NCBI GenBank assembly: GCA_038841535.1
Contig: JAWBTQ010000001.1
Location: forward strand, 1 to 64,000
Length of the DNA stretch: 64,000 nucleotides
Direction: 5' to 3'
DNA from: Sulfolobales archaeon
Lineage (GTDB): Archaea; Thermoproteota; Thermoprotei_A; Sulfolobales; NBVN01
In this document: in pieces, positions 1 to 64,000 of the stretch
Position numbering within the stretch: position 1 is the stretch's first letter
Layout of the letters: each line of letters opens with the position of its first letter
Notes under the pieces: generated by a model
The model's input: only the letters and a program-made list of their open reading frames with translations
Told to the model about the DNA's origin: nothing
Database searches by the model: none
Program-made: the position numbers and the translations under genes

Positions 1-45
1 CGCGCTATCACCCCTTCAGCAGTTATCATGGAGGTACTTATGTAC

Positions 46-313
46 GGGGTTCAGCTCTGATATAGGTTTGTATTTGTTGGTTTCGTTGCCTCATCTCTTT
101 TCCCCTGCATCAGTCTTGGGTCTGCACCACCCTTAGGGGCTTTCAGGGGCACCCCTAGACCCCCACATCTTGAGTATCTCGGGGAGAGCCCCTAGGGAGC
201 TCTCAACCCCTCATCGAACTATCCCCACACACTACTACACATAGAGTACTTAAGAGTTTCCATCCACATAAACAAATATGAAGAGATGTGAAACCCGAAA
301 CAGTTGCTTTAGG
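46..313 (-). mobile_element. Miniature IS607/tnpB-derived non-autonomous element (promoter + omegaRNA-like scaffold), copy 1, family A
   Basis: Reverse complement is nearly identical to 30124-30391. Left end GCCTAAAGCAACTGTTTCGGGTTTC, TATA-like GAAACTCTTAAGTA, right end GAGCTGAACCCC; no ORF. Confidence 0.8.
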
Positions 314-753
314 CACACCAATACGAGCGCTGTGCTGAGAGTAAAAGTGTGTGCTAGCAGGGAGTCAGCTAGTATACTCTTTAGCTGCGGAAGCTAGCCC
401 CTAGAAGGGTTAAGCTTGTATACTACTGAGAGAAGGTTAAGCTAGAACGATATGTCTTACTCTTACTTTACTCGTCTTTAGACCGTTTTCTTCTAGGTAT
501 CTAAGTAAAGCGCGTCTTATGATTTCCGATCTACTGAGACCCGAGTTCTTAGCTGCCGAGTCTAAAGCATTTAAGAGAGAATCATCAATCTTCAATGATA
601 TAACTTTCAGCTTGACTCACCAATATTCCCTGAGAACGGTAGCTTATAATCACGGGAAGTTTTTAGTTGATATGTACGAGTGCTTTGAGATTAGTACATA
701 TAGACAGATAATTTTATAAACCTCTATTAGTACTACTCTTGGAGGGTTCGTAC

Positions 754-1086
754 ATTCCGACAGTCCACATATCGCTCCCCGAAGGTGTGTATGAGGAACT
801 TAGGAGAGTGGCTACAAGCATGGGAATTCAGATAACGGACCTCATTAAAATGTATATAAGGTTGGGACTTCAAGATTCCCTCATGTCTGAGCACCGTATG
901 CTGTACTCAGATAGCACCAGGGAGATATCTAATAGACTCGTTTACATAGAGGGTAAGCTGGCTTTATTAGATGAAACCCTCAGAGAAACCTTGAGAAAGC
1001 TTCAAGAAGTCGAGGAAAGAGTTAGGGAACTGGAATCCCCCATACCGTCAGCGGTTTTAAAGAGAACTGGAGGTAAACTTAAATAA
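754..1086 (+). CDS. Ribbon-helix-helix (CopG-like) DNA-binding protein with coiled-coil C-terminus
   Basis: PTVHISLPEGVYEELRRVA...QITDLIKMYI is an RHH pattern. TATA at 711-720, GGAGG at 741-745; probable ATT start at 754 (ORF track uses TTG 739). Confidence 0.75.
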   Translation: MPTVHISLPEGVYEELRRVATSMGIQITDLIKMYIRLGLQDSLMSEHRMLYSDSTREISNRLVYIEGKLALLDETLRETLRKLQEVEERVRELESPIPSAVLKRTGGKLK

Positions 1087-1105
1087 CTAGGTAGATAACT
1101 TAGTT

Positions 1106-1170
1106 TTGGTCCTACTAAGTGCCCCGAGTCGCGGGGTTCGATGAAGTAGGAAGGGCCACCCCCGGCCCTT
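1106..1170. ncRNA. Putative small structured RNA (two GC-rich hairpins)
   Basis: TCCTACT/AGTAGGA stem enclosing CCCCG/CGGGG, plus an AAGGGCC/GGCCCTT hairpin; a minus-strand GAAACCTTAAG promoter-like motif lies ~25 nt away. Confidence 0.45.
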
Positions 1171-1633
1171 TTCTTTACCTACTCTCTTCTTAAGGTTTCA
1201 TAGCAAGACTCAAAGCTAGGGCAGCTGTCTTCTCTATATCTCTGCGGAATGTTCATAATCTTTTTGCTCTGATTCTATTCGTAGTGATGTGTTGGTTTGT
1301 TGTGTGACTCTGGTAGTGATGTGAGTACTGCTCTAGCTACCTGAGAATGACTAAATAGCAGACCTAGGTATGAGCTTTGTTTCACTGGGTTCGACAACCA
1401 CTTATGAACTACGTAGATACATAGGTCCGCGCAGGAGAAATAGAAGTCCCATAGCACGAAAGAATACCAAAAGAACGAAGATCTAGGAAAAATCGATAAT
1501 AGGTGGCTGAATAGTGCTTCAAGCTGTGTGTTGGTTTAAACTGGATACACTACTGCTTTCCTCTGTCTATCCCAGGTCTGTAGAGTGTCTAGATTTTATA
1601 TGATTGTCCACCCAATTATAGTGGACGATTCCC

Positions 1634-2713
1634 GTGGATGTTGAGTCTAGGTTGAGGTTAGTACTTAGGGATACTGAAGAAGTTGTAACTGTAGATGAGC
1701 TTAAAGACCTGCTAGAGGCTGGTGGCGGTAAGGGGTACTTAGGCTTTGAGCCTAGTGGTTTGTTTCATGTAGGGTGGCTTATCTGGGCCTATAAGTTCAA
1801 AGAGCTCGTGGACGCAGGTTTTAGAATGGTTTTACTGGCTGCGACTTGGCATGCTTGGATAAACGACAAACTCGGAGGTGACCTAGACCTAATAAGAGCA
1901 GCGGCTAATCACGTAGTAGACATTCTTAATGCGATAGGCTTGGAGGGGCGGTTTGAGGTAGTGTATGCTGAAGACTTAGTTGATAGCAGAGAGTACTGGG
2001 CGATGTTGCTTAAGGTAGCTAAGTCTACTTCTATCGCTAGAGTTAGGAGGGCACTCACTATCATGGGTAGAAGAGCGGATGAAGCAGAGTCAGACTTCTC
2101 GAAGCTAGTATACCCACTCATGCAGGTTACAGACATATTCGAACTAGACGTAGACGTGGCCCTAGGTGGGATTGACCAGAGGAAGGCCCACATGCTAGCG
2201 AGAGATGTAGCAGAGAAGCTCAGTAGGAAAAAGGTGGTCGCAGTCCACACTCCACTTCTGCCATCACTTCAGGGGGTCTCTAAAATGGAAGTAAAGACCC
2301 TACCAAGGGACGAGATGATGTCAGAGATTAAGATGAGCAAGTCTAAGCCGGAGTCAGCGATATTCGTTATAGACTCAGACGAAGAAATCAAGGCGAAGAT
2401 AATGAGAGCGTATTGTCCTCCCAGAGAAGCTGAAGGAAACCCAGTGCTGGGGATAGCGAAGCACATAGTGTTTAGAGGTAGTGAAGTGGAGTTTCGAATT
2501 GAGAGACCGAGTAAGTATGGGGGGCCGGCTACGTACTGGAGGTATGAGGAGCTAGAAAGAGACTACGTCGATGGCAAGATCCATCCAGTGGACCTAAAGA
2601 GCTCTGTGGCTGAGTACTTAGCAAAGAAAGTCATAGGGCCGCTACGGAGCTACGCTATGAGACCGGATCGAGAGGAGTTACTCAGAAAAATAGGTGTCGC
2701 AGTTACGAGATAG
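1634..2713 (+). CDS. tyrS: Tyrosine--tRNA ligase
   Basis: GFEPSG..HVGW (HIGH-like), YPLMQVTD, GGIDQRKAHMLARD and KMSKS motifs. Confidence 0.97.
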   Translation: MDVESRLRLVLRDTEEVVTVDELKDLLEAGGGKGYLGFEPSGLFHVGWLIWAYKFKELVDAGFRMVLLAATWHAWINDKLGGDLDLIRAAANHVVDILNAIGLEGRFEVVYAEDLVDSREYWAMLLKVAKSTSIARVRRALTIMGRRADEAESDFSKLVYPLMQVTDIFELDVDVALGGIDQRKAHMLARDVAEKLSRKKVVAVHTPLLPSLQGVSKMEVKTLPRDEMMSEIKMSKSKPESAIFVIDSDEEIKAKIMRAYCPPREAEGNPVLGIAKHIVFRGSEVEFRIERPSKYGGPATYWRYEELERDYVDGKIHPVDLKSSVAEYLAKKVIGPLRSYAMRPDREELLRKIGVAVTR

Positions 2714-2714
2714 G

Positions 2715-3392
2715 TTAAGTCATGCTTAACAGGTAGACTTTAGTCTTCACTATTGGCTGAAGGTCTTCAGGAGTTACCACTAGCTCGTTGGTTTGCATGC
2801 TCACTACTTCATATACGTCCCTCACGATGTCTACGAATATATCTACTGGCTGAAGTGGTAGATTCATACCCTTAACCCAGTAGTGCATGGGTACAGTAAC
2901 CTTAGGCTCAACAATCTTCACTACTTCGAAAGCCTCTCTAGGGTCTATAGTGAATGTTCCACCTACTGGAACAAATAAGACGTCTACTGGCTTAAGCTCT
3001 AAGGCCGTGCCCTCGTCGAAAACGTGCCCTAAGTCACCTAAGTGAAGTACTCTTACTCCATCAACTTCGACTTTATAAACTACTACCTCACCCCGCCTCT
3101 TACCTTTGACCTTGTCGTGGTAGAGCTTGATGCCTCTAGCCTTATGCCGCCCACCCACCAAGAACTCACCCTCTCTCATGGAGTATTTTTCAGCAGCAGG
3201 CTTCGCCACTATATTATACGCGTTGTGGTCGAAGTGTTCGTGGGTTATGAGGACGGCATCGGCTTTGAAGCTGGGTGGCTTTATGCCAAGACTGTACCCG
3301 TCGTGCGGGTCGATAGCTATAGTAAACCCGTCGTGGTCTATAAGCTCAAAACATGCGTGGCCGTGCCACCTAATAATCAAGTTCTCCACCAA
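2715..3392 (-). CDS. MBL-fold metallo-hydrolase (UPF0173-like)
   Basis: WHGHACF, THEHFDH, HLGDLG and PMHY motifs. Confidence 0.9.
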   Translation of the reverse strand: MVENLIIRWHGHACFELIDHDGFTIAIDPHDGYSLGIKPPSFKADAVLITHEHFDHNAYNIVAKPAAEKYSMREGEFLVGGRHKARGIKLYHDKVKGKRRGEVVVYKVEVDGVRVLHLGDLGHVFDEGTALELKPVDVLFVPVGGTFTIDPREAFEVVKIVEPKVTVPMHYWVKGMNLPLQPVDIFVDIVRDVYEVVSMQTNELVVTPEDLQPIVKTKVYLLSMT

Positions 3393-3479
3393 GTACTTAT
3401 ACTATGGTAAAGTAATAAAGCTTCCTCATGAGGCTTTGCAGTAGCTTATTTACTGTATAGTAAACGTCTTGGGGGCATC

Positions 3480-4337
3480 ATGGTGCTCGGTGTTAACGTA
3501 GTCCAGGCTATCGGCAGGTCGACGTATATGTTGATAAGAGTTAAGGGTGTCCTTGTAAGCAAGAAGTCTAGATACCAACAGATCGATGTGGTTGATACGG
3601 AGGAGTTCGGGAGGGTTCTCGTATTAGATGGTCTCGTGCAGAGTGCCGAAGTCGATGAGTTCTACTACCACGAATCACTCGTACATCCAGCAATGATTCT
3701 CCACCCTAACCCTCAAAAGGTTTTAATACTCGGGGGTGGCGAGGGTGCCACCCTCCGCGAGGTTCTAAAGCACAACACTGTTGAGAGAGCAGTTATGGTG
3801 GATATAGATGAAGAAGTCGTTAAAGTATCGCGAGATTACCTTACTAGCTGGCATTCAGGTGCGTTCGACAATCCAAGATCTACTATAGTCATAGAGGACG
3901 GAAGAACCTTCGTCGAGGGATTGAAGGAAAGGTTCGACGTGATTGTAATGGATCTCACGGACCCCTACGGACCCGAGATAGCTCAAGCTCTATACCGAGA
4001 AGAGTTTATCGAGAGACTACATGAGGTTCTCACTGATGATGGAGTTCTATCGACGCAGGCGGGGACCTCCTTCTTCTACCCAGAAGAGTACGATGAATTA
4101 CACCGGACTCTATCAAAAGCTTTCAAGAAAGTTGCATCATTTTCTGTCTGGATACCGTCATTTGGTTACTCCTGTAACTTCATAGTAGCATCTAAGACTA
4201 AGGGACTTAGCGAGATCACTGAGGATGAAGTAGACAGAACGCTTAAGGTTAGGGGGGTCACTACGAAGTTCATTAGTGGGAAGGTTATTAGGGCGCTACT
4301 CGATCTTCCCAGGTACCGCAAGTACTACGTCGAGTAG
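3480..4337 (+). CDS. speE: Polyamine aminopropyltransferase (spermidine synthase family)
   Basis: LDGLVQ, YHESLVH, LGGGEGATLRE and DLTDP motifs. Confidence 0.93.
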   Translation: MVLGVNVVQAIGRSTYMLIRVKGVLVSKKSRYQQIDVVDTEEFGRVLVLDGLVQSAEVDEFYYHESLVHPAMILHPNPQKVLILGGGEGATLREVLKHNTVERAVMVDIDEEVVKVSRDYLTSWHSGAFDNPRSTIVIEDGRTFVEGLKERFDVIVMDLTDPYGPEIAQALYREEFIERLHEVLTDDGVLSTQAGTSFFYPEEYDELHRTLSKAFKKVASFSVWIPSFGYSCNFIVASKTKGLSEITEDEVDRTLKVRGVTTKFISGKVIRALLDLPRYRKYYVE

Positions 4338-4340
4338 AGC

Positions 4341-5018
4341 TTAAGGTACGATGCTCTTAATGAGCGACTCCAGCTCCTTCATGTTCGAAACATAAACAAG
4401 GTTAGTGCTGTTTAGCAACTTACTGCACTCGATTAGAGTACTACTTAAGGCTACCGGGTACCCGACTACTTCAAAAGCACTGCAATCCCACTCACTATCT
4501 CCCACGTACATAGTCTCAAGTAGACTAATACTATGCTTTCTAGTTATTTCCTTGATTACCTCACCCTTCTTGAGGGGATTAACTACCTCTATACCCTGGG
4601 GTAGCAGCCTGCCTTCTTCATCGCAAAGCAGTTTGTTTGCGTAAACCTCGTCTATACCTAAGTTGCTAGCTACTCTAGTAGCAAGGTACTCAATTCCAGC
4701 ACTTACTATAGCTGTTCTCACTCCCCTGATCTTAAGGTAGGCTACAACCTCTCGAGCACCTTCAGCGATCTCTACTTTCTCAAAGGCTTCAGCAACCTCT
4801 CGGCAAAGCACGGTACCGCGGGCTCTTATTATGCTCTCTAGATCTAGCTTCATCCAGTCTGAGTACGTTATTAAACCGCGCTCAAAGTCCTTTGAGTAGC
4901 TTGCTTTGTTGATTAGCTCGTATGTACCGAAGACCTTGTGTAAGTAACCCCACGAAGACCTCTCTAAGACTAGAACCCCATCTAGGTCGAAAACAGCTAG
5001 CTTCAGCTTTCCCGACAT
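4341..5018 (-). CDS. HAD-IB family phosphatase (phosphoserine phosphatase-like)
   Basis: FDLDGVL motif I, VSAG, K, YVGDSEWD motif IV. Confidence 0.85.
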   Translation of the reverse strand: MSGKLKLAVFDLDGVLVLERSSWGYLHKVFGTYELINKASYSKDFERGLITYSDWMKLDLESIIRARGTVLCREVAEAFEKVEIAEGAREVVAYLKIRGVRTAIVSAGIEYLATRVASNLGIDEVYANKLLCDEEGRLLPQGIEVVNPLKKGEVIKEITRKHSISLLETMYVGDSEWDCSAFEVVGYPVALSSTLIECSKLLNSTNLVYVSNMKELESLIKSIVP

Positions 5019-5323
5019 CGAGCCGCTACCTCCTCTATAATGCTTTTAAATAGAGACTCTATAGCTTCTCTACTGACTCCAGCTAAGACTAACCTGCTTA
5101 GCAAGCGGGAGACTAGGTCTGCTAACTCTAGTACATGTCTACCAGTAGCTTCGCGCTCTAGATGGTCTACGTACTCAGGAGGATACGCAAAGAAGTCTCC
5201 TGAAACCCTCAACCCGAGCACTCTACACTTAAAGTCAGCATTCAGTTCAACCGTAAAAACCTTTCCACCTTCTTCTTTAACTTCTTTCCTAACGAATAGG
5301 ACGCTCACCTCATGAACACCCAT
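5003..5323 (-). CDS. Lipoate-protein ligase C-terminal accessory subunit (LplB-like)
   Basis: GGK...VSGDFFAYP pattern; overlaps the ligase catalytic gene. Confidence 0.8.
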   Translation of the reverse strand: MGVHEVSVLFVRKEVKEEGGKVFTVELNADFKCRVLGLRVSGDFFAYPPEYVDHLEREATGRHVLELADLVSRLLSRLVLAGVSREAIESLFKSIIEEVAARCRES

Positions 5324-6060
5324 TCACGTGACCTATATTTCCACTCTAACTCGGACGCTAACCTCAATTCGATCTCGGTGTAGGCGCCCTCTTGAAGCTC
5401 TACTCCCAGGCCTCTCCTAAACCCCTCAATCAAGGCCTCGATAGCCTCCTTCTTCTCTATATTCCTCCCCAAGTATTCTGATAGGGTTGTTACTCTTGCT
5501 CTAACTGGTCCCCTCGATGAGAGCTTAACTCCCTGGACCTTGATGACCTCAGAAAGAGCGTCTAAGTCTGTAGCGTACATGAACGTACCGTGCTGTAGCA
5601 CGAAACCAAACCTCCTAATCTGGGCTTGACCCGAAAACTTCCTGCCGGCTATCACACCATCGTTCAGTGGTACGAACTCAGCTGGCGCTCCTAAAACCCT
5701 GGCAGCCTCAATAACACCTGAAGCCAGGTACTTAAAAGACTCTGCTATATCTTCGGGAACACTCTGCTCTGGCACAACTATTGAGTAAGTAATCTCACCT
5801 TTCGGATCGTGATATACTGCCCCACCTCCAGTAACCCGCCTAACAACATCTACTCCCTCCCTGCGAGTGAATTCTAGGTCAACCACTTCCTCGATCTTCT
5901 GGAAGTACCCTAGAGTAACAGTAGGTTTATTGAAGACGTAGAGCCGTACAGTAGGGACACCACCCATAGCTGCGGAAAAGAGAAGAGCCTCGTCCATAGC
6001 CATATGGTAATATCCACTACCTTCATCAACTATTAGTCTAAACCTCAAGCTCTGTCCCAA
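5305..6060 (-). CDS. lplA: Lipoate-protein ligase A, catalytic domain
   Basis: MAMDEAL, RRVTGGGAVYHD, ND...RKFSGQAQ and LQHGT motifs. Confidence 0.92.
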   Translation of the reverse strand: MGQSLRFRLIVDEGSGYYHMAMDEALLFSAAMGGVPTVRLYVFNKPTVTLGYFQKIEEVVDLEFTRREGVDVVRRVTGGGAVYHDPKGEITYSIVVPEQSVPEDIAESFKYLASGVIEAARVLGAPAEFVPLNDGVIAGRKFSGQAQIRRFGFVLQHGTFMYATDLDALSEVIKVQGVKLSSRGPVRARVTTLSEYLGRNIEKKEAIEALIEGFRRGLGVELQEGAYTEIELRLASELEWKYRSREWVFMR

Positions 6061-6143
6061 AGTAGACAGCTGGCATGAAATAAATGTTTTGAGTTACAGT
6101 AATTAGCTATCCCTTGGTAGTCCTACCAACTTCATCTACGCCA

Positions 6144-8039
6144 CTAGCGAAATTCGGTAACACCTAGGTGCTTTAATAGGAAAGCAACTACGTCCGCCAT
6201 CTCTTTAGCGAGTACTTTAGGAGAAGATCCCGCGTGGCCGGACGAAGTCTCTAGTCTGAGGCACACTTCATTCCCATAACTCAGCAACTTTGCGTAGAAC
6301 TTGAGCGCGTGCGCTGGGTGAACTCGGTCATCGTATATACCAGTGAAAACTATTGTTGGCGGGTACCTCACTCCCTTCTTTACGTTATGGTACGGGGAGT
6401 ACTTCTCTAGGTACTCTCTGTCGGTAGGGACATCTGGGTTCCCGTATTCAGTAGTCCATGCTGCGCCTATGTACAGCTTGTGGAACTTGAGCATATCTAG
6501 CACTGGGTAGCCTATGGCTGCCGCACTCAATAAGTCCGGCCTTATTGTGATTACAGCACCTATTAGTAGGCCGCCATTGCTTCTACCCAAGCCAGCGACG
6601 CTGTAACCCATAGACTTGAACTTCTCGGCTACAGCTATGTAGTCATAGAAGACGTTAGTCTTCTTGTCGCGCATTCCAGCTTTATGCCATTCCTCACCGT
6701 ACTCCGAGCCACCCCTGAGGTTAGCGACAACAACGTCCACTCCCAGTTCCAAAAGTAGAGGAATCCAAGAGCTAAACGTAGGTGTGAGAGCTATACCGAA
6801 ACCACCGTAGCCGTAAACTACAGCACTTTTACTGCCTTTAGGGCTTCTAATCCAGAAGTAGTGTACTCTAACACCGTCGTGAGACTCAGCAAAACCTTCA
6901 ACAACTTGAGCATATACTAGGTCTTCGTGTTCAGCGAACTTCGTGAACACCGGTCTATTTTCGTGCTCTGCGACCTCGAGGACCTGGTAGGGCTTAGTAA
7001 AGTACCTTATCTCTAAAAATCCACCGCTTCCGTAGGAATACATTCTTGCAACACTTGCCGGCTCCTCGAAAGATAGCTCATCAACTATTCGACCCCTCAG
7101 ATCGTACACCCTGACTCTCGAGGAAGCGTCTAGAAGATACGAAGCAACTATGTGCTCTCCTACGAGTATCGCGTCCTGTAGTGCGGTGTTCTGTTCGGGA
7201 ACTAGTTCGACTACGCTTCCTCCTTCATCAATACTCAAGATCCTACCGAAACCCCGAAGGTCGTAAGCAGCAATAAAGTACCGGCTACCCACGGAATCTA
7301 TAAACGACGACCTGAAGTCCCCCTCTAGCACATTAACCCACTTACTAGGGTCTTCTAGTGGACCCGCGTAAAGAGAGTTCTTTACCCAACCATAGCTAAT
7401 ACTGACTAGTGCCTTTCGTCTATCGGCTGACTCAGTTAGAGATATGAAGTAGTTGCGTGGCAAACCACTCCCGAAAACTAACTCGTCTCTTTCGCTCTCT
7501 CTAAGAAATACTCTCTCACACGGAGGCTCAACTCCGTCAGGACACTTCCCTTCTCTATATAGCATAGTGTAGTAAAACCTTCCGTCTCCAAGAAGCACTA
7601 CATCTGATATACTTCCCCTCACTTTCTCTACGATTGATAGGTCCAGGAGGTCTACAACGACGAGCTCTCCAACATCTGATCCCCTTTCAGTGTAGAAATA
7701 AGCAAAGAGCCTTCCACCACCGTCGACGTAGTAGTTGTGGATTACAGCGCTTTCTCCAAGGTCCTGGCTGTCTATTAGCTTGAGGACTTCACTACCTCTT
7801 TCTAGGTTTATTGAGTACGTTGCGTTTCTCTTCATATAGAAGACTCCGGCAGGGTTCTTTTTGACGTTATATAATACCGGTATAGTGTAGTAAGCGAGGG
7901 CTTTTCTATAGACGTAACTGCTTAGAGGCTCTAGGCTGCTAACGCACTTACTGCTTTCAGATAATGCCCAGTTCACTACCTTAGGGTCGTTGATGTTCTC
8001 GAATTCATCAAACGGATCTAGCGACACATAAGACCCCAT
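6144..8039 (-). CDS. Prolyl oligopeptidase (S9A)
   Basis: YGYGGF, ANLRGGSEYGEEWH; catalytic GRSNGG, DDRV and GH. Confidence 0.95.
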   Translation of the reverse strand: MGSYVSLDPFDEFENINDPKVVNWALSESSKCVSSLEPLSSYVYRKALAYYTIPVLYNVKKNPAGVFYMKRNATYSINLERGSEVLKLIDSQDLGESAVIHNYYVDGGGRLFAYFYTERGSDVGELVVVDLLDLSIVEKVRGSISDVVLLGDGRFYYTMLYREGKCPDGVEPPCERVFLRESERDELVFGSGLPRNYFISLTESADRRKALVSISYGWVKNSLYAGPLEDPSKWVNVLEGDFRSSFIDSVGSRYFIAAYDLRGFGRILSIDEGGSVVELVPEQNTALQDAILVGEHIVASYLLDASSRVRVYDLRGRIVDELSFEEPASVARMYSYGSGGFLEIRYFTKPYQVLEVAEHENRPVFTKFAEHEDLVYAQVVEGFAESHDGVRVHYFWIRSPKGSKSAVVYGYGGFGIALTPTFSSWIPLLLELGVDVVVANLRGGSEYGEEWHKAGMRDKKTNVFYDYIAVAEKFKSMGYSVAGLGRSNGGLLIGAVITIRPDLLSAAAIGYPVLDMLKFHKLYIGAAWTTEYGNPDVPTDREYLEKYSPYHNVKKGVRYPPTIVFTGIYDDRVHPAHALKFYAKLLSYGNEVCLRLETSSGHAGSSPKVLAKEMADVVAFLLKHLGVTEFR

Positions 8040-8107
8040 AATATGTAAAGCGCTAAGAAAAAAGTAATTTTATTACGGTTATACGAGAATTTAGATGGTG
8101 TTGACTA

Positions 8108-9165
8108 TGCTGAGTAAGCACCCAGTAGAAGTTCTTAAAGAAGGAAAGCTAACGAAGAAGGAGTTAGCTGAAGCTCTAAGGCTCTCTATGATAGCTGAGC
8201 TAGACGCTATAAACCTATACCTTCAGATAGCTGAGAGAGTAGAAGATGAGAGGTATAGAAAGGTGTTTGAGGATATAGCTAAAGAAGAAAAGACTCACTT
8301 TGGGGAGTTCTTAGAGCTACTCAAGACACTCGATGAAGAGCAGATCAAGGAGATAGCGGCTGGAGCTAGAGAAGTAGAAGAGCTCACAGGGCTTAAAGCT
8401 GAAGGTAACTCAGATAAAGATGACACTCGGAGCGGTGGTATGGAACCACTAAGCGAAGAAGAGTGGGCTACTCTAAAGAAAGCCTTTCGAGAAATCTTAG
8501 AGGTAGCGAGAGTCTACAGAAAGCATCTTCCAGTAGTGCACATAGGGAAGGGTGTGCCGGCCGTCCCTCTAGGTACCGGAACACCCACACTCATAAAGCT
8601 GGAGGAGGTAAGCACCAAGTTCAAGATAACGCTACACGATATAGAAACGTCCAGGAGACTTAAGTCACCTGTCTACCTCGGCCCAGTGCAGGTAGCTGCC
8701 TATGAAACTGCTAGAAGAGAGAACGACTACATAACAGGGTCTCTAGTGAGCTCGGGCGGGATCAAGATTGATCTGAGTGACTGGGGAATCCCAGGAAACC
8801 CTGTTAGTGATATCACGAGAGCTACTGCTGAGCTACTGAAGGCGGGGGCTACTCCTCCTTTCATCCTCATAGTTAGCCCGTCTAGATACTCTAAGTTAGT
8901 CGCAGTACACGAGAAAACGGGTGTAATGGAGCTCACTAGGGTCAAGGCTATAGTAAAAGAAGTTGTTGCGGTACCTGAACTACCCGATAATGTAGCACTA
9001 GTAGTAGCATCTAACCCATCAGTACTAGACTTAGTTGTAGGTGCTGACGCCGAAATTGAGCTTATAGGACCTGAGAACGGGTTCTACGTGTACAGAGCGT
9101 GGGAGACATTAGCCGTTAGAATTAAAAACAGTATGGGTGTTGTGGTTCTAAGTGAACCTCACTAA
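8108..9165 (+). CDS. Family 1 encapsulin with N-terminal ferritin-like (Flp) fusion
   Basis: N-terminal AELDAINLY...EEKTHFGEF ferritin-like di-iron motifs, a Gly-rich linker, then a linocin/encapsulin shell domain ending WETLAVRIK. MLSKHP start at 8108. Confidence 0.9.
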
Positions 9166-9365
9166 GGCAAGTAACGGGATAAGGCACTAGTCACCTAGAG
9201 GCTCGGCTACTACTGGAAGCTTGAAACGTTTTTACTAGTTAACTGCTTTTGTTCCTTTGGTTGCTTGAGTTGTTTAAGGGATTTAATGAAATCCTTATTC
9301 ACTATGGGGAACGGGTAGCTGCTGGTTTTTATTCTAGATTGCTACCTACCTTGGTACGAAGGTGT

Positions 9366-9869
9366 ATGCGTGAGTACCCTAAGTACGCAATAGCAGCTGT
9401 AGCAGCGGTTTTAATGTTAGATGATAGAATCCTCTTGATAAAGAGGAAGTACCCTCCGGCCGTGGGAAAGTGGTCTTTACCTGGAGGAGTCATAGAGCCT
9501 GGGGAGGGTCTTGTGGACGCTGCACGTAGAGAACTCAAAGAAGAAACGGGACTAGAAGCCGAGCCCCTAGGGGTTCTGTGGGTACTCAACAATATCGTGT
9601 TAGACGCTAGTGGAAAAGTTAAGTACCACTACCTCATAATAGACATACTCTTCGACGGTCGAACGATTCATGGAGTCCCCAGGGCTAGTGGCGATGCATC
9701 AGATGTCGACTGGTTCTCTCTTAGTGAAGTAAAGCAACGAAATGACGTATCTCGAACGGTCAAAAAGCTGGTTCTGAGAATAGAGAGCCGCGGGCTAGCC
9801 TACATCCCCCTAGATTCTTCAGATAACGTATCTCGCGAACTAGACCAGCAGAGCTACGCTAACCTCTAA
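9366..9869 (+). CDS. NUDIX hydrolase (ADP-ribose pyrophosphatase-like)
   Basis: Nudix box GGVIEPGEGLVDAARRELKEETG; likely start ATG 9366 after GGTG. Confidence 0.92.
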   Translation: MREYPKYAIAAVAAVLMLDDRILLIKRKYPPAVGKWSLPGGVIEPGEGLVDAARRELKEETGLEAEPLGVLWVLNNIVLDASGKVKYHYLIIDILFDGRTIHGVPRASGDASDVDWFSLSEVKQRNDVSRTVKKLVLRIESRGLAYIPLDSSDNVSRELDQQSYANL

Positions 9870-10105
9870 CTTCACGCCTTAGCTAGGGGAAAGGGCTCTA
9901 TTATGAATCTACTTATTCGCCTTCGGGAGAGTACTAGTATACTACGTAGGTGATACTATTTCGGCTATATACCATGTAGAGAGTTTATGGCTATGAGTAG
10001 CTCCTTAAGCCGGACGTTAAAGCTGAAGACCCTGTATTTCAAAGGGGAGGTTAGGTTGAGGTGTTATGCGACTAATTCCTTCCGCTAGCTCCTAGGTTGA
10101 TTAGG

Positions 10106-10555
10106 CTACTGGCCTTTACCTTTACTAAGGTTCTCTTTTAATAGCTTAGTGAATACTCCCGGTTGGTTGATTGACTGCTCTATTCTTGCTAGAAGTTGTA
10201 GAGTCTCTACCCCTACCTCGATATCCTCGTCGTTAAGTACTATTGCTGAGACTCCTTCGAACGGGTTAAGTGGTGGATCGGGTAGTGATGGATCGGGTTT
10301 TTCTTTCCCTAGGTATACCCACCCCAATCTCTTCTTTCTCTTGTTTACTCTGTACCAGTACCTCCCGAAATAAACATACTTCAGCTTGACTCCATTATCG
10401 CTTTTGTAGGTAACGTGCATGGGCTTCACGTAATATCCCGTTTCCCTTATCCTCTCATTGTACTCCAGTAGCTCGAGTTTGAACTGTGTGTATAAGTCGA
10501 GTAGATAGCTTAAGCCGCTTCTAATCAGTACCTTCCTTCTCATAGTCAGCACCAC
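10106..10555 (-). CDS. Hypothetical basic protein, possibly nucleic-acid binding
   Basis: YVYFGRYWY...WVYLGK beta-rich motif; overlaps the upstream gene in an operon. Confidence 0.65.
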   Translation of the reverse strand: MVLTMRRKVLIRSGLSYLLDLYTQFKLELLEYNERIRETGYYVKPMHVTYKSDNGVKLKYVYFGRYWYRVNKRKKRLGWVYLGKEKPDPSLPDPPLNPFEGVSAIVLNDEDIEVGVETLQLLARIEQSINQPGVFTKLLKENLSKGKGQ

Positions 10556-11021
10556 TGCAAGCAGATGAGTCGAGAAGTAGGGTTAGGTTCTTGAGCTCAT
10601 CCATAACTTTCGCAACAACAGCATTTACCCTACTAGAGCTAACTCCCCTAGAGGTAGCTAGCTTTAATACTTCGGACTCTACGAGCGCATACCGCTTTAA
10701 CGACTCATTGAGCTTTCTCCAGGGGATGCCGGCAAGAGCTCTCTCAACATCTACGTCTCTGCGTAAATACCCCAGAACCATTAGAACCGATAGTATTGGG
10801 TACCCAGCATACCCTCTATAAACCGTGCCGTTATCGGTGCTACAGACCCGGAACCTACCTTGTTCGACCATCTCGACATAGACTTGGTAAACTCTGGTTC
10901 CATCCGATGAAACGACTCTAAATGAGCTACCTCCCACTCTCTCAATTCTACCATCAGCTAGAGCGCCCATCGCCTCCAAAACCTTTATTTTCGGAGGCAG
11001 AGAGAGCTTTGTTAAAGCCAT
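10521..11021 (-). CDS. Conserved hypothetical protein
   Basis: PPKIKVLEAMGALADGRI...STDNG...GYP pattern; sits in the gcvT-gcvH operon. Confidence 0.75.
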   Translation of the reverse strand: MALTKLSLPPKIKVLEAMGALADGRIERVGGSSFRVVSSDGTRVYQVYVEMVEQGRFRVCSTDNGTVYRGYAGYPILSVLMVLGYLRRDVDVERALAGIPWRKLNESLKRYALVESEVLKLATSRGVSSSRVNAVVAKVMDELKNLTLLLDSSACSGADYEKEGTD

Positions 11022-11026
11022 GAAGC

Positions 11027-11458
11027 CTAGCCTACTCCCTCTCTTTTCTTTATGTACTCTAGATAGTCTTCAGAACTCATTAACTTCGGTAAAGCCCCAG
11101 CTATCCTTAGCTTAACAATCCAGCCCCTACCATAGGGGTCTTTATTTATAGCATCCGGGGAGGACTTAAGCTCCTCATTAACCTCCACTACGACTCCATC
11201 GAATGGGGAGTAGACGTCTGCGATAGCCTTAACTGATTCGAGAGTAGCTACTACCTCACCTTTCCTCAACTCTCTGCCAAGCTCTGGAAGCTCTACGTTG
11301 ACTATGTGTCTGAGCTTCTTCTGCGCGTAATCCGTTATACCGATTACAGCAGTATCTCCAACTACCTGGATCCACTCGTCCGTGTCTGTGTACGTAAGGT
11401 CTTCTCTAACTAGGTATTCTCCTATCTTAGTCTTAACAGTCTTCAAGTGTACCACCAC
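11027..11458 (-). CDS. gcvH: Glycine cleavage system H protein
   Basis: GITDYAQ, ESVKA lipoyl-lysine motif, NKDPYGRGW. Confidence 0.97.
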   Translation of the reverse strand: MVVHLKTVKTKIGEYLVREDLTYTDTDEWIQVVGDTAVIGITDYAQKKLRHIVNVELPELGRELRKGEVVATLESVKAIADVYSPFDGVVVEVNEELKSSPDAINKDPYGRGWIVKLRIAGALPKLMSSEDYLEYIKKREGVG

Positions 11459-12558
11459 TATATGAATGGTGGTTCAACTATTTTAGCTTCGAAGACTCTC
11501 CCGCGGCTCCTAACATATACTGTTCCACCGATGTAAGCATACCTAATGAAAACGTAGGCCATAGCAATAGCTCTACTCAAGTAGTTTGAGTACCCCCCAC
11601 TAGTTACGTAGCCTATCTCCCTATCTCTCACTAAGACTGAGTCACCACGCCTCGGGACGAACCTCTCACCTTTCTTGAACCTCAAACCCACTCTAACTCT
11701 ATCTATACCCTCGAGATACCTCTTCCTCACAGCTTTCGACCCTACGTAATCCTCCTTCTCTATGTCGTAAGCCATCCAGTACCTAGCTTCAACAGGAGTA
11801 ACACTCTCGTCAAAGTCTACTCCAGAGAGTAAGTATCCCGCCTCTAACCGCAGTATATCTCTAGCAATCAGACCAGCGGGTCTTACCCCAACTTCAACTA
11901 ACCTCTTGATGACTTTCTCACCTAGTTCTATAGAGCACCACAGCTCGTACCCATAAGACCTGACTTCCTCACCCGTCCAGCCAGACCTACTCGCGAGAAC
12001 TGCCTCCCCACCTAGCACACTAACGTTAGTGATAAACTGAAGTATCTTCAGCCTACTTAAGCCCTCTAAGCCGAGAGACTCCATGACTTCGAGTGACTTA
12101 GGTCCCTGAATAGCTATGAGGACGCTTTTCTCCGTAACATCCTCTATCTCTACGTCTTCGTACCCTAGCTTATCCCTCCATAGATTGAGCCAGCGGAAAT
12201 CCTTCTCGATATTCGGAGCATTAACGACGGCAAACCACGTGTCGTCACTTACGTGATAGAGCATTATGTCGTCAATAATACCGCCATTCTCGTTTAGTAG
12301 TAATACGGGGCCACTCATAGAACCCTTACTCACTCTAGATACATCTCTACTGACTACCTTCTGGAGGAACTCAGCTACTCGGCCACCCCTAAGAACAAAG
12401 CGACCCATATGGCTAACGTCAAAGAAGGCTACTAATGTCCTCACAGAGGTGTGCTCTACAACAGGGTCTCCAAAATCGAGTGAAGTAAGCCAACCCCCAA
12501 ACTCCCCAAGGTTTCCACCTAGACTTTTGTGCAGATCGAGTAGAGGTATTGAGCGCAA
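11458..12558 (-). CDS. gcvT: Glycine cleavage system T protein (aminomethyltransferase)
   Basis: FDVSHMG, GGIIDD, SRSGWTGE and ARDILRLEAG motifs. Confidence 0.95.
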   Translation of the reverse strand: MRSIPLLDLHKSLGGNLGEFGGWLTSLDFGDPVVEHTSVRTLVAFFDVSHMGRFVLRGGRVAEFLQKVVSRDVSRVSKGSMSGPVLLLNENGGIIDDIMLYHVSDDTWFAVVNAPNIEKDFRWLNLWRDKLGYEDVEIEDVTEKSVLIAIQGPKSLEVMESLGLEGLSRLKILQFITNVSVLGGEAVLASRSGWTGEEVRSYGYELWCSIELGEKVIKRLVEVGVRPAGLIARDILRLEAGYLLSGVDFDESVTPVEARYWMAYDIEKEDYVGSKAVRKRYLEGIDRVRVGLRFKKGERFVPRRGDSVLVRDREIGYVTSGGYSNYLSRAIAMAYVFIRYAYIGGTVYVRSRGRVFEAKIVEPPFI

Positions 12559-12602
12559 TTCGGCTCCCAGTAAGAGCTTTTTTCACCTATTTATGTACTA
12601 GA

Positions 12603-12947
12603 TTATGTGCTAGGAGACTTTCTACCTTTTAGGTACCTCCAGATATAGCTTAACCTCTCATTCTGCCTTATGTAGTCATGTATGTGAGTATAACAATCCA
12701 CGCACACCCTTAGTCCTGGCTGAAGTTCTTTCGAGCACTGTCTACAGACCAGTTTCCCACAAATAAGGCAGCTGTCTACAGCTAATTTCTGATTACAAAC
12801 TGCGCAGAGATTCTCGTAGCATATAGCGCAAATTCCTCTATCGCCTATGTAGTGGGCTCTACACACCCTTCTGTGACAGAGGTTGCACTCATACACGGCT
12901 TCAGAAGTCCAGCAGACCTCGCACAAGCTCAAAGATATAAACCTCAA
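12603..12947 (-). CDS. Cys-rich multi zinc-finger protein
   Basis: Repeated CxxC pairs (CEVC, CNLC, CAIC, CAVC, CLIC, CRQC, CVDC). Confidence 0.8.
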   Translation of the reverse strand: MRFISLSLCEVCWTSEAVYECNLCHRRVCRAHYIGDRGICAICYENLCAVCNQKLAVDSCLICGKLVCRQCSKELQPGLRVCVDCYTHIHDYIRQNERLSYIWRYLKGRKSPST

Positions 12948-12959
12948 ACCAGTGTGTAA

Positions 12960-13307
12960 TTACGGGATGACCTGACGACGCTCTCTGATAAGTGATGTCG
13001 GTGGAGCGACTGGGACCTCGACTATCTCAGCACACTCACTTACTGCGGTGTTCCTATCGAGCTCTTCGACCGTGTATACCTCTACGGTAGCTATCAGGTT
13101 TCGTGTGAGGATACAACTAGAAACTCTAACCCAATCCGAGGCCTTACTCGCTCTAACGTAAAGCCTTACCCTCCTCAAACCCTTGTTAAGGAAGCTTAGA
13201 AATACTCTGTAAACTTCTTCACATAAATCTACCAACGAGGGATTACTACTAAGCTCTACGTAAATACATCCATGTTTCGATGACATGTTCATACCCTTAT
13301 GATTCAC
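12960..13307 (-). CDS. Hypothetical protein
   Basis: 115-aa ORF collinear with the zinc-finger gene; no motif recognised. Confidence 0.55.
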   Translation of the reverse strand: MNHKGMNMSSKHGCIYVELSSNPSLVDLCEEVYRVFLSFLNKGLRRVRLYVRASKASDWVRVSSCILTRNLIATVEVYTVEELDRNTAVSECAEIVEVPVAPPTSLIRERRQVIP

Positions 13308-13464
13308 TATCCCAGTTAATTCAGTTAGTCATTAAATTAAGGCTTTAGCCTGCATTCGTCGCACAATGTCCCAATTAGTTTAGCAGGCAATAGAGCATTC
13401 CCATATCTGGGTCTAGCTGTTAAATGCTTACTTGCTGTAAGGTGGTACATGGAAGGACTCTGGT

Positions 13465-14673
13465 GTGGGTGTGTCGTGGTTGATCAGGTCTTGGAGTACG
13501 CTTGATATTACATTGGGGATGGAGTACTACTCTAGACCAGAGGTCTTCTTAGGGACTGAAGTGAGTGTTAAGCTCTCACCTAGTACTTTCAAGGTGTATG
13601 AGGAGGTCTTCGGTCTCGGGACTGCTGCGGCACCTGAGAGACCTCAAGATGAAGTCAAGTGCTTTAAACGGAGAAAACTGCTAGCAGTTATGTGTAAGAA
13701 GGGGATAAGTACTCTAGAAGCTGTATGGCTTCTTAGGAGGGTAGGTGTAAAGCTTGAGTACTGGGGGATTAAGGACGCTGACGCTGAGACGTGTCAGTTC
13801 GTGGTCCTAAGGTGTCTACGGGATATGGTGGTTTCCTCTAGCTTAGTTAGAGGTATAAAGCTGTATGTTTTGAAGCCTCTAGACCCGGAGTCTACTCCGA
13901 GAAAGTATCAGTTAGCAGGAAACTTCTTCGAGGTCCTACTGAGCTACACTACATCGAGTCCTGAGAGGATTATAAGCACTATAGAGTCATCTGCGGGTCT
14001 CAACTACCTCAACTACTTCGGATACCAGAGGTTTGGGACAGTGAGGCCGATCACGCACGTTGTCGGTAGAGCTATAGCAGTTGGAGACTACGATGGCGCA
14101 TTAAACTACCTAGTAGGGTATTCATCGAGCGCAGAATCCCCTAGAGTCAGAGCTGCTAGGAAACTGTTTACTGAAGGTCACTATAGAGACTCACTACGTT
14201 CGTTTCCGAGTTCTTTCGCTATTGAGAGGTCAGTCCTCAAAAAGTACATCGAGACCAGAAATCCTAGAGAGGCCATAGCTAGGGGTCTCCCACTAAACCT
14301 GCTAAAGTTTTTCGTAGAATCCTACCAGTCATACCTCTTCAATAAGGCACTCAGCTTACTGGCAACTACAGCTGGAAGCATCGAAGATGTTGAAAGAGAG
14401 TGCGAGGTACTTGAACTACCAAGACCGGGAATTAAAGCGCAAGGATGCGCAAGATACTCATACGAGTCTTTGGCGGAAGACTTGGGAGCTCAACTTAAGT
14501 CAGTGAATAAAGCTCTCTTTATAAAGAGCATTAGGGAGGCGGTCTTTAGAGTTAACAACCTGCGGACTAATACCTTGACAGATGGAGTAATCAAGCTAAG
14601 TTTTAAACTTGGTAGAGGTTCTTACGCCACTGTATACCTAAGAGAGCTACTGAGGGACAACCTGGTATTCTAG
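13465..14673 (+). CDS. truD: tRNA pseudouridine(13) synthase
   Basis: GIKDADA catalytic motif, LAGNFF, NYFGYQRFG, YQSYLFN, GSYATVYLRE. Confidence 0.92.
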   Translation: MGVSWLIRSWSTLDITLGMEYYSRPEVFLGTEVSVKLSPSTFKVYEEVFGLGTAAAPERPQDEVKCFKRRKLLAVMCKKGISTLEAVWLLRRVGVKLEYWGIKDADAETCQFVVLRCLRDMVVSSSLVRGIKLYVLKPLDPESTPRKYQLAGNFFEVLLSYTTSSPERIISTIESSAGLNYLNYFGYQRFGTVRPITHVVGRAIAVGDYDGALNYLVGYSSSAESPRVRAARKLFTEGHYRDSLRSFPSSFAIERSVLKKYIETRNPREAIARGLPLNLLKFFVESYQSYLFNKALSLLATTAGSIEDVERECEVLELPRPGIKAQGCARYSYESLAEDLGAQLKSVNKALFIKSIREAVFRVNNLRTNTLTDGVIKLSFKLGRGSYATVYLRELLRDNLVF

Positions 14674-14898
14674 ATGTCAAGTAGCTATACTAGTGTAAAT
14701 CATAAGTACTTTGCTTAATTACAAAGACCGGGGAGAACCATTGACGACTATTATAGCGGGCTACTCGCAGCCTATAGGGGTTTTACTTGGTGTTTAGTAG
14801 GCGGAGGATTCCCGCAATTTTAATTACTATTCCTATTGGTTGTCAGCTCAGCCTGGAGTGGTCTGAGCGTAAATAAGTTTGATTGCGCTAAATTTAGC

Positions 14899-14954
14899 GG
14901 AAGTGATGAGTGGCGATGGCAATGATTCGTGATTAAGCTGAGCTTCGCTGATCC
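14899..14954 (+). ncRNA. C/D-box methylation guide sRNA
   Basis: Box C GTGATGA (14903), 12-nt guide, D' ATGA (14922), C' TGATTA (14930), 12-nt guide, box D CTGA (14948), GGA/TCC terminal stem. Confidence 0.85.
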
Positions 14955-15052
14955 TGAGAACTTTAGGACCTCTACCGCTAATCATAGTGATGTGCTATCT
15001 GTCTGCGCATTCACTTATTTCCACTAGAGGGATTTCTAATTGGAGTTTAGCT

Positions 15053-16933
15053 GTGATAAACATACTGAAAGCTCCGGAGGGTACTAGGCTTGCTCTAATG
15101 GGTAACGAGGCCATCGCTAGAGGTTTAATTGAAGCTGGTGCGTCTGTCGTTACTGGGTACCCTGGTACACCATCAAGCGAAGTCATTATGACGCTCCACG
15201 AGTTCGGTGTCGGTAGTGAGGTTTATGTTGAGTGGGCAGTCAACGAGAGGGTGGCATTCGAGGTAGCTTACGGTGCGTCTATTGGGGGAGCTAGAGCAGC
15301 TGTAACGATGAAGGCCCCGGGAGCATCTGTAGCTCTTGACCCAATCATCTCGTCAGCTTATGGAGGTGTTGAGGGAGGGCTCATGGTTTTAGTAGCAGAT
15401 GACCCCGGACCTCACACAACTCAGACCGAACAGGACAATAGGTGGCTTGGGTTTATAGCGAAGCTACCGGTGCTGTCTCCATCAAGTCCTCAGGAGGCTA
15501 AGGACCTCGCGGTCTCGTCTTTCGACCTGAGTGAGCAAACCAAGCTACCCGTAGTACTCAGAACTACGACGAGGGTCAACCACAGTGTCGGTGAAGTCCA
15601 GCTAGGACCTCTCAGACCTTTGAAGAGAGCATCGTCATTTAGGAAAGATATCCCGCGATTTGTTAGAGCTGGCATGTCGTGGAACCTAGAGAGACATAGG
15701 TGGCTGAATCAGCAGCTCGGTATTGTAGAGGAAGTATTCGAAAAAGTTTCAGCAGTTCGCAACACTGTAGAAGGTTTAAGCAGGTTCTGTGTTATTACTG
15801 AGGGATCAGCTTACAACTACGTCGCCGAAACAGTCAGTGAGCTAGGTGCCGATGTCAGAGTGATTAAGTTAACTCTCCTATATCCCATACCCAAGAAGTT
15901 CATGTCGAGAGCTTTAGACGGCTGTGAGAAGGTTCTCGTCGTCGAGGAACTCGACCCGTACCTAGAGTTAGTCGTTAAGAGTCTTCTCACTGAGCTAAAT
16001 GTTAAGGTTGACATCTACGGTAAGAGCACAGGTCACCTGCCAATGGAGGGAGAGCTAAGTAAAAAGATTGTTCGCGATGCGCTACTTACAGCACTGCTTA
16101 CTGGCAAGTCAGTAGTAAACGCTCGGAGTTATAGTGGAGTTCACCAGACCGCTAGAATAGCCCCGAGGCCTCCCCCTATGTGTCCTGGCTGTCCCCACAG
16201 GAATATGTATATAGCTCTCTTATTGGGTATTGCTAGAGCTGGCTACAGGAGGGACGAGGTCCCTGTTTTTGGTGACATAGGGTGCTACGCTCTCGGTGTG
16301 CAACCCCCTCTAGAGGCTATATGGACTGAGCACTCTATGGGGGCGTCAATATCTATGGCCATGGGTCTGAAGGTAGCTGGCTACGATAAACCCGTTGTAG
16401 CAGTCATAGGTGACTCGACGTTTTATCATGCGGGAATTCAATCTCTCATTGAGGCAGTACATAAGCGAGTTGATATGCTGGTAGTAATTGCTGATAACTC
16501 CGTCGTAGCTATGACTGGACACCAGTCAACGCCCGCGTGGTCTCAGCTTGAGTCTGGAAGGAGGTCTAGACCGGTATCGATAGAGAGCATAGTGAGGGCC
16601 GTGGGTGTGGACTACGTAGAAGTCGTCGACCCCTACGACATCGATAGCTCGATTGCGGCGTTCGAGGCTTTGCTGAAGAAGCCGGGCGTTAAGGTACTCG
16701 TAAGCAAGCATCCGTGTGCCCTCATGGAGGCTAGACTTAGGGGTGTCCATCGAAGGTATCGCGTGGTTGATGATAGGTGTACTGGGTGCTTAGCGTGTAT
16801 TAGAGCTACAGGCTGTCCAGCAATGTTCTTCTATGGAGGTAAGGTGAGGATCGTTGAAGAAGACTGTCTAGGCTGCGGCCTCTGTGCGAAGTTCTGCCCC
16901 TATAAGGCAATAGAGGTGGTAGAGCTTGGTTAG
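15053..16933 (+). CDS. iorA: Indolepyruvate:ferredoxin oxidoreductase alpha subunit
   Basis: MGNEAIARG, GYPGTPSSE, PPMCPGCPH, GDIGCY, IGDSTF and a C-terminal ferredoxin domain; GTG 15053 follows GGAG. Confidence 0.95.
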   Translation: MINILKAPEGTRLALMGNEAIARGLIEAGASVVTGYPGTPSSEVIMTLHEFGVGSEVYVEWAVNERVAFEVAYGASIGGARAAVTMKAPGASVALDPIISSAYGGVEGGLMVLVADDPGPHTTQTEQDNRWLGFIAKLPVLSPSSPQEAKDLAVSSFDLSEQTKLPVVLRTTTRVNHSVGEVQLGPLRPLKRASSFRKDIPRFVRAGMSWNLERHRWLNQQLGIVEEVFEKVSAVRNTVEGLSRFCVITEGSAYNYVAETVSELGADVRVIKLTLLYPIPKKFMSRALDGCEKVLVVEELDPYLELVVKSLLTELNVKVDIYGKSTGHLPMEGELSKKIVRDALLTALLTGKSVVNARSYSGVHQTARIAPRPPPMCPGCPHRNMYIALLLGIARAGYRRDEVPVFGDIGCYALGVQPPLEAIWTEHSMGASISMAMGLKVAGYDKPVVAVIGDSTFYHAGIQSLIEAVHKRVDMLVVIADNSVVAMTGHQSTPAWSQLESGRRSRPVSIESIVRAVGVDYVEVVDPYDIDSSIAAFEALLKKPGVKVLVSKHPCALMEARLRGVHRRYRVVDDRCTGCLACIRATGCPAMFFYGGKVRIVEEDCLGCGLCAKFCPYKAIEVVELG

Positions 16934-17504
16934 AACAGTGAATGTAGCTATCGTGTCAGTGGGAGGGCAGGGGGGACTGACTCTATCTAGAGTGCTAGCA
17001 GTCGCAGCAGTACTTGACGGTCTCTCGGTAAGAACTGGTGAGACTCTGGGGATGGCGCAGAGGTATGGGTCCGTGGTTAGTTATGTGAGAATAGGGAGGA
17101 GTGTGCTCTCACCGACTTTCTCGGATGGCGAGGGAGACTACCTACTGGGGCTAGAGCTTTTGGAGACTGCTAGGGCTCTAAGACTCCTAAAACTTGGTGG
17201 GTTAGTTATAGTATCAGATACTATTAGACCACCTATATCAGCTAGCTTAAACCGCGAAGTCTACGACAAAAACAAACTACTGGATTATATCAGGAGTTAC
17301 GCAGAAACTCTAGTAGTCCCCGCGCAAGAGCTGGCTACCAAAGCCGGAAACCCGAGGGCCGCTAACATGGTAGTGCTCGGAGTCTTCCACAAGTCCCAGA
17401 ACTTTATCACAGACGCCTCCATAAGGAAAGCTATAGCGGAAGTAGTTCCTCCTAAATGGCTCGAAAGCTCTCTTAAAGCTTTCGAGTTCGGCCTCAGCCT
17501 ATAG
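16926..17504 (+). CDS. iorB: Indolepyruvate:ferredoxin oxidoreductase beta subunit
   Basis: VGGQGG, ETLGMAQRYGSV; overlaps iorA. Confidence 0.93.
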   Translation: MVRTVNVAIVSVGGQGGLTLSRVLAVAAVLDGLSVRTGETLGMAQRYGSVVSYVRIGRSVLSPTFSDGEGDYLLGLELLETARALRLLKLGGLVIVSDTIRPPISASLNREVYDKNKLLDYIRSYAETLVVPAQELATKAGNPRAANMVVLGVFHKSQNFITDASIRKAIAEVVPPKWLESSLKAFEFGLSL

Positions 17505-17573
17505 AAAAATACTACATACTTCTACGCGAAGGATAACACCTTTAACGAGGAAAAGACACTTTATTCTCTCTAC

Positions 17574-17975
17574 TCATTCACCAATATACATTAGAGACAC
17601 TATAGAGATGACTAATAAAATGGAAGTAAATCCTATAAGGAGGTCCACTATAAACATATAGAAGAATACGCCTGACTTCAGGATCATAGCGAGTGTTTCA
17701 ATAGTTGCTCTAACTCCGTATAGCTCTCTGATGTAACTCCATATAAGGTAGTACATAATATTTAGGAGGAACGATCCGAGAACGGCCACTGCGGTTCCAT
17801 TCGAGAAAAGCTCTCCGAAGGATGTCCCTCTATTGAGGGAGGCCTTAGTCAGAATGATTGAAGCAATCACGCTTCCGATAGCTGTTGCTGCCATTTTAGG
17901 AACTACGAGTGTGGACAGCATCGACCCTAAGACCATTATCGAAGAGCAAACCAAAATAAGGATTATCCTCCTCAC
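17574..17975 (-). CDS. Hypothetical membrane protein
   Basis: About four hydrophobic segments. Confidence 0.7.
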   Translation of the reverse strand: MRRIILILVCSSIMVLGSMLSTLVVPKMAATAIGSVIASIILTKASLNRGTSFGELFSNGTAVAVLGSFLLNIMYYLIWSYIRELYGVRATIETLAMILKSGVFFYMFIVDLLIGFTSILLVISIVSLMYIGE

Positions 17976-18049
17976 GCTTCTCTCCTAGTAATCTAAGAAA
18001 ACTGGCATTTAACCCTTAGATACCCGGCTATGAGGGAATCAGGCTGAGG

Positions 18050-19675
18050 TCACCTTTTGAGTCTCGGGTTAGCTATCTCGTCGAGTGCCATACCTATCAT
18101 TACGAAGCCTATTCCAAACAGTATGAGCCCCAGCATAGGGGGCATTATCCACCACCAAGCGTTGTGTAGTAGAGCACCTCTATAATATGCTTCATTTATC
18201 ATCCTTCCCCAGGTAGGTGCCTCAGGGTCTCCGAAGCCGAGTAGCTGTATTGATGCTTCTAGGTAGACTGCCGCAGGCGCTCGCGTCACAATTCTATATA
18301 CTAAGTAAGGTAGTAGCTGTGGAGCTAGGTGTTTCATCATTATCCTCCACTCACTTGCTCCAAGAGCTCTAGCGGCTTCAACAAAGGTGCTTGCTCGTAA
18401 GGTCATAGTCCACTGCCTAATGATCCTAGCACCTCCCTGCCAAGAGAGTAGCACGATAACAGTATAGATCGTCCATAGGTTTCTTCCGAACGTTAAGCCA
18501 ACAACTATTATGAGGGGTATTGTAGGTATGAAGTTCATGACGTCTATTAGGAAAGTTATTGCATGGTCAAGGCTTGTATCAGCTCTATAGCCTGCTATTA
18601 GTCCCACAACGAGCGATATGAGATTAGCGAGTGTAGCTACAGTAATGCCTACAGCTATTGCCGATCTAGACCCGTAGAGGTACTGAGTCCACACATCATT
18701 ACCCGCAGCGTTCGTTCCTAAAACTCCGAACGCCTCACCCTTGATCCACAGCTTGACCTGGTTGAGTTTAACCTCTAAGGCCCCTTTGCTACACTGCATT
18801 AGAAAGTCGCTAGGGTTGCAGTAATACGTAACATTCACTAAAACGCGTATCTTTGTGTCTTTCTCGAGAATGAGGTCGCGTAAAGCGTTTACCATGCTAA
18901 ACTCTTGTGATATAGCGTCCTTAACCCACGGGTCACTGATCTCAGTTATGTATCCTTGTTGGATATTCCTAATTAAGTTAGGGAGAGTAACTAAGGTTCT
19001 ACACGTAGTAGGACCCTTATGATACGGGTAAATAGCTGCTACTTTCGTTGTTACTAAATCGTATAGTGAGTACACACCCTTAGGTACTTCAAGAGAGTAC
19101 TCACGCTCAGGAGATAACGCGAGTTTTACGACGTATTTGTCTCCCCTCGCTAGAAGGTCTTCGTTTACTATGATGACCTCGACATTGTACCAAGCTTCAC
19201 CTGCTCCAGCGGGATACGTTGCATTAAACACTATGTCGACTTGTGCCTGCTTAGCAGGTCTATAGGGGTAGTATACGTAGTCGTTAGAAACCAGTAGGAC
19301 GCTGGCTTTGCCTTCACCCCGAATTTCTATCTTAGTAACTCCACCAGCGCTTGTCGTAACAGATACATCTCCGGAGACCTTCTCACCGGCGACGCTGAAC
19401 TCGGTAAAGCTCTTGATTATGTTCCTAGGGACGTCTGGAGGAGCTGCCCATTCCGGAATAGCGAAGTCCGCAGCTACAACTTCTCTGGAAAGCGGGGAGT
19501 ACGGCGTCAAAACCGACGCTAAAATGCCGGGGATTGCTAGAATAGCGATGAGAGCGACTCCCCCTAAAAATGACTTCTTCTTTAAGACGAGCCTTAAGAG
19601 TGTCTCACTGTAGCTTGAGCCTCTAGCTGTAAGCTGTGTAGACTTCGATGGTTCGCGCTTACTCATTCTACCCAC
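18050..19675 (-). CDS. Peptide ABC transporter permease (OppC/DppC-like) with large extracellular insertion
   Basis: LGTNAAGNDV, FVEAARALGAS (EAA motif), TWGRMI, WWWIMPP. Confidence 0.92.
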   Translation of the reverse strand: MGRMSKREPSKSTQLTARGSSYSETLLRLVLKKKSFLGGVALIAILAIPGILASVLTPYSPLSREVVAADFAIPEWAAPPDVPRNIIKSFTEFSVAGEKVSGDVSVTTSAGGVTKIEIRGEGKASVLLVSNDYVYYPYRPAKQAQVDIVFNATYPAGAGEAWYNVEVIIVNEDLLARGDKYVVKLALSPEREYSLEVPKGVYSLYDLVTTKVAAIYPYHKGPTTCRTLVTLPNLIRNIQQGYITEISDPWVKDAISQEFSMVNALRDLILEKDTKIRVLVNVTYYCNPSDFLMQCSKGALEVKLNQVKLWIKGEAFGVLGTNAAGNDVWTQYLYGSRSAIAVGITVATLANLISLVVGLIAGYRADTSLDHAITFLIDVMNFIPTIPLIIVVGLTFGRNLWTIYTVIVLLSWQGGARIIRQWTMTLRASTFVEAARALGASEWRIMMKHLAPQLLPYLVYRIVTRAPAAVYLEASIQLLGFGDPEAPTWGRMINEAYYRGALLHNAWWWIMPPMLGLILFGIGFVMIGMALDEIANPRLKR

Positions 19676-20696
19676 CTGTTCTTATTCTCGGGTCAACAAC
19701 TACTAGAATAACCTCAGCAACAAATAGAGACACCACGTTTAGAAGTGCTGAGATAGTGAAGAACGCCGACATTACTGGGAAGTCCCAAGTTTGTAGAGCA
19801 ACATACGAAAAGCTAGCTATTCCCGGCCAATTGCATATTATTTCGAATATTATTGAACCACCAAATATGTCCGGTATAGTGTAAGCTAGCGACATAACTA
19901 AGGGGGGTCTTACGTTAGGAATAACGTGCCTACTTAACGCAGTTCTCTCATCAAGGCCTTTAGCTACTGCGGTTACGTAGTAGTCTTGACCCATTTCTGA
20001 TACTACTAGCTGTCTTATGTAGTATATCCAGCCACCAGACCAGGCGATTAGTGCTGCTAGTAGCATTGGTGACATATACCAGAGTAAGTACCTAAACTGC
20101 TCCCAGTCTCTAATACCTATCTCAGGAGCTCTAACCGGCAGTGGGAAGATCTGTAAATTCCAGTAGATCCTGGGTAGGTAGGCTAGTCCGTAGTATATGA
20201 GGAGTAGCACTAACCAACCCGGTAGTATTCTAGAGATCACCGACGTCTGAACGATTACGGAATCTAGGGTTTTACCTCTATACTTCGCTGATATGATCCC
20301 GAGGTAGTAACCGATTACTATTGGTAGTATAGTCGATATTGTGTAGAAAGACAGCGTGTAGGGAAGCCTAACGGCTATCTCGTTTAAAACCGGTTGCTGA
20401 GTATAGACAGAAACACCGAATTGAAATATTATAACGCTCCTCAAGTACCTGAAGAGCTGATCAGGAATGAGGGGTCTGTCGAGTCCATACGTCCTTATGG
20501 CTTCATCGATCCAGAACGTAAACCTCGGGTCTTCTCCCGTCCTTCTCAGAGCTGCTAAGAGAGGGTCCGCATGCATGTCTCCTCCAGCTGCTAAGACAGG
20601 CAACACTCTGACGACTATGAAGTAGAGAATTATAACCGCTAGGTATGTAGCTAGGAGTCTAACACCTGTTTTAGCTATAAACCTACCGGCACCCAA
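19668..20696 (-). CDS. Peptide ABC transporter permease (OppB/DppB-like)
   Basis: YGLDRP, RLPYT, DYYVTAVAKGL, GGSIIFE, DPRIR. Confidence 0.92.
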   Translation of the reverse strand: MGAGRFIAKTGVRLLATYLAVIILYFIVVRVLPVLAAGGDMHADPLLAALRRTGEDPRFTFWIDEAIRTYGLDRPLIPDQLFRYLRSVIIFQFGVSVYTQQPVLNEIAVRLPYTLSFYTISTILPIVIGYYLGIISAKYRGKTLDSVIVQTSVISRILPGWLVLLLIYYGLAYLPRIYWNLQIFPLPVRAPEIGIRDWEQFRYLLWYMSPMLLAALIAWSGGWIYYIRQLVVSEMGQDYYVTAVAKGLDERTALSRHVIPNVRPPLVMSLAYTIPDIFGGSIIFEIICNWPGIASFSYVALQTWDFPVMSAFFTISALLNVVSLFVAEVILVVVDPRIRTGG

Positions 20697-20839
20697 GACT
20701 AGGCACCCCGTTTGAAGTGGAACAAACCTATATAACCTTTGTAGCTATTAAACAGTTCCAGCTAATCACAGCGCGGTCCGTAATGAAAAGATTGGGTAGT
20801 AGTGAGTAGAACTGAGAAAAAGAATTTATATGCTTAAGC

Positions 20840-23203
20840 TTACTTCTTCTTAACTGCTATAGCGATACCTAGTGCTACTACTGAAAGAGCTACTGCACCG
20901 TAAGACATCGTAGCTGCAGAAACCCCCGTAACAACCTCCATCATTTTAGACACCGCCTCCGAGGATGCTATCGTTACTACTGGAGTAGCTATTTTCACTT
21001 CGGGTGGTGAGAACGAAATAATTGGTGGTGGTGATATCTCTACTGGTGGAATACCCGGAATCTCAATGACGACAGTTGGAGGTCTCTCGATAGTCGGTCC
21101 CACCGGTCCTGGACCCGCTACAGCGCTGACCGTTATTTTTGTTGTGTACTTGCTGTCTACGGACCACTGCATTATTGGCTGCTCCGCGAATAATTCGACG
21201 GTATACGTCCCAGCCCTAAGACCTGGTACAGCGGCCTCGTAGACTCCAGCACCGACGTGAGTAGCTGAGAGAGTTAAAGTCATTGGACCCGCGATCCTTA
21301 CTTCGACAGAAGCGTTAGTAGCTCTACTACCTAAGTAATCTGTTAGGGTAATGCTCAACTTAAACGGCTTACCCTCATCAACAGTGCTCGGGATACTGAC
21401 TTCAGCGAACTTAACAGTTCTATCTGGGTGCCTCCAGTAATACCATGGATTCCAGACGAATTCCGTATAGGCAGGCTCTCTCTTGACTAATACCCAAGGT
21501 CCAGCACCTATCATAGCAGTTAGTCCTGGAACGAACGGGTGTAAGGCTTTGGCAGGATCCATAAGCGGGTCTGGGAGTCTCTCGAATATGTGCTTTGGCA
21601 GTATCCTGAGGTCTTTGTAGTAATACCTATCTGCCCAACCCAGTTCGTCAAAGTACAGCTCTACAGTCGTCTTGTTTATCTTCCTAATCTCTAGAAGCAT
21701 GTCTATATCGGGTCCATAGTATCTCCTCGTCTTTAGTTCCTTACCGAACTTAATGAGTGTGTACTCTATGTCGTCCACAGTCATTTCGACACCGTCTTGC
21801 CATCTAATGCCCTCAAAGAGCTTGATGGTGATTCTTACCGCCTCCCCATCTGAAGCTCCTGGGTACTCTACTTTCTCAGCTTTATAGTACTTAAAGAACA
21901 CTGAAACCTTCATATCCTCGTCGTACATATTCGGTGGATAAGAGTACGACAAGGCCGGGTAAACGCGTGCTATAGCATCTCCTTCGGTGGTCCACCGGTA
22001 GGTTGCTGGGTGGTATGTTCCAACATCAGCTGAGTGGTAATATACGAGAGTACCCCCGAACTTCTTGTCCTTAAACCTAACGGAGCTCCACCAGAACCAC
22101 GAAGTATCTGTTGGGAGATCGGCGGGAGGTGCGTACACGAGTATAATGGTTGACCTATCGAGCTTTCCGTCGAATGCTGATATACCTACTGAAGTATACG
22201 TAGGTATCCATGGTATAACCTCTCTAACGAGTATCTCTTGAGCATCCCAAGCCCACTTAATAGCTTCATCAATAGTGTCGGCAAAGATGTACTTATCCAG
22301 TATTTCGTCTAACCTACTGTTGTTAACTTTGTACTCGTTCCAGCCTCCTGGCCTCAACTCTCTGCTGTGGAAGAAGTAGTAGAGAAATGTTGGGTATCTG
22401 GCGAAGCTCCATCCTGATACCCACGACGGGACGGTTCCAGCTGCTCTAGCAGCATCCAGCTCGATAGTGCTAACAGGTTTAACTCTTACCCTCAAGCCTA
22501 CCTTTTCTGCTTCCGACTTAATGTACTGGGCTATCCACCAGTACGTCGGTGAAGTGGCTTCAGGAAGTACCCATATCTCCCACTCAACTACTCTGTTACC
22601 CTCGCGTGGGTCGCACCAAGCGGGTTTGCCGTCAGGTGCCGTACACGGGACAAACACCTTTGCTAGTAGCTCCTTCGCTTTCTCGGGGTCGTATGGATAC
22701 AGCTTCTCGAAGTCTGCGTTCGGGTTCATAAAGCGCCCGTGCGTTGGGGGAACGAGGGTTGTGCACTTAATCGCTATCCCCCTTAGTGGGGACTCAGAAA
22801 TCATTCTGTTTCTGTCCCACAAGTGCGCGAGAGCCTGCCTCAGTTCAAGGTACTTTACTGGCCAGAGTTGGGTGTTAAACCTTAGATGTCCACTAGACGT
22901 CGTTCCGGCAGTGAAAATTATGTGAGCATCCGGTCTATTTCGCCTAACTCTATCTAAGTCAGCAGCAGTAACACCAGTAATAGAAATCTCTCCTGCTTCG
23001 AATGCTAGCAACCTCATAGTATAGTCCTTCATCAAGGGCATCGCCAGCTTGTCTACGTGTGGACCATACCTAAACCAGTAATCCCCTAGGTGAGCCTCGT
23101 CGGGCGGTGGGGGTGGGAGGCCTGTAGCACTTGCTGACTGCATTAAGCCTAAAACTATAGCTACTGCCAGTAGAAATGTAACTATCTTAATAGGGGCTTT
23201 CAG
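20840..23203 (-). CDS. Peptide ABC transporter substrate-binding protein (family 5) with Pro-rich linker and C-terminal membrane anchor
   Basis: WQDGVEMTVDDIEYT and IGAGPW SBP5 motifs. Extending the frame to CTG 23203 (after GGGGTGA) adds a signal peptide, KAPIKIVTFLLAVAIVLGLMQSASA. Confidence 0.88.
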   Translation of the reverse strand: MKAPIKIVTFLLAVAIVLGLMQSASATGLPPPPPDEAHLGDYWFRYGPHVDKLAMPLMKDYTMRLLAFEAGEISITGVTAADLDRVRRNRPDAHIIFTAGTTSSGHLRFNTQLWPVKYLELRQALAHLWDRNRMISESPLRGIAIKCTTLVPPTHGRFMNPNADFEKLYPYDPEKAKELLAKVFVPCTAPDGKPAWCDPREGNRVVEWEIWVLPEATSPTYWWIAQYIKSEAEKVGLRVRVKPVSTIELDAARAAGTVPSWVSGWSFARYPTFLYYFFHSRELRPGGWNEYKVNNSRLDEILDKYIFADTIDEAIKWAWDAQEILVREVIPWIPTYTSVGISAFDGKLDRSTIILVYAPPADLPTDTSWFWWSSVRFKDKKFGGTLVYYHSADVGTYHPATYRWTTEGDAIARVYPALSYSYPPNMYDEDMKVSVFFKYYKAEKVEYPGASDGEAVRITIKLFEGIRWQDGVEMTVDDIEYTLIKFGKELKTRRYYGPDIDMLLEIRKINKTTVELYFDELGWADRYYYKDLRILPKHIFERLPDPLMDPAKALHPFVPGLTAMIGAGPWVLVKREPAYTEFVWNPWYYWRHPDRTVKFAEVSIPSTVDEGKPFKLSITLTDYLGSRATNASVEVRIAGPMTLTLSATHVGAGVYEAAVPGLRAGTYTVELFAEQPIMQWSVDSKYTTKITVSAVAGPGPVGPTIERPPTVVIEIPGIPPVEISPPPIISFSPPEVKIATPVVTIASSEAVSKMMEVVTGVSAATMSYGAVALSVVALGIAIAVKKK

Positions 23204-23413
23204 CGTATCACCCCAATAGAGTTGAATTTAAGCTTTTTAAACGTTAAAGTTGTAATCGAAATACACGAGCTTTCCTAGGAACCAATAGCGCGAGTCGGTG
23301 CTTAAGGTCTAGAGGTAATTAAGGCTTCCTTCGTACAGCTAGGTCGAAAGTTAACTAGCTTGTGACGTAGCAGTTTAGGATACGAGCTTATTTTTCTCGG
23401 GGGATACAACTAC

Positions 23414-23740
23414 TTGATGACTAAGAGGAAGAGGCTGGTATTCAAGGAGGCGTATGGTGACAGTATCACTCTAGGAGTTAAGGTAGCTACGGTTAGACTA
23501 AATAGTAGTTTGAGAGTAGGTGAGGTTGTAGAGGTCTTTGCTGGCAGGAGCTACTTGGGTAGTGCGGTAATAACTGGGGTAGAAGTGAAGAAGGCCTCCC
23601 AGCTTACAGACGACGATGCTAGGCTCGACGGTTTTAGAAGTAGGGATGAGTTAGTTAGAGAACTGAAGAACATCTATGGAAGAAAGTTCACTGACTCTAC
23701 TGAGGTTAAAGTAATTAAGTTTAAATTACTTAGGAGGTAA
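23414..23740 (+). CDS. ASCH domain protein
   Basis: GVKVATVR...LTDDDARLDGF...LKNIY motif. Confidence 0.85.
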   Translation: MMTKRKRLVFKEAYGDSITLGVKVATVRLNSSLRVGEVVEVFAGRSYLGSAVITGVEVKKASQLTDDDARLDGFRSRDELVRELKNIYGRKFTDSTEVKVIKFKLLRR

Positions 23741-23745
23741 GGCTA

Positions 23746-24303
23746 TTGGTTAGAGCCATAGTTTGCGTTACAGGGATGCCCGGATCTGGAAAGACTCTAG
23801 TAGCTAGATTCCTCTCGAATAGCTTAGGTGCTTACATAAACATGGGGGACATAGTTAGGTCTAGGGCAGCTGAGCTAGGCATTGAGCCAACATCAGATAA
23901 CCTGATGAAGCTCGCAGTAGAGCTCAGGAAGTCTCTCGGGATGGATGCCGTCGCTAGGGAAGCCGTGAAGAGCTTTCCGACTTCAAGCGATGTTGTAGTC
24001 ATAGACGGTGTTAGGAGTCTTGATGAAGTAAGGTTCTTCTCTAGCATTGCTTCCACTATTGTAGTCGCTGTCCACGCTTCACCTAAGACAAGGTATGAGA
24101 GGTTAAGAAGAAGAAGTAGAGAGGACGACCCCAAAGAGTTCAGTAAGTTTTTGGAGAGAGATTCTAAAGAGCTTGATCTGGGTCTAGGGTCCGTTATAGC
24201 TCTCGCAGACGTCATGGTAGTCAACGAGAATAGAGATGCTCGCGAAGTCTGTTTAGAGGCTCTTAGAAGAGTTCGAGAGGTTTTGGGGAGTGTTCATACT
24301 TAG
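23746..24303 (+). CDS. P-loop nucleotide kinase (UPF0200, dephospho-CoA-kinase-like)
   Basis: GMPGSGKT, MGDIVR, IDGVRSLDE, RDSKELDLG. Confidence 0.85.
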   Translation: MVRAIVCVTGMPGSGKTLVARFLSNSLGAYINMGDIVRSRAAELGIEPTSDNLMKLAVELRKSLGMDAVAREAVKSFPTSSDVVVIDGVRSLDEVRFFSSIASTIVVAVHASPKTRYERLRRRSREDDPKEFSKFLERDSKELDLGLGSVIALADVMVVNENRDAREVCLEALRRVREVLGSVHT

Positions 24304-24724
24304 AGTAGAAACTGAAGTAAGGCCTACGGAGAGCTTAGATAAAGTCTCCAAGGCCATCAAGAACGTGCTTGACGTCGAGCTCGTAGAAGTAGAGCTCTCC
24401 GAGGGCTACAGGCTCTTAGTTGGTGAGTCAAACAGTCTTGAGTCTCTTAGAAAGCTCCACCAAGCCCTTAGGCAGCATAGGATACTGGACTCAGCCAGAG
24501 CCTATATGCTTAAGAACCGCAAGGGTAACAGCCTCGAGCTCAAGCTACATAAGCAAGCAGCTTTCGCAGGTCGTATATCCCTAGTGACGTATGATGAAGA
24601 GTCTCCTCTAGGTCCTATACGCGTTCTAGTGGTCTCTGATAAAATAGATGAGCTAGTTGACTGGCTAGCTCCCCCCACTACTCAGGGAAGACCTATATGG
24701 GAGAAGCCTCCCCCTAAGGTATAG
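24290..24724 (+). CDS. UPF0201 RNA-binding protein
   Basis: VRPTESLDKV, ILDSAR, LHKQAA, ESPLGPI. Confidence 0.88.
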   Translation: MFILRVETEVRPTESLDKVSKAIKNVLDVELVEVELSEGYRLLVGESNSLESLRKLHQALRQHRILDSARAYMLKNRKGNSLELKLHKQAAFAGRISLVTYDEESPLGPIRVLVVSDKIDELVDWLAPPTTQGRPIWEKPPPKV

Positions 24725-24809
24725 ATAGGCCTCGACCACTCGATCCTAGAGTAGGCGTTGTTTACTGAGAGTATAAAAGTATTATCTTAACTTTGCATAC
24801 TTGGTGTAA

Positions 24810-24941
24810 GTGCTGAGTAAGTTCATGAAGTGCGAAGAACAGTGCAGGTCGGCGTGTTCTGGCACTGGTGACAGCTTCTTCGACTGTGTTAACGAGTGTG
24901 TAAAGATCTGCCTAGCTAACATCGCAGGAGAGTTTTCTTAG
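24810..24941 (+). CDS. 43-aa six-cysteine peptide (CX3CX3C-X9-CX3CX3C)
   Basis: GTG..TAG ORF MLSKFMKCEEQCRSACSGTGDSFFDCVNECVKICLANIAGEFS; AT-rich promoter-like sequence at 24771-24788; below the ORF-track cutoff. Confidence 0.75.
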   Translation: MLSKFMKCEEQCRSACSGTGDSFFDCVNECVKICLANIAGEFS

Positions 24942-25850
24942 CAACTCCTGACCGATTGGAAGTAAGTCAGCCGCTGGGAAGTTATAGGGTTCTTCCCTGG
25001 GGGACTCAGTATAGTAGGGCCTATTGCACTCTGGGCATCCACTAGTTAATAGAGCCTTAGAAATCTCGCCCAGGCCTCTCAGCTTATCCACATAAACACA
25101 CACTCTGTTGAGGTCTACGAGTTCCTCGACTGGTAGGCCGTTAGAGATCATGTAGTTGATTACTTGAACCATTCTATAGTATCTTAAGGAGGGTCTAGAC
25201 CAACTCTCGGCTGGAGTACCTTTCACGGGCGTAAACGCAAAGAGGGACACTCTACCACCCATGCTATAGACTTGCTTGATGGTTTCTAGAGCATCCATGA
25301 GAGTCTCACCGATTCCTATAATTAAGTGCACCACTACCTTACCTCGACCAAAAACACTGATAGCTCTATCAATGAAGTCCAAATAGACACTGTAAGGGTA
25401 GGGCTTGTTTACTTTAGTAGCTACACTCGGAGTTGCCGCATCGAGACCTATACCTAAGTAATCGACTCCTTCTCGTTTAAAGAGCTTTAAGTCCTCATCA
25501 GGCATAGGTGAAGTAGAGAGGGACACTTTGAGACCATACTGAGAGAGGGTTTTTACTACCTCATGGAGCTCCTCTACGAAGTTCGGCTTAATGATGGACT
25601 GCACGCAGGCTCTTCTAAAGACTCTAGCTATTTTTGGTGCTATATCCTCTAAACTCATCGCAGGCCAAACCACTCTCGAGAGAAATTCCTTGCTTGCTAC
25701 TGACCGAGAGGATTGAGCACAAAATAAGCACCCACCAGAACAGCCACCGTCACTGTACTGAAGAAGGTAGGCAACCCCAGGTCTAACTAACGTCTTAGCA
25801 TCTAATTCACCAGCAGCTATCAGAGTCCCTATAGACGCTCTAATCAGCAC
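24912..25850 (-). CDS. Radical SAM protein, archaeal lipoyl synthase LipS2-type
   Basis: CSGGCLFC radical SAM motif and C-terminal TSGCPECNRP, matching the TXGCPXC(N/D)RP LipS2 motif. Confidence 0.82.
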   Translation of the reverse strand: MLIRASIGTLIAAGELDAKTLVRPGVAYLLQYSDGGCSGGCLFCAQSSRSVASKEFLSRVVWPAMSLEDIAPKIARVFRRACVQSIIKPNFVEELHEVVKTLSQYGLKVSLSTSPMPDEDLKLFKREGVDYLGIGLDAATPSVATKVNKPYPYSVYLDFIDRAISVFGRGKVVVHLIIGIGETLMDALETIKQVYSMGGRVSLFAFTPVKGTPAESWSRPSLRYYRMVQVINYMISNGLPVEELVDLNRVCVYVDKLRGLGEISKALLTSGCPECNRPYYTESPREEPYNFPAADLLPIGQELLRKLSCDVS

Positions 25851-25998
25851 CTAGCCTCCCACGTTAAGTTGATAAAAACTTTATCTAATTTTACCTAGAT
25901 TTACTGCTTACTCGCGATAGCGTTTTTCTCTGAATTAGGAGTTTTTTAGTAATCAATATGCTTATTTTGTTGAGCATGTAATTGAGGAGGTGTTCTAA

Positions 25999-28545
25999 GT
26001 GGTGCGGGTTACACCCCCGGAGGAATTCTTTGGGTTTAAGATAGGGGATGACAGAAAGCTAGCTCGCTGGGATAAGATCGTAGAGTACTTCAAGCTCGTT
26101 GCGTCTGAGTCGAGTAGGGTTAAAGTAGAAGAAATCGGTAAGACGACTGAAGGCAACTCCTTTATAGTGGCTTACGTATCGTCTCCAGAGAACCTGGCTA
26201 GGCTTGAAGAGCTACGCAGAATATCGTGTGCTCTCGCAAATCCGGACTCACTACCGAGCTCTGATGAAGTCGAGAATCTCGTCGAATCGGGGAGGGCAGT
26301 TGTCGTAGTAACCAACAGCATGCATTCGACGGAGGTTGGAGGTACTCAGATGTCTATTGAGCTACTCTACAAGTTGGCTTCTTCGGATGACTCAGAGGTA
26401 CTAGAGATCTTGAGGGAGGTCGTCATAATACTGATACCGTCTCAAAACCCGGACGGTCAGATAGCTGTAGTAGATTGGTACGCCAAGACTCTTGGGACAG
26501 AGTATGAGGGCACCAGCCTTCCCTGGCTCTATCACAAGTACTGCGGTCACGACAATAACAGAGACGCATATGCGCTAAACCTACTTGAGAGCCAGTACAT
26601 GGCTAAAATAGTGTACAGAGAGTGGTGTCCGCAGGTCTACTTAGACCACCACCAAATGGGTCCCTACGGTGCTAGATTCTTCCTCTCACCTGAGATGGAC
26701 CCGATCTACCCGGAGGTAGACCCGCTAGTTTGGAGGGAGACTCAGTTCCTAGGGATGCTCGCAGCCATGAGGCTCGAGAGGGAGGGAGTTAGCGGTGTCG
26801 AGACTGGCGCACCTTTCACGCCCGACTTCATATCTGCGTTCCAGACTCTAGCGTATACTATGAACATTGTCGGTATACTCACCGAGTCTGCTTCAGCAAA
26901 GATCGCAACTCCGATCTTCGTAGATCCGCACCAGCTGAGGGGCTACGGAAGGGGTAGAATGTCAGATAAGCCCTACATGAACTACCCTAATCCGTGGAGG
27001 GGAGGCTGGTGGAGGCTGTCAGACATAGTCAGACAACAGCTTATCGCCTCTATGGCCATACTTTCTGCTGTAGCTAAGTATAGGCGCGAGTTCTTGAGGA
27101 ACATGTACGTTAAAGCTAAGAGAAGCGTCGAGAGAGGTACGGCGGAACCTCCCCACGCGTTCCTCATTCCGAGAGAACAGCACGATTACCTCACTGCGCT
27201 CAAGTTTATTGATATACTACTGAAACTTGGCGTGAAAGTTTATGAATCATCCAGCCCTATTAAAGTGGGGGCAGTAACCTATCCGGTGGGGACTTACGTT
27301 ATTCCGCTGGCTCAACCCAGGAGAGCCCTAGTTAGGAAGCTTGTTGATAAGTTCCTCTACCCTGACGATGAGACAACGCGTGATCGAGAGGGTAAGCCCC
27401 TCAAGCCGTACGATACAGCTACAGACACTCTAGTCGAGTTCATGGGTGTGTCGGCTGTGAGAGTGGATGAACCCGTCTTTGCTGACTTAAAGCCAGTTAG
27501 AGAAGTAGCTAGAACAGCACCGAGTCTAGGAGAGTACAGGTACTACCTACTCGACCCAAGGCTTAACGACTCGTACTACGCCGTAAATAGAGTTCTGAGT
27601 AGTGGTGGAGAGGTGTATAGGGCCTTCGAGGCTATTGAGCTAGGTAGCCTACGCTTACCTCCTGGGGCTTTCGTAGTGTTTACGGGCGGTGCCGCTAATG
27701 TACTTCTTGAAGCTGCTAGCGCGAGGGGAGTGCCTGTATATGGGCTCGACGACCTACCTCAGGTTAGGTTACTTAGAGTAAAGATCGGAAGAATAGGTGT
27801 TTACGAGAGATACTACGGAGGTAACATGGAGGGAGGCTGGGTTAAGTACGTCTTAGACACGTACGGCTTTCCGTACGTCGAGCTAAGAGACGAGCCTATA
27901 AAGTCTGGAAAGCTACAGGAAGTGGTTGACGTAGTCGTATTTCCATCAGACCCCCTACCATTCCTAACTGGTGAGAACATCGAGGAAGAGCTAGCGAAGA
28001 GGTGGGGTAGACCTGTTAAACTCCCACCTTATCCACTAGAATACAAGAGCGGATTCGGAAAGGAGGGTGTAGAGAAGCTAAAAAGCTTCGTGGAGAGCGG
28101 TGGTATAGTCGTGACTATGGGGGACTCGGTAGAGCTACTCACTAAAGGCTTCAACCTCCCACTGAGAGACGTGAGCGAGGACATAAAGGACCCGAGACAG
28201 TTCTTCTGTCCCGGCTCTACACTCAAGGTGCAAGTCGACATAGCACACCCACTGGGCTTTGGAATGCCTAGGCAGGCTCTAGTGGTGTTCGTAGACAGAC
28301 CGGTTCTCGAGATAGTGCCGTCACACATGAACGAGAAGTTCAAGGTTGTAGCGAGGTATCCCGAGAGAGATGTACTGCAGAGCGGGTGGCTAATAGGGGA
28401 AAACGTATTGAGCAGAAAGCCAGCCCTACTAGAAGCAGAGGTAGGGAAAGGAAAAGCAGTAGCCTACTCGTACAGGCCTATCTTCAGAGCACAAACACAC
28501 GGAACATTTAAAACATTCTTCAACTCTCTCTACATCTACTACTAA
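25999..28545 (+). CDS. M14 family zinc carboxypeptidase with C-terminal GATase-like domain
   Basis: HSTE, NPDG, DNNRD and DHHQ zinc motifs. Confidence 0.9.
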   Translation: MVRVTPPEEFFGFKIGDDRKLARWDKIVEYFKLVASESSRVKVEEIGKTTEGNSFIVAYVSSPENLARLEELRRISCALANPDSLPSSDEVENLVESGRAVVVVTNSMHSTEVGGTQMSIELLYKLASSDDSEVLEILREVVIILIPSQNPDGQIAVVDWYAKTLGTEYEGTSLPWLYHKYCGHDNNRDAYALNLLESQYMAKIVYREWCPQVYLDHHQMGPYGARFFLSPEMDPIYPEVDPLVWRETQFLGMLAAMRLEREGVSGVETGAPFTPDFISAFQTLAYTMNIVGILTESASAKIATPIFVDPHQLRGYGRGRMSDKPYMNYPNPWRGGWWRLSDIVRQQLIASMAILSAVAKYRREFLRNMYVKAKRSVERGTAEPPHAFLIPREQHDYLTALKFIDILLKLGVKVYESSSPIKVGAVTYPVGTYVIPLAQPRRALVRKLVDKFLYPDDETTRDREGKPLKPYDTATDTLVEFMGVSAVRVDEPVFADLKPVREVARTAPSLGEYRYYLLDPRLNDSYYAVNRVLSSGGEVYRAFEAIELGSLRLPPGAFVVFTGGAANVLLEAASARGVPVYGLDDLPQVRLLRVKIGRIGVYERYYGGNMEGGWVKYVLDTYGFPYVELRDEPIKSGKLQEVVDVVVFPSDPLPFLTGENIEEELAKRWGRPVKLPPYPLEYKSGFGKEGVEKLKSFVESGGIVVTMGDSVELLTKGFNLPLRDVSEDIKDPRQFFCPGSTLKVQVDIAHPLGFGMPRQALVVFVDRPVLEIVPSHMNEKFKVVARYPERDVLQSGWLIGENVLSRKPALLEAEVGKGKAVAYSYRPIFRAQTHGTFKTFFNSLYIYY

Positions 28546-28622
28546 TGAGTTAACCGAACGCAAAATTAAAGGAGAGTAAAACAGATACTAAGCCACGAGC
28601 TCAACCAGGATAGAATGCCAGC

Positions 28623-29846
28623 TTAGGTGCTAATGAATTTCTTAACTATCATACTGAATTCTTCTCTTGTGACTAGACCTTTTTTTAGCGTAGAGTAGAA
28701 CTTTGTTTCTAGTAAGATCTTTACTAAGTCCTCTACACTCATCCTGCTTGGGTCGACCCCGATCTCCTTTAGAACCTCGACTACGTTGGACTTACCCGAC
28801 TTCTTCCCTAGTACTATCTCTATTCCTCCCTTTCTACCTACGAGTTCGGGTAGTATTGGGAATACCTCAGTTGGTCTTACTTCTCTAGCTTGAATCCACC
28901 AGTCAGCGATCATTCCGGATTCGACCTTGAAGGGAGACTCCCCAACTACGGGTTTATGGGGGGGTAGCTTAATGCTTGAGAATTGCTCGACTAGCTTAGA
29001 TAGTTCGTACAGCTTACCGAGTTTCACGTTAGTTCTTACTCCCAGTAGTAGCTCTAATGCTAGTACAGTCTCCTCGAGGGCAGCATTACCAGCTCTCTCA
29101 CCGATACCGTTGACGGTTACGTGAACGGCTGACGCACCTGAGGCTACAGCAGCTAGTGCATTAGCTACAGCTAGACCGAAGTCGTTGTGTGGGTGGACTT
29201 CTATAGGCTTCTTCGTGAGGGACTTCACCTGCTTAGTCAAGTACTCCATAGCGAACGGGCTGGCTACTCCGAAGGTATCCGCGATAGTGAGAGAATCCAT
29301 GAAGTCCTGCACCGAGTCTATCACCTTCTTTAGGAACCCGTAGTCAGCTCTCGTCGAGTCTATTGCGAGGAGAGTAACGAAGAGTCCGTGTTTCTTGGCG
29401 TACTCAGCTGCCTCAATAACCATTCTGATAGCTTTGTCCTCCGGAATACTGTATCCATACTCTATGATGTGCTTACTAGAAGGAAGCTCCATCACGACCC
29501 CAGGTGCTTCAGCCTTAATCACTAGGTCTACGTCTTGCTTTAAACACCTTGAGAAAGCCATTACTCTCGCTCTGAGTCCCAGCTTAGCGATCTCCTTAAT
29601 GGCCTCGAAATCGTCTTGCGAAACCATGGGCATTCCAGCCTCGATCCTGTCCACACCTGCCTCGTCGAGAGCTACGGCTATCTTGACTTTCTCATCTCTT
29701 CTAAACACTACACCCGCCTGCTGCTCGCCGTCTCGCAGCGTGGTATCGTGTATAACCACTTTTTCGGGTAGCTCGAATCTCCTCCTAACCTCTTCATCGA
29801 AGTTAAGTGGGCTAACAAACCAGAACTTAGAGGACCACCTATACAA
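28623..29846 (-). CDS. Homocitrate/isopropylmalate synthase family (DRE-TIM), no regulatory domain
   Basis: DTTLRDGEQ, HPHNDFGLA, NGIGERAGNA, LGKKSG. Confidence 0.88.
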   Translation of the reverse strand: MYRWSSKFWFVSPLNFDEEVRRRFELPEKVVIHDTTLRDGEQQAGVVFRRDEKVKIAVALDEAGVDRIEAGMPMVSQDDFEAIKEIAKLGLRARVMAFSRCLKQDVDLVIKAEAPGVVMELPSSKHIIEYGYSIPEDKAIRMVIEAAEYAKKHGLFVTLLAIDSTRADYGFLKKVIDSVQDFMDSLTIADTFGVASPFAMEYLTKQVKSLTKKPIEVHPHNDFGLAVANALAAVASGASAVHVTVNGIGERAGNAALEETVLALELLLGVRTNVKLGKLYELSKLVEQFSSIKLPPHKPVVGESPFKVESGMIADWWIQAREVRPTEVFPILPELVGRKGGIEIVLGKKSGKSNVVEVLKEIGVDPSRMSVEDLVKILLETKFYSTLKKGLVTREEFSMIVKKFIST

Positions 29847-30123
29847 AACACTCCACCAAAACTATAATTGTAGAAAAGGCATAAGTATACACGTTAAAGC
29901 CACTAATTGAGTCGCAACACATGTCTGTATTCACGTACCATCGAAGTCTGTCTCAGTGTTATACCACTAAATTAACCTTCTAGTAGCTATGGTCTATTAA
30001 GGAGCTAATTTAGTCCCTCTTACAAGTTTGAGGATATAGATGAGACCGCTGAAATCTTCGGCATCTATCAACACATTAGATCGCCTCAAGATACCTTTTC
30101 TATGTAATATTGTGTAATATATG

Positions 30124-30391
30124 CCTAAAGCAACTGTTTCGGGTTTCACATCTCTTCATATTTGTTTATGTGGATGGAAACTCTTAAGTACTCTATGTGT
30201 AGTAGTGTGTGGGGATAGTTCGATGAGGGGTTGAGAGCTCCCTAGGGGCTCTCCCCGAGATACTCAAGATGTGGGGTGCCAGGGGTTTCCCCGAACGCCC
30301 CTAAGGGTGGTGCAGACCCAAGACTGATGCAGGGGAAAAGAGATGAGGCAATGAAACCAACAAATACAAACCTATATCAGAGCTGAACCCC
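30124..30391 (+). mobile_element. Miniature IS607/tnpB-derived element, copy 2, family A
   Basis: Inverted near-identical copy of 46-313, with the same ends, promoter and hairpins. Confidence 0.8.
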
Positions 30392-30592
30392 TCTCATCGA
30401 TCCCAGCTCGCACTCTCCTATCGGAGTAATCTATATAAGTAGGGAACCTACTGTAATGGAAATGAGGTTTAAGAAAGTCTTGGTTATGGATATGTGGAGA
30501 CACCCATCATTAATGATAGAAAAAGTTAGAGATCTGTCTTGGGAGTCGAGAAAGCTTTTATGCGTACGTGGAATTACAGGCTGGCGTAGACG

Positions 30593-30989
30593 TATGTCCG
30601 AGAAACCTACTGTGGCTTTAGTTCTCCTGCTTGTTGGGGGAACACTTATAGTTTTAGCGGGAGCTATCGGGTTATTAGTGAGTATAGAGCTCGGTATTTT
30701 AGGGAACGGGGCCGGAGTAATGCATCAATTAGTTACTCTCACATTCGGAGTACTACCTGTGTCATTCGGGGCTTTGGTTATAGTAGGAGCAGTCGTGGCA
30801 AACAGCAGTGAACTAAGTAGAGTAAAAGCAGGAGCGACATTAGGATTAGTATTCGGCACGTTGAGCCTCTTAGTAATGAGAGGTACAGGTATATATCCCC
30901 GACTACTTCTCGCAGGTCTATTGCTCTCTGTAGTCGGAGGTATAGTAGGTCTCATGTGGAAGCCTTCTCTACATCAGCAACAAGCATGA
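30593..30989 (+). CDS. Hypothetical membrane protein
   Basis: MSEKPT start, about four transmembrane segments. Confidence 0.7.
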
Positions 30990-31192
30990 TTCACCATTAC
31001 TTAACCTAGGGCAAGTGTCGCAAGCACGAGTAGTAAACCAAGTTGTTAGAAAAATAGTTGTGAATGTGTCTAGAACTCACTAAGTGCGTGAGATGTCTTT
31101 TCTCTTGACTAAGTGTAACCGATAGGTAAATACGTCTCTAGCAGTTAAATCTCTCAGCTTACAGTAGATAGCGGTTGCTGAAGCAAGTAGCT

Positions 31193-31900
31193 TTAGTGCT
31201 CTATGAGGAGGCGACCAAAGCTTAACCTATCTCTAATACCCAAAGTTCTAAGGCTTAGCCATATAGACACCGCATTGCTGGGTACTACTGGGATCTGTAG
31301 TTCTCTCTAGTACTTCGATTACTTCTAGGGTTCTAAAGTTCGTACAGTTGTTGAAGACTCCATCTACTGTTGGTCCAGCTTCTCTAGCGACTTCTCTGGC
31401 TAGCCTATACGATACCCAAGCAGGCTGCCTCCCTATCTTCGTGTTCTTACTATCCCGAGTCCCGAATTTTAACCACAACAAACCCGCCGCTCTCAAGAAA
31501 CGTCTTCTCTTCGACATTTATTTCCTCTATGTATGGAGCAGCTACCTTCCTTACCCCAGGAACGTTGAATGCTACAATTACTGCTTGCTTTGTCGTCAAT
31601 GTTTCTACGCCTATCCTGCTCCTCCTTCCCTCCGCAACTTCTCCTCCCACTCAACTCATTCTAGGAAAGACCCCTAAGTACAGTCATAAACTATTACGCT
31701 GACTTCAGCAGTAGTAAGCTCTTCGGCGGCTCTAACAGCTTCAGAAGCCAAATACCTGAGGGCACTCGTGGCCACCTCGATTAACTTAACTCTCAACGCG
31801 TGAACACTGACTCCCTCAGGAGCCATCCTCCAGAACTCGGCTCCATCGTGGTGTTAAACGACGGGACTATGAGCCCTATCCTACACCTCCACCCATACAT
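31193..31900 (-). pseudogene. Maleate cis-trans isomerase / arylmalonate decarboxylase (Asp/Glu racemase family) pseudogene
   Basis: MYGWRCRIGLIVPSFNTTMEP / EFWRMAPEGVSVH...VYDCT* / APYIEEIN / NCTNFRT are spread over different frames with internal stops. Confidence 0.85.
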
Positions 31901-32242
31901 AGGGAAATCCAAAGAAGTCGCGTAGTAAGGTTTAAAGCTACAAGTTCCTGAGAACCTTACCTTTTCTGGAGGTATCAGTTATGTAGTAATTCAAGCACTT
32001 ACGAGCTTTCAATGAATTCAGTTGAGTTACATGGGGGTTTGTAAAAGTCCACGTATTTACTTAAGTCTTTGAGAGGTTCCAGTGAAGTCCTGGTCAACGC
32101 GTTTCATGCCGCACCTAGAACTTCGCTAGCTAAACCTTATGATAGTATGTGGTAACAAGTAGTGTTCGCGTCCCCGCTTTACTCCCGTAAACAGCTAATG
32201 TGCTTATTATTAGCAAGTACTAAGATGAAGAGGGTACGCTTA

Positions 32243-33646
32243 GTGACCACTAAGGGTATTACACTTGGTGTTGAGGGACTAAGTGAGCTCATCGGAGTAG
32301 TCGAAAGTCCTTATGTCTTGCTTGTTGCCGGCAACCCCGGTGCCGGGAAGACAACGCTTGCTTCCACGATTTGCTATAAAAACGCTCTATCCGGTAAAAG
32401 GTGTCTCTATATAACATTCTATGAACAGAAAGAGAAGTTATTTAAGTACATGTCGAACCTAGGTCTGGACCTCGCAGATGCGGAATCCAAAGGGTTACTG
32501 AGGTTTACTAGGCTTTCGATCCCATCAAGTATCGATGCTTTCATTGAGGTCTTTACTTCGTTGTTGTCGGAGGAGCGATACGATGTTATAGTGATCGACT
32601 CGATTAATCCACTACTCGAGAGTTTTGGACCTCAAAGCGGTAGGGCCTGGCTCACTAACTTCTTCTACAACATAGCGCAAACTATTCAAGGATTTCTGAT
32701 ACTAGTAAGCGAGCTTCCTCACGGTTCTGAGACGACGGCGTCTGGGGTACTCGAATTTATAACTGATGCCATCGTGGTGTTGAAGCAGAAAATCGAGGAT
32801 AGGTTCTTAGTTAGATTTATGGAGATCAGGAAAGCCAGGGGGTCAAGTATATCTCTAGCAGAAGTACCGTTCTCGATTAATGCGGGTGAGGGTATCCGTG
32901 TCTGGGTCCCTCCGGTACTAAGTGAGGTATCTCCAGAAAGAGAGCCAGTAGAGCTAGTGTGCGACCTTTTAAGGAAAGCGTGGGGGAACATTAGGAAAGG
33001 GCAAGTTATCAACATATTCTATCCCCCGGACTGTAGACACCCTGCCATGGCTTTCCCAATACTTCTACCAGCTCTGATCTCTAGGCTCAAAACGTTAGTC
33101 ATTAGCTACAGGTATTCACCGCAAACCCTCGAGGACACCCTTCTCGCATCCCTTATTAGTCGTGGAGTGAGTACAGACAATATAAGAAACTTACTTAGAA
33201 AGTATGTTAAAGTAGTAAGCATTAATCCGTTTAGCTATAGCACTAGCCAGCTCGCTATCAAGGAGATGGAATTAATAAACAGTGAGAGTCCTGATGTAGT
33301 AATATTTCATGGACCTGAGATAGCGAGAGCAGCATCTGATTTAAATACGTACGTGAGAGAACTGTTCAACGAGACTAATTACTTAAAGAATAGGGGCATA
33401 CTCGTCGCGAGGTTAATAAGCTACATAGATGAAACTACCTACAGATTAGAGTCGAGCATGGCTGATATCGTTATGAAGCTTGACTACGAAGTTTTGAACG
33501 GTAAGCCGGTGCTGACTGTATACCTTTGGAGTAAGGGCGGGGACCCACACATCGTATCGTTAAACGAGCTAGAGAAGTGCGTTCTAGAGGCTTACGCCAC
33601 CATTAAAGTAGCAGATAACTCCTCGCAGAGCCCCGGAAGAGCTTAG
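32243..33646 (+). CDS. KaiC/RAD55-like ATPase, two domains, second degenerate
   Basis: GNPGAGKT, VIDS, EFITD and KARG in domain 1; no Walker A in domain 2. Start uncertain. Confidence 0.88.
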   Translation: MTTKGITLGVEGLSELIGVVESPYVLLVAGNPGAGKTTLASTICYKNALSGKRCLYITFYEQKEKLFKYMSNLGLDLADAESKGLLRFTRLSIPSSIDAFIEVFTSLLSEERYDVIVIDSINPLLESFGPQSGRAWLTNFFYNIAQTIQGFLILVSELPHGSETTASGVLEFITDAIVVLKQKIEDRFLVRFMEIRKARGSSISLAEVPFSINAGEGIRVWVPPVLSEVSPEREPVELVCDLLRKAWGNIRKGQVINIFYPPDCRHPAMAFPILLPALISRLKTLVISYRYSPQTLEDTLLASLISRGVSTDNIRNLLRKYVKVVSINPFSYSTSQLAIKEMELINSESPDVVIFHGPEIARAASDLNTYVRELFNETNYLKNRGILVARLISYIDETTYRLESSMADIVMKLDYEVLNGKPVLTVYLWSKGGDPHIVSLNELEKCVLEAYATIKVADNSSQSPGRA

Positions 33647-33748
33647 TACGAAAGTTGAGCTCATACTTTCTCTAACTGTGACTCAGACCTTCGGAGGAGG
33701 GTAGAGCTTGAGCTTAACTCCTTATTACAGTGCTTTACTAGTAAGTTT

Positions 33749-34393
33749 TTGATATCGGGGTTGAATGAGGGCATTGAGGCACCTAACTGCGCTAGATGTA
33801 GACTTAAGTCCTGCTACAAGAACCCTGAGACACCTAAACCGAGTTTTTGTCCTATGATACGTTATCGGGGTCTAGTTGAGCGTAGTATGAGTATGTATAG
33901 TGATGAAGTGAGGAGAGTCCATAGAGCTGCTTCTCTAGTAGAAAGAGAGGGCTACTGTGTTTGGCCACGGCTCCGCGAGGTCGTGGAGTTTGCCCGCAAG
34001 CTTGACGTAGAGAGGCTCGGGGTGGCGTTCTGTATCGGGTTAAGTAGTGAAGCCGAGTACGTTGTTAACTACCTCGAGAGTAGAGGATTCAAGGTATACT
34101 CAGTTTGCTGTAAATGCGGTGGTGTGGACAAGACGTGGATGGAGTTGAGGGAAGAAGATAAGCTAACTCCCGGGTCACACGAGTCCATGTGTAACCCAGT
34201 AGTTCAAGCAGAAATTCTAAACTTTGTAGGTACAGAGCTGAACATAGTCCTAGGGCTTTGCGTAGGTCACGACACGCTGTTCATAAAGTACTCAAAAGCA
34301 CCAGTAACATACCTAGCAGTTAAGGATATAGTAACAGGACACAATCCCCTAGCAGTCATTTACGTTAGCAACTACTTTAAGTTGAGGCTGTAA
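33749..34393 (+). CDS. DUF1847 metal-binding protein
   Basis: RLREVVEFA, LGVAFCIGL, VCCKCG, MCNPVVQA, GLCVGHD. Confidence 0.88.
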   Translation: MISGLNEGIEAPNCARCRLKSCYKNPETPKPSFCPMIRYRGLVERSMSMYSDEVRRVHRAASLVEREGYCVWPRLREVVEFARKLDVERLGVAFCIGLSSEAEYVVNYLESRGFKVYSVCCKCGGVDKTWMELREEDKLTPGSHESMCNPVVQAEILNFVGTELNIVLGLCVGHDTLFIKYSKAPVTYLAVKDIVTGHNPLAVIYVSNYFKLRL

Positions 34394-34652
34394 GGGTGGG
34401 AACTCGCTATACAGCACCATAGACCACTATCTCTTTTAAAAATCCTGCCGTAGTGTGAAGTAGTCTAGAAGTCCGAGTAAAGTTATCTAGAGCAATGTCA
34501 CTTAAATTCTACATGTAAAGAATGTATGAGCACGAATTACAGACTACAGACTTCGAAATCAAAGCTTACTTTATAACTGCGTCACACTAAAACGGTCTAT
34601 AGAGGTTTAACTTGTCTCTACTTTTCGTGATTCGCTGAAGTTTTAAGTAGAG

Positions 34653-35612
34653 CTAGTTGTGGAAGTCCCTGATGATAAAATCTTCGTTTCCGTAAGTAAC
34701 TATGCGGATTTCTCCCTCTTTTCTCAGCTTTTCTATTAATGCCAGCGGGTTCTCAACGGTTCTCTCTAAAGCTTTAACTGCGTAACTAAGTCTTAATGGA
34801 TGTACTGAGACAAGGTTTAACAGCCACATCTCAGGGTCTCCGTAAACTCTGTACCCGGAGGGCTCTGGGAGATTTAGTAGTTCCACCCTATCCTCACCGA
34901 GTGTTTTAGTAAATATCTCATATGCCTCTACTATCTTATTCAGTTGTGGAGGTCTAGCGTAATCCTCGGCGGGAGGTCTCACTGGTACCGCTATGTAGGC
35001 CTTTACAGGGTTGATCTTCTTAATGTAACTCGAGACTTGCTCTAGCTCTTCCGCGTTCGTGTTAAATCCCTCTATGAGCATAGTCTCAGTCACAAGCCTC
35101 CCCTTAAAGCTCTTCGCGAACTCCTCTATTCCAGCCAGAACGTTCTCTAGCTTTAAATTAGGATGCGGCCTGTTCACTACTCTCCAGGTTCTACAGAGTA
35201 CACTGTCAATCTTGATTGACACCAAGTCCGCATAAGCTATATCCACTCTGGCTTCCTCTAGATGGAGCAGGGACGAGTTCGTAATTACTGCTACAGGCTT
35301 ACTAGTTACTTCCTTTATTCCACCGATAATCTCCCCAATACGCATATCGAGCAGTGGCTCTCCGTCCGGAACGAAGGTAACGTAGTCTACTTCATTAGTG
35401 AATCTATCGATAAACGTGCGTACTTCGTTAACGACGTGCCTTACCTCGAAGAAGGGTCTTCTCTCTATAGTTAGGTCTGTAGTCCTCCCCAGCTGGCAGT
35501 ATATACAGGAATAGCTGCAGGTCTTATAGGGAACGTTGTTTACTCCTAAGCTAATGCCTAATCTCCTAGAGCGGACAGGTCCAAAGACATACTTTAATCT
35601 CCGGAAATTCAC
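34653..35612 (-). CDS. Radical SAM Fe-S oxidoreductase (COG0731-like)
   Basis: FGPVRSRRLGISLG, CSYSCIYC, DGEP. Confidence 0.9.
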   Translation of the reverse strand: MNFRRLKYVFGPVRSRRLGISLGVNNVPYKTCSYSCIYCQLGRTTDLTIERRPFFEVRHVVNEVRTFIDRFTNEVDYVTFVPDGEPLLDMRIGEIIGGIKEVTSKPVAVITNSSLLHLEEARVDIAYADLVSIKIDSVLCRTWRVVNRPHPNLKLENVLAGIEEFAKSFKGRLVTETMLIEGFNTNAEELEQVSSYIKKINPVKAYIAVPVRPPAEDYARPPQLNKIVEAYEIFTKTLGEDRVELLNLPEPSGYRVYGDPEMWLLNLVSVHPLRLSYAVKALERTVENPLALIEKLRKEGEIRIVTYGNEDFIIRDFHN

Positions 35613-36014
35613 GAAGAATTCTCACCCGATACTTACATGTACTCTAGGACCAGTTCTACTAAACATGCTACAGATTTATCCGCAAGCTCCTCGGCGTATT
35701 TCCCAGCACTTATCAACCTGAGAGTCCTGTATGCGGTGTGAGCACGTAATACGCTTGAGGCTGGTCCTAAAGGTCTCTCAGTAAGCATCCTGAGGCTCTC
35801 CCAATTAATCTATTTTAGCTATTATACTTAAGCAACAATCTCGGTTCCACTCTGGTAGGCAAGTCGTTAAAGCTATACGTGCTCAAGCGGTGTTCTTAAC
35901 TCCTTTAGACGCATTGAGTCTCTAAAGTTTACGGAATCGCGCATAGATGTTTTACTTCAAAGAGCTACCAAGGGCTGTCGGCATTATGAAGTTACTGAGG
36001 GTTGAGTAAAGTCT

Positions 36015-37058
36015 CTACTTTCCTTTATACCCCATAAGCTTCTTTTCCCAAGTTCTCCACGCTCTATAGAGCTCGTCTTCAACGTATACGTCGCCGAGTT
36101 TTTCTATGAACCCGTTCTCTCTATTCACTACAACTAGGCTCTCAGATCTATCTCCTACGTAGCCTATTACACTAGCTTCTATACCAGCTTTTTTCAATAT
36201 TTCAACTGCTTCTTCAGCTGCTTGAGGCGGGACTGTAGCTATGAGTGTCCCAGAACTTATGAGCTTCATCGGATCGAGCCTCAGGGCCGACACTATAGCC
36301 AGAGTTTCTTCCCCTACACTCACTTTCTCCTCTTGAACGTACAGGGTCTTACCAGATGCGTAAGCTATCTCAGCAAGCCCACCGAGTAATCCACCTTCAG
36401 TTGGATCGTGCATTGAGGTAACTAGTCCGGCTTCAGCAAGAAGTAGAGCTTCTCTAACAACACTCACTCTCCTAATGAACTCGATACCTCGCTGAATAAC
36501 GCTTCTAGGAACACCTAAATCTAGGAGGACCTCTCGAAAGTCTGAAGATAGTATGGCAGTACCTTCGATAGCAGCTGTCTTAGTCATGATTATAGCGTCA
36601 CCTACTCTAGCGCCTCCAGTAGTTACGTATCTACCCTTCTCAGCTATTCCTATAGCAGTCATCGATATCAGGGGTCTAGAGAGGCCTGGTGTAACCTCTG
36701 AGTGCCCTCCGATAATAGCTACACCGACTTCCTTAGCTGCTTTGTCTATCTGGCTAGTTATCTCGTCTACTAACTCCTCAGTAGTATTCTCAGGCAAGTA
36801 GAGAACAGAGAGAAGCCATCGAGGCTTTACTCCCCTTACCGCGATATCATTGCAGGAAATATGAACAGCTAGCCAGCCAAGGAACTCAACAGCTCCTGTA
36901 ATAGGGTCTACGTGTGTTACTAAAACCCGCCCACCACCGATGTCAACGATAGCGGCGTCTTCACCAATTGAGGGACCGACGAGGACGGAAGGATCCCTAA
37001 CACCGACTCTACTAATAACGTACTTCAACAGCATCCTAGGCGGTAGTTTTCCAGCCAC
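36015..37058 (-). CDS. AIR synthase-related (HypE/PurM-like) protein
   Basis: GKLP, GEDAA, DPITG, CNDIA, GGHSE, MHDPTEGG. Confidence 0.9.
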   Translation of the reverse strand: MAGKLPPRMLLKYVISRVGVRDPSVLVGPSIGEDAAIVDIGGGRVLVTHVDPITGAVEFLGWLAVHISCNDIAVRGVKPRWLLSVLYLPENTTEELVDEITSQIDKAAKEVGVAIIGGHSEVTPGLSRPLISMTAIGIAEKGRYVTTGGARVGDAIIMTKTAAIEGTAILSSDFREVLLDLGVPRSVIQRGIEFIRRVSVVREALLLAEAGLVTSMHDPTEGGLLGGLAEIAYASGKTLYVQEEKVSVGEETLAIVSALRLDPMKLISSGTLIATVPPQAAEEAVEILKKAGIEASVIGYVGDRSESLVVVNRENGFIEKLGDVYVEDELYRAWRTWEKKLMGYKGK

Positions 37059-37177
37059 ACTTAAACACCGAGTAAGGACGGTGTTATAAGAAAAAGAGCT
37101 CGCTGAACTGTACCAGAATAAGAAAAAGAGTACTTAAATCAACCGCTACCGCACATATCGATTAACAAGAGTCCGGG

Positions 37178-37488
37178 CCTCTCGCAACTGTTTGTGTTTC
37201 TTATCGGTTCATATCGGTTGGTGCTATTCCTCCTACGATTAATGCGTAAACCTCTTTTCCGCGGTCTAGCGGAAACGTTCATAAGTATCTCTACATAGGT
37301 TAGTGAGTGGAGACTCCCCGATGAGGGGTTGAGAGCTCCCTAGGGGCTCTCCCCGAGATACTCAAGATGCGGGGCGCCCGTGGTCGCCCTAAACCCCCTA
37401 AGCCCTATGAAGACCCGAGCGGAGTGCGGGGGAACCAGGATAATGCAATGAATTCAACCAATATAAACTAACATAAGAGCTGAACCCC
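37178..37488 (+). mobile_element. Miniature IS607/tnpB-derived element, copy 3, family A (longer left arm)
   Basis: GCCTCTCGCAACTGTTTG left end, GAAACGTTCATAAGTA promoter, the same GATGAGGGGTTGAGAGC hairpin, GAGCTGAACCCC right end. Confidence 0.78.
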
Positions 37489-37551
37489 AAAGAGCTACCT
37501 TAGCTGATACCCGACGCTACTTGATGTCTCAAAGAGCTACGCATACTCAGC

Positions 37552-38754
37552 TTAAACTACCTGCTTCAGTGTTGAGTCCACCTCATCAGAGAACTCTTCT
37601 TGGTACGTAATTATCGCTCTATCTCCAGGGTTTAAAGTCATTCCTCTCGCTAGTGGGTAGGCAATCCAGGCATCACCCGACCTAACTGCTAGCACACTCC
37701 CGCCGTACTTCCTTAAGTGCTGACCCAGCTCGGTTATGTTCAGCTGCTTTGTGATTGTGACAGTTCTAACCCTCTCCCCCAGGCTCTCGAATACATTGCT
37801 GAAGAGCTCTCTATAGTCCTTGGGGAACTCTTCTTGAAGGCTCGGTATGCTGCCTATGGTAGTACTGGCGTCAGCTATGTCCTCGAGTTCCTTTAAGAGA
37901 GTAGCTAACCCTATAAAGGTATCTGGGTCTATAGAGCCAGCAGTATTCTTTAGTAAGTCCATGGTCTCCATATGCTTCCAGTCTATGTATATCTCAAGAT
38001 CGTTTATCTCCTCCTTTAGCTCTGGAGTGTGCTCTACTAGTACGTAGTGAGCTAGGTCTAGCATCAGAACAGTACAGTCCTTAATGTTCACTAAGCTCTT
38101 AACTACGTCCTCTAGCTCTCTAACACCGATGATCTCCAACCTGTACTCTACACCGTAGTCGTTAAGTAGGTGTAGAACGTTCTCTTTAAATCCCCTTAAG
38201 TACATCAAGGAGCCTTTTTTAATCACCTCGGTTTGCTTAGGCATGAACCTGTACTCACCGCCTTCAATTACTGCTAGGACGTCCACTGGGTACTTATCCG
38301 TTAAGTCTAGTACTTTAAAGTCTTCCTTAGCCGGTAGCCTAGCAACGACTTCTCCGTCTGCGTAGTGTATAACCTGGTTGTAGCTAATCCCGGGAGACCT
38401 ACCGACTAAGAGTGTATAGACTATGTCTTTCACCGAGTCCGAGATCGTGTCTACCGAAGAACCGTAGTAAAACGAGAGTAAGCTAGCGTACCCTCCTTTC
38501 CTAGACTTCCCGAAAGCCATTGCGTTGTGCATCACGAAGTGACCTACGCTCTCGCTGACGAGTCTGTCGAGGTCGAGTATCTTCATAGCTAGTTCGTAGT
38601 CTCTCGCGAAGTAGGCATAGAAGGCTAGATCTATAGCTATGTTCGTCATCTTCCAGATACCTTCGAGTACGTTTCTAACCGTGTCAGGTCTGTACCTGAC
38701 GACAGGAGGACTCCGGTGGAATCTTCTGTGTACTTCGGGAGTGAGTCTGGACAA
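37552..38754 (-). CDS. PhoU/TrkA-C domain protein
   Basis: Two PhoU-like helical repeats (IDLAFYA, MLDLAHY, LEDIADA) alternating with TrkA-C-like segments. Confidence 0.78.
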   Translation of the reverse strand: MSRLTPEVHRRFHRSPPVVRYRPDTVRNVLEGIWKMTNIAIDLAFYAYFARDYELAMKILDLDRLVSESVGHFVMHNAMAFGKSRKGGYASLLSFYYGSSVDTISDSVKDIVYTLLVGRSPGISYNQVIHYADGEVVARLPAKEDFKVLDLTDKYPVDVLAVIEGGEYRFMPKQTEVIKKGSLMYLRGFKENVLHLLNDYGVEYRLEIIGVRELEDVVKSLVNIKDCTVLMLDLAHYVLVEHTPELKEEINDLEIYIDWKHMETMDLLKNTAGSIDPDTFIGLATLLKELEDIADASTTIGSIPSLQEEFPKDYRELFSNVFESLGERVRTVTITKQLNITELGQHLRKYGGSVLAVRSGDAWIAYPLARGMTLNPGDRAIITYQEEFSDEVDSTLKQVV

Positions 38755-38863
38755 TACACCATCCTCATTAATAACTAGTGTTACAGGTTTTAAACGTAGT
38801 GAGTGAGCTTATTTAACTATTCACTTACTCGATAGAAGGAGTAGGTGGAGGAAAATTGCCAGG

Positions 38864-40000
38864 TTGAGAGAATTCATAGTATCTCTGGTTACGCTGGCGC
38901 TCATCGAGGTTTTCGCCGGGCTATCACTAAAGTTCAATGTCGAGCTACTTGTCGCATACTCTGTCGTACTGATCCTAATACCGGGGCTCATGGACTTAAG
39001 GGGGGATGTTTACGGTGCTATAGGTTACCGCTTCACTAAAGGGCTTCACTTAGGCCTCACTCAACCGAAGTTACTGAATAGGTTCAACTTAATTAACGCT
39101 TCGACAGGCTACGTAAACTCGATTGTAGTGACGTTCCTCCTGTGCTTAATCGGTGTGGGGCTATCTCTAGTGAGTAAGTTGAGCATGCCGGACTTCCTAT
39201 CCCTAATCTTCATAGCCTCATTCTCAACTGTCTCAGTATTCGTTGTACTGACACCAGTTATACTGGCTGTAATCGCCTACATGTTTAAGCTCGGTCACGA
39301 CCCCTCACCCTTCGTGGCAACGGTTGTTACAGGTATCGGAGACGTTATGACTCCTGTAGTCTTGATAGGTGTTGCCTACATGCACGAGCTGTTCCCCTAC
39401 TTCCTCAAAGCTCTATTCGTACTGGCCTCCCTAGGTTTGACGGTAGCACTAACAGCATACATGGTTAGAGTCGGAGAGTTAAAGAACCTCATCGAGAACC
39501 TCGTTTCGTCGACACTAGCGTCTACTGGGAGTAGTCTCGGAGGCTTCTACCTAGCTCTGTCGGTGGGTTTCATCGCCGAGAACCCGGAGATTCTGGGAGT
39601 AATACCAGCCTTTAACGCAGTAATAGGGGCCGCAATGGGCTACCTCAGCAACTCCCTTAACGTAGACTTACACATAGGTACAGACAGATATAGGAATACT
39701 TACTACAGAAACTCTGTTGCGGGACTTATGGCGACACACGCATCAGTACTAACGGCGTTAGCTGCTGTCACTATCTTCTCCAAAAGCGCTCTATCGAGGG
39801 CTCTAACCATCGCCCTCGGTGTAGCTCTATCCTGCTTAATACTGTATTTGGTATCAACTCTAATAACGTACTTACTGACAGTGGTATCGTTCCACCACGG
39901 CTGGGACCCTGATAACTTAGTCTTTCCAGTAATGACTACGTTTGTAGACCTCATGGGGCCTGTAATACTCACTGTTATAGCCATCCACCTACTGCCCTGA
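38864..40000 (+). CDS. MgtE/SLC41-family divalent cation transporter
   Basis: IPGLMDLRGDV, GHDP..VTGIGD, GWDPDNLVFPVMTTFVD. Confidence 0.88.
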   Translation: MREFIVSLVTLALIEVFAGLSLKFNVELLVAYSVVLILIPGLMDLRGDVYGAIGYRFTKGLHLGLTQPKLLNRFNLINASTGYVNSIVVTFLLCLIGVGLSLVSKLSMPDFLSLIFIASFSTVSVFVVLTPVILAVIAYMFKLGHDPSPFVATVVTGIGDVMTPVVLIGVAYMHELFPYFLKALFVLASLGLTVALTAYMVRVGELKNLIENLVSSTLASTGSSLGGFYLALSVGFIAENPEILGVIPAFNAVIGAAMGYLSNSLNVDLHIGTDRYRNTYYRNSVAGLMATHASVLTALAAVTIFSKSALSRALTIALGVALSCLILYLVSTLITYLLTVVSFHHGWDPDNLVFPVMTTFVDLMGPVILTVIAIHLLP

Positions 40001-40253
40001 AGCTGAGGCAGGTTACTAAGATCACTTGATCTCTTCAACTAGAACTATAGAGAGTATGTACTTAAGGAGCTTCCTAGATCAAAGGACACTCGATCTATTA
40101 TGTGTATTCCTCTCTAAACCAACTATACAAAAAGTTGCTGAACGTGCTTTCCGCAATATCTTTCCACAATAATAGGTTAGTCGTTAAAGCAAAGGATGTA
40201 TGAGGTGCTATGTAATCTGTGGGCAGGGATTTAGTAGAGAAGAGAACTTGGGT

Positions 40254-40325
40254 TTACTCGAAGTTCGCCTTGAGAACTCTAATAACGTTTTCGTATGCTA
40301 CTTTTCTAAGGTCCCCTTCTGAGAA
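40254..40325 (-). pseudogene. C-terminal remnant of an amidohydrolase/membrane dipeptidase (M19-like) abutting the tnpB right end
   Basis: FSEGDLRKVAYENVIRVLKANFE* resembles the S-E-x-D/E-I-x-K-I-x-x-x-N-x-x-R-V terminal helix of M19-type amidohydrolases. Confidence 0.55.
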
Positions 40326-41421
40326 CCGTTTCCAGCCCCAAGTTTTTGTAGGTTTTTCTAGGACGGGTTGTGCCTCAGCCCTGCGGTTCACTGTGGCTAC
40401 TAGCCACTCTACGCGGGGGTCATGGGCACCGTTCGAGCCCAACGGCACGGGGCTCACATCCAGTTTTAGGGCTATGTTCCATGCTCCTATTACGTCTCTG
40501 TCGTGTGTGAATCCGCATTTGCCGCATTTTACGGGTCTGGGGCTCCAGCCTCTCCTCTGGGCATTGCCCGTCATTGGAGACAGGCTGGAGCCGTACAGGA
40601 CACTTCCTGGATGTGTTCCTCGGATCTACGAACTCTACTCTTACACCGTGTTCTACTGCTTTCTCTACTAACTGCTTCTGGATCCCTCTGATGACTGATT
40701 GTTTGAGTCTATGGGCATCTAGTGGTCTTAATCTTAATCCATTCTTCTCCAGTGCTCTATCCTGGAACCTCTTGGGAAGCTTCTCCAGAACAACAACAGC
40801 TCTTTCCTCCTTAGCTACCTTAACCAGGAAAGATGCAACCTTGCTCCTCAAGTCTCTTTTGGCATGCTCCTCTCGTAGCTTCCTCAAAGCTATCCTGAGA
40901 GACCTCGTGTTGTTTCCGTACCTCTCCTGGATAGCTCTTCTCCTGTAGGCATAGCCTAGAACTATTTTGCTGTGGTTGGTTACTATTGTTATTGCTTTGT
41001 TGCCGGGGAGTATGAAGAGAGTTACGTTGTTCTCGTTAATATCCACACCGATAACCTTGCTGTACTTCTCCCCTTGCTCAGCACTCCTGGAGAACACTAC
41101 GTAGAGCTTGAGCTTCCCATTCTCAAGCTTCCACCTACAAGAGCTTCTGAGAACCCACCCAGTGTTGTAGTACATGTAGAACTGCTTGTGGAGAAGCAAA
41201 GGTATGTTCACCCACCTCACGTGGGTTTCTACCGAGACTCCCTGGAGAGCAAGCTTCCACATCTGGTTATCGCAACCGACATTCCACTGCTTAACCTCCG
41301 GCTTGTCCGTGAAAGCAAGACCCTTCTTCAGCTTGAGGAAGGACTTCAGCCTAGCAGATGCATCACGTACTGCTTCGATTTCTGTTAACATAATAGCCCT
41401 GGTCCATGCCTTCCCAACCAA
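40326..41421 (-). pseudogene. tnpB: TnpB (RNA-guided RuvC nuclease), 5'-truncated and frameshifted, with 3' omegaRNA/right-end region
   Basis: RuvC motifs VIGVDINE, VVLEKL and HDRDVIGAWNI. Zinc finger broken (TGT CCT GTA C GGC; restoring 2 nt gives CPVCG). N-terminus appears truncated. Confidence 0.9.
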
Positions 41422-41749
41422 CTCTAGTTCGAGAGAAGCCTCTAGGAAAGGTTTGTGGAAGCGTTAGTGGGTGGTCGAGAGAGTAAATAGAGTTGAGAGG
41501 GTGTCTACAAAGCATAAATGAGTTGAAGTTTTCTACTCACTCAAACTCAAGCCTAGGTACTTCTTAAACAGCGTTTTAAGGATTCTGTATACTTCTTCGC
41601 ATCCCCGCCCAGCGTTCTGCGCTTCGAGAGCATGCCGCTTAGGCGAATAGTCTCGACCCTAGCTTCCTCGAAGAGCTGAAAAAGCTTGTACGTCAGAGAA
41701 GCCTCTCTAGACTCTGCTCTTTGAGGAGCTCTTTAGCAATTCCGGGCAG

Positions 41750-41991
41750 CCTTGAGTAGCTACTTCGGGTTTCATATCTTTTCGTATTGGTTGATGTGGA
41801 TTGAAACTCTTGTAAGTATCTCTATACGTAGTGATATGTGGAAGTAACTTGATGAAGAGTCGAGAGCCCCGTGCCGTTGGCTCGAAGAGTGCCACGACCT
41901 CCTCGTGAAGTGGCTGGTAGCCACCGTGAACCGCGGGCAAGAGGTACAACCCGTCCTAGAAAAACCTACAAAAACCTGGGGCGGGAAACGG
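41750..41991 (+). mobile_element. Chimeric miniature element, copy 5: family-A left end/promoter fused to the scaffold of the neighbouring tnpB
   Basis: GCCTTGAGTAGCTACTTCGGGTTTCATATC left end and GAAACTCTTGTAAGTA promoter; 41864-41991 aligns with the reverse complement of 40326-40455. Confidence 0.8.
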
Positions 41992-42150
41992 GGATTCCAT
42001 AGTACTCAAGGACCTAGGAGTAGTTAGATGTATTAAGGTGAGGTGTGGCAGTAGGACTCATATCGGGGGCAGCTAAGAGCGAAGATACTCTTCAACCCAG
42101 ATGAAGATAAACAGTATATCCCGTACTGTATGAGGTCTCCGAGGAGGCTT
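41990..42150 (+). pseudogene. Decayed internal fragment of a different archaeal TnpB-like gene
   Basis: GDSIVLKDLGVVRCIKVR / RAKILFNPDEDKQY / YEVSEEA across frames; resembles the wedge region of Thermoprotei TnpBs (recalled, not searched). Confidence 0.4.
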
Positions 42151-42249
42151 CTACGACAGATGTAGCTGGGAGAGATGGGCCGACGACACTTAGAGTGAGA
42201 TAAGCTGATGGAAACAGTCTTTGCTAAATCAAAAATATTTTTATATTTT

Positions 42250-43071
42250 TTATACTATTTCCAATAACTCATACGTCAATTCAGATGTCTTAGTTTCCAT
42301 CATGAAGTATACGCATAGTGTATACTCCTTATAATGAGACACCCATATATCTGCCTTAGTTATATTAGCAAAGTGTGGATTATTGGGGTTAGGTGTAAAC
42401 ACAAACTTATCGACGTTTAAGGTAGTGCTTCCGTATGATATTGAAGCTGATGATACATGAGTTAATGTACCTATTTCTGGAGGTGTATAAGGCCATAGTA
42501 TCATTGCAGCCAAGAATTGATGGGGGATGACGAAGAAGTTCATAAATAAGCCTACAGTCTCTGCTACGACGTATTCTGCCATATATGGAGGTATTTCTTT
42601 TCCATTGAACATTACCCTAGGCGTAATTCCAGTCTGTTTTGGAAGCCATATAATGACTGTTGTGTTACCGCTTTCTTCTTCAATTATAAATTCTATCCTC
42701 GTGTATTCCACTCCTCCTACTACTTCAACTCCCTTATTATGGTAATAGAAGATCTCTATCTTTAATTCATTGTCAACGCGGTCGTAATCCTTTAACCTCC
42801 ACTTCATATAACGTACTAAGTTTATGAATTCCTCAAAGGCCTCAATATACTTCTCTTCAGGTGGTGGTGTAGTTGTGTAGGGGGTATACGTAGTAGAAGT
42901 AAGTGGAGTAGTCATCGGTGTTGTTGCATGTGGAGAGGTAGGAGTTGTGTAGGGGGTATACGTAGTAGAAGTAGCTGGACCTCCAGGCTGTAAAGCTGAC
43001 ATTAAGCCATAGATTACAGCAACAGATACTATAGTTACTACAGCCACAACCAAAAATAAAGGTATTTTCAA
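42250..43071 (-). CDS. Membrane-anchored extracellular protein with Thr/Pro-rich linker (AT-rich, likely acquired)
   Basis: N-terminal TM helix, TSTTYTPYTT repeats, visibly AT-richer than its neighbours. Confidence 0.8.
   Translation of the reverse strand: MKIPLFLVVAVVTIVSVAVIYGLMSALQPGGPATSTTYTPYTTPTSPHATTPMTTPLTSTTYTPYTTTPPPEEKYIEAFEEFINLVRYMKWRLKDYDRVDNELKIEIFYYHNKGVEVVGGVEYTRIEFIIEEESGNTTVIIWLPKQTGITPRVMFNGKEIPPYMAEYVVAETVGLFMNFFVIPHQFLAAMILWPYTPPEIGTLTHVSSASISYGSTTLNVDKFVFTPNPNNPHFANITKADIWVSHYKEYTLCVYFMMETKTSELTYELLEIV
42871..42973. repeat. 31-bp direct repeat, period 72 bp, inside the CDS
   Basis: AGTTGTGTAGGGGGTATACGTAGTAGAAGTA at 42871 and 42943. Confidence 0.9.
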
Positions 43072-43654
43072 TATTACACCAAATATGATGTATAGTTGTT
43101 GTTTATAAATCTTTTAAGCTAAAAAACACTAAAAATGAGCATTTCATCATAAATAAATTACATGTACCACGTCAGGAACTATTTAAAGTGGACATTATAT
43201 CTTCTTCGTAGAACTTCTTTAGAAGCTCTCCCTATTCCTCATCAACACTACATCGCTATATTCCTGTAGTCAACGTTTTGCGGATAGGCTTGGTACGCTC
43301 CCACACTAAGCTCTCACTCCTGTTTCTCCAGAATGAACTCGCTTAAGGGCATCTTTTGCTACTTCAATATCTATTCGTCTCCTAACACTTCTCTAAAGGC
43401 TCCCTTAGTATTGAAAAGCTCTCATAATCGTCTCCGAGGGATCCCTAGAGATCCCTAGCTCTACCTAGCTTCTCTAGTAAGCAGAGGAGTAGCTTCTCCC
43501 TATTCTCCTACGAGACCTTCCACGGGTTTAGGCTCTCGAACTACACCGACCGTTATCATACCTATGAAGAGTTACTGCTCTACATAAAACATCTCATGGT
43601 TGCGAGGGAAACCGTGAAACGATGGCTTTATGAGTAATCAGCCCCCATGGGGTG

Positions 43655-43732
43655 TGGCGGGCCCGCCGGGATTTGAACCCGGGACCACCGGCTTAGAAGG
43701 CCGGCACCCTATCCTGGCTGGGCCACGGGCCC
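43655..43732 (-). tRNA. tRNA-Arg(TCT), CCA encoded, no intron
   Basis: GGGCCCG acceptor stem, CCGGC-CTTCTAA-GCCGG anticodon arm, GGTTCAAATCC T-arm, 3' GCCA. Confidence 0.97.
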
Positions 43733-43772
43733 ATTACTCCTCTTAAGCTTTACTGTCGGGCTTTAAATCTCT

Positions 43773-44834
43773 TTATGTCCGGGCTCTAGGCATCATCTTT
43801 ACTGTCGTAGGTGTGCTTAACTCGTTGCCGTGCTCTACGTTCACTCCAAGCATGTTCTTTACTAGCCACATGTTTGTGTACGCATGAAGTGTTAGCTTAG
43901 AGATCCCGATAGTGCTCGGTCCTTCGGCTAGAGCTAGGTAGGGTATGATAATATCGGCCATGTGTCTATCGTAGGCCATTCCGGTTGAGAGGTCCTCGAG
44001 GAGTTTAGATGCGGCCTCTCTACCGACTGCTTCAGCCGGCTTCCCTCTCTCACCTAGAGAGTCACCACCCAAGATGCTGTTCTCAGCTGTAGCCCACAGA
44101 ACTACTCCAGAACCCGGACCTAAGTGAGGGTCTCTCTCTGGGTCGTACCACTCTACCTCTATGTTTACGCTAGATCTAATGCCGGACTTGGAGAGCTCTT
44201 CTTCAGCTGCTCTTGCTTGTCTCTCAGCAACGTGCTTAGGCAGCTTAACGCAGTGTGAAACTCCACCTATACTGAGGACCCTACCGGACTTTACCCTGTT
44301 TACGGGTTTGAAGGACTTCGGGGGCTTATCAACTCTGACTCTAACTAACCCACCTCCCCTAGGGTAGTGCCCCCTCCTCACTAACTCGACTACGAAGTCG
44401 TAGCCTACTCCCTTGAGGTGAGGTCTTACTACGTACCTAAAGTAGTCGATCGGTGGTGACCACGGTACATCAGTACCTCCTCTTACCTCTATGGAGGTCG
44501 GGGAGTCCGCAAAGGCGACTATAGGTAGTAGGGTCTGCAGTACTAGAGTAACAGAGCCGGCAGTTCCTACATCGAAAGTGTAGCTACCCCCACGTATGGT
44601 GCCCGGCTTAAACACTACCTCAGTAGACCCTACTGAAGCCCCCTCTACCGTAGCACTACATATCTTTGCTGCCGCCAGTATGCCGGTTAAGTGCTGCCTC
44701 TTAAGCCCGGGTTCGGGCCTCTTAGCTCTTATGTTTACGACTCTTATGTCTACACCAGTTATTGCCGATAGAGCTACGGCAGTTCTAAGTATCTGGCCAC
44801 CACCTTCACCAAAAGAACCGTCTATAACGAGCAA
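43773..44834 (-). CDS. rtcA: RNA 3'-terminal phosphate cyclase
   Basis: DGSFGEGGGQILR, PGLKRQH, GGTDV, YPRGGG, DRHMAD. Confidence 0.96.
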   Translation of the reverse strand: MLVIDGSFGEGGGQILRTAVALSAITGVDIRVVNIRAKRPEPGLKRQHLTGILAAAKICSATVEGASVGSTEVVFKPGTIRGGSYTFDVGTAGSVTLVLQTLLPIVAFADSPTSIEVRGGTDVPWSPPIDYFRYVVRPHLKGVGYDFVVELVRRGHYPRGGGLVRVRVDKPPKSFKPVNRVKSGRVLSIGGVSHCVKLPKHVAERQARAAEEELSKSGIRSSVNIEVEWYDPERDPHLGPGSGVVLWATAENSILGGDSLGERGKPAEAVGREAASKLLEDLSTGMAYDRHMADIIIPYLALAEGPSTIGISKLTLHAYTNMWLVKNMLGVNVEHGNELSTPTTVKMMPRART

Positions 44835-44843
44835 TAGCGACCC

Positions 44844-45377
44844 CTAGTCCGAACCTAGAACCTCCTTCATCCTCCTAACTCCGTCTATTTCGTCAATGAA
44901 CCTAGCTACTGAAGACGGTACGTAAGACCTCCAGCTCTCGTCACCAGTAACCATGAGCCTCCTGATCTTAGTAGACGAGTACCTCCCCCTCTCGTAGGGA
45001 GGCGGTATGAGCACGTCATAGCCAGCCTCTCTAAAAAGCCTAACTACTAGCGGGTTTCTAGCTACTCCATACTTAAACTTAGGTACGTATAGCTGAACGT
45101 AAGAAGGCCACACAAAGTTCATCAGTATATCGGGAACTGGTATGATGTAGACCCTACTCAAGTCCAACCCGAACTCAGCTACCGCGAGTTTAAGCATCAA
45201 AACCCTCTCACCAGCAGTAAACGGATTAACAACGGTATGAGACTCTTGAGCCGTACCAACAGCAACGATGAGCTCGTCAACCCTATCTAGAGCCCACTTA
45301 ATTACCTCAACATGACCTAGGTGGACGGGTTGAAACCTACCCGGATAGACTGCTCTAATTACGTCACTCCAGACCAC
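44844..45377 (-). CDS. nadM: Nicotinamide-nucleotide adenylyltransferase
   Basis: GRFQPVHLGH, SHTVVNPFTAGER, SSTKIR. Confidence 0.95.
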   Translation of the reverse strand: MVWSDVIRAVYPGRFQPVHLGHVEVIKWALDRVDELIVAVGTAQESHTVVNPFTAGERVLMLKLAVAEFGLDLSRVYIIPVPDILMNFVWPSYVQLYVPKFKYGVARNPLVVRLFREAGYDVLIPPPYERGRYSSTKIRRLMVTGDESWRSYVPSSVARFIDEIDGVRRMKEVLGSD

Positions 45378-46500
45378 TTACCCCTCCAAACCACATTACT
45401 CAAAAAGCATATAAACCAAGACAATACTACTCCAACCTTCTCCCTGGGGCAGGAATCCTCTATAAAGCGGGAGGTTTAAGGCTCAGCTAAGGCATCAAGC
45501 TGTTGGCTTATCGTTTTTGAAAGCTTATTTTCCCTCCCAATGGACATCTTTGTTGTGGTTACCGGGATGTCCAGACCTTCCTCTTACTTACTGAGTGAGT
45601 AGAGTAGGGATGATGTAATATACTGTTAGACTCTCACTACCGCTCAAGATTTGTGAGTTCGTAGTTAAAGCTTACGCTAAGAAGGTCTCTGGAGTCGGGC
45701 TACCTATAGTCTTTAGGCTTAAGTCCAAGACTTAAACTTAAGGGCTGCCTCAACTAGGAGTAGAATTAATAGAGAGATTCTTCTGCTAATAGACATCGAG
45801 ACCTTTAGTGATGGAACTCTAATCAATGGAGTTCGAGCCTCGAGTAGGGGTCACACAGTTTAGGCTCTGTAGAGCCTCTTAATCGGCGGGATCTTTTACA
45901 CTAGTATCCGCTACTATTCGAGTTCTCGGTTAGCGCTATGCCCGTATCGAAGGAGGAGATCACTGCACTAATACCTGCATTGAAAAAGAAGCAACCGGGT
46001 GGTTTTGAGTGAGCTCAAGAATGGAGGCTGCAATAACATACTAGTAGTCGACGGCACCTAACGGATAGGATGGTAGAGATGGCTGGGATCGCGAGTGGCG
46101 ACATTGCCTACGAAGACTGTAGAGGAAAGGCTGGCGCTATCGATACGGGCCTTAAGTGCACTAAAGTACCCTAAGAGAGCTTGAGTCGAATGGAAAACAT
46201 TTAATAAAGAGAAATCGTTCTAGCGACTGCACTCTTTCGCCGTAGTTCGTGGCTACCTCCGGGTTCTGAGAGTCAAAATACTGGGTGTGACAAAATCGTA
46301 GAGTATGTAACCCTCGATTAATTCAAGGTCTTTAAGAGATTGTTCTCCAATCGAGTTGAGGGCTTCATGCAATCTCAAGTTTAAGTCTATTTCCATTTTT
46401 ACCTCTTTACTCTCTACTATTTGATAGCTGATCTAGGAGGTCTCGAGTAAGTTGTTTAAATGGATGCTAGTCAGCATAGTATAGCAGTTGGGGTGAGAGT

Positions 46501-46692
46501 GTGAGCTCCAGTATTGATAGATCTAGAGAGGCTTTTAGAGCTGTATACCTCACTAGGGGGAGGTTTAGGACGACTAGGAGAGACCTGCGTAGCTCACTAA
46601 AGTTAGCGAGCTTAGCGAGAGAGCTTAGTAGTACGTACTTAGAGGTGGTTGAGTGGTGTGGGTGGCGGAGAGTAGTAGCACTGAGAGCTTAG
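46501..46692 (+). CDS. Small basic protein, possible partner of the downstream nucleotidyltransferase
   Basis: GGGGTGA SD before GTG; overlaps the downstream gene. Confidence 0.5.
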   Translation: MSSSIDRSREAFRAVYLTRGRFRTTRRDLRSSLKLASLARELSSTYLEVVEWCGWRRVVALRA

Positions 46693-47297
46693 AGGACTTA
46701 GTGGAGGACCTTTATAGCACGTTTAAGAGTCGTATCTTACCTAGACTTCTCGAGATCCACGAGGAGACTAAGAGGTACCTCTACTTCGTATCTTGGTTAA
46801 ACAGAGAGCTTGAAGAGAGGGGTTTAGGCAGAATCGTGGTAACTGGTGGATTCGCTATTGAGGTGTATACGGGGAGAGTCTACAGAACCATGGATGTAGA
46901 CATAGTCGTTGAGGATTCGAGAGCAGCTAGAGTCATCGAAATGTTTCTCACAAAATTCTCGGAGAAAATTGGTCGGGGCTACCTACCTAGGTACGAAGTC
47001 CTGCAATTAAAGTCTATAGATGTAGTTTCCTCAGTATACGGAAAGGAAGCACTGCCGACAAAGCTACTTGTAGAAAACCTTTACGTTTACATAGAGCCTG
47101 TTGAGGAGCTCATAGTTACTTATCTAGCTGGCTGGAAGTACTGGAGTGCGACAGAAGATCGAGATAAAGCACTCTGGCTCTACATTACGTGGAAGGACAG
47201 AGTGGACTTAAACTACCTCAAGAAGAGGTCCAAAGAGGAAGGAGTATTAGACTACTTAGAACTACTGGAGACGATCGTGAAAGACCAATACGCATGA
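46653..47297 (+). CDS. Nucleotidyltransferase (DUF6036/AbiEii-like)
   Basis: VVTGGFA..Y...RTMDVD Pol-beta-fold motif. Confidence 0.8.
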   Translation: MVWVAESSSTESLEDLVEDLYSTFKSRILPRLLEIHEETKRYLYFVSWLNRELEERGLGRIVVTGGFAIEVYTGRVYRTMDVDIVVEDSRAARVIEMFLTKFSEKIGRGYLPRYEVLQLKSIDVVSSVYGKEALPTKLLVENLYVYIEPVEELIVTYLAGWKYWSATEDRDKALWLYITWKDRVDLNYLKKRSKEEGVLDYLELLETIVKDQYA

Positions 47298-47525
47298 AAA
47301 TATCGGCACCAAGCCGTTACACTCGTGGGGCTTGGCTCCGACGTGTGCTCATATATGTGCTCATATGAGTTGTTGCTACTACCTCATTTCCCCACTCTCC
47401 AACCATTCCCTGTTCTCGTCATGCTTTAGAAGGCCGGTTTGATGTTCTTAAAGCCGTGGGAGTCAGAACTTTCGAGAGAGTGCTCAACAGAGTTAGGCAG
47501 TATGACTTCGTGTTGAGCTCGACCC

Positions 47526-48089
47526 CTAGCTATCTCGTGTGTAGCAGTCTTGCCTTAAGTAGAGCTCCAGGTACGACTCTGTTATTAACTCGTTTGCCGA
47601 GATCCCCAATGAACTGAGTGTCTCCCTGACTTTAGCTAGAAAGCTCTCTGCCGATGGAGGGTTTACTTCCTCAAATTCCAAAAACCTCCCGAGGCACTCC
47701 ACCTCGTCTAGTGAGACCTTGAGGTCGGCACTACTGAAGTAGGTCCTCTTCTTCCTTATGATTACGCCACTAAATCCGGCTAGCTTCAGGACCTCCAGGA
47801 CTCTGTCGTCAGGTAAAGGCACCTCAAGCTCGTCCCGCGCTTTAACTTTCTCGAACGCTATTACTCCCTTGTACGTCAGTCTATGTTCGACAGTAGAGCC
47901 GGTGATTACCTTCCTAAACCTAAGAACGGTGCCATGCTTATATCCCGGACAACCCCTTAGGTCGAAGTAGTGATCTTCCTCTAGCACATCTCCCTCCTTC
48001 GTGAAGCCGAGCGAAGTTAGTTTACTGACTATACTCTCAAAGTCGACCTCATCGATCCTTACTTTAACCTCGTACTCAGCACTCCGCAC
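47526..48089 (-). CDS. cyaB: CYTH/class IV adenylate cyclase-like protein
   Basis: EYEVK, LTYKG, RDELE, KKRT, LDEV..LGRFLEFE. Confidence 0.9.
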   Translation of the reverse strand: MRSAEYEVKVRIDEVDFESIVSKLTSLGFTKEGDVLEEDHYFDLRGCPGYKHGTVLRFRKVITGSTVEHRLTYKGVIAFEKVKARDELEVPLPDDRVLEVLKLAGFSGVIIRKKRTYFSSADLKVSLDEVECLGRFLEFEEVNPPSAESFLAKVRETLSSLGISANELITESYLELYLRQDCYTRDS

Positions 48090-48220
48090 GGTACTAACCC
48101 CTAGATAGCTAGGTGTTCCGAAGTTAAGAGCTGAGATGTTTACATGCGTAGTTTGTAGACACCAAACTTATTCTAGCTTGAGCTAATCTCTGTGGCTAAC
48201 TTAACATCTAGTGATGCGGA

Positions 48221-49255
48221 ATGCTGCGAAGCTATACTAAGCTACTAGAGGACGTAGAGAGGAAGGTAGCTGAGGCAGTAAACGGGGGAGTCAGAGCTAT
48301 CGCCTCAAAGTTCGGCTATTTAGAATACATGATTGTGAGGTATCACGAGATACTCGGAGATTGGAGTGAGGTTGTTGAGTTACTGAGAGCATTCGAGAAA
48401 CCCCTCGTTAAGGCGATTAGAGTCAATACACTAAGGTTTAAATCAGTTGCGGAAGTAGTGGAAAGACTTGAAAAACTCGGGTACGAGTTCTCTAAGATAC
48501 CTTGGGATAGGCATTCCTATACCGTTGTTAGAGCTGGCAGGGTTTCTCTAGGAGCTACACACGAGTTCCTCCTGGGAGGCTATTACCCGTACAGAGGCCT
48601 TGCCTCCCTCATTCCACCACTTGCTCTAGAACCGCGGGAGCTGGATAGAGTCCTAGATAGTGCGGCAGCACCGGGAGGTAAGACAACGCACCTAGCCCAG
48701 CTAATGGGGAACAGCGGCCTCATACTGGCAACTGACGTCAGTAGAGAGAGGTTTAGAGCTCTCCGGACTAACCTAGAGAGAATGGGAGTAGAGAACGTAG
48801 TGGCTATAAGGATAGACAGCAGAAGGATTCCCGAGATCTTCGGGGAGTACTTCACTAAGTCCCTACTAGATGCTCCCTGTACTGGTGAAGGCATTATCCA
48901 GCTCGACCCATCTAGAAAGACTAAGACTTCCTTCGAAGACCTCGTTAGAGCCCACAAAAAACAGGTAGAGCTACTTACAGCAACTGTACACTCGACAGCC
49001 CCCGGTGGTAGGGTGGTGTACTCTACCTGCTCGATAGCTCCTGAGGAGAACGAGTTCACTATAGCAGAAGTCCTTGAGAGCTTGGGTGGCGTGAGAATAG
49101 TGAGTCCTTCAATCAGTTTAGACCTCGAGCCCGGGGTTACCGAGTACTTTGGGATTAGACTATCAGACCAACTCAAGTTGTGTGGTAGAACTTACCCACA
49201 CAAGCAGGGTTTCGAGGGGTTCTTCGTATGCGTACTCGAAAAAGAGAGGAAATGA
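48221..49255 (+). CDS. RsmB/NOP2-family RNA m5C methyltransferase
   Basis: AAAPGGKT, LLDAPCTGEG, YSTCS..PEENE. Confidence 0.95.
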   Translation: MLRSYTKLLEDVERKVAEAVNGGVRAIASKFGYLEYMIVRYHEILGDWSEVVELLRAFEKPLVKAIRVNTLRFKSVAEVVERLEKLGYEFSKIPWDRHSYTVVRAGRVSLGATHEFLLGGYYPYRGLASLIPPLALEPRELDRVLDSAAAPGGKTTHLAQLMGNSGLILATDVSRERFRALRTNLERMGVENVVAIRIDSRRIPEIFGEYFTKSLLDAPCTGEGIIQLDPSRKTKTSFEDLVRAHKKQVELLTATVHSTAPGGRVVYSTCSIAPEENEFTIAEVLESLGGVRIVSPSISLDLEPGVTEYFGIRLSDQLKLCGRTYPHKQGFEGFFVCVLEKERK

Positions 49256-49824
49256 AGTGCTGGCTTGGGGGAGACGAAGTATTAAAGCACATCAGCAGGC
49301 TGTACGGATCAGAGGCTACTGGAGCTATAAGAGGCTACACGCCATTGTACTGCTTTGGGTCGTTTACCGAGGTCTACTTAGTTAAAGACCAGTTAGTGGA
49401 GGTAGTTGAAGCGGTACTTAGGAGTGGTAGGATACCCTACTTCGCGGGAATGTACGGAGGAAGGTTAAGACCTACTAAACCTGGGTTCATCCCCTCACAC
49501 ATGCTCGTAGAGAGAGTATACGAGTTCCTTGGGCACCCGGTTAGAGCAGTAAAGGCTCTAGAGCAGGGTATTAAAGTAGCTCTCTACGGTAGGGACCTCC
49601 TTGCCGAGTCAGTAGCACTGTGTTTCGAGCCTGTAGAGTTTGGTGAGGTAATCTCGGTTGTCGGACCAGATGGATACGTGTACGCTGTAGGTCTCTCAAA
49701 AGTCTCGAGTTGCGAGGAAGTAGCTATGCTTAGAAAAAAAGATGTTGTAGTACGTACGGTATTTGATTTAGGCTGGTACCTAAGGGGTGGAACGACCCCG
49801 AGGGAACCAAAGTACAAGCTGTAG
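49252..49824 (+). CDS. PUA/NIP7-like RNA-binding protein
   Basis: ALYGRDLL...DLGWYLR motif; overlaps the methyltransferase (ATGA). Confidence 0.8.
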   Translation: MKCWLGGDEVLKHISRLYGSEATGAIRGYTPLYCFGSFTEVYLVKDQLVEVVEAVLRSGRIPYFAGMYGGRLRPTKPGFIPSHMLVERVYEFLGHPVRAVKALEQGIKVALYGRDLLAESVALCFEPVEFGEVISVVGPDGYVYAVGLSKVSSCEEVAMLRKKDVVVRTVFDLGWYLRGGTTPREPKYKL

Positions 49825-49886
49825 CTGTCTCACTTCGTTTAAAGAATTTGAATCCGTACTAGTGCAGCAGGATAGCTACCTCTAGA

Positions 49887-50564
49887 CTATGCCTCTAGTA
49901 GCTCTCTCATAACTCTTGCTAGTAAAGTTCTCGGTAGTATCACGGGTTTCCCGGTAGCCCTAGCTACAGCTTTCTTAACCTCAGTAGTGAACCCTATGCA
50001 GTCCAGTACTACCAGATCACATTCTCCTAGTCTTTCTGAAGTTCTCACTATGTCTTCTACGGTGCTGGTATAGGGTGACGCGCTCGCAACCATTACTTCC
50101 GGAGTTACCGAACTCCACTTTCTCCTAGTTAGCTCTACTTGTGCTGGACTCGGAATTACAACACCTAGCTTACTAACTTTAAGCGACTCCACCACCTTTA
50201 GCAGTAAGTCGGAGGGTTCTATAAGTACCTTCCTCGACTTAAGCTCTGGGAATTCACCAGTACATAGGAGCCCTATCACGTCTACCTGCTGCTCTAGTTT
50301 ATCTATGCAGCTCTGCATTCGCTCGATTATTCTCTCTCTCGATACCTTAACCTCGGTGCCGTCCCGGAGCCTAGTGACTAGTAGGTATTCACCCTCCCTA
50401 GGGGCTAGTGCTGCTATTTCTTCCCTACTCAGTCCGTCTAGTGCTCCACACTCAACAATCTCTACACTTACATCACCTAGAACTCTAACGACTTCTGTTA
50501 CTACGTCCACTCTAGGCGACTGACCTATAGTGACTAAACCAACTCTCCTCGTAGACTTCACCAC
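49887..50564 (-). CDS. AroM family protein
   Basis: TIGQSPR, LVTRLRDG, LCTGEF, ASPY, LDCIGF. Confidence 0.9.
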   Translation of the reverse strand: MVKSTRRVGLVTIGQSPRVDVVTEVVRVLGDVSVEIVECGALDGLSREEIAALAPREGEYLLVTRLRDGTEVKVSRERIIERMQSCIDKLEQQVDVIGLLCTGEFPELKSRKVLIEPSDLLLKVVESLKVSKLGVVIPSPAQVELTRRKWSSVTPEVMVASASPYTSTVEDIVRTSERLGECDLVVLDCIGFTTEVKKAVARATGKPVILPRTLLARVMRELLEA

Positions 50565-51631
50565 AGCTTCTTACCTATTACACTCTCGACTTGCTTCAAC
50601 AGCTCTGGGTCTTTAACGCCCGCACCTAGCGGCACGAAGCCCTTCGGTATCGCTATGACTAGAGTTTCGTCACCCTCCCTAATTTCTGCTGAAGTCAGGG
50701 GTAGAGAGGTCTTAATGCTCAACGTAACTATGAGATCAGGAAAAGTAGCTAGTCTCATGCCATTGGAGTCTTCTAGAGTCATATACTCGTTCCAAAAAGT
50801 TATCTCGTAACGCTTTGAAGCCCCCCTCACTACTACTCTCCCGATATCGTAACCACCGCGCGTCTCCAGGACTACTGTCTCTACAACACCCCTATCGACT
50901 ACTTCCCCACTACCGAGGTACTTTATAACGTCTAAGGCTACTGCCTCCGCATCACCGTAGTGCTTCTGCATTATCTTCCCCACCTCGATAGCCTTACTTA
51001 GCCCTCCCACAGCTGCGTTCTCTTTAACGTACTCGGGGCTAACCGGGTTACGTGCTACAGCAACCATACCGCCCGCCTGAACAGAGGCTTCTCTAACTAA
51101 CCTATCAACTCTAGCTAAAGACCCGCAAGCGACCAGCTCAACGTACGTTCCAGCCTCCTTGCTCCCACCGACAGCTGCTTGAATAGATACATAACCTCTA
51201 ACTCTATGTAAACCCATGGACCCCATAACACCCGTTGGGTGAGCTCTGCCGTCAGCAGGTGCGTCCACTACGGGAACCTCGAGGGCTGCTGCGGGAACCC
51301 AGCCGTTAGCTGTTGAAGCACCCCCGTTCTCAGAGGATATAAAGCCCCCTATCTGTATTCGCGCATAGTCCCTCAAGAGCTCCGCGGACTTAACCATGTG
51401 AGTAGGTCTAACATACCTCTCTCTAGCCGCTGGAGCTCCAACTAGTGAGGCAGTAACTACGAAGCTATCCCTAGGTATATCACTTACATCAACTACGTAG
51501 AGGTCTCCAAGCTCTACGGCTAGCCTAGCAGCAGCTAACCCGGTCTTTAAGTCTCCCCCACCGCCTCCACCGAAAAATGAGCCCCCTAGTATTGCTGCTT
51601 CAGCTATCTTCTCATCTAACTTGATCCTCAC
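50558..51631 (-). CDS. DUF917 family protein (S-methyl-thiohydantoin desulfurase-like)
   Basis: GGGGGG, ENGG, VVDAPADGRAHP, WNEY, FPDLI. Confidence 0.85.
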   Translation of the reverse strand: MRIKLDEKIAEAAILGGSFFGGGGGGDLKTGLAAARLAVELGDLYVVDVSDIPRDSFVVTASLVGAPAARERYVRPTHMVKSAELLRDYARIQIGGFISSENGGASTANGWVPAAALEVPVVDAPADGRAHPTGVMGSMGLHRVRGYVSIQAAVGGSKEAGTYVELVACGSLARVDRLVREASVQAGGMVAVARNPVSPEYVKENAAVGGLSKAIEVGKIMQKHYGDAEAVALDVIKYLGSGEVVDRGVVETVVLETRGGYDIGRVVVRGASKRYEITFWNEYMTLEDSNGMRLATFPDLIVTLSIKTSLPLTSAEIREGDETLVIAIPKGFVPLGAGVKDPELLKQVESVIGKKLW

Positions 51632-52305
51632 CTAGCACCACCTATAGCTCCCTGCCTTAAAATACTCAGAGTTATAGCACCAGCAGCTACAACTGGGTCA
51701 ACCACCCTAACTCCAGAAACGGTCTCCGCAATTTTAGCGAAGCCTATAGTAGAGTACCCAGTACAGGCTAGTACGACAACGTCAACACCCTTCCCAGCAA
51801 GCCTCTTCAGAGCAATTAGAGCTGCCTCCCTACCCCTGTCAGTCAATAAGTCTAGAGTAGTTCTCACACCCTCAGGTTTCTCCTCAGCTACAAGGTGAAT
51901 CCCCAGGACCCTCCTCACTACCTCAGGTGTTTCTTCAGTAAGGTTCAGAACACCAACTCTCTCACCGCACGCTAATGCTACTGAAGCAGCCGCAGATCCC
52001 GCACCTACAACTGGGATCTTTAACTGCTTTCTAGCTTCACTAACTGCCGGGTCGGCTGCGCAGCTCACAACTACTGCCTCAGCTCCCTCCTTCTCTAGTT
52101 CTCTAGCTACCCTCAGTATCTTCGGCTTAGCCACCTCCTCGGACTCTCGGTCGTATATACCCATCGGCTGGTTCTCAATGCACTTACTGACTACTTTCAG
52201 CTCGGGGAATGCTGACTCTATGATCCTACCGTGCTGATTCAGTGCCTCGTCGTCTTTTAGCGTGATGACCCTAATTAGCCCGACGACATGTCTCATGGAT
52301 TCCAC
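51628..52305 (-). CDS. Hydantoin racemase / Asp-Glu racemase family
   Basis: Catalytic Cys pair in SCAADP and LACTG. Confidence 0.88.
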   Translation of the reverse strand: MESMRHVVGLIRVITLKDDEALNQHGRIIESAFPELKVVSKCIENQPMGIYDRESEEVAKPKILRVARELEKEGAEAVVVSCAADPAVSEARKQLKIPVVGAGSAAASVALACGERVGVLNLTEETPEVVRRVLGIHLVAEEKPEGVRTTLDLLTDRGREAALIALKRLAGKGVDVVVLACTGYSTIGFAKIAETVSGVRVVDPVVAAGAITLSILRQGAIGGAR

Positions 52306-53264
52306 TACTTGGGTATGCCTCTTCTGAGTAAGTCAGCTATAGGTCCGTGAATCCTCATTATAGTCTCCCACTCCTCAGGATCGTAGAATCTTGCTCTACC
52401 CATGGTGAAGTCCTTAGCTACCTCGACCACGAACCTAGTTGCCTGCTCTAGCGCCACGAAGTTCGTGGGTCCGGTCCCTGAACCAGGCAGAGCCATTCGC
52501 GCCGTTATGGCTACGCCTACCACTGGTGCCTTAGTGTATAGCCAGGGCTGCATCATGCTGTTTATGTGGTAAACGGGTGTCGAGTAGGGGAGTATGTCCT
52601 GCATAGTTATCGGGACCACCACCGGTGGCTCACCGGTGACTCTAACGTAGATGTCCGTTAGGTCCGGGCTCACTCTGAGTACCCAGCCTTCCTTGACTGT
52701 GGGAGTTATAGCGAAACCCGTGTGCTTGATTACCCAATTCGCCTTAGTGGCATCGACGGAGAGAACAGCGTCCATATCCTCTCTAACCTCCCTCTTGAGC
52801 AGTGTAAAGATGTCTACTGGAGAGTCCATCATCGGGACCGGCTTATGAGGTCTAGTCGGTGCGTTTGGGCATATATGAGTAGTTATTACTACATCCCCGG
52901 GAACTTCGTCACCGCGAGCCCTCATCTCGGCAAGCTTGTACGCAGTGGCGAGAGCGACTATGGCTCCATCGGCATCTGAGACCATACCTATGTAGGTCGG
53001 TCTAGCACCGATCCCCCCCAGCCTGCCGACAACACCTAAAGTAGGAGACGTACCCCCAGAGCTCTTACCCGCTCTGCCCGGGATAGTTATGGTTACGAAG
53101 TCCGTAGAACCTCTATCTCCGCGCACGGTCTCTACTTCGATCCCTATATCTGTAAAGCCTCTACCGACGAAGAACTTCTTAACTGACTCACCGCTAACCT
53201 TAGGATCGTCTAAAAGGTCTATTAATTCCAGTACGTGTTTTAATGTAGACATGTATATCCACAA
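52305..53264 (-). CDS. DUF1177 family protein
   Basis: GRLGGIGARP, VSDADGA, THICP, HINSMMQP. Confidence 0.88.
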   Translation of the reverse strand: MWIYMSTLKHVLELIDLLDDPKVSGESVKKFFVGRGFTDIGIEVETVRGDRGSTDFVTITIPGRAGKSSGGTSPTLGVVGRLGGIGARPTYIGMVSDADGAIVALATAYKLAEMRARGDEVPGDVVITTHICPNAPTRPHKPVPMMDSPVDIFTLLKREVREDMDAVLSVDATKANWVIKHTGFAITPTVKEGWVLRVSPDLTDIYVRVTGEPPVVVPITMQDILPYSTPVYHINSMMQPWLYTKAPVVGVAITARMALPGSGTGPTNFVALEQATRFVVEVAKDFTMGRARFYDPEEWETIMRIHGPIADLLRRGIPK

Positions 53265-53440
53265 CTAGAACTACACCACACTCTTTTTAAGTCTTACCTG
53301 TTAAACCTGTGTTTAATGGAGTAGCTTTAAAATTTGGTGGGAAAACTCTCGTAGAGTACATGCCTACACATTATTTAGAAATGTGAAGCATCCTGCGTGC
53401 TTATATATGTGATTAAACACCTTGGTATGGTGGTATAGTA

Positions 53441-55060
53441 TTGACAACATCATCTGAATACCACCCCAAGTTATATGAGCCCATAGTCTTGGTCATTGGG
53501 CTCATCTTGGCACTATTTGGTGCTATAATCGGTATGGAGCTAATCTGCAGGGTTGGGATCAATCCTAACACGTCCATAATTGGTGCCCTCATAGCTATAG
53601 CGTTTTCGGCCATTCCTGTCCAGATAGCTAGAACAATGCGCAATGTACACAGGGTTAACCTCATGCAGACGGTAATCTCTGGTGCTACCTTTCAAGCCGG
53701 GAACGTGTTCTTGCTGACGATAGCGGTACCGTACCTACTCGGGCTTACTGAAGGAACGTATTTCGCCGGTGTAGTTATAGGTGTCGTAATCGCTGGATTT
53801 ATAGATATACTGCTTTCCTACTGGATCTTCGACTCCCCATTTTATCCAGCAAGAAATCCATGGCCTCCTGGAATAGCAACAGCTGAAGCCATTAAAGCTG
53901 CTCTAGGTAGGGGTAAGAGAGCTCTAATTCTGCTGTACGGCATGATCTTCGGGGGTGCCCTCACTTACCTGGGCTACCCAGGCGATGTAGTAGGTATAAC
54001 GCTCATAACGCAGATAATAGCTATAACGTCCTTCGGTATAGGACTGATACTGAGAGCCTACGGTCCGACACTCGTTGGCATAGACTTCTATAAGATATAC
54101 GCGCCTCAAGGCATTATGGTCGGTGCTGGAATCGCGGCACTAATACAGTTCGTTCTACTCTACACCAGGGTTAGGAGAAAGCATAGTTCTCAGTCGGCTC
54201 AGAGCTCTGAGTCAAGTCTCCCACCGACAGTAGTCGGTGCTAGTGAGGCTCTGAGGAAGTTAGGTTTAGCACTAGGTCTCTTCATAGCCGGTGCTCTAGT
54301 TGCTGGTTTAATAACGGGAATAAACGGGATGATAAGTCCGGGAATGTTCCTCCTGTGGGTAGTCTACTTCGGCTTCCAGGCTTGGTTTACTACTCTAATC
54401 TGCGCGCTCTCAGGGATGTACGCTGGCTGGTTCCCTGCTTTCGCTACCGCACTAGCCGCACTAGTCATAAGCCTCGTCTTCGGATTTCCACCACTTGCCG
54501 CGGGTATAGGTGTAGCCTACGTCGCTGCTACAGGACCTGGAATGGCCGACCTATCCTATGACCTAAAGACCGGGTGGATCCTCAGAGGCGAGGGAAGAGA
54601 CCCTAACTTCGAGAGAATAGGGAGGAAGTGGCAGTTCTACGCCAAAGTGCTCTCTCTAGCAGTCTCCTTAATAATGATCGCAGTGTTCTATAGAGCCTAC
54701 TTCGCGGGTCTCAACCTTTTCCCACCGGCAGCTAAGACCCTAGCTGCTACAGCTAAGGCAGCAGCAGACCCTGAATTAGCGAGGTGGTTACTCATGTGGG
54801 CACCAGCAGGCTTCGTACTACAGATACTCGGAGGGCCAGAGAGGCAGATAGGGATACTGCTGGCTACGGGACTCATGATATCTAACCCGCCCGCAGGCAT
54901 AGCAGTATTAGTTACGGTAGCGGCTAGGCTCGCACTACTGAAGGCCCTAGGAGCAGAGAGGCTTAGAGACATATTCTATGTAGGCGGAGCTGGGGCGGTC
55001 GGAGGCTCCGCAATAGTGTCTTTCATAGTATACACACTAAGGGCCTACTTGAAGATTTAG
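53441..55060 (+). CDS. OPT/YSL family transporter
   Basis: NTSIIGAL, QTVISGATF, WPPGIA, DLKTG; many TM segments. Confidence 0.88.
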   Translation: MTTSSEYHPKLYEPIVLVIGLILALFGAIIGMELICRVGINPNTSIIGALIAIAFSAIPVQIARTMRNVHRVNLMQTVISGATFQAGNVFLLTIAVPYLLGLTEGTYFAGVVIGVVIAGFIDILLSYWIFDSPFYPARNPWPPGIATAEAIKAALGRGKRALILLYGMIFGGALTYLGYPGDVVGITLITQIIAITSFGIGLILRAYGPTLVGIDFYKIYAPQGIMVGAGIAALIQFVLLYTRVRRKHSSQSAQSSESSLPPTVVGASEALRKLGLALGLFIAGALVAGLITGINGMISPGMFLLWVVYFGFQAWFTTLICALSGMYAGWFPAFATALAALVISLVFGFPPLAAGIGVAYVAATGPGMADLSYDLKTGWILRGEGRDPNFERIGRKWQFYAKVLSLAVSLIMIAVFYRAYFAGLNLFPPAAKTLAATAKAAADPELARWLLMWAPAGFVLQILGGPERQIGILLATGLMISNPPAGIAVLVTVAARLALLKALGAERLRDIFYVGGAGAVGGSAIVSFIVYTLRAYLKI

Positions 55061-55470
55061 ATATAGCATTAGCCGTATCTCAACCTAAGCTCATTAAAGC
55101 TAAAATGTTTTTCAGTACTCTATTGTTTAGCTAAGTGTTAGTGAGTCGTCTTTCATTATGCTTGGCCCTGGTATTGCCCCACTCTATATAGGGAGTTGAT
55201 GGAGTATCGATGCTTATCCCTCGAGATTCTAGACTCTAATACGTAGACATCGTGAGATTGCCTCAACTCCTAGGGGTGTACTATGGTTGGTACTAACACT
55301 ATGGAAGACGATCTCCGCGAGTATTGAGAGAGAATAAGTTGGAGATTGAAGAAACACTCAATGATTATCGATAAACTCACTGCTGCTGATTCTGCTATTA
55401 GAGTATGCTACAGTGTATCTGCTGGGAGGGGGTGAGTGCACACGACTTTTGATGTTGAGAAGTGCGTAGC

Positions 55471-57054
55471 TTAGTGAAGTGTTTTCCTGAGTACCACTCC
55501 CACTCTTTGCTTGCAGTCGATCGCGCCGTCTTCAACAACTACTCTTCCGTTGATAATTACGTGTTTTATGCCTTTCGGGTACCTATGGGGGTCTACGTAT
55601 GTAGCAGTATCTTCAATAGCGTAGTAGTCAAATATTACTATGTCCGCCTTCAGTCCCGGCCTGATGAGGCCTCTATCCCAAACGCCTAGCTTCCTAGCGG
55701 GTAGTGATGTCATCTTTCTAACAGCTTCGGGGAGTGAAAGCGATCTCCTTTCTCTCACATACCTAGCGATGATCCTAGGGAAGGTCCCGTAGCTTCTCGG
55801 GTGCGGCTTACCGACACCTAACCTCGTTACACTGCCGTCGCTACCTATAGCCACTAGGGGGTGGGATATTACCTCATCTACTTCCTCGGGATTCATAGTG
55901 AACCCGACGATCCTAGTTGCTAGGTTGTCATTGATCAGTAGCCTAACTACGGCCTCTACAGGGTCTATCCCAAGTTCCTGAGCCACTCTCGATACTCGCA
56001 TTCCCTCAAGCTTCTCGTTGCTGGGTGAGCGAGCTATCTGCACGTCTTCCCAGTTTATTTCAGTAGTGAATTCTTTTCTAAGCTTCTCGACTACGTCTGA
56101 GTTCCTAAGCTTCTTCAGAATCTCTTCCCTGCTTCCTGACCTGTACTCGGGTGGGAGCAGAGCGAGAAGCCCCATGGAGTATGCCTCGTAGGGATAGGCA
56201 TCCGCGCTTACATCATACCCTCTACTAGCGTAGTCTGAGATAAGTGATAGAGCTCTGCTGGTTTTACCCCAGCTTGCTCTCCCACTCGCCTTCAAGTGGG
56301 ATATCTGAACTCCGGCCCCGGACTCAAGCCCCACTTCGATGGACTCCAGTACTGAGTCAACAAGTCCTAAACCCTGGTTCCTCATATGCGTTGCGTAAAA
56401 CCCACCGTACCTAGCTACGACTTTAGCAAGCTCCACTACCTCCTTATTATCGGCAAACATGCTTGGCACATACCTGAGACCACTGCTCATACCGAAAGCC
56501 CCAGCCTCCATAGCCTCCCTAACTAAGTCTTTCATAACCACGAGATCCCTATCCGACGGTCTAATGTCTTCGTAGCCTAACACGGCCGCTCTAACAGTTC
56601 CGTTTCCGACTAGAGTAGCTATGTTTATAGATGGCCTAAGATTTTCAAGAGAGCTTAGGTATTCACCGAAGCTGGACCACGTAACAGCTACATCAGGCCG
56701 AACGGACTTCATCATGCTTTCATACTCACGCCTGTTGATATCTGTCAGTGGTGCTGGTGAGCTACCACAGTTACCGACAACTACTGTGGTAACACCCTGG
56801 AGCACGTAGTTATCAGCTGTCGGCAACTCAAAGATCGATATGTCGCTGTGATTATGTATATCTATAAACCCAGGAGCCACAAACAAGCCACTAGCATCAA
56901 TAACCTTCTCAGCACTCAAACCCGAAAGGTCTCCTATAGACCTAATCGAGTCTCCCACTACACCCACATCGGCCTTAAACAGAGGAGAGCCTGAACCATC
57001 GATAACGATCCCGTTCTTTATAATGAGGTCGAACCCTGACACGCTAAGCACCAC
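55471..57054 (-). CDS. N-acyl-D-amino-acid deacylase (D-aminoacylase)
   Basis: PGFIDIHNHSD, GNCG, THMR, SHLK, IGSD, HPRSYGTFPR. Confidence 0.93.
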   Translation of the reverse strand: MVLSVSGFDLIIKNGIVIDGSGSPLFKADVGVVGDSIRSIGDLSGLSAEKVIDASGLFVAPGFIDIHNHSDISIFELPTADNYVLQGVTTVVVGNCGSSPAPLTDINRREYESMMKSVRPDVAVTWSSFGEYLSSLENLRPSINIATLVGNGTVRAAVLGYEDIRPSDRDLVVMKDLVREAMEAGAFGMSSGLRYVPSMFADNKEVVELAKVVARYGGFYATHMRNQGLGLVDSVLESIEVGLESGAGVQISHLKASGRASWGKTSRALSLISDYASRGYDVSADAYPYEAYSMGLLALLPPEYRSGSREEILKKLRNSDVVEKLRKEFTTEINWEDVQIARSPSNEKLEGMRVSRVAQELGIDPVEAVVRLLINDNLATRIVGFTMNPEEVDEVISHPLVAIGSDGSVTRLGVGKPHPRSYGTFPRIIARYVRERRSLSLPEAVRKMTSLPARKLGVWDRGLIRPGLKADIVIFDYYAIEDTATYVDPHRYPKGIKHVIINGRVVVEDGAIDCKQRVGVVLRKTLH

Positions 57055-57237
57055 TACGACAATGCGGGTCTGCTAAAAAGCCCAATGCATAAAGTAAGTC
57101 CTGGTTACTGAGGGGTTTAGTTCTTATATCAGTTCGTATGAGTCGGCACATCGCCTCACCCGTTTACCGCCTTTACGAAGATTTCTCACTCCACTAGCCA
57201 CAGGGTTCGGAAAGAGGCTTGTTATATATGTTGTCTA

Positions 57238-58242
57238 GTGGGGATTGCTTGGGTTTGTGTGTTGTTGGAGGACTTAGCTGAGAGCGTCGCATACTACTCT
57301 ATTGTAGTAGTAATTTCCTCTGCTCTTTACTCGTACTTCCTGGCTCGAGCGCGCAGAGTTCTGGAAGAAGATTTTCCCTCAGTTTTCCTCAGGTTTACTC
57401 TCGCGCTAGCCGTGTACATCACTATTCATTCTTCTCTCAGCCTGCTATTGATGTATAGTAACTTCCTCTATGGATGTATGCCCGACGTAGTGCTGTACAC
57501 TGTAGCTATTCTAGCTCTAGCTCTAGTCGCTGGTGTGCTATTGGGGTCTAGAGCTGTATGTAGTGCGCTAAGCGTACTCGGTTCCGGCGTTATGAGGAAG
57601 GTACTTAGAGTCCTTAGTGAAGGTGAGGTAGAGGGCTACAAGTTCTGGCTATGCTCTCGATGCCCTATTGGTGTCTTCACATCCTTCACGGATAACAGGT
57701 TCTACGTACACACTAAACTAGTAGAGGTTCTTAATAGAGAAGAGCTAAAGAGCGCTTTGCTCCGTGAGACTTTTCACAGTGAAGATAGGTTTCTCAGCGT
57801 AATGGACGCTGTGAGTACTCTATCATGGTGCTTAGCAGTACTCCTGTTCGCCCTGCTATCTGCCTGCATTCCAGGACTCCACGCTAGTGCTTACTTAAAT
57901 GCAGCCGCAACAACAATTATAGCCAGTACGGTTGGATGGATACGGGAGCACGCAGCAGACCTCCGATACGCCGAGTCGTCGAGTCCGGAGCACCTGCTCA
58001 GCGCTGCAGCAAAAGTATATAGAGTAACACTAGAAGAAGCTCGAAGAGTGGTGGAGAAAGGTATCGAGAGGGCCGAGGTGATTTACACCATTAACACGCT
58101 CTGCCTCAAAGTATCTATTCGCAGAACTCTTGGAGAGTACTTTGCGAACCTCGTAATACCCAGCCTAGTACTTCACATACGCAGAGACCCACCACCGACG
58201 ATGAGGGCGGTAGCTATATGCGGAGTACGTAAATACCTATAA
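57238..58242 (+). CDS. M48/HtpX-like membrane protein with degenerate zinc motif
   Basis: LNREELKSALLRETFH aligns to L..EEL.A.L.HExxH; REHAAD downstream; HPP-like DPP near the C-terminus. Confidence 0.65.
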   Translation: MGIAWVCVLLEDLAESVAYYSIVVVISSALYSYFLARARRVLEEDFPSVFLRFTLALAVYITIHSSLSLLLMYSNFLYGCMPDVVLYTVAILALALVAGVLLGSRAVCSALSVLGSGVMRKVLRVLSEGEVEGYKFWLCSRCPIGVFTSFTDNRFYVHTKLVEVLNREELKSALLRETFHSEDRFLSVMDAVSTLSWCLAVLLFALLSACIPGLHASAYLNAAATTIIASTVGWIREHAADLRYAESSSPEHLLSAAAKVYRVTLEEARRVVEKGIERAEVIYTINTLCLKVSIRRTLGEYFANLVIPSLVLHIRRDPPPTMRAVAICGVRKYL

Positions 58243-58410
58243 GATGAAACGAGTATTAGAAATAGCTGCTAATTAGGGGCTCGCGCTTGAGAAAATTGAA
58301 AGGCTGTGACGCCAGCTGGTACTTACCTCTGTACTTAAGCTCTCAGCTAATTCCAGAGCACTTACCTGCCGCAGACACTACTAGAGGTTTAGGTCTAGAC
58401 TTCGGTGCCG

Positions 58411-59004
58411 TCATGTCGATATTTCTAGCTTCTTCATTATGTACCTAGATCTAGCTCTAGCAAAACTCTTTACTGACTCGGTGAGGTTATTCCCCAAAGT
58501 ATCTATCGTTACTATTAACGGTCCCAGCTCCTTGACTCTGAGAACCCAGAGCGCTTCAGGTATGCCCAGGTCTAGCCACCCGACACCTACGACTTCCTCA
58601 ACTGCCTCTGCTCCCAGAGCCCCGCAGCCCCCCGGAAAAATAGCGTAGACTGCTTTAAACTTCCTGCACGCCTCAGTTGTTCGGTTTCCCATGCCTCCCT
58701 TACCTATTACCAATCTAACACCCGTTCTCTCTATGAACTCGTACTCGTAGTACTCCATCCTCATGCTCGTAGTAGGCCCTATAGACCTGCAGATCCACTT
58801 ACTCCCCGACTTCACCATGACCGGGCCTGCGTGGAATATAGCTAGACCCCTGAGGTCGAATGGTAGAGGTACTCCATCGACTAAGAACCTAGCGTGAACA
58901 GCGTCTCTAGCTGTCACTAATGTGCCAGTTACGTAGACTACCTCCCCTGCCTTAAGTGATGCAACTTCCTCTTCCGAGATAGGTAAGTAGATTACCCTAC
59001 CCAA
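58411..59004 (-). CDS. Fumarate hydratase class I / L-tartrate dehydratase beta subunit
   Basis: TARD, HAGP, GPTTSMRM, IGKGGM. Confidence 0.93.
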   Translation of the reverse strand: MGRVIYLPISEEEVASLKAGEVVYVTGTLVTARDAVHARFLVDGVPLPFDLRGLAIFHAGPVMVKSGSKWICRSIGPTTSMRMEYYEYEFIERTGVRLVIGKGGMGNRTTEACRKFKAVYAIFPGGCGALGAEAVEEVVGVGWLDLGIPEALWVLRVKELGPLIVTIDTLGNNLTESVKSFARARSRYIMKKLEIST

Positions 59005-59911
59005 GAGTCACACCTCCGTGGCTCAGTACCCTATGGGTAAGGTCAGAAAATATCCTTAGATGTCCGCGCCTAAGGGCCCAGCACGAAGTGCTTACTCCAA
59101 CAGCAAGTGTTGCTGGATGCCTGCCAGCGTACTCTACGTGAACTGCTAGCACGGTCTTCCTACCACCCAGTCCTTGGGGGCCTATGCCGAGCTCGTTGAG
59201 CAACCTTTCGAGTTCTTCCTCTAGCTCAGCCATTCTGGGGCTAGAGCTTCTAAAACCCACAGGCCTCAGTAGAGCTCTCTTAGATAGTGAGGCAGCCACT
59301 TCAGCTGTAGGGCCTATGCCTACACCAATTACTAGCGGAGGGCATGCGTGAATGCCGTACTCTACAACGGTATCTACTACGTACTCTATTAAGCCCTCAA
59401 GACCTTGCGCTGGGTCGAGTACCCTAGCAGAGCCTGGCCTACTCGAACCACCACCCGCCATATACAGGTACACGTCAGCATAATCTCCGGGAACTAGAGT
59501 AGTCTCAACCCAAGGAATTCTAGGCCCTAGATTGTTGCCAGTATTTCTCCCAGTAGCTGGATCCACCACGTTAGGTCTTAAGAACCCCTCTACAGTAGTT
59601 TCAGTAACAGCCTCCTCGATTACCTTAAGTAGCTCTAGAGGGAAGGGAAACGAATTACCAAGCTCGACAAAGAACTCTAGCACACCAGTATCTTGGCATA
59701 GAGGTATAGACCTAGATATAGCTAGCTCAAGGTTCCTGAAGACTGCTTGGTAGACGAGCTTCGCGTGTTCCCCGACCTCGACATCGGAAGCCCTCCTCAA
59801 GGCCTCTATGACGTCATCCGGGAGCCTCGTAGAGACGGTGAATATGAATTTTTTGAGCGCTTCTTTAAGCCTGCCTTGGACCTCTATACTGGCAGTAGCC
59901 AGCAAGACCAC
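58997..59911 (-). CDS. Fumarate hydratase class I / L-tartrate dehydratase alpha subunit
   Basis: PLCQDTG, GGGS, ACPP, GIGPQGLGG, HPA, SCWA. Confidence 0.93.
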   Translation of the reverse strand: MVLLATASIEVQGRLKEALKKFIFTVSTRLPDDVIEALRRASDVEVGEHAKLVYQAVFRNLELAISRSIPLCQDTGVLEFFVELGNSFPFPLELLKVIEEAVTETTVEGFLRPNVVDPATGRNTGNNLGPRIPWVETTLVPGDYADVYLYMAGGGSSRPGSARVLDPAQGLEGLIEYVVDTVVEYGIHACPPLVIGVGIGPTAEVAASLSKRALLRPVGFRSSSPRMAELEEELERLLNELGIGPQGLGGRKTVLAVHVEYAGRHPATLAVGVSTSCWALRRGHLRIFSDLTHRVLSHGGVTLG

Positions 59912-60240
59912 CTAGCATAGCCTTATACTTGAAGAAAAATGCGTTAATCTCTTAAGAAATGGATAGACAAGTTTTAGCGCAAGCTTCTTCAATAAACACT
60001 GAGCTTTGTTGGCGATCAAACAGACTAAGGCATTCACTATGAACTACTCACGCTGTCTTGCGAGCTCTTTGAACCTATCTACGGAATGCGTGGAGAGTGA
60101 TATAGCTGGAAACAATTGGACTAGTCTCTCGAAATTATCGCAGCCTACCTCCATATCGTAGCCCTAGTGAATACAGATATGCCCGTAAAGCCACGAGAGT
60201 GGCAATAACCATACTCGCTAAAAAGGGTTCCCTTCCGCAG

Positions 60241-60529
60241 CCTTGTTTAACTGTTTCGGTTTTCATATCTGCTCATGTCTGTCGATATTGATCGAAACGT
60301 TTATAAGCACCTCATGGTGATATGCGTGGATGTACATAGATGAGGGGTCGAGAGCCACTCGATGATCTAGATGATGGCTCTCCCCGAGATACTCAAGATG
60401 TGGGGTGCTAGGGGTCACCCCGAACGCCCCCGAGCCCGATGAGAACCCGAGCGGAATGCGGGGGAAAGAGGACAAGGCAACGAAGTCAACCGATATAAAC
60501 CAAAATAAACCAAAACGAGAGCTGAACCC
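60241..60529 (+). mobile_element. Miniature IS607/tnpB-derived element, copy 4, family A (divergent)
   Basis: GCCTTGTTTAACTGTTTCGGTTTTC left end, GAAACGTTTATAAG promoter, GAGAGCCA/TGGCTCTC hairpin, GAGCTGAACCC right end. Confidence 0.78.
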
Positions 60530-60885
60530 AGTCGGTTCGGTTACCTAGAGGGTCTCCTGTTTACGTTCATGCTTACAGCCATTGCTGTAATGATCGCCGC
60601 CGCAATTGAATTGATGCTTGAGAATAGTAAAGATATAGTTGTTCAGGTAGAAAGAGGAAGCGGAGAGGAACGTTACCGCGATCGTTAATGGTTCTCCGGA
60701 TGCTCCAAATAAATTGCTCGAGACTTTAGATAAAGAGAACCTACTTGACTTAGTAGTGTAACTAGTGGGTTAGACTCCACTAGGAAATAGAGCTATCAGA
60801 ACGACTCTAAAAAGTGTGATTAGGTACTACACCACCCCCTACTCTCCACCGCTATGGTAACCGCCCGATGTTTCTACATATATAG

Positions 60886-61053
60886 TTACAGATTTGGGTA
60901 CTCGTACCTAGAGTCGAACTCCTGTAATAACCTCTCTAGAGCGAGTTCGACTACCTCCTCAGAACTAGGTCTTCTGCCCAGCATGCTCTCTAGTATGGCG
61001 GAAGCTCTCTCAAGCATGAACTCTATCCTATTCGTAAACCTCACTTCGACCAC
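60886..61053 (-). CDS. 55-aa RHH/antitoxin-like protein
   Basis: TTATATAA promoter, GAGGTG SD, GTG start; MVEVRFTNRIEFMLERASAILESMLGRRPSSEEVVELALERLL...; not in the ORF track. Confidence 0.7.
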   Translation of the reverse strand: MVEVRFTNRIEFMLERASAILESMLGRRPSSEEVVELALERLLQEFDSRYEYPNL

Positions 61054-61555
61054 TTTATACACCTCAATATAAATACTTTATAGACTGTTTATATAAGTTA
61101 ATTCTCGAGGCTCTACTATGAGTTTCGTCACTAAACTACTAAGTGCTTCACTAATAGCTTAGTAGAATCTTAATGCTAGCTGCCGAGATAGTTACCGTGC
61201 CATGCTAAGTATGCAGTGAGTTTTATGATAGCTTTATACGAAGATGTGTTTACGTACATGAACGAACTCCAGTTTCCTAGCCCACGATTTGCTCTATCAA
61301 GCCAAATAGTTTCAGTTCAATGTGGCCAGCTGCCCGCAGAGACATGGAGCCATTTGCACTCAACCCGTCGATGCCGGGTATAAACACTACTATCTTGAAA
61401 TCTAGGTGCAGAAAGGTATGCTCAGCAGAAATTCTCTCCCTTTACTTCAAGATTCCTGCTGGCGTTAGTAATACACCCCAGTAAGTTAGGTTGGTTCCTT
61501 CAAGTCTTGGTCTAAGCTTATTTTGGCGCGACCATTTGTTTTAAGGCTGTAGCTG

Positions 61556-62929
61556 TTGCCAAATGAAGAAAGCGCTCTCGATAGCTACAGGTCTATGGTT
61601 GTCTACGGATCGTTCTATAGGACCCTCCTGATTCTAGCGCTTCCTATGATAGTATTTGAGGCAGTGAACGTATCTTATAACTTAGTGGACGCGTATTGGC
61701 TGGGATTCTGGGGAGGGGCTGCGTTTACCGTCCCCAGGCTCACCAGGCCTACCTACATGTTCTTCGAGGCCGTGTTCATGGGTTTAGGAACGGCTAACCT
61801 CGCGATGATGTCTCAGTACGTTGGTGGGAGGAGGTATGAAGAAGCTGCTAAAACTTTCTCGCAGTTTCTGACTGCGAACTTAGTCCTAGGATTACTTCTT
61901 ACCTTAGTATACATTGAGGTAAACGACTTTCTGATAAAGTACGTTGTCCGGGTTCCTTCTGAACTAGCTGAACCAACCCTAACCTACGCAAACATTATAG
62001 CTTTAGACATACTTCTCTATGGGTTTGACTCAGCTTTCACGAACGCTTTTCAGTCTATAGGAAACACTAGGGTCCCGGCTATGGCTGGAATAGTTTCTGC
62101 TTCACTGAACTTCATCTTAGACCCTGTGCTCATACTGGGTCTAGGTGGGCTACCGAGCTTAGGACCTGCTGGTGCTGCTATCGCTACAGTAGTCACGAGA
62201 TTAATTAAGGTTGCTTCACTAGCCTACATCTTTGTGAAGAAGCTTCCTGAAGTAGGTATTAGGCTTACTAAGAGCTTTAGTAGGTTTTGGTTTGTTAGAG
62301 TTATTACTGTGGGAGGGCCGATGTCCTTGAGGCAGGCATTAAACAGTATTGGAATAATGTTTCAGCACTCGATAGTCAACTCATTCGGTATCGTAGCAAC
62401 ACAGACTTACACGATAGGTTTTCTATTCATGGACATAGCTGAAGCCGTAGTAAGGGGGTCTACAACTCCGATAGCCGTTATGGTAGGTCAGAGCCTAGGT
62501 GCTGGAAACCTAAGTCGCTCTAGAGAAGTAGGTATAAAGTCGTGTTTAACTCTCGGAAGCATAACAGCAACAGTATCCTCGGTCTTGTTCTTAGTTAGGA
62601 GAGAGCTAGCTATGGTCTTCACGAGCGATTCAGTAGTCATTGGAGAGTCCATGTACTTCCTCAGCATGTTCCTACCGACGCTGCCTTTTCTAACCCTACT
62701 CTTCATAGGTATAGCGGTAGGTCGAGGTTCGGGAAGCACGGTGGTGCCTCTGATTATCACACTAGTGAGGATGTGGGGCATGAGGATCACTTTAGCGTAC
62801 ATTCTATCGACTATCTTGGGTATGGGTACTAGCGGGCTGTGGATCTCTTTATCTTTAGGAAACATTGTGGCAGGAATAGCTTCAGCAACATGGATAGCCG
62901 TTGGTAAGTGGTGCAGGCCCATAGTATAG
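61556..62929 (+). CDS. MATE family efflux transporter
   Basis: LALP..YNLVD, QYVG, NFILDP.LI.G...GPAGAAIAT, GQSLGAG. Confidence 0.93.
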   Translation: MPNEESALDSYRSMVVYGSFYRTLLILALPMIVFEAVNVSYNLVDAYWLGFWGGAAFTVPRLTRPTYMFFEAVFMGLGTANLAMMSQYVGGRRYEEAAKTFSQFLTANLVLGLLLTLVYIEVNDFLIKYVVRVPSELAEPTLTYANIIALDILLYGFDSAFTNAFQSIGNTRVPAMAGIVSASLNFILDPVLILGLGGLPSLGPAGAAIATVVTRLIKVASLAYIFVKKLPEVGIRLTKSFSRFWFVRVITVGGPMSLRQALNSIGIMFQHSIVNSFGIVATQTYTIGFLFMDIAEAVVRGSTTPIAVMVGQSLGAGNLSRSREVGIKSCLTLGSITATVSSVLFLVRRELAMVFTSDSVVIGESMYFLSMFLPTLPFLTLLFIGIAVGRGSGSTVVPLIITLVRMWGMRITLAYILSTILGMGTSGLWISLSLGNIVAGIASATWIAVGKWCRPIV

Positions 62930-63063
62930 ACAAGCGCTAAAGCACTAGCTCGCAGATATCGAGAGAGAACTACTGAAACCCGAGGGTTTCCTTCTTAGCT
63001 TAAGTTCGGGGGAAACTAACCTTATTTAGCTCTATGTTGCAGCATGTTCGCGGGTGTTGTGGG

Positions 63064-63873
63064 TTGGTTGCTGTCTCACCGGAGGGCTTTTGGTCTGGTC
63101 CTATAACTAAAACTGGAAAGTCGGCATTAGTGCCTAGAGGCCCCTGGGTTTACGGGTTCACAGGTTTAGGTATTAGCTATAAATCAGACCCTAGTTCTTT
63201 AGCCGATATAGTACCCAGACCTCTCAGAGTGTCTGATGGGTCAGTATTCGCTTACGTAACTGAGATAGTTACCTGGAGTCCGAATGTTGGAGAGCTTTCT
63301 ACTGAAGCGCCAGATCAGCTGTACTACCACGAAGGAGCGTTTTTCGTTAGGGTTGAGTATGATGGCAGAATATATACCTACTGCCCGTTTATGTGGGTTG
63401 ACTCAGACATCTCACTTTTGAGAGGCCTACTAGTCGGCTGGCCTAAGAAGCTGGCTAGAGTTGCTCTCACCAAGATCCACCCGATGGTTCCAGGTCTTGA
63501 CAGGCCTAGGAAGGGCTTAAAGCTTGGTGGCTACGTTGCTAGAGCTGGCTCAACTCTATATAGAGTAAGAGTTGAGATAGAGGACGATAGAGAAGACAAG
63601 TTCTTACCACTACTCACAGAGCACCCGTTCATCCTATTCAGATACTTTGCGGGAGTGTCAAAGACTCTAACAACAGTTAACGAGCTGGTAGAGCTTATTG
63701 GAGAAGTCGATGTGAGAGCGTGGCGTGGAAAAGGTGAGATAGAGGTAGTTGGAGGAGTTAACGACGAGCTTCAGAGTCTCAAGCCTATATCGGAAGCTGT
63801 AGGACACTACTTCAACATGGCACTTAAGCTGAAGAGCGTGAAGGCTGTAGGTAAAGCAGAAGGATTCGGCTAG
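63064..63873 (+). CDS. Acetoacetate decarboxylase family protein
   Basis: YHEG, MWVDSD..LLRG..GWPKKLA Schiff-base Lys motif. Confidence 0.85.
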   Translation: MVAVSPEGFWSGPITKTGKSALVPRGPWVYGFTGLGISYKSDPSSLADIVPRPLRVSDGSVFAYVTEIVTWSPNVGELSTEAPDQLYYHEGAFFVRVEYDGRIYTYCPFMWVDSDISLLRGLLVGWPKKLARVALTKIHPMVPGLDRPRKGLKLGGYVARAGSTLYRVRVEIEDDREDKFLPLLTEHPFILFRYFAGVSKTLTTVNELVELIGEVDVRAWRGKGEIEVVGGVNDELQSLKPISEAVGHYFNMALKLKSVKAVGKAEGFG

Positions 63874-64000
63874 ACCAACCTGATGTAGATAACGTTTTTC
63901 TTAGCTTACTTATCTATTCAGAGCATGGTAGTGAGCATTTATAGTAACTCACGGATTTACACTCTTGTCGAGAGAAGTGGAGGATGAGTGATGTAGACTG

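What the first reader, a model, noticed from the sequence alone, without database searches (positions are those of the whole stretch)
30124..30391. Dispersed family of promoter-driven, protein-free omegaRNA-like cassettes (five copies in 64 kb)
Seen: five non-coding units (46-313 minus; 30124-30391; 37178-37488; 41750-41991; 60241-60529) share one layout. Each has a left boundary GCCT at fixed spacing from (C/T)AACTGTTT/TAGCTACTT, GTTTC-type subterminal motifs, a BRE/TATA (GAAAC-N-T(T/A)AAG(T/C)A), GATGA about 30-45 nt later, stacked hairpins, and a sharp right end followed by unrelated sequence. No target-site duplication is evident. Family-A copies have a CC dinucleotide at both ends. Established: IS607 serine transposases cross over in a 2-bp core with no TSD, and TnpB omegaRNA comes from the tnpB 3' end plus the flank beyond the right end. 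Inference: these are miniature IS607 derivatives that lost tnpA/tnpB but kept the promoter and scaffold, so each insertion makes a new guide-RNA gene. That amounts to a dispersed, transposition-written guide repertoire for a trans-acting TnpB or a nuclease-dead TnpB regulator.
Basis: partly seen in the sequence, partly recalled or inferred. Interest (0 to 1): 0.85.

Follow-up and report, generated by a model that had tools for sequence, protein, structure and literature searches.

The report
Protein-free miniature TnpB guide-RNA transposons
The five repeats are copies of a roughly 40-member family of tiny, gene-less transposons in a hot-spring archaeon that keep only the ends, the promoter and the guide-RNA part of a TnpB-carrying insertion sequence; this kind of element is already known in outline, so it is a well-documented new example rather than a new principle.

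Summary
The five units belong to a dispersed family. The genome (G000, 1.56 Mb) holds 35 full-length copies of 248-312 bp, 4 short forms of about 188 bp, and fragments. Together these make 0.87% of the assembly.

Each copy is an internal-deletion derivative of a tnpB-only insertion sequence. The intact parent lies at C19:1270-2765. A copy keeps four parts:
- the left end;
- the tnpB promoter (BRE/TATA);
- the first ~20 codons, which contain a conserved hairpin;
- the last ~130 nt (tnpB 3' end plus right end), fused directly to that hairpin. This is the nucleotide-conserved, structured block where TnpB omegaRNA scaffolds lie.

The ends behave as IS607-type ends. There are no inverted repeats. 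A CC dinucleotide sits at both junctions, and four empty sites in sister species show a 2-nt overlap. The genome has no Y1 transposase, but it has one complete tnpA(serine)-tnpB element with the same left-end motif.

Expression, TnpB binding and cleavage remain untested. Guides match only their own flanks, and copies show no orientation bias. This fits selfish homing or retention, not a regulatory repertoire.

Unit 41750-41991 is a chimera of two families.

Protein-free omegaRNA-bearing PATEs and IS607-related ~260-nt archaeal MITEs are already in print. I therefore rate this a new variant of a known kind.

The parts
30124..30391 (+). Miniature element u2 (family A, 268 bp), complete from CC core to CC core
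   Evidence: The same site is empty in G002 and G007, reading TATATG-CT-TCTCATCG.
30124..30125 (+). Left core dinucleotide CC. The flank before it ends in G (position -1) and T (position -2); the family consensus is AG.
   Evidence: C in 42 of 46 and 43 of 46 left ends; flank -1 is G in 41 of 46; flank -2 is A in 32 of 46.
30126..30175 (+). Left-end region with GCAACTGTTTCGGGTTTCA (GTTTC repeats), presumed TnpA(serine) binding region
   Evidence: the same CTGTTTCG motif sits at the left ends of complete tnpA-tnpB elements. Binding itself is inferred.
30176..30191 (+). BRE/TATA-like block GGAAACTCTTAAGTAC, which is the promoter of tnpB in full-length copies
   Evidence: it aligns with GAAAGATTATAAAC about 45 nt upstream of the tnpB 5' hairpin in three full-length copies. 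Promoter activity was not tested.
30219..30259 (+). Relic tnpB 5' end: GATGA, then a conserved hairpin (GGGG-TT-GAGAGC ... GCTCTC-CCCC) with GA/GA flanks that resemble a K-turn
   Evidence: (helices 1-2 are 86-91% paired). The K-turn reading comes from recall and was not tested.
30259..30260 (+). Deletion junction (…CCCCGAG|ATACTCAAGATGT…) joining the tnpB 5' part to the last ~45 codons
   Evidence: The same junction is present in most of the 35 long copies, in G002, G007 and G050, and in 20 metagenome stretches.
30263..30391 (+). Putative omegaRNA scaffold (CTCAAGATGTGGGG … GAGCTGAACCCC). It includes the relic tnpB stop codon TGA at 30352-30354.
   Evidence: this block is nucleotide-conserved at the 3' end of 44 tnpB genes; a helix shows covariation; every deletion form keeps it.
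30392..30411 (+). Flank that would serve as the guide if transcription runs through the right end
   Evidence: Inferred from TnpB biology (review passages). It has no second perfect match in the genome.
46..313 (-). Miniature element u1 (family A, 268 bp). It is the same locus as the end of contig C10.
   Evidence: The site is empty in G002, reading GGTGTG-TC-ATGCAT.
37178..37488 (+). Miniature element u3 (family A, 311 bp). It has a longer left end that keeps more of the parent's left-end interior; BRE/TATA lies at 37271-37287.
41750..41991 (+). Unit u4, a chimera. It has a family-A left end, promoter and 5' part (to about 41883), joined at GAGCC to a family-B right end that ends in AAACGG.
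   Evidence: family-A model positions 1-134 only. The 3' half is 86% identical to 40326-40455.
60241..60530 (+). Miniature element u5 (family A, 290 bp). BRE/TATA lies at 60293-60309. The right junction dinucleotide is CA instead of CC.
40326..41463 (-). Frameshifted family-B tnpB remnant with its right end (…GGAAACGG), the nearest relative of u4's 3' half
   Evidence: 74.5% identical to the intact C18 TnpB, in 2 pieces.

Best explanation
The units are non-autonomous, protein-free miniature derivatives of an IS607-like insertion sequence that carries only tnpB.

**Shown**
- One internal deletion removed almost all of tnpB.
- It left (i) the left end, with a CC core dinucleotide and GTTTC motifs; (ii) the tnpB promoter and first ~20 codons, which include a conserved hairpin; and (iii) the last ~130 nt of the element.
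- That last block is the structured, nucleotide-conserved region at the tnpB 3' end and right end, the position where TnpB omegaRNA scaffolds lie.

**Inferred**
- A serine-recombinase TnpA supplied in trans moves the copies through a 2-bp crossover at (A)G-CC-T sites.
- The retained promoter transcribes the scaffold and reads out through the right end, so each copy makes an omegaRNA whose guide is its own right flank.
- The intact, apparently nuclease-competent TnpB of the full-length copies loads these RNAs in trans.
- After excision it cuts the empty site (predicted TAM ending in AGCC), and recombination with a sister chromosome restores the copy.

On this reading the 'guide repertoire' is a by-product of selfish retention, not a host function.
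For: **Derivation**
- tnpB at C19:1310-2578(-) is followed by the repeat's 3' half at C19:1270-1402, and its left end is at about C19:2765.
- The unit's RYSRCG-coding stretch and relic stop codon match the tnpB 3' end.
- The promoter and 5' hairpin align with three full-length copies.

**IS607-type ends**
- No Y1 transposase was found.
- A serine TnpA with an N-terminal HTH lies directly upstream of tnpB on C18. It scores 212 bits on NF033518 against a cut-off of 110.
- The CTGTTTCG left-end motif is shared with that element.
- Four of four clean empty sites carry a 2-nt overlap and no longer duplication.
- Flank logo: AG before the CC core, T after the right end.

**Scaffold**
- Four different deletion forms all keep at least ~128 nt of the right end: the long form, the short form, family-B miniatures and the u4 chimera.
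- In the one IS607 system tested, excision needed only 60 bp of the right end (preprint 10.1101/2023.11.20.567912, passages).
- The kept block coincides with the stretch that stays nucleotide-conserved in 44 tnpB-linked right ends, down to 38-48% protein identity.
- Proposed structure: 89.6% of cells are paired, against 34-59% when partners are slid. In one helix, 6 of 8 pairs show changes on both sides.

**Partner protein**
- The C19 TnpB has an open frame of 423 aa. RuvC-I D, RuvC-III D and the CxxC pairs are conserved. The RuvC-II E aligns with solved TnpB/Cas12f chains.

**Copy balance**
- 35 long forms with a promoter stand against 4 short forms without one.
Against: - There are no RNA data. 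No RNA run holds the stretch, so transcription, read-through, processing and TnpB binding are all unshown.
- The covariation is modest outside one helix. Both variants of that helix also occur in tnpB-linked copies, so it may predate the miniatures.
- No autonomous family-A element was found. None of 48 relatives' loci carries a full adjacent tnpA; one has a weak 76-aa HTH match. All 9 tnpA loci examined carry B-like tnpB. In-trans mobilisation by a serine TnpA is therefore inferred from the ends alone.
- Three of the four empty sites read CT, TC or CT rather than CC. These come from species about 85% identical.
- The core is CC, whereas a review states that most IS607 elements end in GG (PMC13565253, passages).
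- No Rfam family, RAGATH-18 included, matches at threshold.
- Conservation of the BRE/TATA block among copies is only moderate (majority fraction 0.67).
Confidence: 0.6

Rival explanations
1. The copies are inert miniature transposons. On this view the 3' block and the promoter survive only because they belong to the sequence the transposase needs, or because the copies are young. Any RNA made has no role.
For: - There is no expression evidence.
- Guides match nothing except their own flank.
- Placement and orientation look random: 17 co-directional against 16 convergent.
- The covariation could be inherited from functional parents.
Against: - Copies diverge to about 70% identity yet keep the whole ~130-nt block, and four independent deletion forms stop at nearly the same point.
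- In the one tested IS607 system, 60 bp of the right end sufficed.
- Forms with a promoter outnumber forms without one, 35 to 4.
Confidence: 0.27
2. The copies are a domesticated guide repertoire. On this view they supply guides to a TnpB or a nuclease-dead TnpB that regulates host genes or defends against invaders.
For: - There are many promoter-bearing copies and an intact TnpB in trans.
- TnpB-derived regulators exist in bacteria (preprint 10.1101/2023.11.30.569447, passages).
Against: - None of the 52 guides has a second perfect site. The one apparent exception, the guide of u1, recurs only at the end of contig C10, which is the same locus assembled twice. The matches with up to 2 mismatches lack a GCC-type motif upstream.
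- There is no orientation bias.
- The TnpB keeps its catalytic motifs.
- The motif pattern has no match in viral contigs.
Confidence: 0.05
3. The copies are PATE-type elements of the IS200/IS605 family, moved as single strands by a Y1 (HUH) transposase.
For: - They are tnpB-only parents with no adjacent tnpA, as is common in IS605-type elements.
- PATEs carrying omegaRNA are described (preprint 10.1101/2023.03.14.532601, passages).
Against: - PF01797 has no match in the genome, which is 84% complete.
- The same dinucleotide sits at both junctions, and empty sites keep 2 nt.
- The left-end motif is shared with serine-TnpA elements.
- By eye I saw no long subterminal palindromes.
Confidence: 0.05
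4. The units are a family of structured small RNA genes, such as box C/D-like RNAs, unrelated to transposition.
For: - GATGA lies near the 5' end and CTGA near the 3' end.
- There is a weak Rfam hit to C/D sRNA sR53: 15.7 bits against a gathering score of 49, E = 0.2.
Against: - The hit is far below threshold.
- Both halves are homologous to tnpB.
- Sister species have empty sites.
- The copy number and sharp ends are typical of mobile DNA.
Confidence: 0.02

Closest known systems
PATEs of IS200/IS605 elements that carry an omegaRNA but no gene (Geobacillus stearothermophilus; Meers et al., preprint 10.1101/2023.03.14.532601; passages read)
   Same: Both are protein-free miniature elements with the parent's ends. 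Both encode the guide-RNA scaffold and must rely on TnpB and TnpA supplied in trans. Both are proposed to aid selfish retention.
   Different: - The ends here are IS607-like, with a 2-bp core and no palindromic hairpin ends, and no Y1 transposase is present.
- The host is an archaeon.
- The tnpB promoter is fused directly to the scaffold.
- There are about 40 copies in 1.56 Mb.
The ~260-nt MITEs of Staphylothermus marinus, related to its IS607-family one-ORF elements (Anderson et al. 2009, PMC2678158; passages read)
   Same: - Both hosts belong to the same broad group, inferred here from named TnpB relatives in Desulfurococcaceae and Ignisphaera MAGs.
- Both are about 260 nt long, and both have parents with tnpB only.
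- S. marinus has 14 copies, against 35 full-length ones here.
- Both are similar to the region upstream of the transposase-like ORF.
   Different: - That paper describes inverted repeats and gives no RNA or guide interpretation.
- Here the 3' half is shown to be the tnpB 3' end plus right end.
IS607-family tnpA(serine)-tnpB elements with omegaRNA, such as the Clostridium botulinum IStron (preprint 10.1101/2023.11.20.567912, passages; review PMC13565253, passages)
   Same: - Both have a core dinucleotide at both ends, no TSD and no TIR, and short subterminal motifs.
- In both, the TAM includes the core.
- In both, the scaffold overlaps the tnpB 3' end.
- Mismatched junction dinucleotides are tolerated.
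   Different: - The core here is CC with an AG preference upstream, not GG with TGGG, AGGAG or GAGGG.
- The family-A parent has no tnpA.
- There is no RAGATH-18 match.
- The units carry no gene at all.
TldR, nuclease-dead TnpB repressors with guide RNAs (preprint 10.1101/2023.11.30.569447, passages)
   Same: Both involve a TnpB-family protein using a transposon-derived guide RNA.
   Different: The TnpB here keeps its RuvC motifs. Guides do not point at other loci.

Membership tests
IS607 family (insertion sequences moved by a serine recombinase) | A TnpA with an N-terminal HTH plus a resolvase catalytic domain is encoded in the element | tested here: not met
   - The units carry no long ORF of their own: 31 of 35 overlap no ORF of 100 aa or more, and I took the four overlapping frames as spurious.
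- The family-A parent has tnpB only: none of 48 loci has a full tnpA alongside.
- One complete element exists in the genome on C18: NF033518 at 212 bits against a cut-off of 110, Pfam Resolvase plus HTH_17. It belongs to family B.
IS607 family (insertion sequences moved by a serine recombinase) | No terminal inverted repeats, no target-site duplication, and the same core dinucleotide at both junctions and once in the empty site | tested here: met
   - CC sits at the left junction in 42-43 of 46 copies and at the right junction in 43-44 of 52.
- Four of four clean empty sites keep exactly 2 nt, reading CT, TC, CC and CT.
- The core is CC, not the usual GG.
IS607 family (insertion sequences moved by a serine recombinase) | Short subterminal motifs shared with autonomous elements, serving as TnpA binding sites | tested here: inconclusive
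   - CTGTTTCG/GTTTC lies near the left end and GAAAC/GAAC near the right end. The same motif is present in C18 and in 9 tnpA-tnpB elements of G002 and G003.
- Binding was not tested.
TnpB omegaRNA (reRNA) gene | The scaffold is encoded by the tnpB 3' end plus the right end, and the guide is the flank beyond the right end | tested here: met
   The 3' ~130 nt of each unit is colinear with the 3' end of tnpB and its right end in C19, C3 and C9 and in 44 elements of relatives. This shows position only; guide use is inferred.
TnpB omegaRNA (reRNA) gene | Conserved secondary structure supported by compensatory changes | tested here: inconclusive
   - 89.6% of cells are paired, against 34-59% for slid controls.
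- Covariation score is 0.187, against 0.06-0.12 for slid controls.
- Only one helix varies strongly: 6 of 8 pairs change on both sides, for example CG in 18 copies against GC in 8.
- The same swap occurs in tnpB-linked copies.
TnpB omegaRNA (reRNA) gene | A transcript crosses the right end, is bound by TnpB, and guides cleavage | not testable with these tools
   No RNA run holds the stretch.
RAGATH-18-type IS607 reRNA and other curated RNA families (Rfam 15) | A match to the covariance model at the gathering score | tested here: not met
   In the window, only one tRNA reaches threshold. With permissive settings on 30100-30430, the best hit is a C/D sRNA model at 15.7 bits against 49.
PATE / IS200-IS605 (Y1 transposase) | A Y1 HUH transposase in the genome and subterminal palindromic hairpin ends | tested here: not met
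   PF01797 has no match in G000, which is 84% complete. The ends show a dinucleotide overlap instead.
MITE in the strict sense | Terminal inverted repeats and a target-site duplication made by a DDE transposase | tested here: not met
   I saw no TIR beyond the short GTTTC/GAAAC motifs, and no duplication beyond the 2-nt overlap. 'MITE-like' describes only the size and the lack of genes.
TldR-type nuclease-dead TnpB system | Loss of RuvC catalytic residues in the partner protein | tested here: not met
   The IDVN (RuvC-I) and GDRD (RuvC-III) motifs are conserved in in-frame homologues. The LED glutamate aligns with solved TnpB/Cas12f chains. The naming of these motifs comes from recall.

The most novel reading that the evidence does not exclude
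A hyperthermophile lineage carries an IS607-like clade with a non-canonical CC core and an AGCC-type TAM. Its main mode of spread would be a promoter-equipped, gene-less omegaRNA cassette rather than the tnpB gene itself. On this reading, one or a few TnpB genes service about 40 independently transcribed guide genes. The conserved 5' hairpin, with a K-turn-like base, would be an added RNA module, for example an L7Ae site, that stabilises or gates these trans-acting guides. That would make this a natural, minimal, thermostable 'one nuclease, many guide genes' system written by transposition.
Probability: 0.15. Interest if true: 0.7.

Novelty: new variant of a known kind. Interest (0 to 1): 0.5.

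Why it matters
- If the cassettes are transcribed and loaded by TnpB in trans, they extend the PATE/omegaRNA idea from Y1-type to serine-recombinase-type elements and to archaea.
- They would show how a guide-RNA gene with its own promoter can arise from a single deletion. That is a plausible small step toward stand-alone guide loci.
- They would point to a thermostable TnpB with an unusual, C-rich predicted TAM and a naturally trimmed ~130-nt scaffold.
- In practical terms, the family explains about 0.9% of this genome and many of its contig breaks. It should be masked or annotated as mobile DNA, not as novel RNA genes.

Tried and rejected
**Expression**
- The look-up of sequencing runs listed no RNA holder. 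All 13 holders are DNA contigs from hot-spring metagenomes.

**Population data**
- Read laying on 29000-43000 with four DNA runs gave contigs that stop inside the repeats. No listed piece has 31 letters on both sides of a cassette junction, and no clean empty-site joint for a cassette was listed. It therefore says nothing on recent mobility.

**Motif regex**
- A loose regex scan for end motifs gave hundreds of chance hits and was dropped in favour of profile searches.

**Empty sites**
- Most attempts failed because intergenic flanks diverge too much between species. In one search, only 1 of 8 G002/G007 copies gave a clean site. In one search, 1 of 13 did, and one further copy was an occupied orthologous site. 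I report only the four clean ones.

**Second targets of guides**
- Apart from the u1/C10 duplicate of one locus, no guide has a second perfect site; only chance-level hits with up to 2 mismatches turned up.

**Orientation or promoter-delivery bias**
- None was found.

**Collection scans**
- Viral contigs with the scaffold pattern: 0.

**Rfam**
- Nothing reached threshold. The C/D-box idea was rejected.

**Autonomous family-A parent with tnpA**
- Not found in 48 + 9 loci.

**Conservation by block**
- It did not single out the promoter.

**Literature**
- Searches for IS607-derived, omegaRNA-bearing miniature elements listed no paper that says this. I read passages only. Supplementary files were not seen and might hold such elements.

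- I did not use structure prediction, complex prediction, the search for homologous proteins or the search of protein representatives.
Full report
**What is there**

The five units exist as described. u1 and u2 are 97% identical. u3 and u5 align with them end to end at about 71-77% identity. The window is the start of contig C1 of a 1.56-Mb, 40-contig assembly that is 84% complete. Hot-spring metagenomes hold the stretch.

The units are part of a much larger family:
- u2 finds 47 places in the genome.
- A profile built from four units finds 60, of which 35 are full length at 248-312 bp.
- A profile of those 35 finds 69 pieces totalling 13,633 bp, or 0.87% of the assembly.
- Four further copies are short forms of about 188 bp, in which left-end positions 1-60 are joined directly to the last ~131 nt.
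- u1 and the end of contig C10 share the same flank and are one locus assembled twice.

**Where the units come from**

The 3' half of the unit lies on the 3' end of tnpB genes. At C19 an open 423-codon TnpB frame (1310-2578, minus strand) overlaps the repeat match at 1270-1402. The left-end match lies at about 2719-2765, giving a ~1.5-kb tnpB-only element. Pieces of further copies sit at contig edges on C3, C9, C35 and C19.

Within the unit, AGATACTCAAGATGTGGGG reads as the RYSRCG codons of the TnpB C-terminus, and a relic stop codon follows.

The 5' half aligns with the left end of three full-length copies. The alignment covers the terminal ~58 nt, then the BRE/TATA-like block, then the start region of tnpB with a conserved hairpin. 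In the full copies the BRE/TATA-like block reads GAAAGATTATAAAC and lies about 45 nt upstream of that hairpin.

The promoter is the tnpB promoter.

Most long copies share one junction, …GGCTCTCCCCGAG|ATACTCAAGATGT…. One diverged subfamily carries extra sequence there. The same junction occurs in G002, G007 and G050, the last being a different genus. It also occurs in 20 stretches of public metagenome contigs.

**Which transposase type**

PF01797 (Y1) has no match in the genome. PF00239 has two.
- One is an intact 215-225-aa frame on C18, directly upstream of an intact 424-aa tnpB.
- It has an N-terminal HTH and a resolvase domain. It passes NCBIfam 'IS607 family transposase' at 212.4 bits against a cut-off of 110.
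- The left end of that element carries the same GCAACTGTTTCG word as the units.
- The second match, on C6, is a decayed resolvase lying directly upstream of a family-A miniature copy.

This complete element belongs to a second family, B. Its right end finishes in …GGGAAACGG, and it has three miniature derivatives of its own on C1, C2 and C26.

Nine further tnpA-tnpB elements in G002 and G003 have left ends of the form GG|CTGTT… and right ends of the form …AAAC|GG or …AAAC|GC.

For family A:
- 46 left ends and 52 right ends give the consensus flank-A-G | CC-T…element…GAACC-CC | T-flank.
- Four sites that are occupied in one species and empty in a sister species all keep exactly two nucleotides between the flanks, reading CT, TC, CC and CT. 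None has a longer duplication.

This is the pattern expected of a serine-recombinase crossover in a 2-bp core. In the C. botulinum IS607 element the core dinucleotide sits at both ends and forms part of the TAM. Non-matching junction dinucleotides arise there when donor and target cores differ (preprint 10.1101/2023.11.20.567912, passages). The occasional CA, CT or TC at right junctions here fits that behaviour.

Two cautions apply:
- The core is CC, whereas a review states that most IS607 elements end in GG with G-rich TAMs (PMC13565253, passages).
- No family-A element with its own tnpA was found. None of 48 relatives' loci has one; one has a weak 76-aa HTH hit. All nine tnpA loci examined carry B-like tnpB at 31-41% identity. 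Mobilisation in trans is an inference.

**Is the 3' block a guide-RNA scaffold?**

There are three lines of evidence, none decisive.
1. *Nucleotide conservation.* In 44 tnpB-linked right ends from Ignisphaera, Desulfurococcaceae and other Thermoproteota MAGs, nucleotide conservation starts at CTCAAGATGTGGGG and runs to GAGCTGAACCCC. This holds even where the proteins are only 38-48% identical. The miniature copies keep this block almost exactly.
2. *Independent deletions.* Four deletion outcomes all keep about 128-145 nt of the right end: the long form, the short form, family-B miniatures and the u4 chimera. In the one IS607 system tested, 40 bp of the left end and 60 bp of the right end sufficed for excision.
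3. *Structure.* A consensus structure is 89.6% paired across 33 copies, against 34-59% when partners are slid. One helix has changes on both sides in 6 of 8 pairs. The same swap is seen in tnpB-linked copies, so it need not have arisen in the miniatures.

No Rfam family matches.

**Partner protein**

The C19 TnpB has an open frame. It matches solved TnpB and Cas12f chains over the RuvC-II, zinc-finger and RuvC-III region. It shares the IDVN and GDRD motifs and both CxxC pairs with its in-frame relatives. It looks nuclease-competent, not dead.

**What the guides point at**

- Of 52 right-end flanks, none has a second perfect 16-nt site in the genome apart from the duplicated u1/C10 locus. The hits with up to 2 mismatches lack a GCC-type motif upstream.
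- Of the 35 full copies, 31 overlap no ORF of 100 aa or more.
- The next gene downstream is co-directional in 17, convergent in 16 and absent in 2.
- Nothing suggests regulation or defence. The data fit the published role of TnpB in restoring an excised element at its donor site.

**Unit u4**

Its first 134 nt match family A: the left end with a CC core, the promoter and the 5' part. Its last 128 nt match family B, 86% identical to the right end of the frameshifted tnpB remnant 1.3 kb away. The join lies at a shared GAGCC word. It ends in GG, not CC, and no second copy was found.

**Spread**

- Matches occur in 9 of 31 relatives' genomes and in 9 of 41 genomes sampled from the family. G000 is included in both counts.
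- Full-length miniature copies were seen in G002, G007 and G050.
- Absence elsewhere means 'not found in those searched'.

**Known or new**

- Meers et al. state that PATEs 'often encode omegaRNAs' that must be used in trans (preprint, passages).
- The S. marinus genome paper reports 14 copies of a ~260-nt MITE related to the region upstream of its IS607-family one-ORF elements (PMC2678158, passages).
- My five literature searches listed no paper that joins the two ideas for IS607-type or archaeal elements. I read passages only and saw no supplements.
- I therefore rate this as a new variant of a known kind, with moderate interest.

**Limits**

- No RNA data are available.
- Structure support is modest.
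- The transposase for family A is inferred.
- The empty sites come from species about 85% identical.
- The K-turn reading of the hairpin base and the names of the catalytic motifs rest on recall, not on a test.

Noticed in passing
window 30219-30259; equivalent positions in the other long copies; full-length copies C19:~2450-2510(-) and L072, L073, L088-L092, L096 near 1510-1640: The base of the conserved 5' hairpin has the layout C-helix, 3-nt bulge, G-A, stem, G-A-G (for example CTC-NGT-GA-GGGG…CCCC-GA-GGG in 8 full-length relatives). From recall, this resembles a K-turn (L7Ae site). It sits at the start of the tnpB reading frame.
   Followed up: partly
window 40326-41600 (minus strand): This is a family-B tnpB remnant, frameshifted and lacking tnpA. 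One ~91%-alike contig in run X3 joins 40331 to 41595, so a related strain may lack this element. The joint is not at the canonical end, and the likeness is low.
   Followed up: partly
G000 C6:10700-11716: A decayed IS607 lies directly upstream of a family-A miniature copy. It consists of HTH and resolvase remains plus the start of a B-type tnpB. This looks like an insertion next to or into an older element.
   Followed up: partly
G000 C1:~128610-128800 (minus strand): The left end of a family-B miniature copy abuts a sequence that looks like the 3' end of a tRNA gene (GGGTTCAAATCCCACC…).
   Followed up: no
window 1-313 and G000 C10:43824-44033: The start of contig C1 and the end of contig C10 carry the same cassette and flank, so the two contigs probably adjoin. 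Several other contigs also end in family members (C3, C9, C17, C19, C35), so the repeats break the assembly.
   Followed up: partly
right junctions, e.g. window 60529-60530 (CA); C10:14802-14803 (CT); C6:21588-21589 (TC): The dinucleotide at the right junction varies in about 8-9 of 52 copies, while the left one is nearly always CC. This echoes the published asymmetry of IS607 integration products with non-matching cores.
   Followed up: partly
window 30079-30544: One contig of run X10 (depth 9) joins 30079 to 30544 with unknown content between. This may be a diverged strain with a different sequence at the u2 site.
   Followed up: no
window 43655-43732 (minus strand): tRNA-Arg(TCT). It is the only Rfam or ARAGORN hit in the window.
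   Followed up: no
G003 (L132, L135, L137, L139-L143): A sister species carries at least 8 intact tnpA(serine)-tnpB elements with GG or GC cores. These would be a possible source of transposase for comparative tests.
   Followed up: partly

Follow-up and report, generated by a model that had tools for sequence, protein, structure and literature searches.

A single fusion between gene-less guide-RNA transposons of two families in a hot-spring archaeon

Gene-less elements that carry an omegaRNA have been described (10.1101/2023.03.14.532601), as have stand-alone omegaRNAs that act in trans (PMC10691335). For IS607 transposons, transposition is reported to proceed by strand exchange at a GG common to both ends and to the target (PMC6188088), and a mini-element with mismatched core dinucleotides (LE GG, RE TT) was reported to undergo no excision (10.1101/2023.11.20.567912). 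Here we describe, in a 64,000-nucleotide stretch of DNA from a hot-spring archaeon of the Sulfolobales (the window), an element in which the left half of a gene-less guide-RNA transposon of one family, A, is fused to the right half of one of a second family, B. In the titles and abstract openings of 10 out of 36 papers retrieved for hybrid or chimeric TnpB elements, no two-family hybrid is described. The parts of the hybrid and its immediate surroundings are as follows.

41360 to 41745, no strand assigned: unique intergenic DNA, orthologous to congener G002 (79% over 41360–41869)
41746 to 41863, plus strand: family-A left module (A-left), 118 bases, 71–83% identical to the full-length A-left copies of the genome
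41864 to 41872, plus strand: fusion junction, GAGCCCCGT, common to B right ends and present as GAGCCCGT in the orthologous A copy
41864 to 41991, plus strand: family-B right end with an omegaRNA scaffold of five helices, terminus GGGAAACGG, 80–86% identical to 7 other copies
41992 to 42011, plus strand: guide-equivalent flank, the first 20 bases past the B right end, the guide position being set by the general omegaRNA rule given in PMC10691335
41993 to 43732, plus strand: flank F3, up to tRNA-Arg, found without the B end in genome G062 (85%) and in metagenome contig L056 (41993–43519, 87%)

The A-left module of the hybrid has a left end of the pattern GCCT..CT(A/G)(C/T)TTCGGGTTTCA and the 3' terminus GATGAAGAGTCGA, and is contiguous with the unique intergenic DNA. 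Within the window, 41764–41870 matches 299–196 on the minus strand (77.6%), 30138–30241 (77.6%) and 60237–60356 (71%), and at each of these places A-left is followed by the family-A right end (A-right), with the terminus GAGCTGAACCC. The original prediction saw the same 5' module in four other cassettes; three of these are complete, and the fourth is truncated at its 5' end and keeps part of the module.

46 to 314, minus strand: complete A cassette with the same A-left plus A-right build
30125 to 30391, plus strand: complete A cassette of A-left and A-right, its site being empty in G002 and G007
37271 to 37488: 5'-truncated A cassette, matching the cassette from about position 39
60237 to 60530, plus strand: complete A cassette from a different subfamily, which has a canonical TTTATAA box

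From 41864 onward the hybrid instead matches the 3' end of the adjacent, opposite-strand tnpB, as had been predicted, with 86.2% identity over 130 columns between 41864–41991 and the reverse complement of 40326–40455 (E 5e-38 within the window). The similarity halts at GGAAACGG in both copies, and the proposal that this sequence is the right end of family B is borne out by what lies next to it: a gene is disrupted where the adjacent copy ends, and the flank of the hybrid matches an empty site. Chance is ruled out for both halves, with a left-module 40-mer expected 0.00 times in shuffled sequence and BLAST E-values of 1e-16 to 1e-38. The hybrid is thus a real, single fusion of an A-left half to a B-right half, both from gene-less guide-RNA transposons. 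At Rfam gathering thresholds the tRNA-Arg was the sole match in the window. An antisense open reading frame at 41707–41949 was rejected as spurious, its product not being conserved with that of the frame at the same place in G002 (E 2.7).

An assembly chimera would be a natural worry in a 40-contig genome assembly rich in these repeats, and the original prediction had named it as one way in which it could fail; yet the position 41863/41864 is bridged with 0 differences, and with at least 112 letters on each side, by contigs of three DNA runs from three studies.

40930 to 41975: bridging contig, run X2, record 15, 0 differences
41651 to 41975: bridging contig, run X5, record 23, 0 differences
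41264 to 41975: bridging contig, run X9, record 32, 0 differences

This genome may itself derive from X2 and X5; X9 comes from a different study and carries no such flag. A metagenome contig, L057, is 99.9% identical to the window over 6 kb, hybrid included, and the repeat copies are at most 86% alike and so would not collapse in assembly. With three independently built contigs across the junction, the probability that assembly created the hybrid is negligible.

Family B is an IS607-type transposon with a serine-recombinase tnpA, a tnpB and an omegaRNA. An intact copy on contig C18 consists of a left end with a TTTATAAAGG box, tnpA (2008–2682; PF00239 match, 92.2 bits), a tnpB whose start tnpA overlaps (open frame 2654–3925, 424 aa; PF07282 match, 65 bits) and the right end; as in IS607 transposons, tnpA stands by tnpB, and the omegaRNA overlaps the 3' end of tnpB and ends at the right end. 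The motifs DVN, VVLE and DRD are visible in the 424-aa TnpB, and we take them to be its RuvC triad. Elements start GG|GTTGGCAACTG and end ...GAAACGG, and in 12 of the 13 copies whose left-end flank was read the sequence before the element ends in ..GG, the exact cut not being placeable to the base. Two serine tnpA genes are present in the genome, one of them intact and the other decayed, and a search for a Y1 transposase returned no match in this assembly, which is 84% complete.

Four gene-less B cassettes are present (C1:128479-128741, C1:223146-223377, C2:51050-51304 and C26:1395-1631), each consisting of the B left end with its TATA box and the first tnpA bases, the last ~140 bases of tnpB and the right end. 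Such cassettes are plain products of internal deletion, with the tnpA promoter now directed at the guide-RNA scaffold. The same build of B-left plus right end recurs in eight of the nine B right ends whose upstream DNA was read (in congeners G002 and G007, and in G010); upstream of the ninth, L019, the DNA is unrelated. The cassette C1:128479-128741 lies directly 3' of the end of a tRNA gene, and for 30 bases of the right-end flank it agrees fully with a B cassette of G002 (L017, G002:C4:246100-246700), the left flanks being different; this points to a further locus that is rearranged or shared.

Family A is a second family, related to B. The left ends of both carry GCAACTGTTT, and the A TnpB on contig C19, encoded by a 423-aa open frame, has 30% identity with the B TnpB across 292 residues. 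A-right corresponds to the 3' end and right end of A-type tnpB genes, such as that on C19. The original prediction took the hybrid to be the direct link between the cassettes and TnpB; because A-right itself ends A-type tnpB genes, that link exists independently of the hybrid, which is not needed for it. The termini of A, GCC... and ...GAACCC, are given by the empty site of cassette 30125–30391 in G002 and G007, which reads ATATGC|TTCTCATCG in both. In an alignment of 21 full-length A-left copies and the G002 orthologue, a block GAAAC..TT(A/G)TAAG is conserved, with TTTATAA at this place in one subfamily. The first hairpin of A cassettes (GAGAGC..loop..GCTCTC; e.g., window 30235–30255 and 60350–60393) has a very variable loop and is absent from full-length A tnpB copies, in which homology to the cassettes begins after the hairpin; a possible origin of this hairpin is the deletion joint in the cassette founder. 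The genome holds ~26 complete A cassettes and 50 A-type right ends against the one open 423-aa A tnpB on C19, and its 4 B cassettes compare with one open 424-aa B tnpB and one intact serine tnpA, both on C18. On contig C6, a decayed B-like IS607 element (left end, broken tnpA, tnpB fragment; C6:10690-11718) is cut off exactly at an A-cassette left end (11445), and C6:10690-11446 is a second place where the two families abut.

The history of the locus can be followed in the congener G002, where the reverse complement of locus L022 (L022rc) aligns to the window on both sides of the adjacent B copy: window 38663–40331 to L022rc 1–1676 (89.6%) and window 41360–41869 to L022rc 2673–3185 (79%), with the A-left module of the hybrid orthologous to ~3050–3185. 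At this same locus in G002, A-left is followed by a native A-right (L022rc ~3186–3332, terminus GAGCCGAACCCC). A-left was therefore present before the species split, and then with A-right, so that the hybrid arose in place, by loss of A-right. The G002 locus also bears on whether the hybrid could be a deletion derivative of an autonomous element, from a native third family, whose ends are naturally A-like on the left and B-like on the right. Intermediate families are conceivable, the left ends of A and B being related through GCAACTGTTT; however, G002 has the same A-left with A-right at the same locus, the full-length B element has a B left end, and a match over both halves was found in 0 of 40 relatives, which together make such a parent highly improbable.

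The other side of the join has a history of its own. In G062, a different genus of the same family, the DNA matches the window at 85% from 41993 through to the tRNA-Arg, and in both G062 and L056 unrelated DNA precedes the point equivalent to 41993; these are empty sites. The B half of the hybrid thus has its own insertion junction and represents a second B insertion, distinct from the adjacent one. Of the 51 family genomes searched, 49 showed nothing of F3 beyond repeat and tRNA matches. The F3 region (41993–43732), which is partly present in G016 as well as matching G062 and L056 at 85–87%, lies next to tRNA-Arg and may be a mobile or integrated element at this tRNA; an open reading frame within it, 42250–43071, belongs to no clear family. 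A stretch of ~200 bases, window 42045–42247, is skipped in some contigs (joint 42044>42248 in X2 and X5, 42070>42249 in X13) and is no repeat in this genome; it is possibly a small insertion/deletion polymorphism or another mini-element.

The neighbouring B copy, on the opposite strand, is itself in decay.

40254 to 40331, minus strand: last codons of an M19 dipeptidase gene, the remainder of which is replaced by the B fragment
40326 to 40455, minus strand: right end of the adjacent B element with its omegaRNA scaffold, to which the right half of the hybrid is most closely related
40326 to 41376, minus strand: decayed B tnpB, ~75 codons missing at the 5' end and a frameshift near 40563–40575 relative to the intact C18 copy

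This copy has neither a tnpA nor a left end. An intact M19 dipeptidase gene (PF01244, 267 bits) occupies the corresponding place in G002; the B tnpB fragment of the window entered this gene with a junction at 40326–40331, the G002 target reading AAAGGGTTCTC. After entry, the left end of the fragment, its tnpA and ~75 codons were lost along with the remaining host gene. The gene, an M19 membrane dipeptidase (intact in G002 at L022 5368-6402), is destroyed here: its last ~25 codons are left, fused in frame to the B tnpB end.

The motif TGGGGC is common to the B end of the hybrid and the adjacent B end and occurs in none of the other 29 aligned copies, which argues that the two are sisters. Two B ends of this kind, 1.4 kb apart and inverted, with the adjacent end the closest relative (86% against 81–83% for other copies) and TGGGGC in both, could also come about by template switching or gene conversion, the B half having been copied in inverted orientation from 40326–40455 during replication or repair. 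Such a copy would, however, run into the flank of the neighbour; instead, the similarity goes exactly as far as the right end, F3 in G062 and L056 is an unbroken empty site, and the two ends differ at 18 positions. We therefore hold copying from the neighbour to be very unlikely.

The join itself falls in a short stretch of letters common to both families. At this place A copies read GAGAGC(T/C)..., B copies GTGAGCCCCGTG and the hybrid GAGAGCCCCGTG; the longer join sequences are GAAGAGTCGAGAGCCCCGTGCC in the hybrid, GAAGAGTTAGAGCCCGTCGAG in the G002 orthologue and GATGTGAGCCCCGTGCC in the B consensus. As had been proposed, the junction thus lies in a short motif at the first hairpin of both scaffolds, which amounts to GAGC or GAGCC against typical A copies and to GAGCCC(C)GT against the orthologous A copy of the congener. 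Since the hybrid, the G002 orthologue and the B consensus read alike at the join, the crossover lies within the 6–9 common bases (GAGCCC..GT) that open the first scaffold hairpin in both families, and the hybrid looks "in register" because the end points of the deletion fall at equivalent places in both scaffolds.

Taken together, these data make it likely that the hybrid is a rearrangement scar, left by a deletion between two neighbouring, decaying elements. An old gene-less A cassette, with a promoter-like left end and an A-type guide-RNA right end, would have occupied the locus before the split from G002. Later, a family-B IS607-type element, a sister of the copy at 40326–41376, would have inserted to the right of the A cassette, next to 41992. 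A deletion would then have taken the A right half, the intervening DNA, the B left end, tnpA and most of tnpB, with end points in the 6–9 bases (GAGCCC..GT) opening the first hairpin of both scaffolds, the B element lying downstream in the same orientation. The product would be A-left and a complete 128-base B scaffold, with the flank of the B insertion standing as a fixed guide. The aligned loci establish both the join and the order of events; from this we infer deletion as the mechanism, as well as the number of steps. Local decay, in the form of the truncated and frameshifted adjacent tnpB and the destroyed M19 gene, speaks for a deletion scar, as does the second abutment of an A cassette and a decayed B-like element on C6. 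Several observations pull the other way. A complete scaffold begins exactly at the join, and the TATA-like box of A-left is intact, as would also be expected from selection for an expressed RNA, and the locus persists in a relative, a ~89% identical contig from an RNA library spanning the B end and 78 bases of F3. A metagenome scan with a 21-mer conserved in F3 returned two contigs, the same-strain hybrid (L057) and the empty form (L056), and an intermediate haplotype (A-left, A-right, ..., B element, F3) was not found in this one scan. L022rc 3333–5570, to the right of the G002 A cassette, has no counterpart in this genome (84% complete), and the deletion may therefore have comprised more than one event. 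Searches of this genome for a reciprocal product or an inversion, with L022rc 3186–8000 of G002 and the M19 interior as queries, gave paralogous and repeat matches only, and no B-left/A-right partner.

We next turn to the wider claim of the original prediction, that A-left is a reusable expression module that can load different TnpB scaffolds. The 1.56-Mb, 40-contig genome contains 29 A-left, 50 A-right, 5 B-left and 16 B-right matches, 8 of the last being strong. A-left is followed by A-right in 26 cases and by B-right in one, the hybrid, the other two A-left matches being 30-base orphans; the 8 strong B right ends are preceded by B-left (four), tnpB (two), unrelated DNA (one, C10:169-298) and A-left (one). 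With the 246-base hybrid as query, a match over both halves was found in 0 of 40 relatives (in G002, the best 19 of 73 candidates were scored), and native B sequence (..CTAGATGT or close to it) stands directly before GAGCC in all 31 other B right ends of the 32 aligned from 9 genomes. Four matches in G002 that reach 16 bases into the left half (query 103–246) were examined and set aside as native B cassettes, AGAGTC being common by chance. The hybrid is thus a single copy in this genome, the metagenome scan gave the same locus only, and other A-left/B-right chimeras, which the prediction proposed to count, were found neither here nor among the matches scored in the 40 relatives. These counts, the native A-right behind the same A-left in G002 and the promoter-bearing left end (tnpA TATA box) that B cassettes have of their own lend no support to a reusable module.

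A more modest version of the idea is a functional promoter swap, in which the fusion was kept since A-left drives a B-type omegaRNA with a fixed guide that is used in trans by the B TnpB, for example to cut alleles of the F3 site without the insertion. The structural data on the guide-RNA half bear directly on this. In 31 B sequences, a five-helix scaffold has 89.0% of its cells paired, compared with 35–42% with slid 3' partners, the structure being favoured in that it was drawn from the same sequences; in 14 pairs both sides change, and the covariation score is 0.226 against 0.05–0.09 with slid partners, a score reached in 0 of 500 shuffles. The hybrid keeps the complete scaffold and 30 of 35 consensus pairs, close to the mean of 31 in the other 30 copies (range 27–34, with 12 of the 30 at 30 or fewer). 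Of its 18 differences from the adjacent end, 10 are in paired columns, where the hybrid has 4 that break a pair, 2 that keep a wobble and 1 that restores a pair; the original prediction had asked whether substitutions between the two are compensatory, and there are 0 double compensatory changes among the 18. Three 1-base deletions also mark the hybrid scaffold, and helices 1 and 2 are missing from its minimum-energy fold. As a whole, these features show neither decay nor selection.

On the side of expression, a TATA-like box, CTTGTAAGTA, lies at 41809–41818 of the hybrid A-left, within the block conserved among 21 A-left copies, and a promoter there is plausible on these letters. A contig of metatranscriptome run X13 (229 letters, 25 differences and 2 gaps, ~89% identical) covers 41841–42069; a relative diverged by ~11% therefore carries the B end joined to F3. 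It should be noted that this contig has 23 letters to the left of 41863/41864 and was not counted as bridging, that strand and transcript start cannot be read from contigs, and that the library may hold DNA; the lack of X13 cover over 41384–41827 is likewise not evidence. The contig begins at 41841, ~26 bases past the centre of the TATA-like box, a contig start being no evidence of a transcript start. If A-left fires, the resulting B-type omegaRNA could be loaded in trans by the intact B TnpB on C18.

A complete scaffold with 30 of 35 pairs, the conserved box, the intact 424-aa B TnpB, the RNA-library contig over 41841–42069 and the reports of stand-alone omegaRNAs working in trans (PMC10691335) are what one would expect of a promoter swap. 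The fusion is, however, a single copy from a single event, its scaffold has three 1-base deletions, pair-breaking changes and a minimum-energy fold short of two helices, double compensatory changes relative to the sister copy number 0, B cassettes own a promoter already, the 20-base guide after the right end has no second match in the genome at up to 4 mismatches, and an RNA library can contain DNA while its contigs cannot show a transcript start. On balance, we regard a fusion kept for its promoter as rather unlikely, and a deletion scar as the better account. The most specific form of the idea, that A-left is a portable archaeal promoter for a B-type omegaRNA that can no longer move, and that the frozen guide of this RNA (the initial ~20 bases of F3) would direct the sole intact B TnpB to incoming or sister alleles without the insertion and let it cut them, strikes us as improbable on the sequences at hand. 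If true, the hybrid would be a guide RNA in a first step of domestication, made by recombination between two transposon families.

The original prediction also held that the left and right cores are mismatched and excision by a serine recombinase unlikely, and this is supported. The A and B termini differ, and mismatched cores were reported to abolish IS607-type excision (10.1101/2023.11.20.567912). Because the left terminus is of type A and the right terminus of type B, the hybrid is predicted to be immobile and is probably not excisable by the serine recombinase.

The hybrid is most likely an ordinary rearrangement scar; it is a single specimen and no new system. Its value is that of a clean, datable example, with the "before" locus preserved in a congener and the empty site in another genus, of gene-less guide-RNA elements of two families recombining at homologous scaffold starts and thereby freezing a guide RNA. 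It also corrects the idea of an "expression cassette", in that gene-less copies of each family reuse the promoter-bearing left end of their own parent. With ~26 A and 4 B cassettes for one intact TnpB per type, the genome is a good one in which to test trans-loading of stand-alone guide RNAs in archaea.

Among known systems, stand-alone omegaRNAs and PATE-like derivatives (10.1101/2023.03.14.532601; PMC10691335) are closest to the hybrid, sharing with it transposon ends, a guide-RNA scaffold, the absence of a protein gene and a TnpB encoded elsewhere. As these sources present them, PATE-like elements have ends of one family and several mobilised copies, whereas the hybrid has ends of two families (A-type left, B-type right) and sits in place as a single copy, with 0 of 40 relatives and one metagenome locus adding no unrelated site. 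The PATEs described belong to IS200/IS605 elements with a Y1 transposase; the parents of the hybrid, in contrast, are IS607-type, and no Y1 gene was found in this 84%-complete assembly. With IS607 transposons as reported (PMC6188088; 10.1101/2023.11.20.567912), family B shares a serine-recombinase tnpA by tnpB and an omegaRNA scaffold ending ..CGG; asymmetric termini with GG at both ends and insertion with no visible duplication would be in keeping as well, to the extent that the cut can be placed; the hybrid departs from them in having a B right end only, its left terminus being A-type (GCC..). Finally, the hybrid resembles TldR-type domesticated TnpB systems, as described in 10.1101/2023.11.30.569447, in that a guide RNA is frozen at one chromosomal place, but it differs from them in that neither a dedicated nor an inactivated TnpB belongs to it, its target is not conserved, and it is itself not conserved across species.
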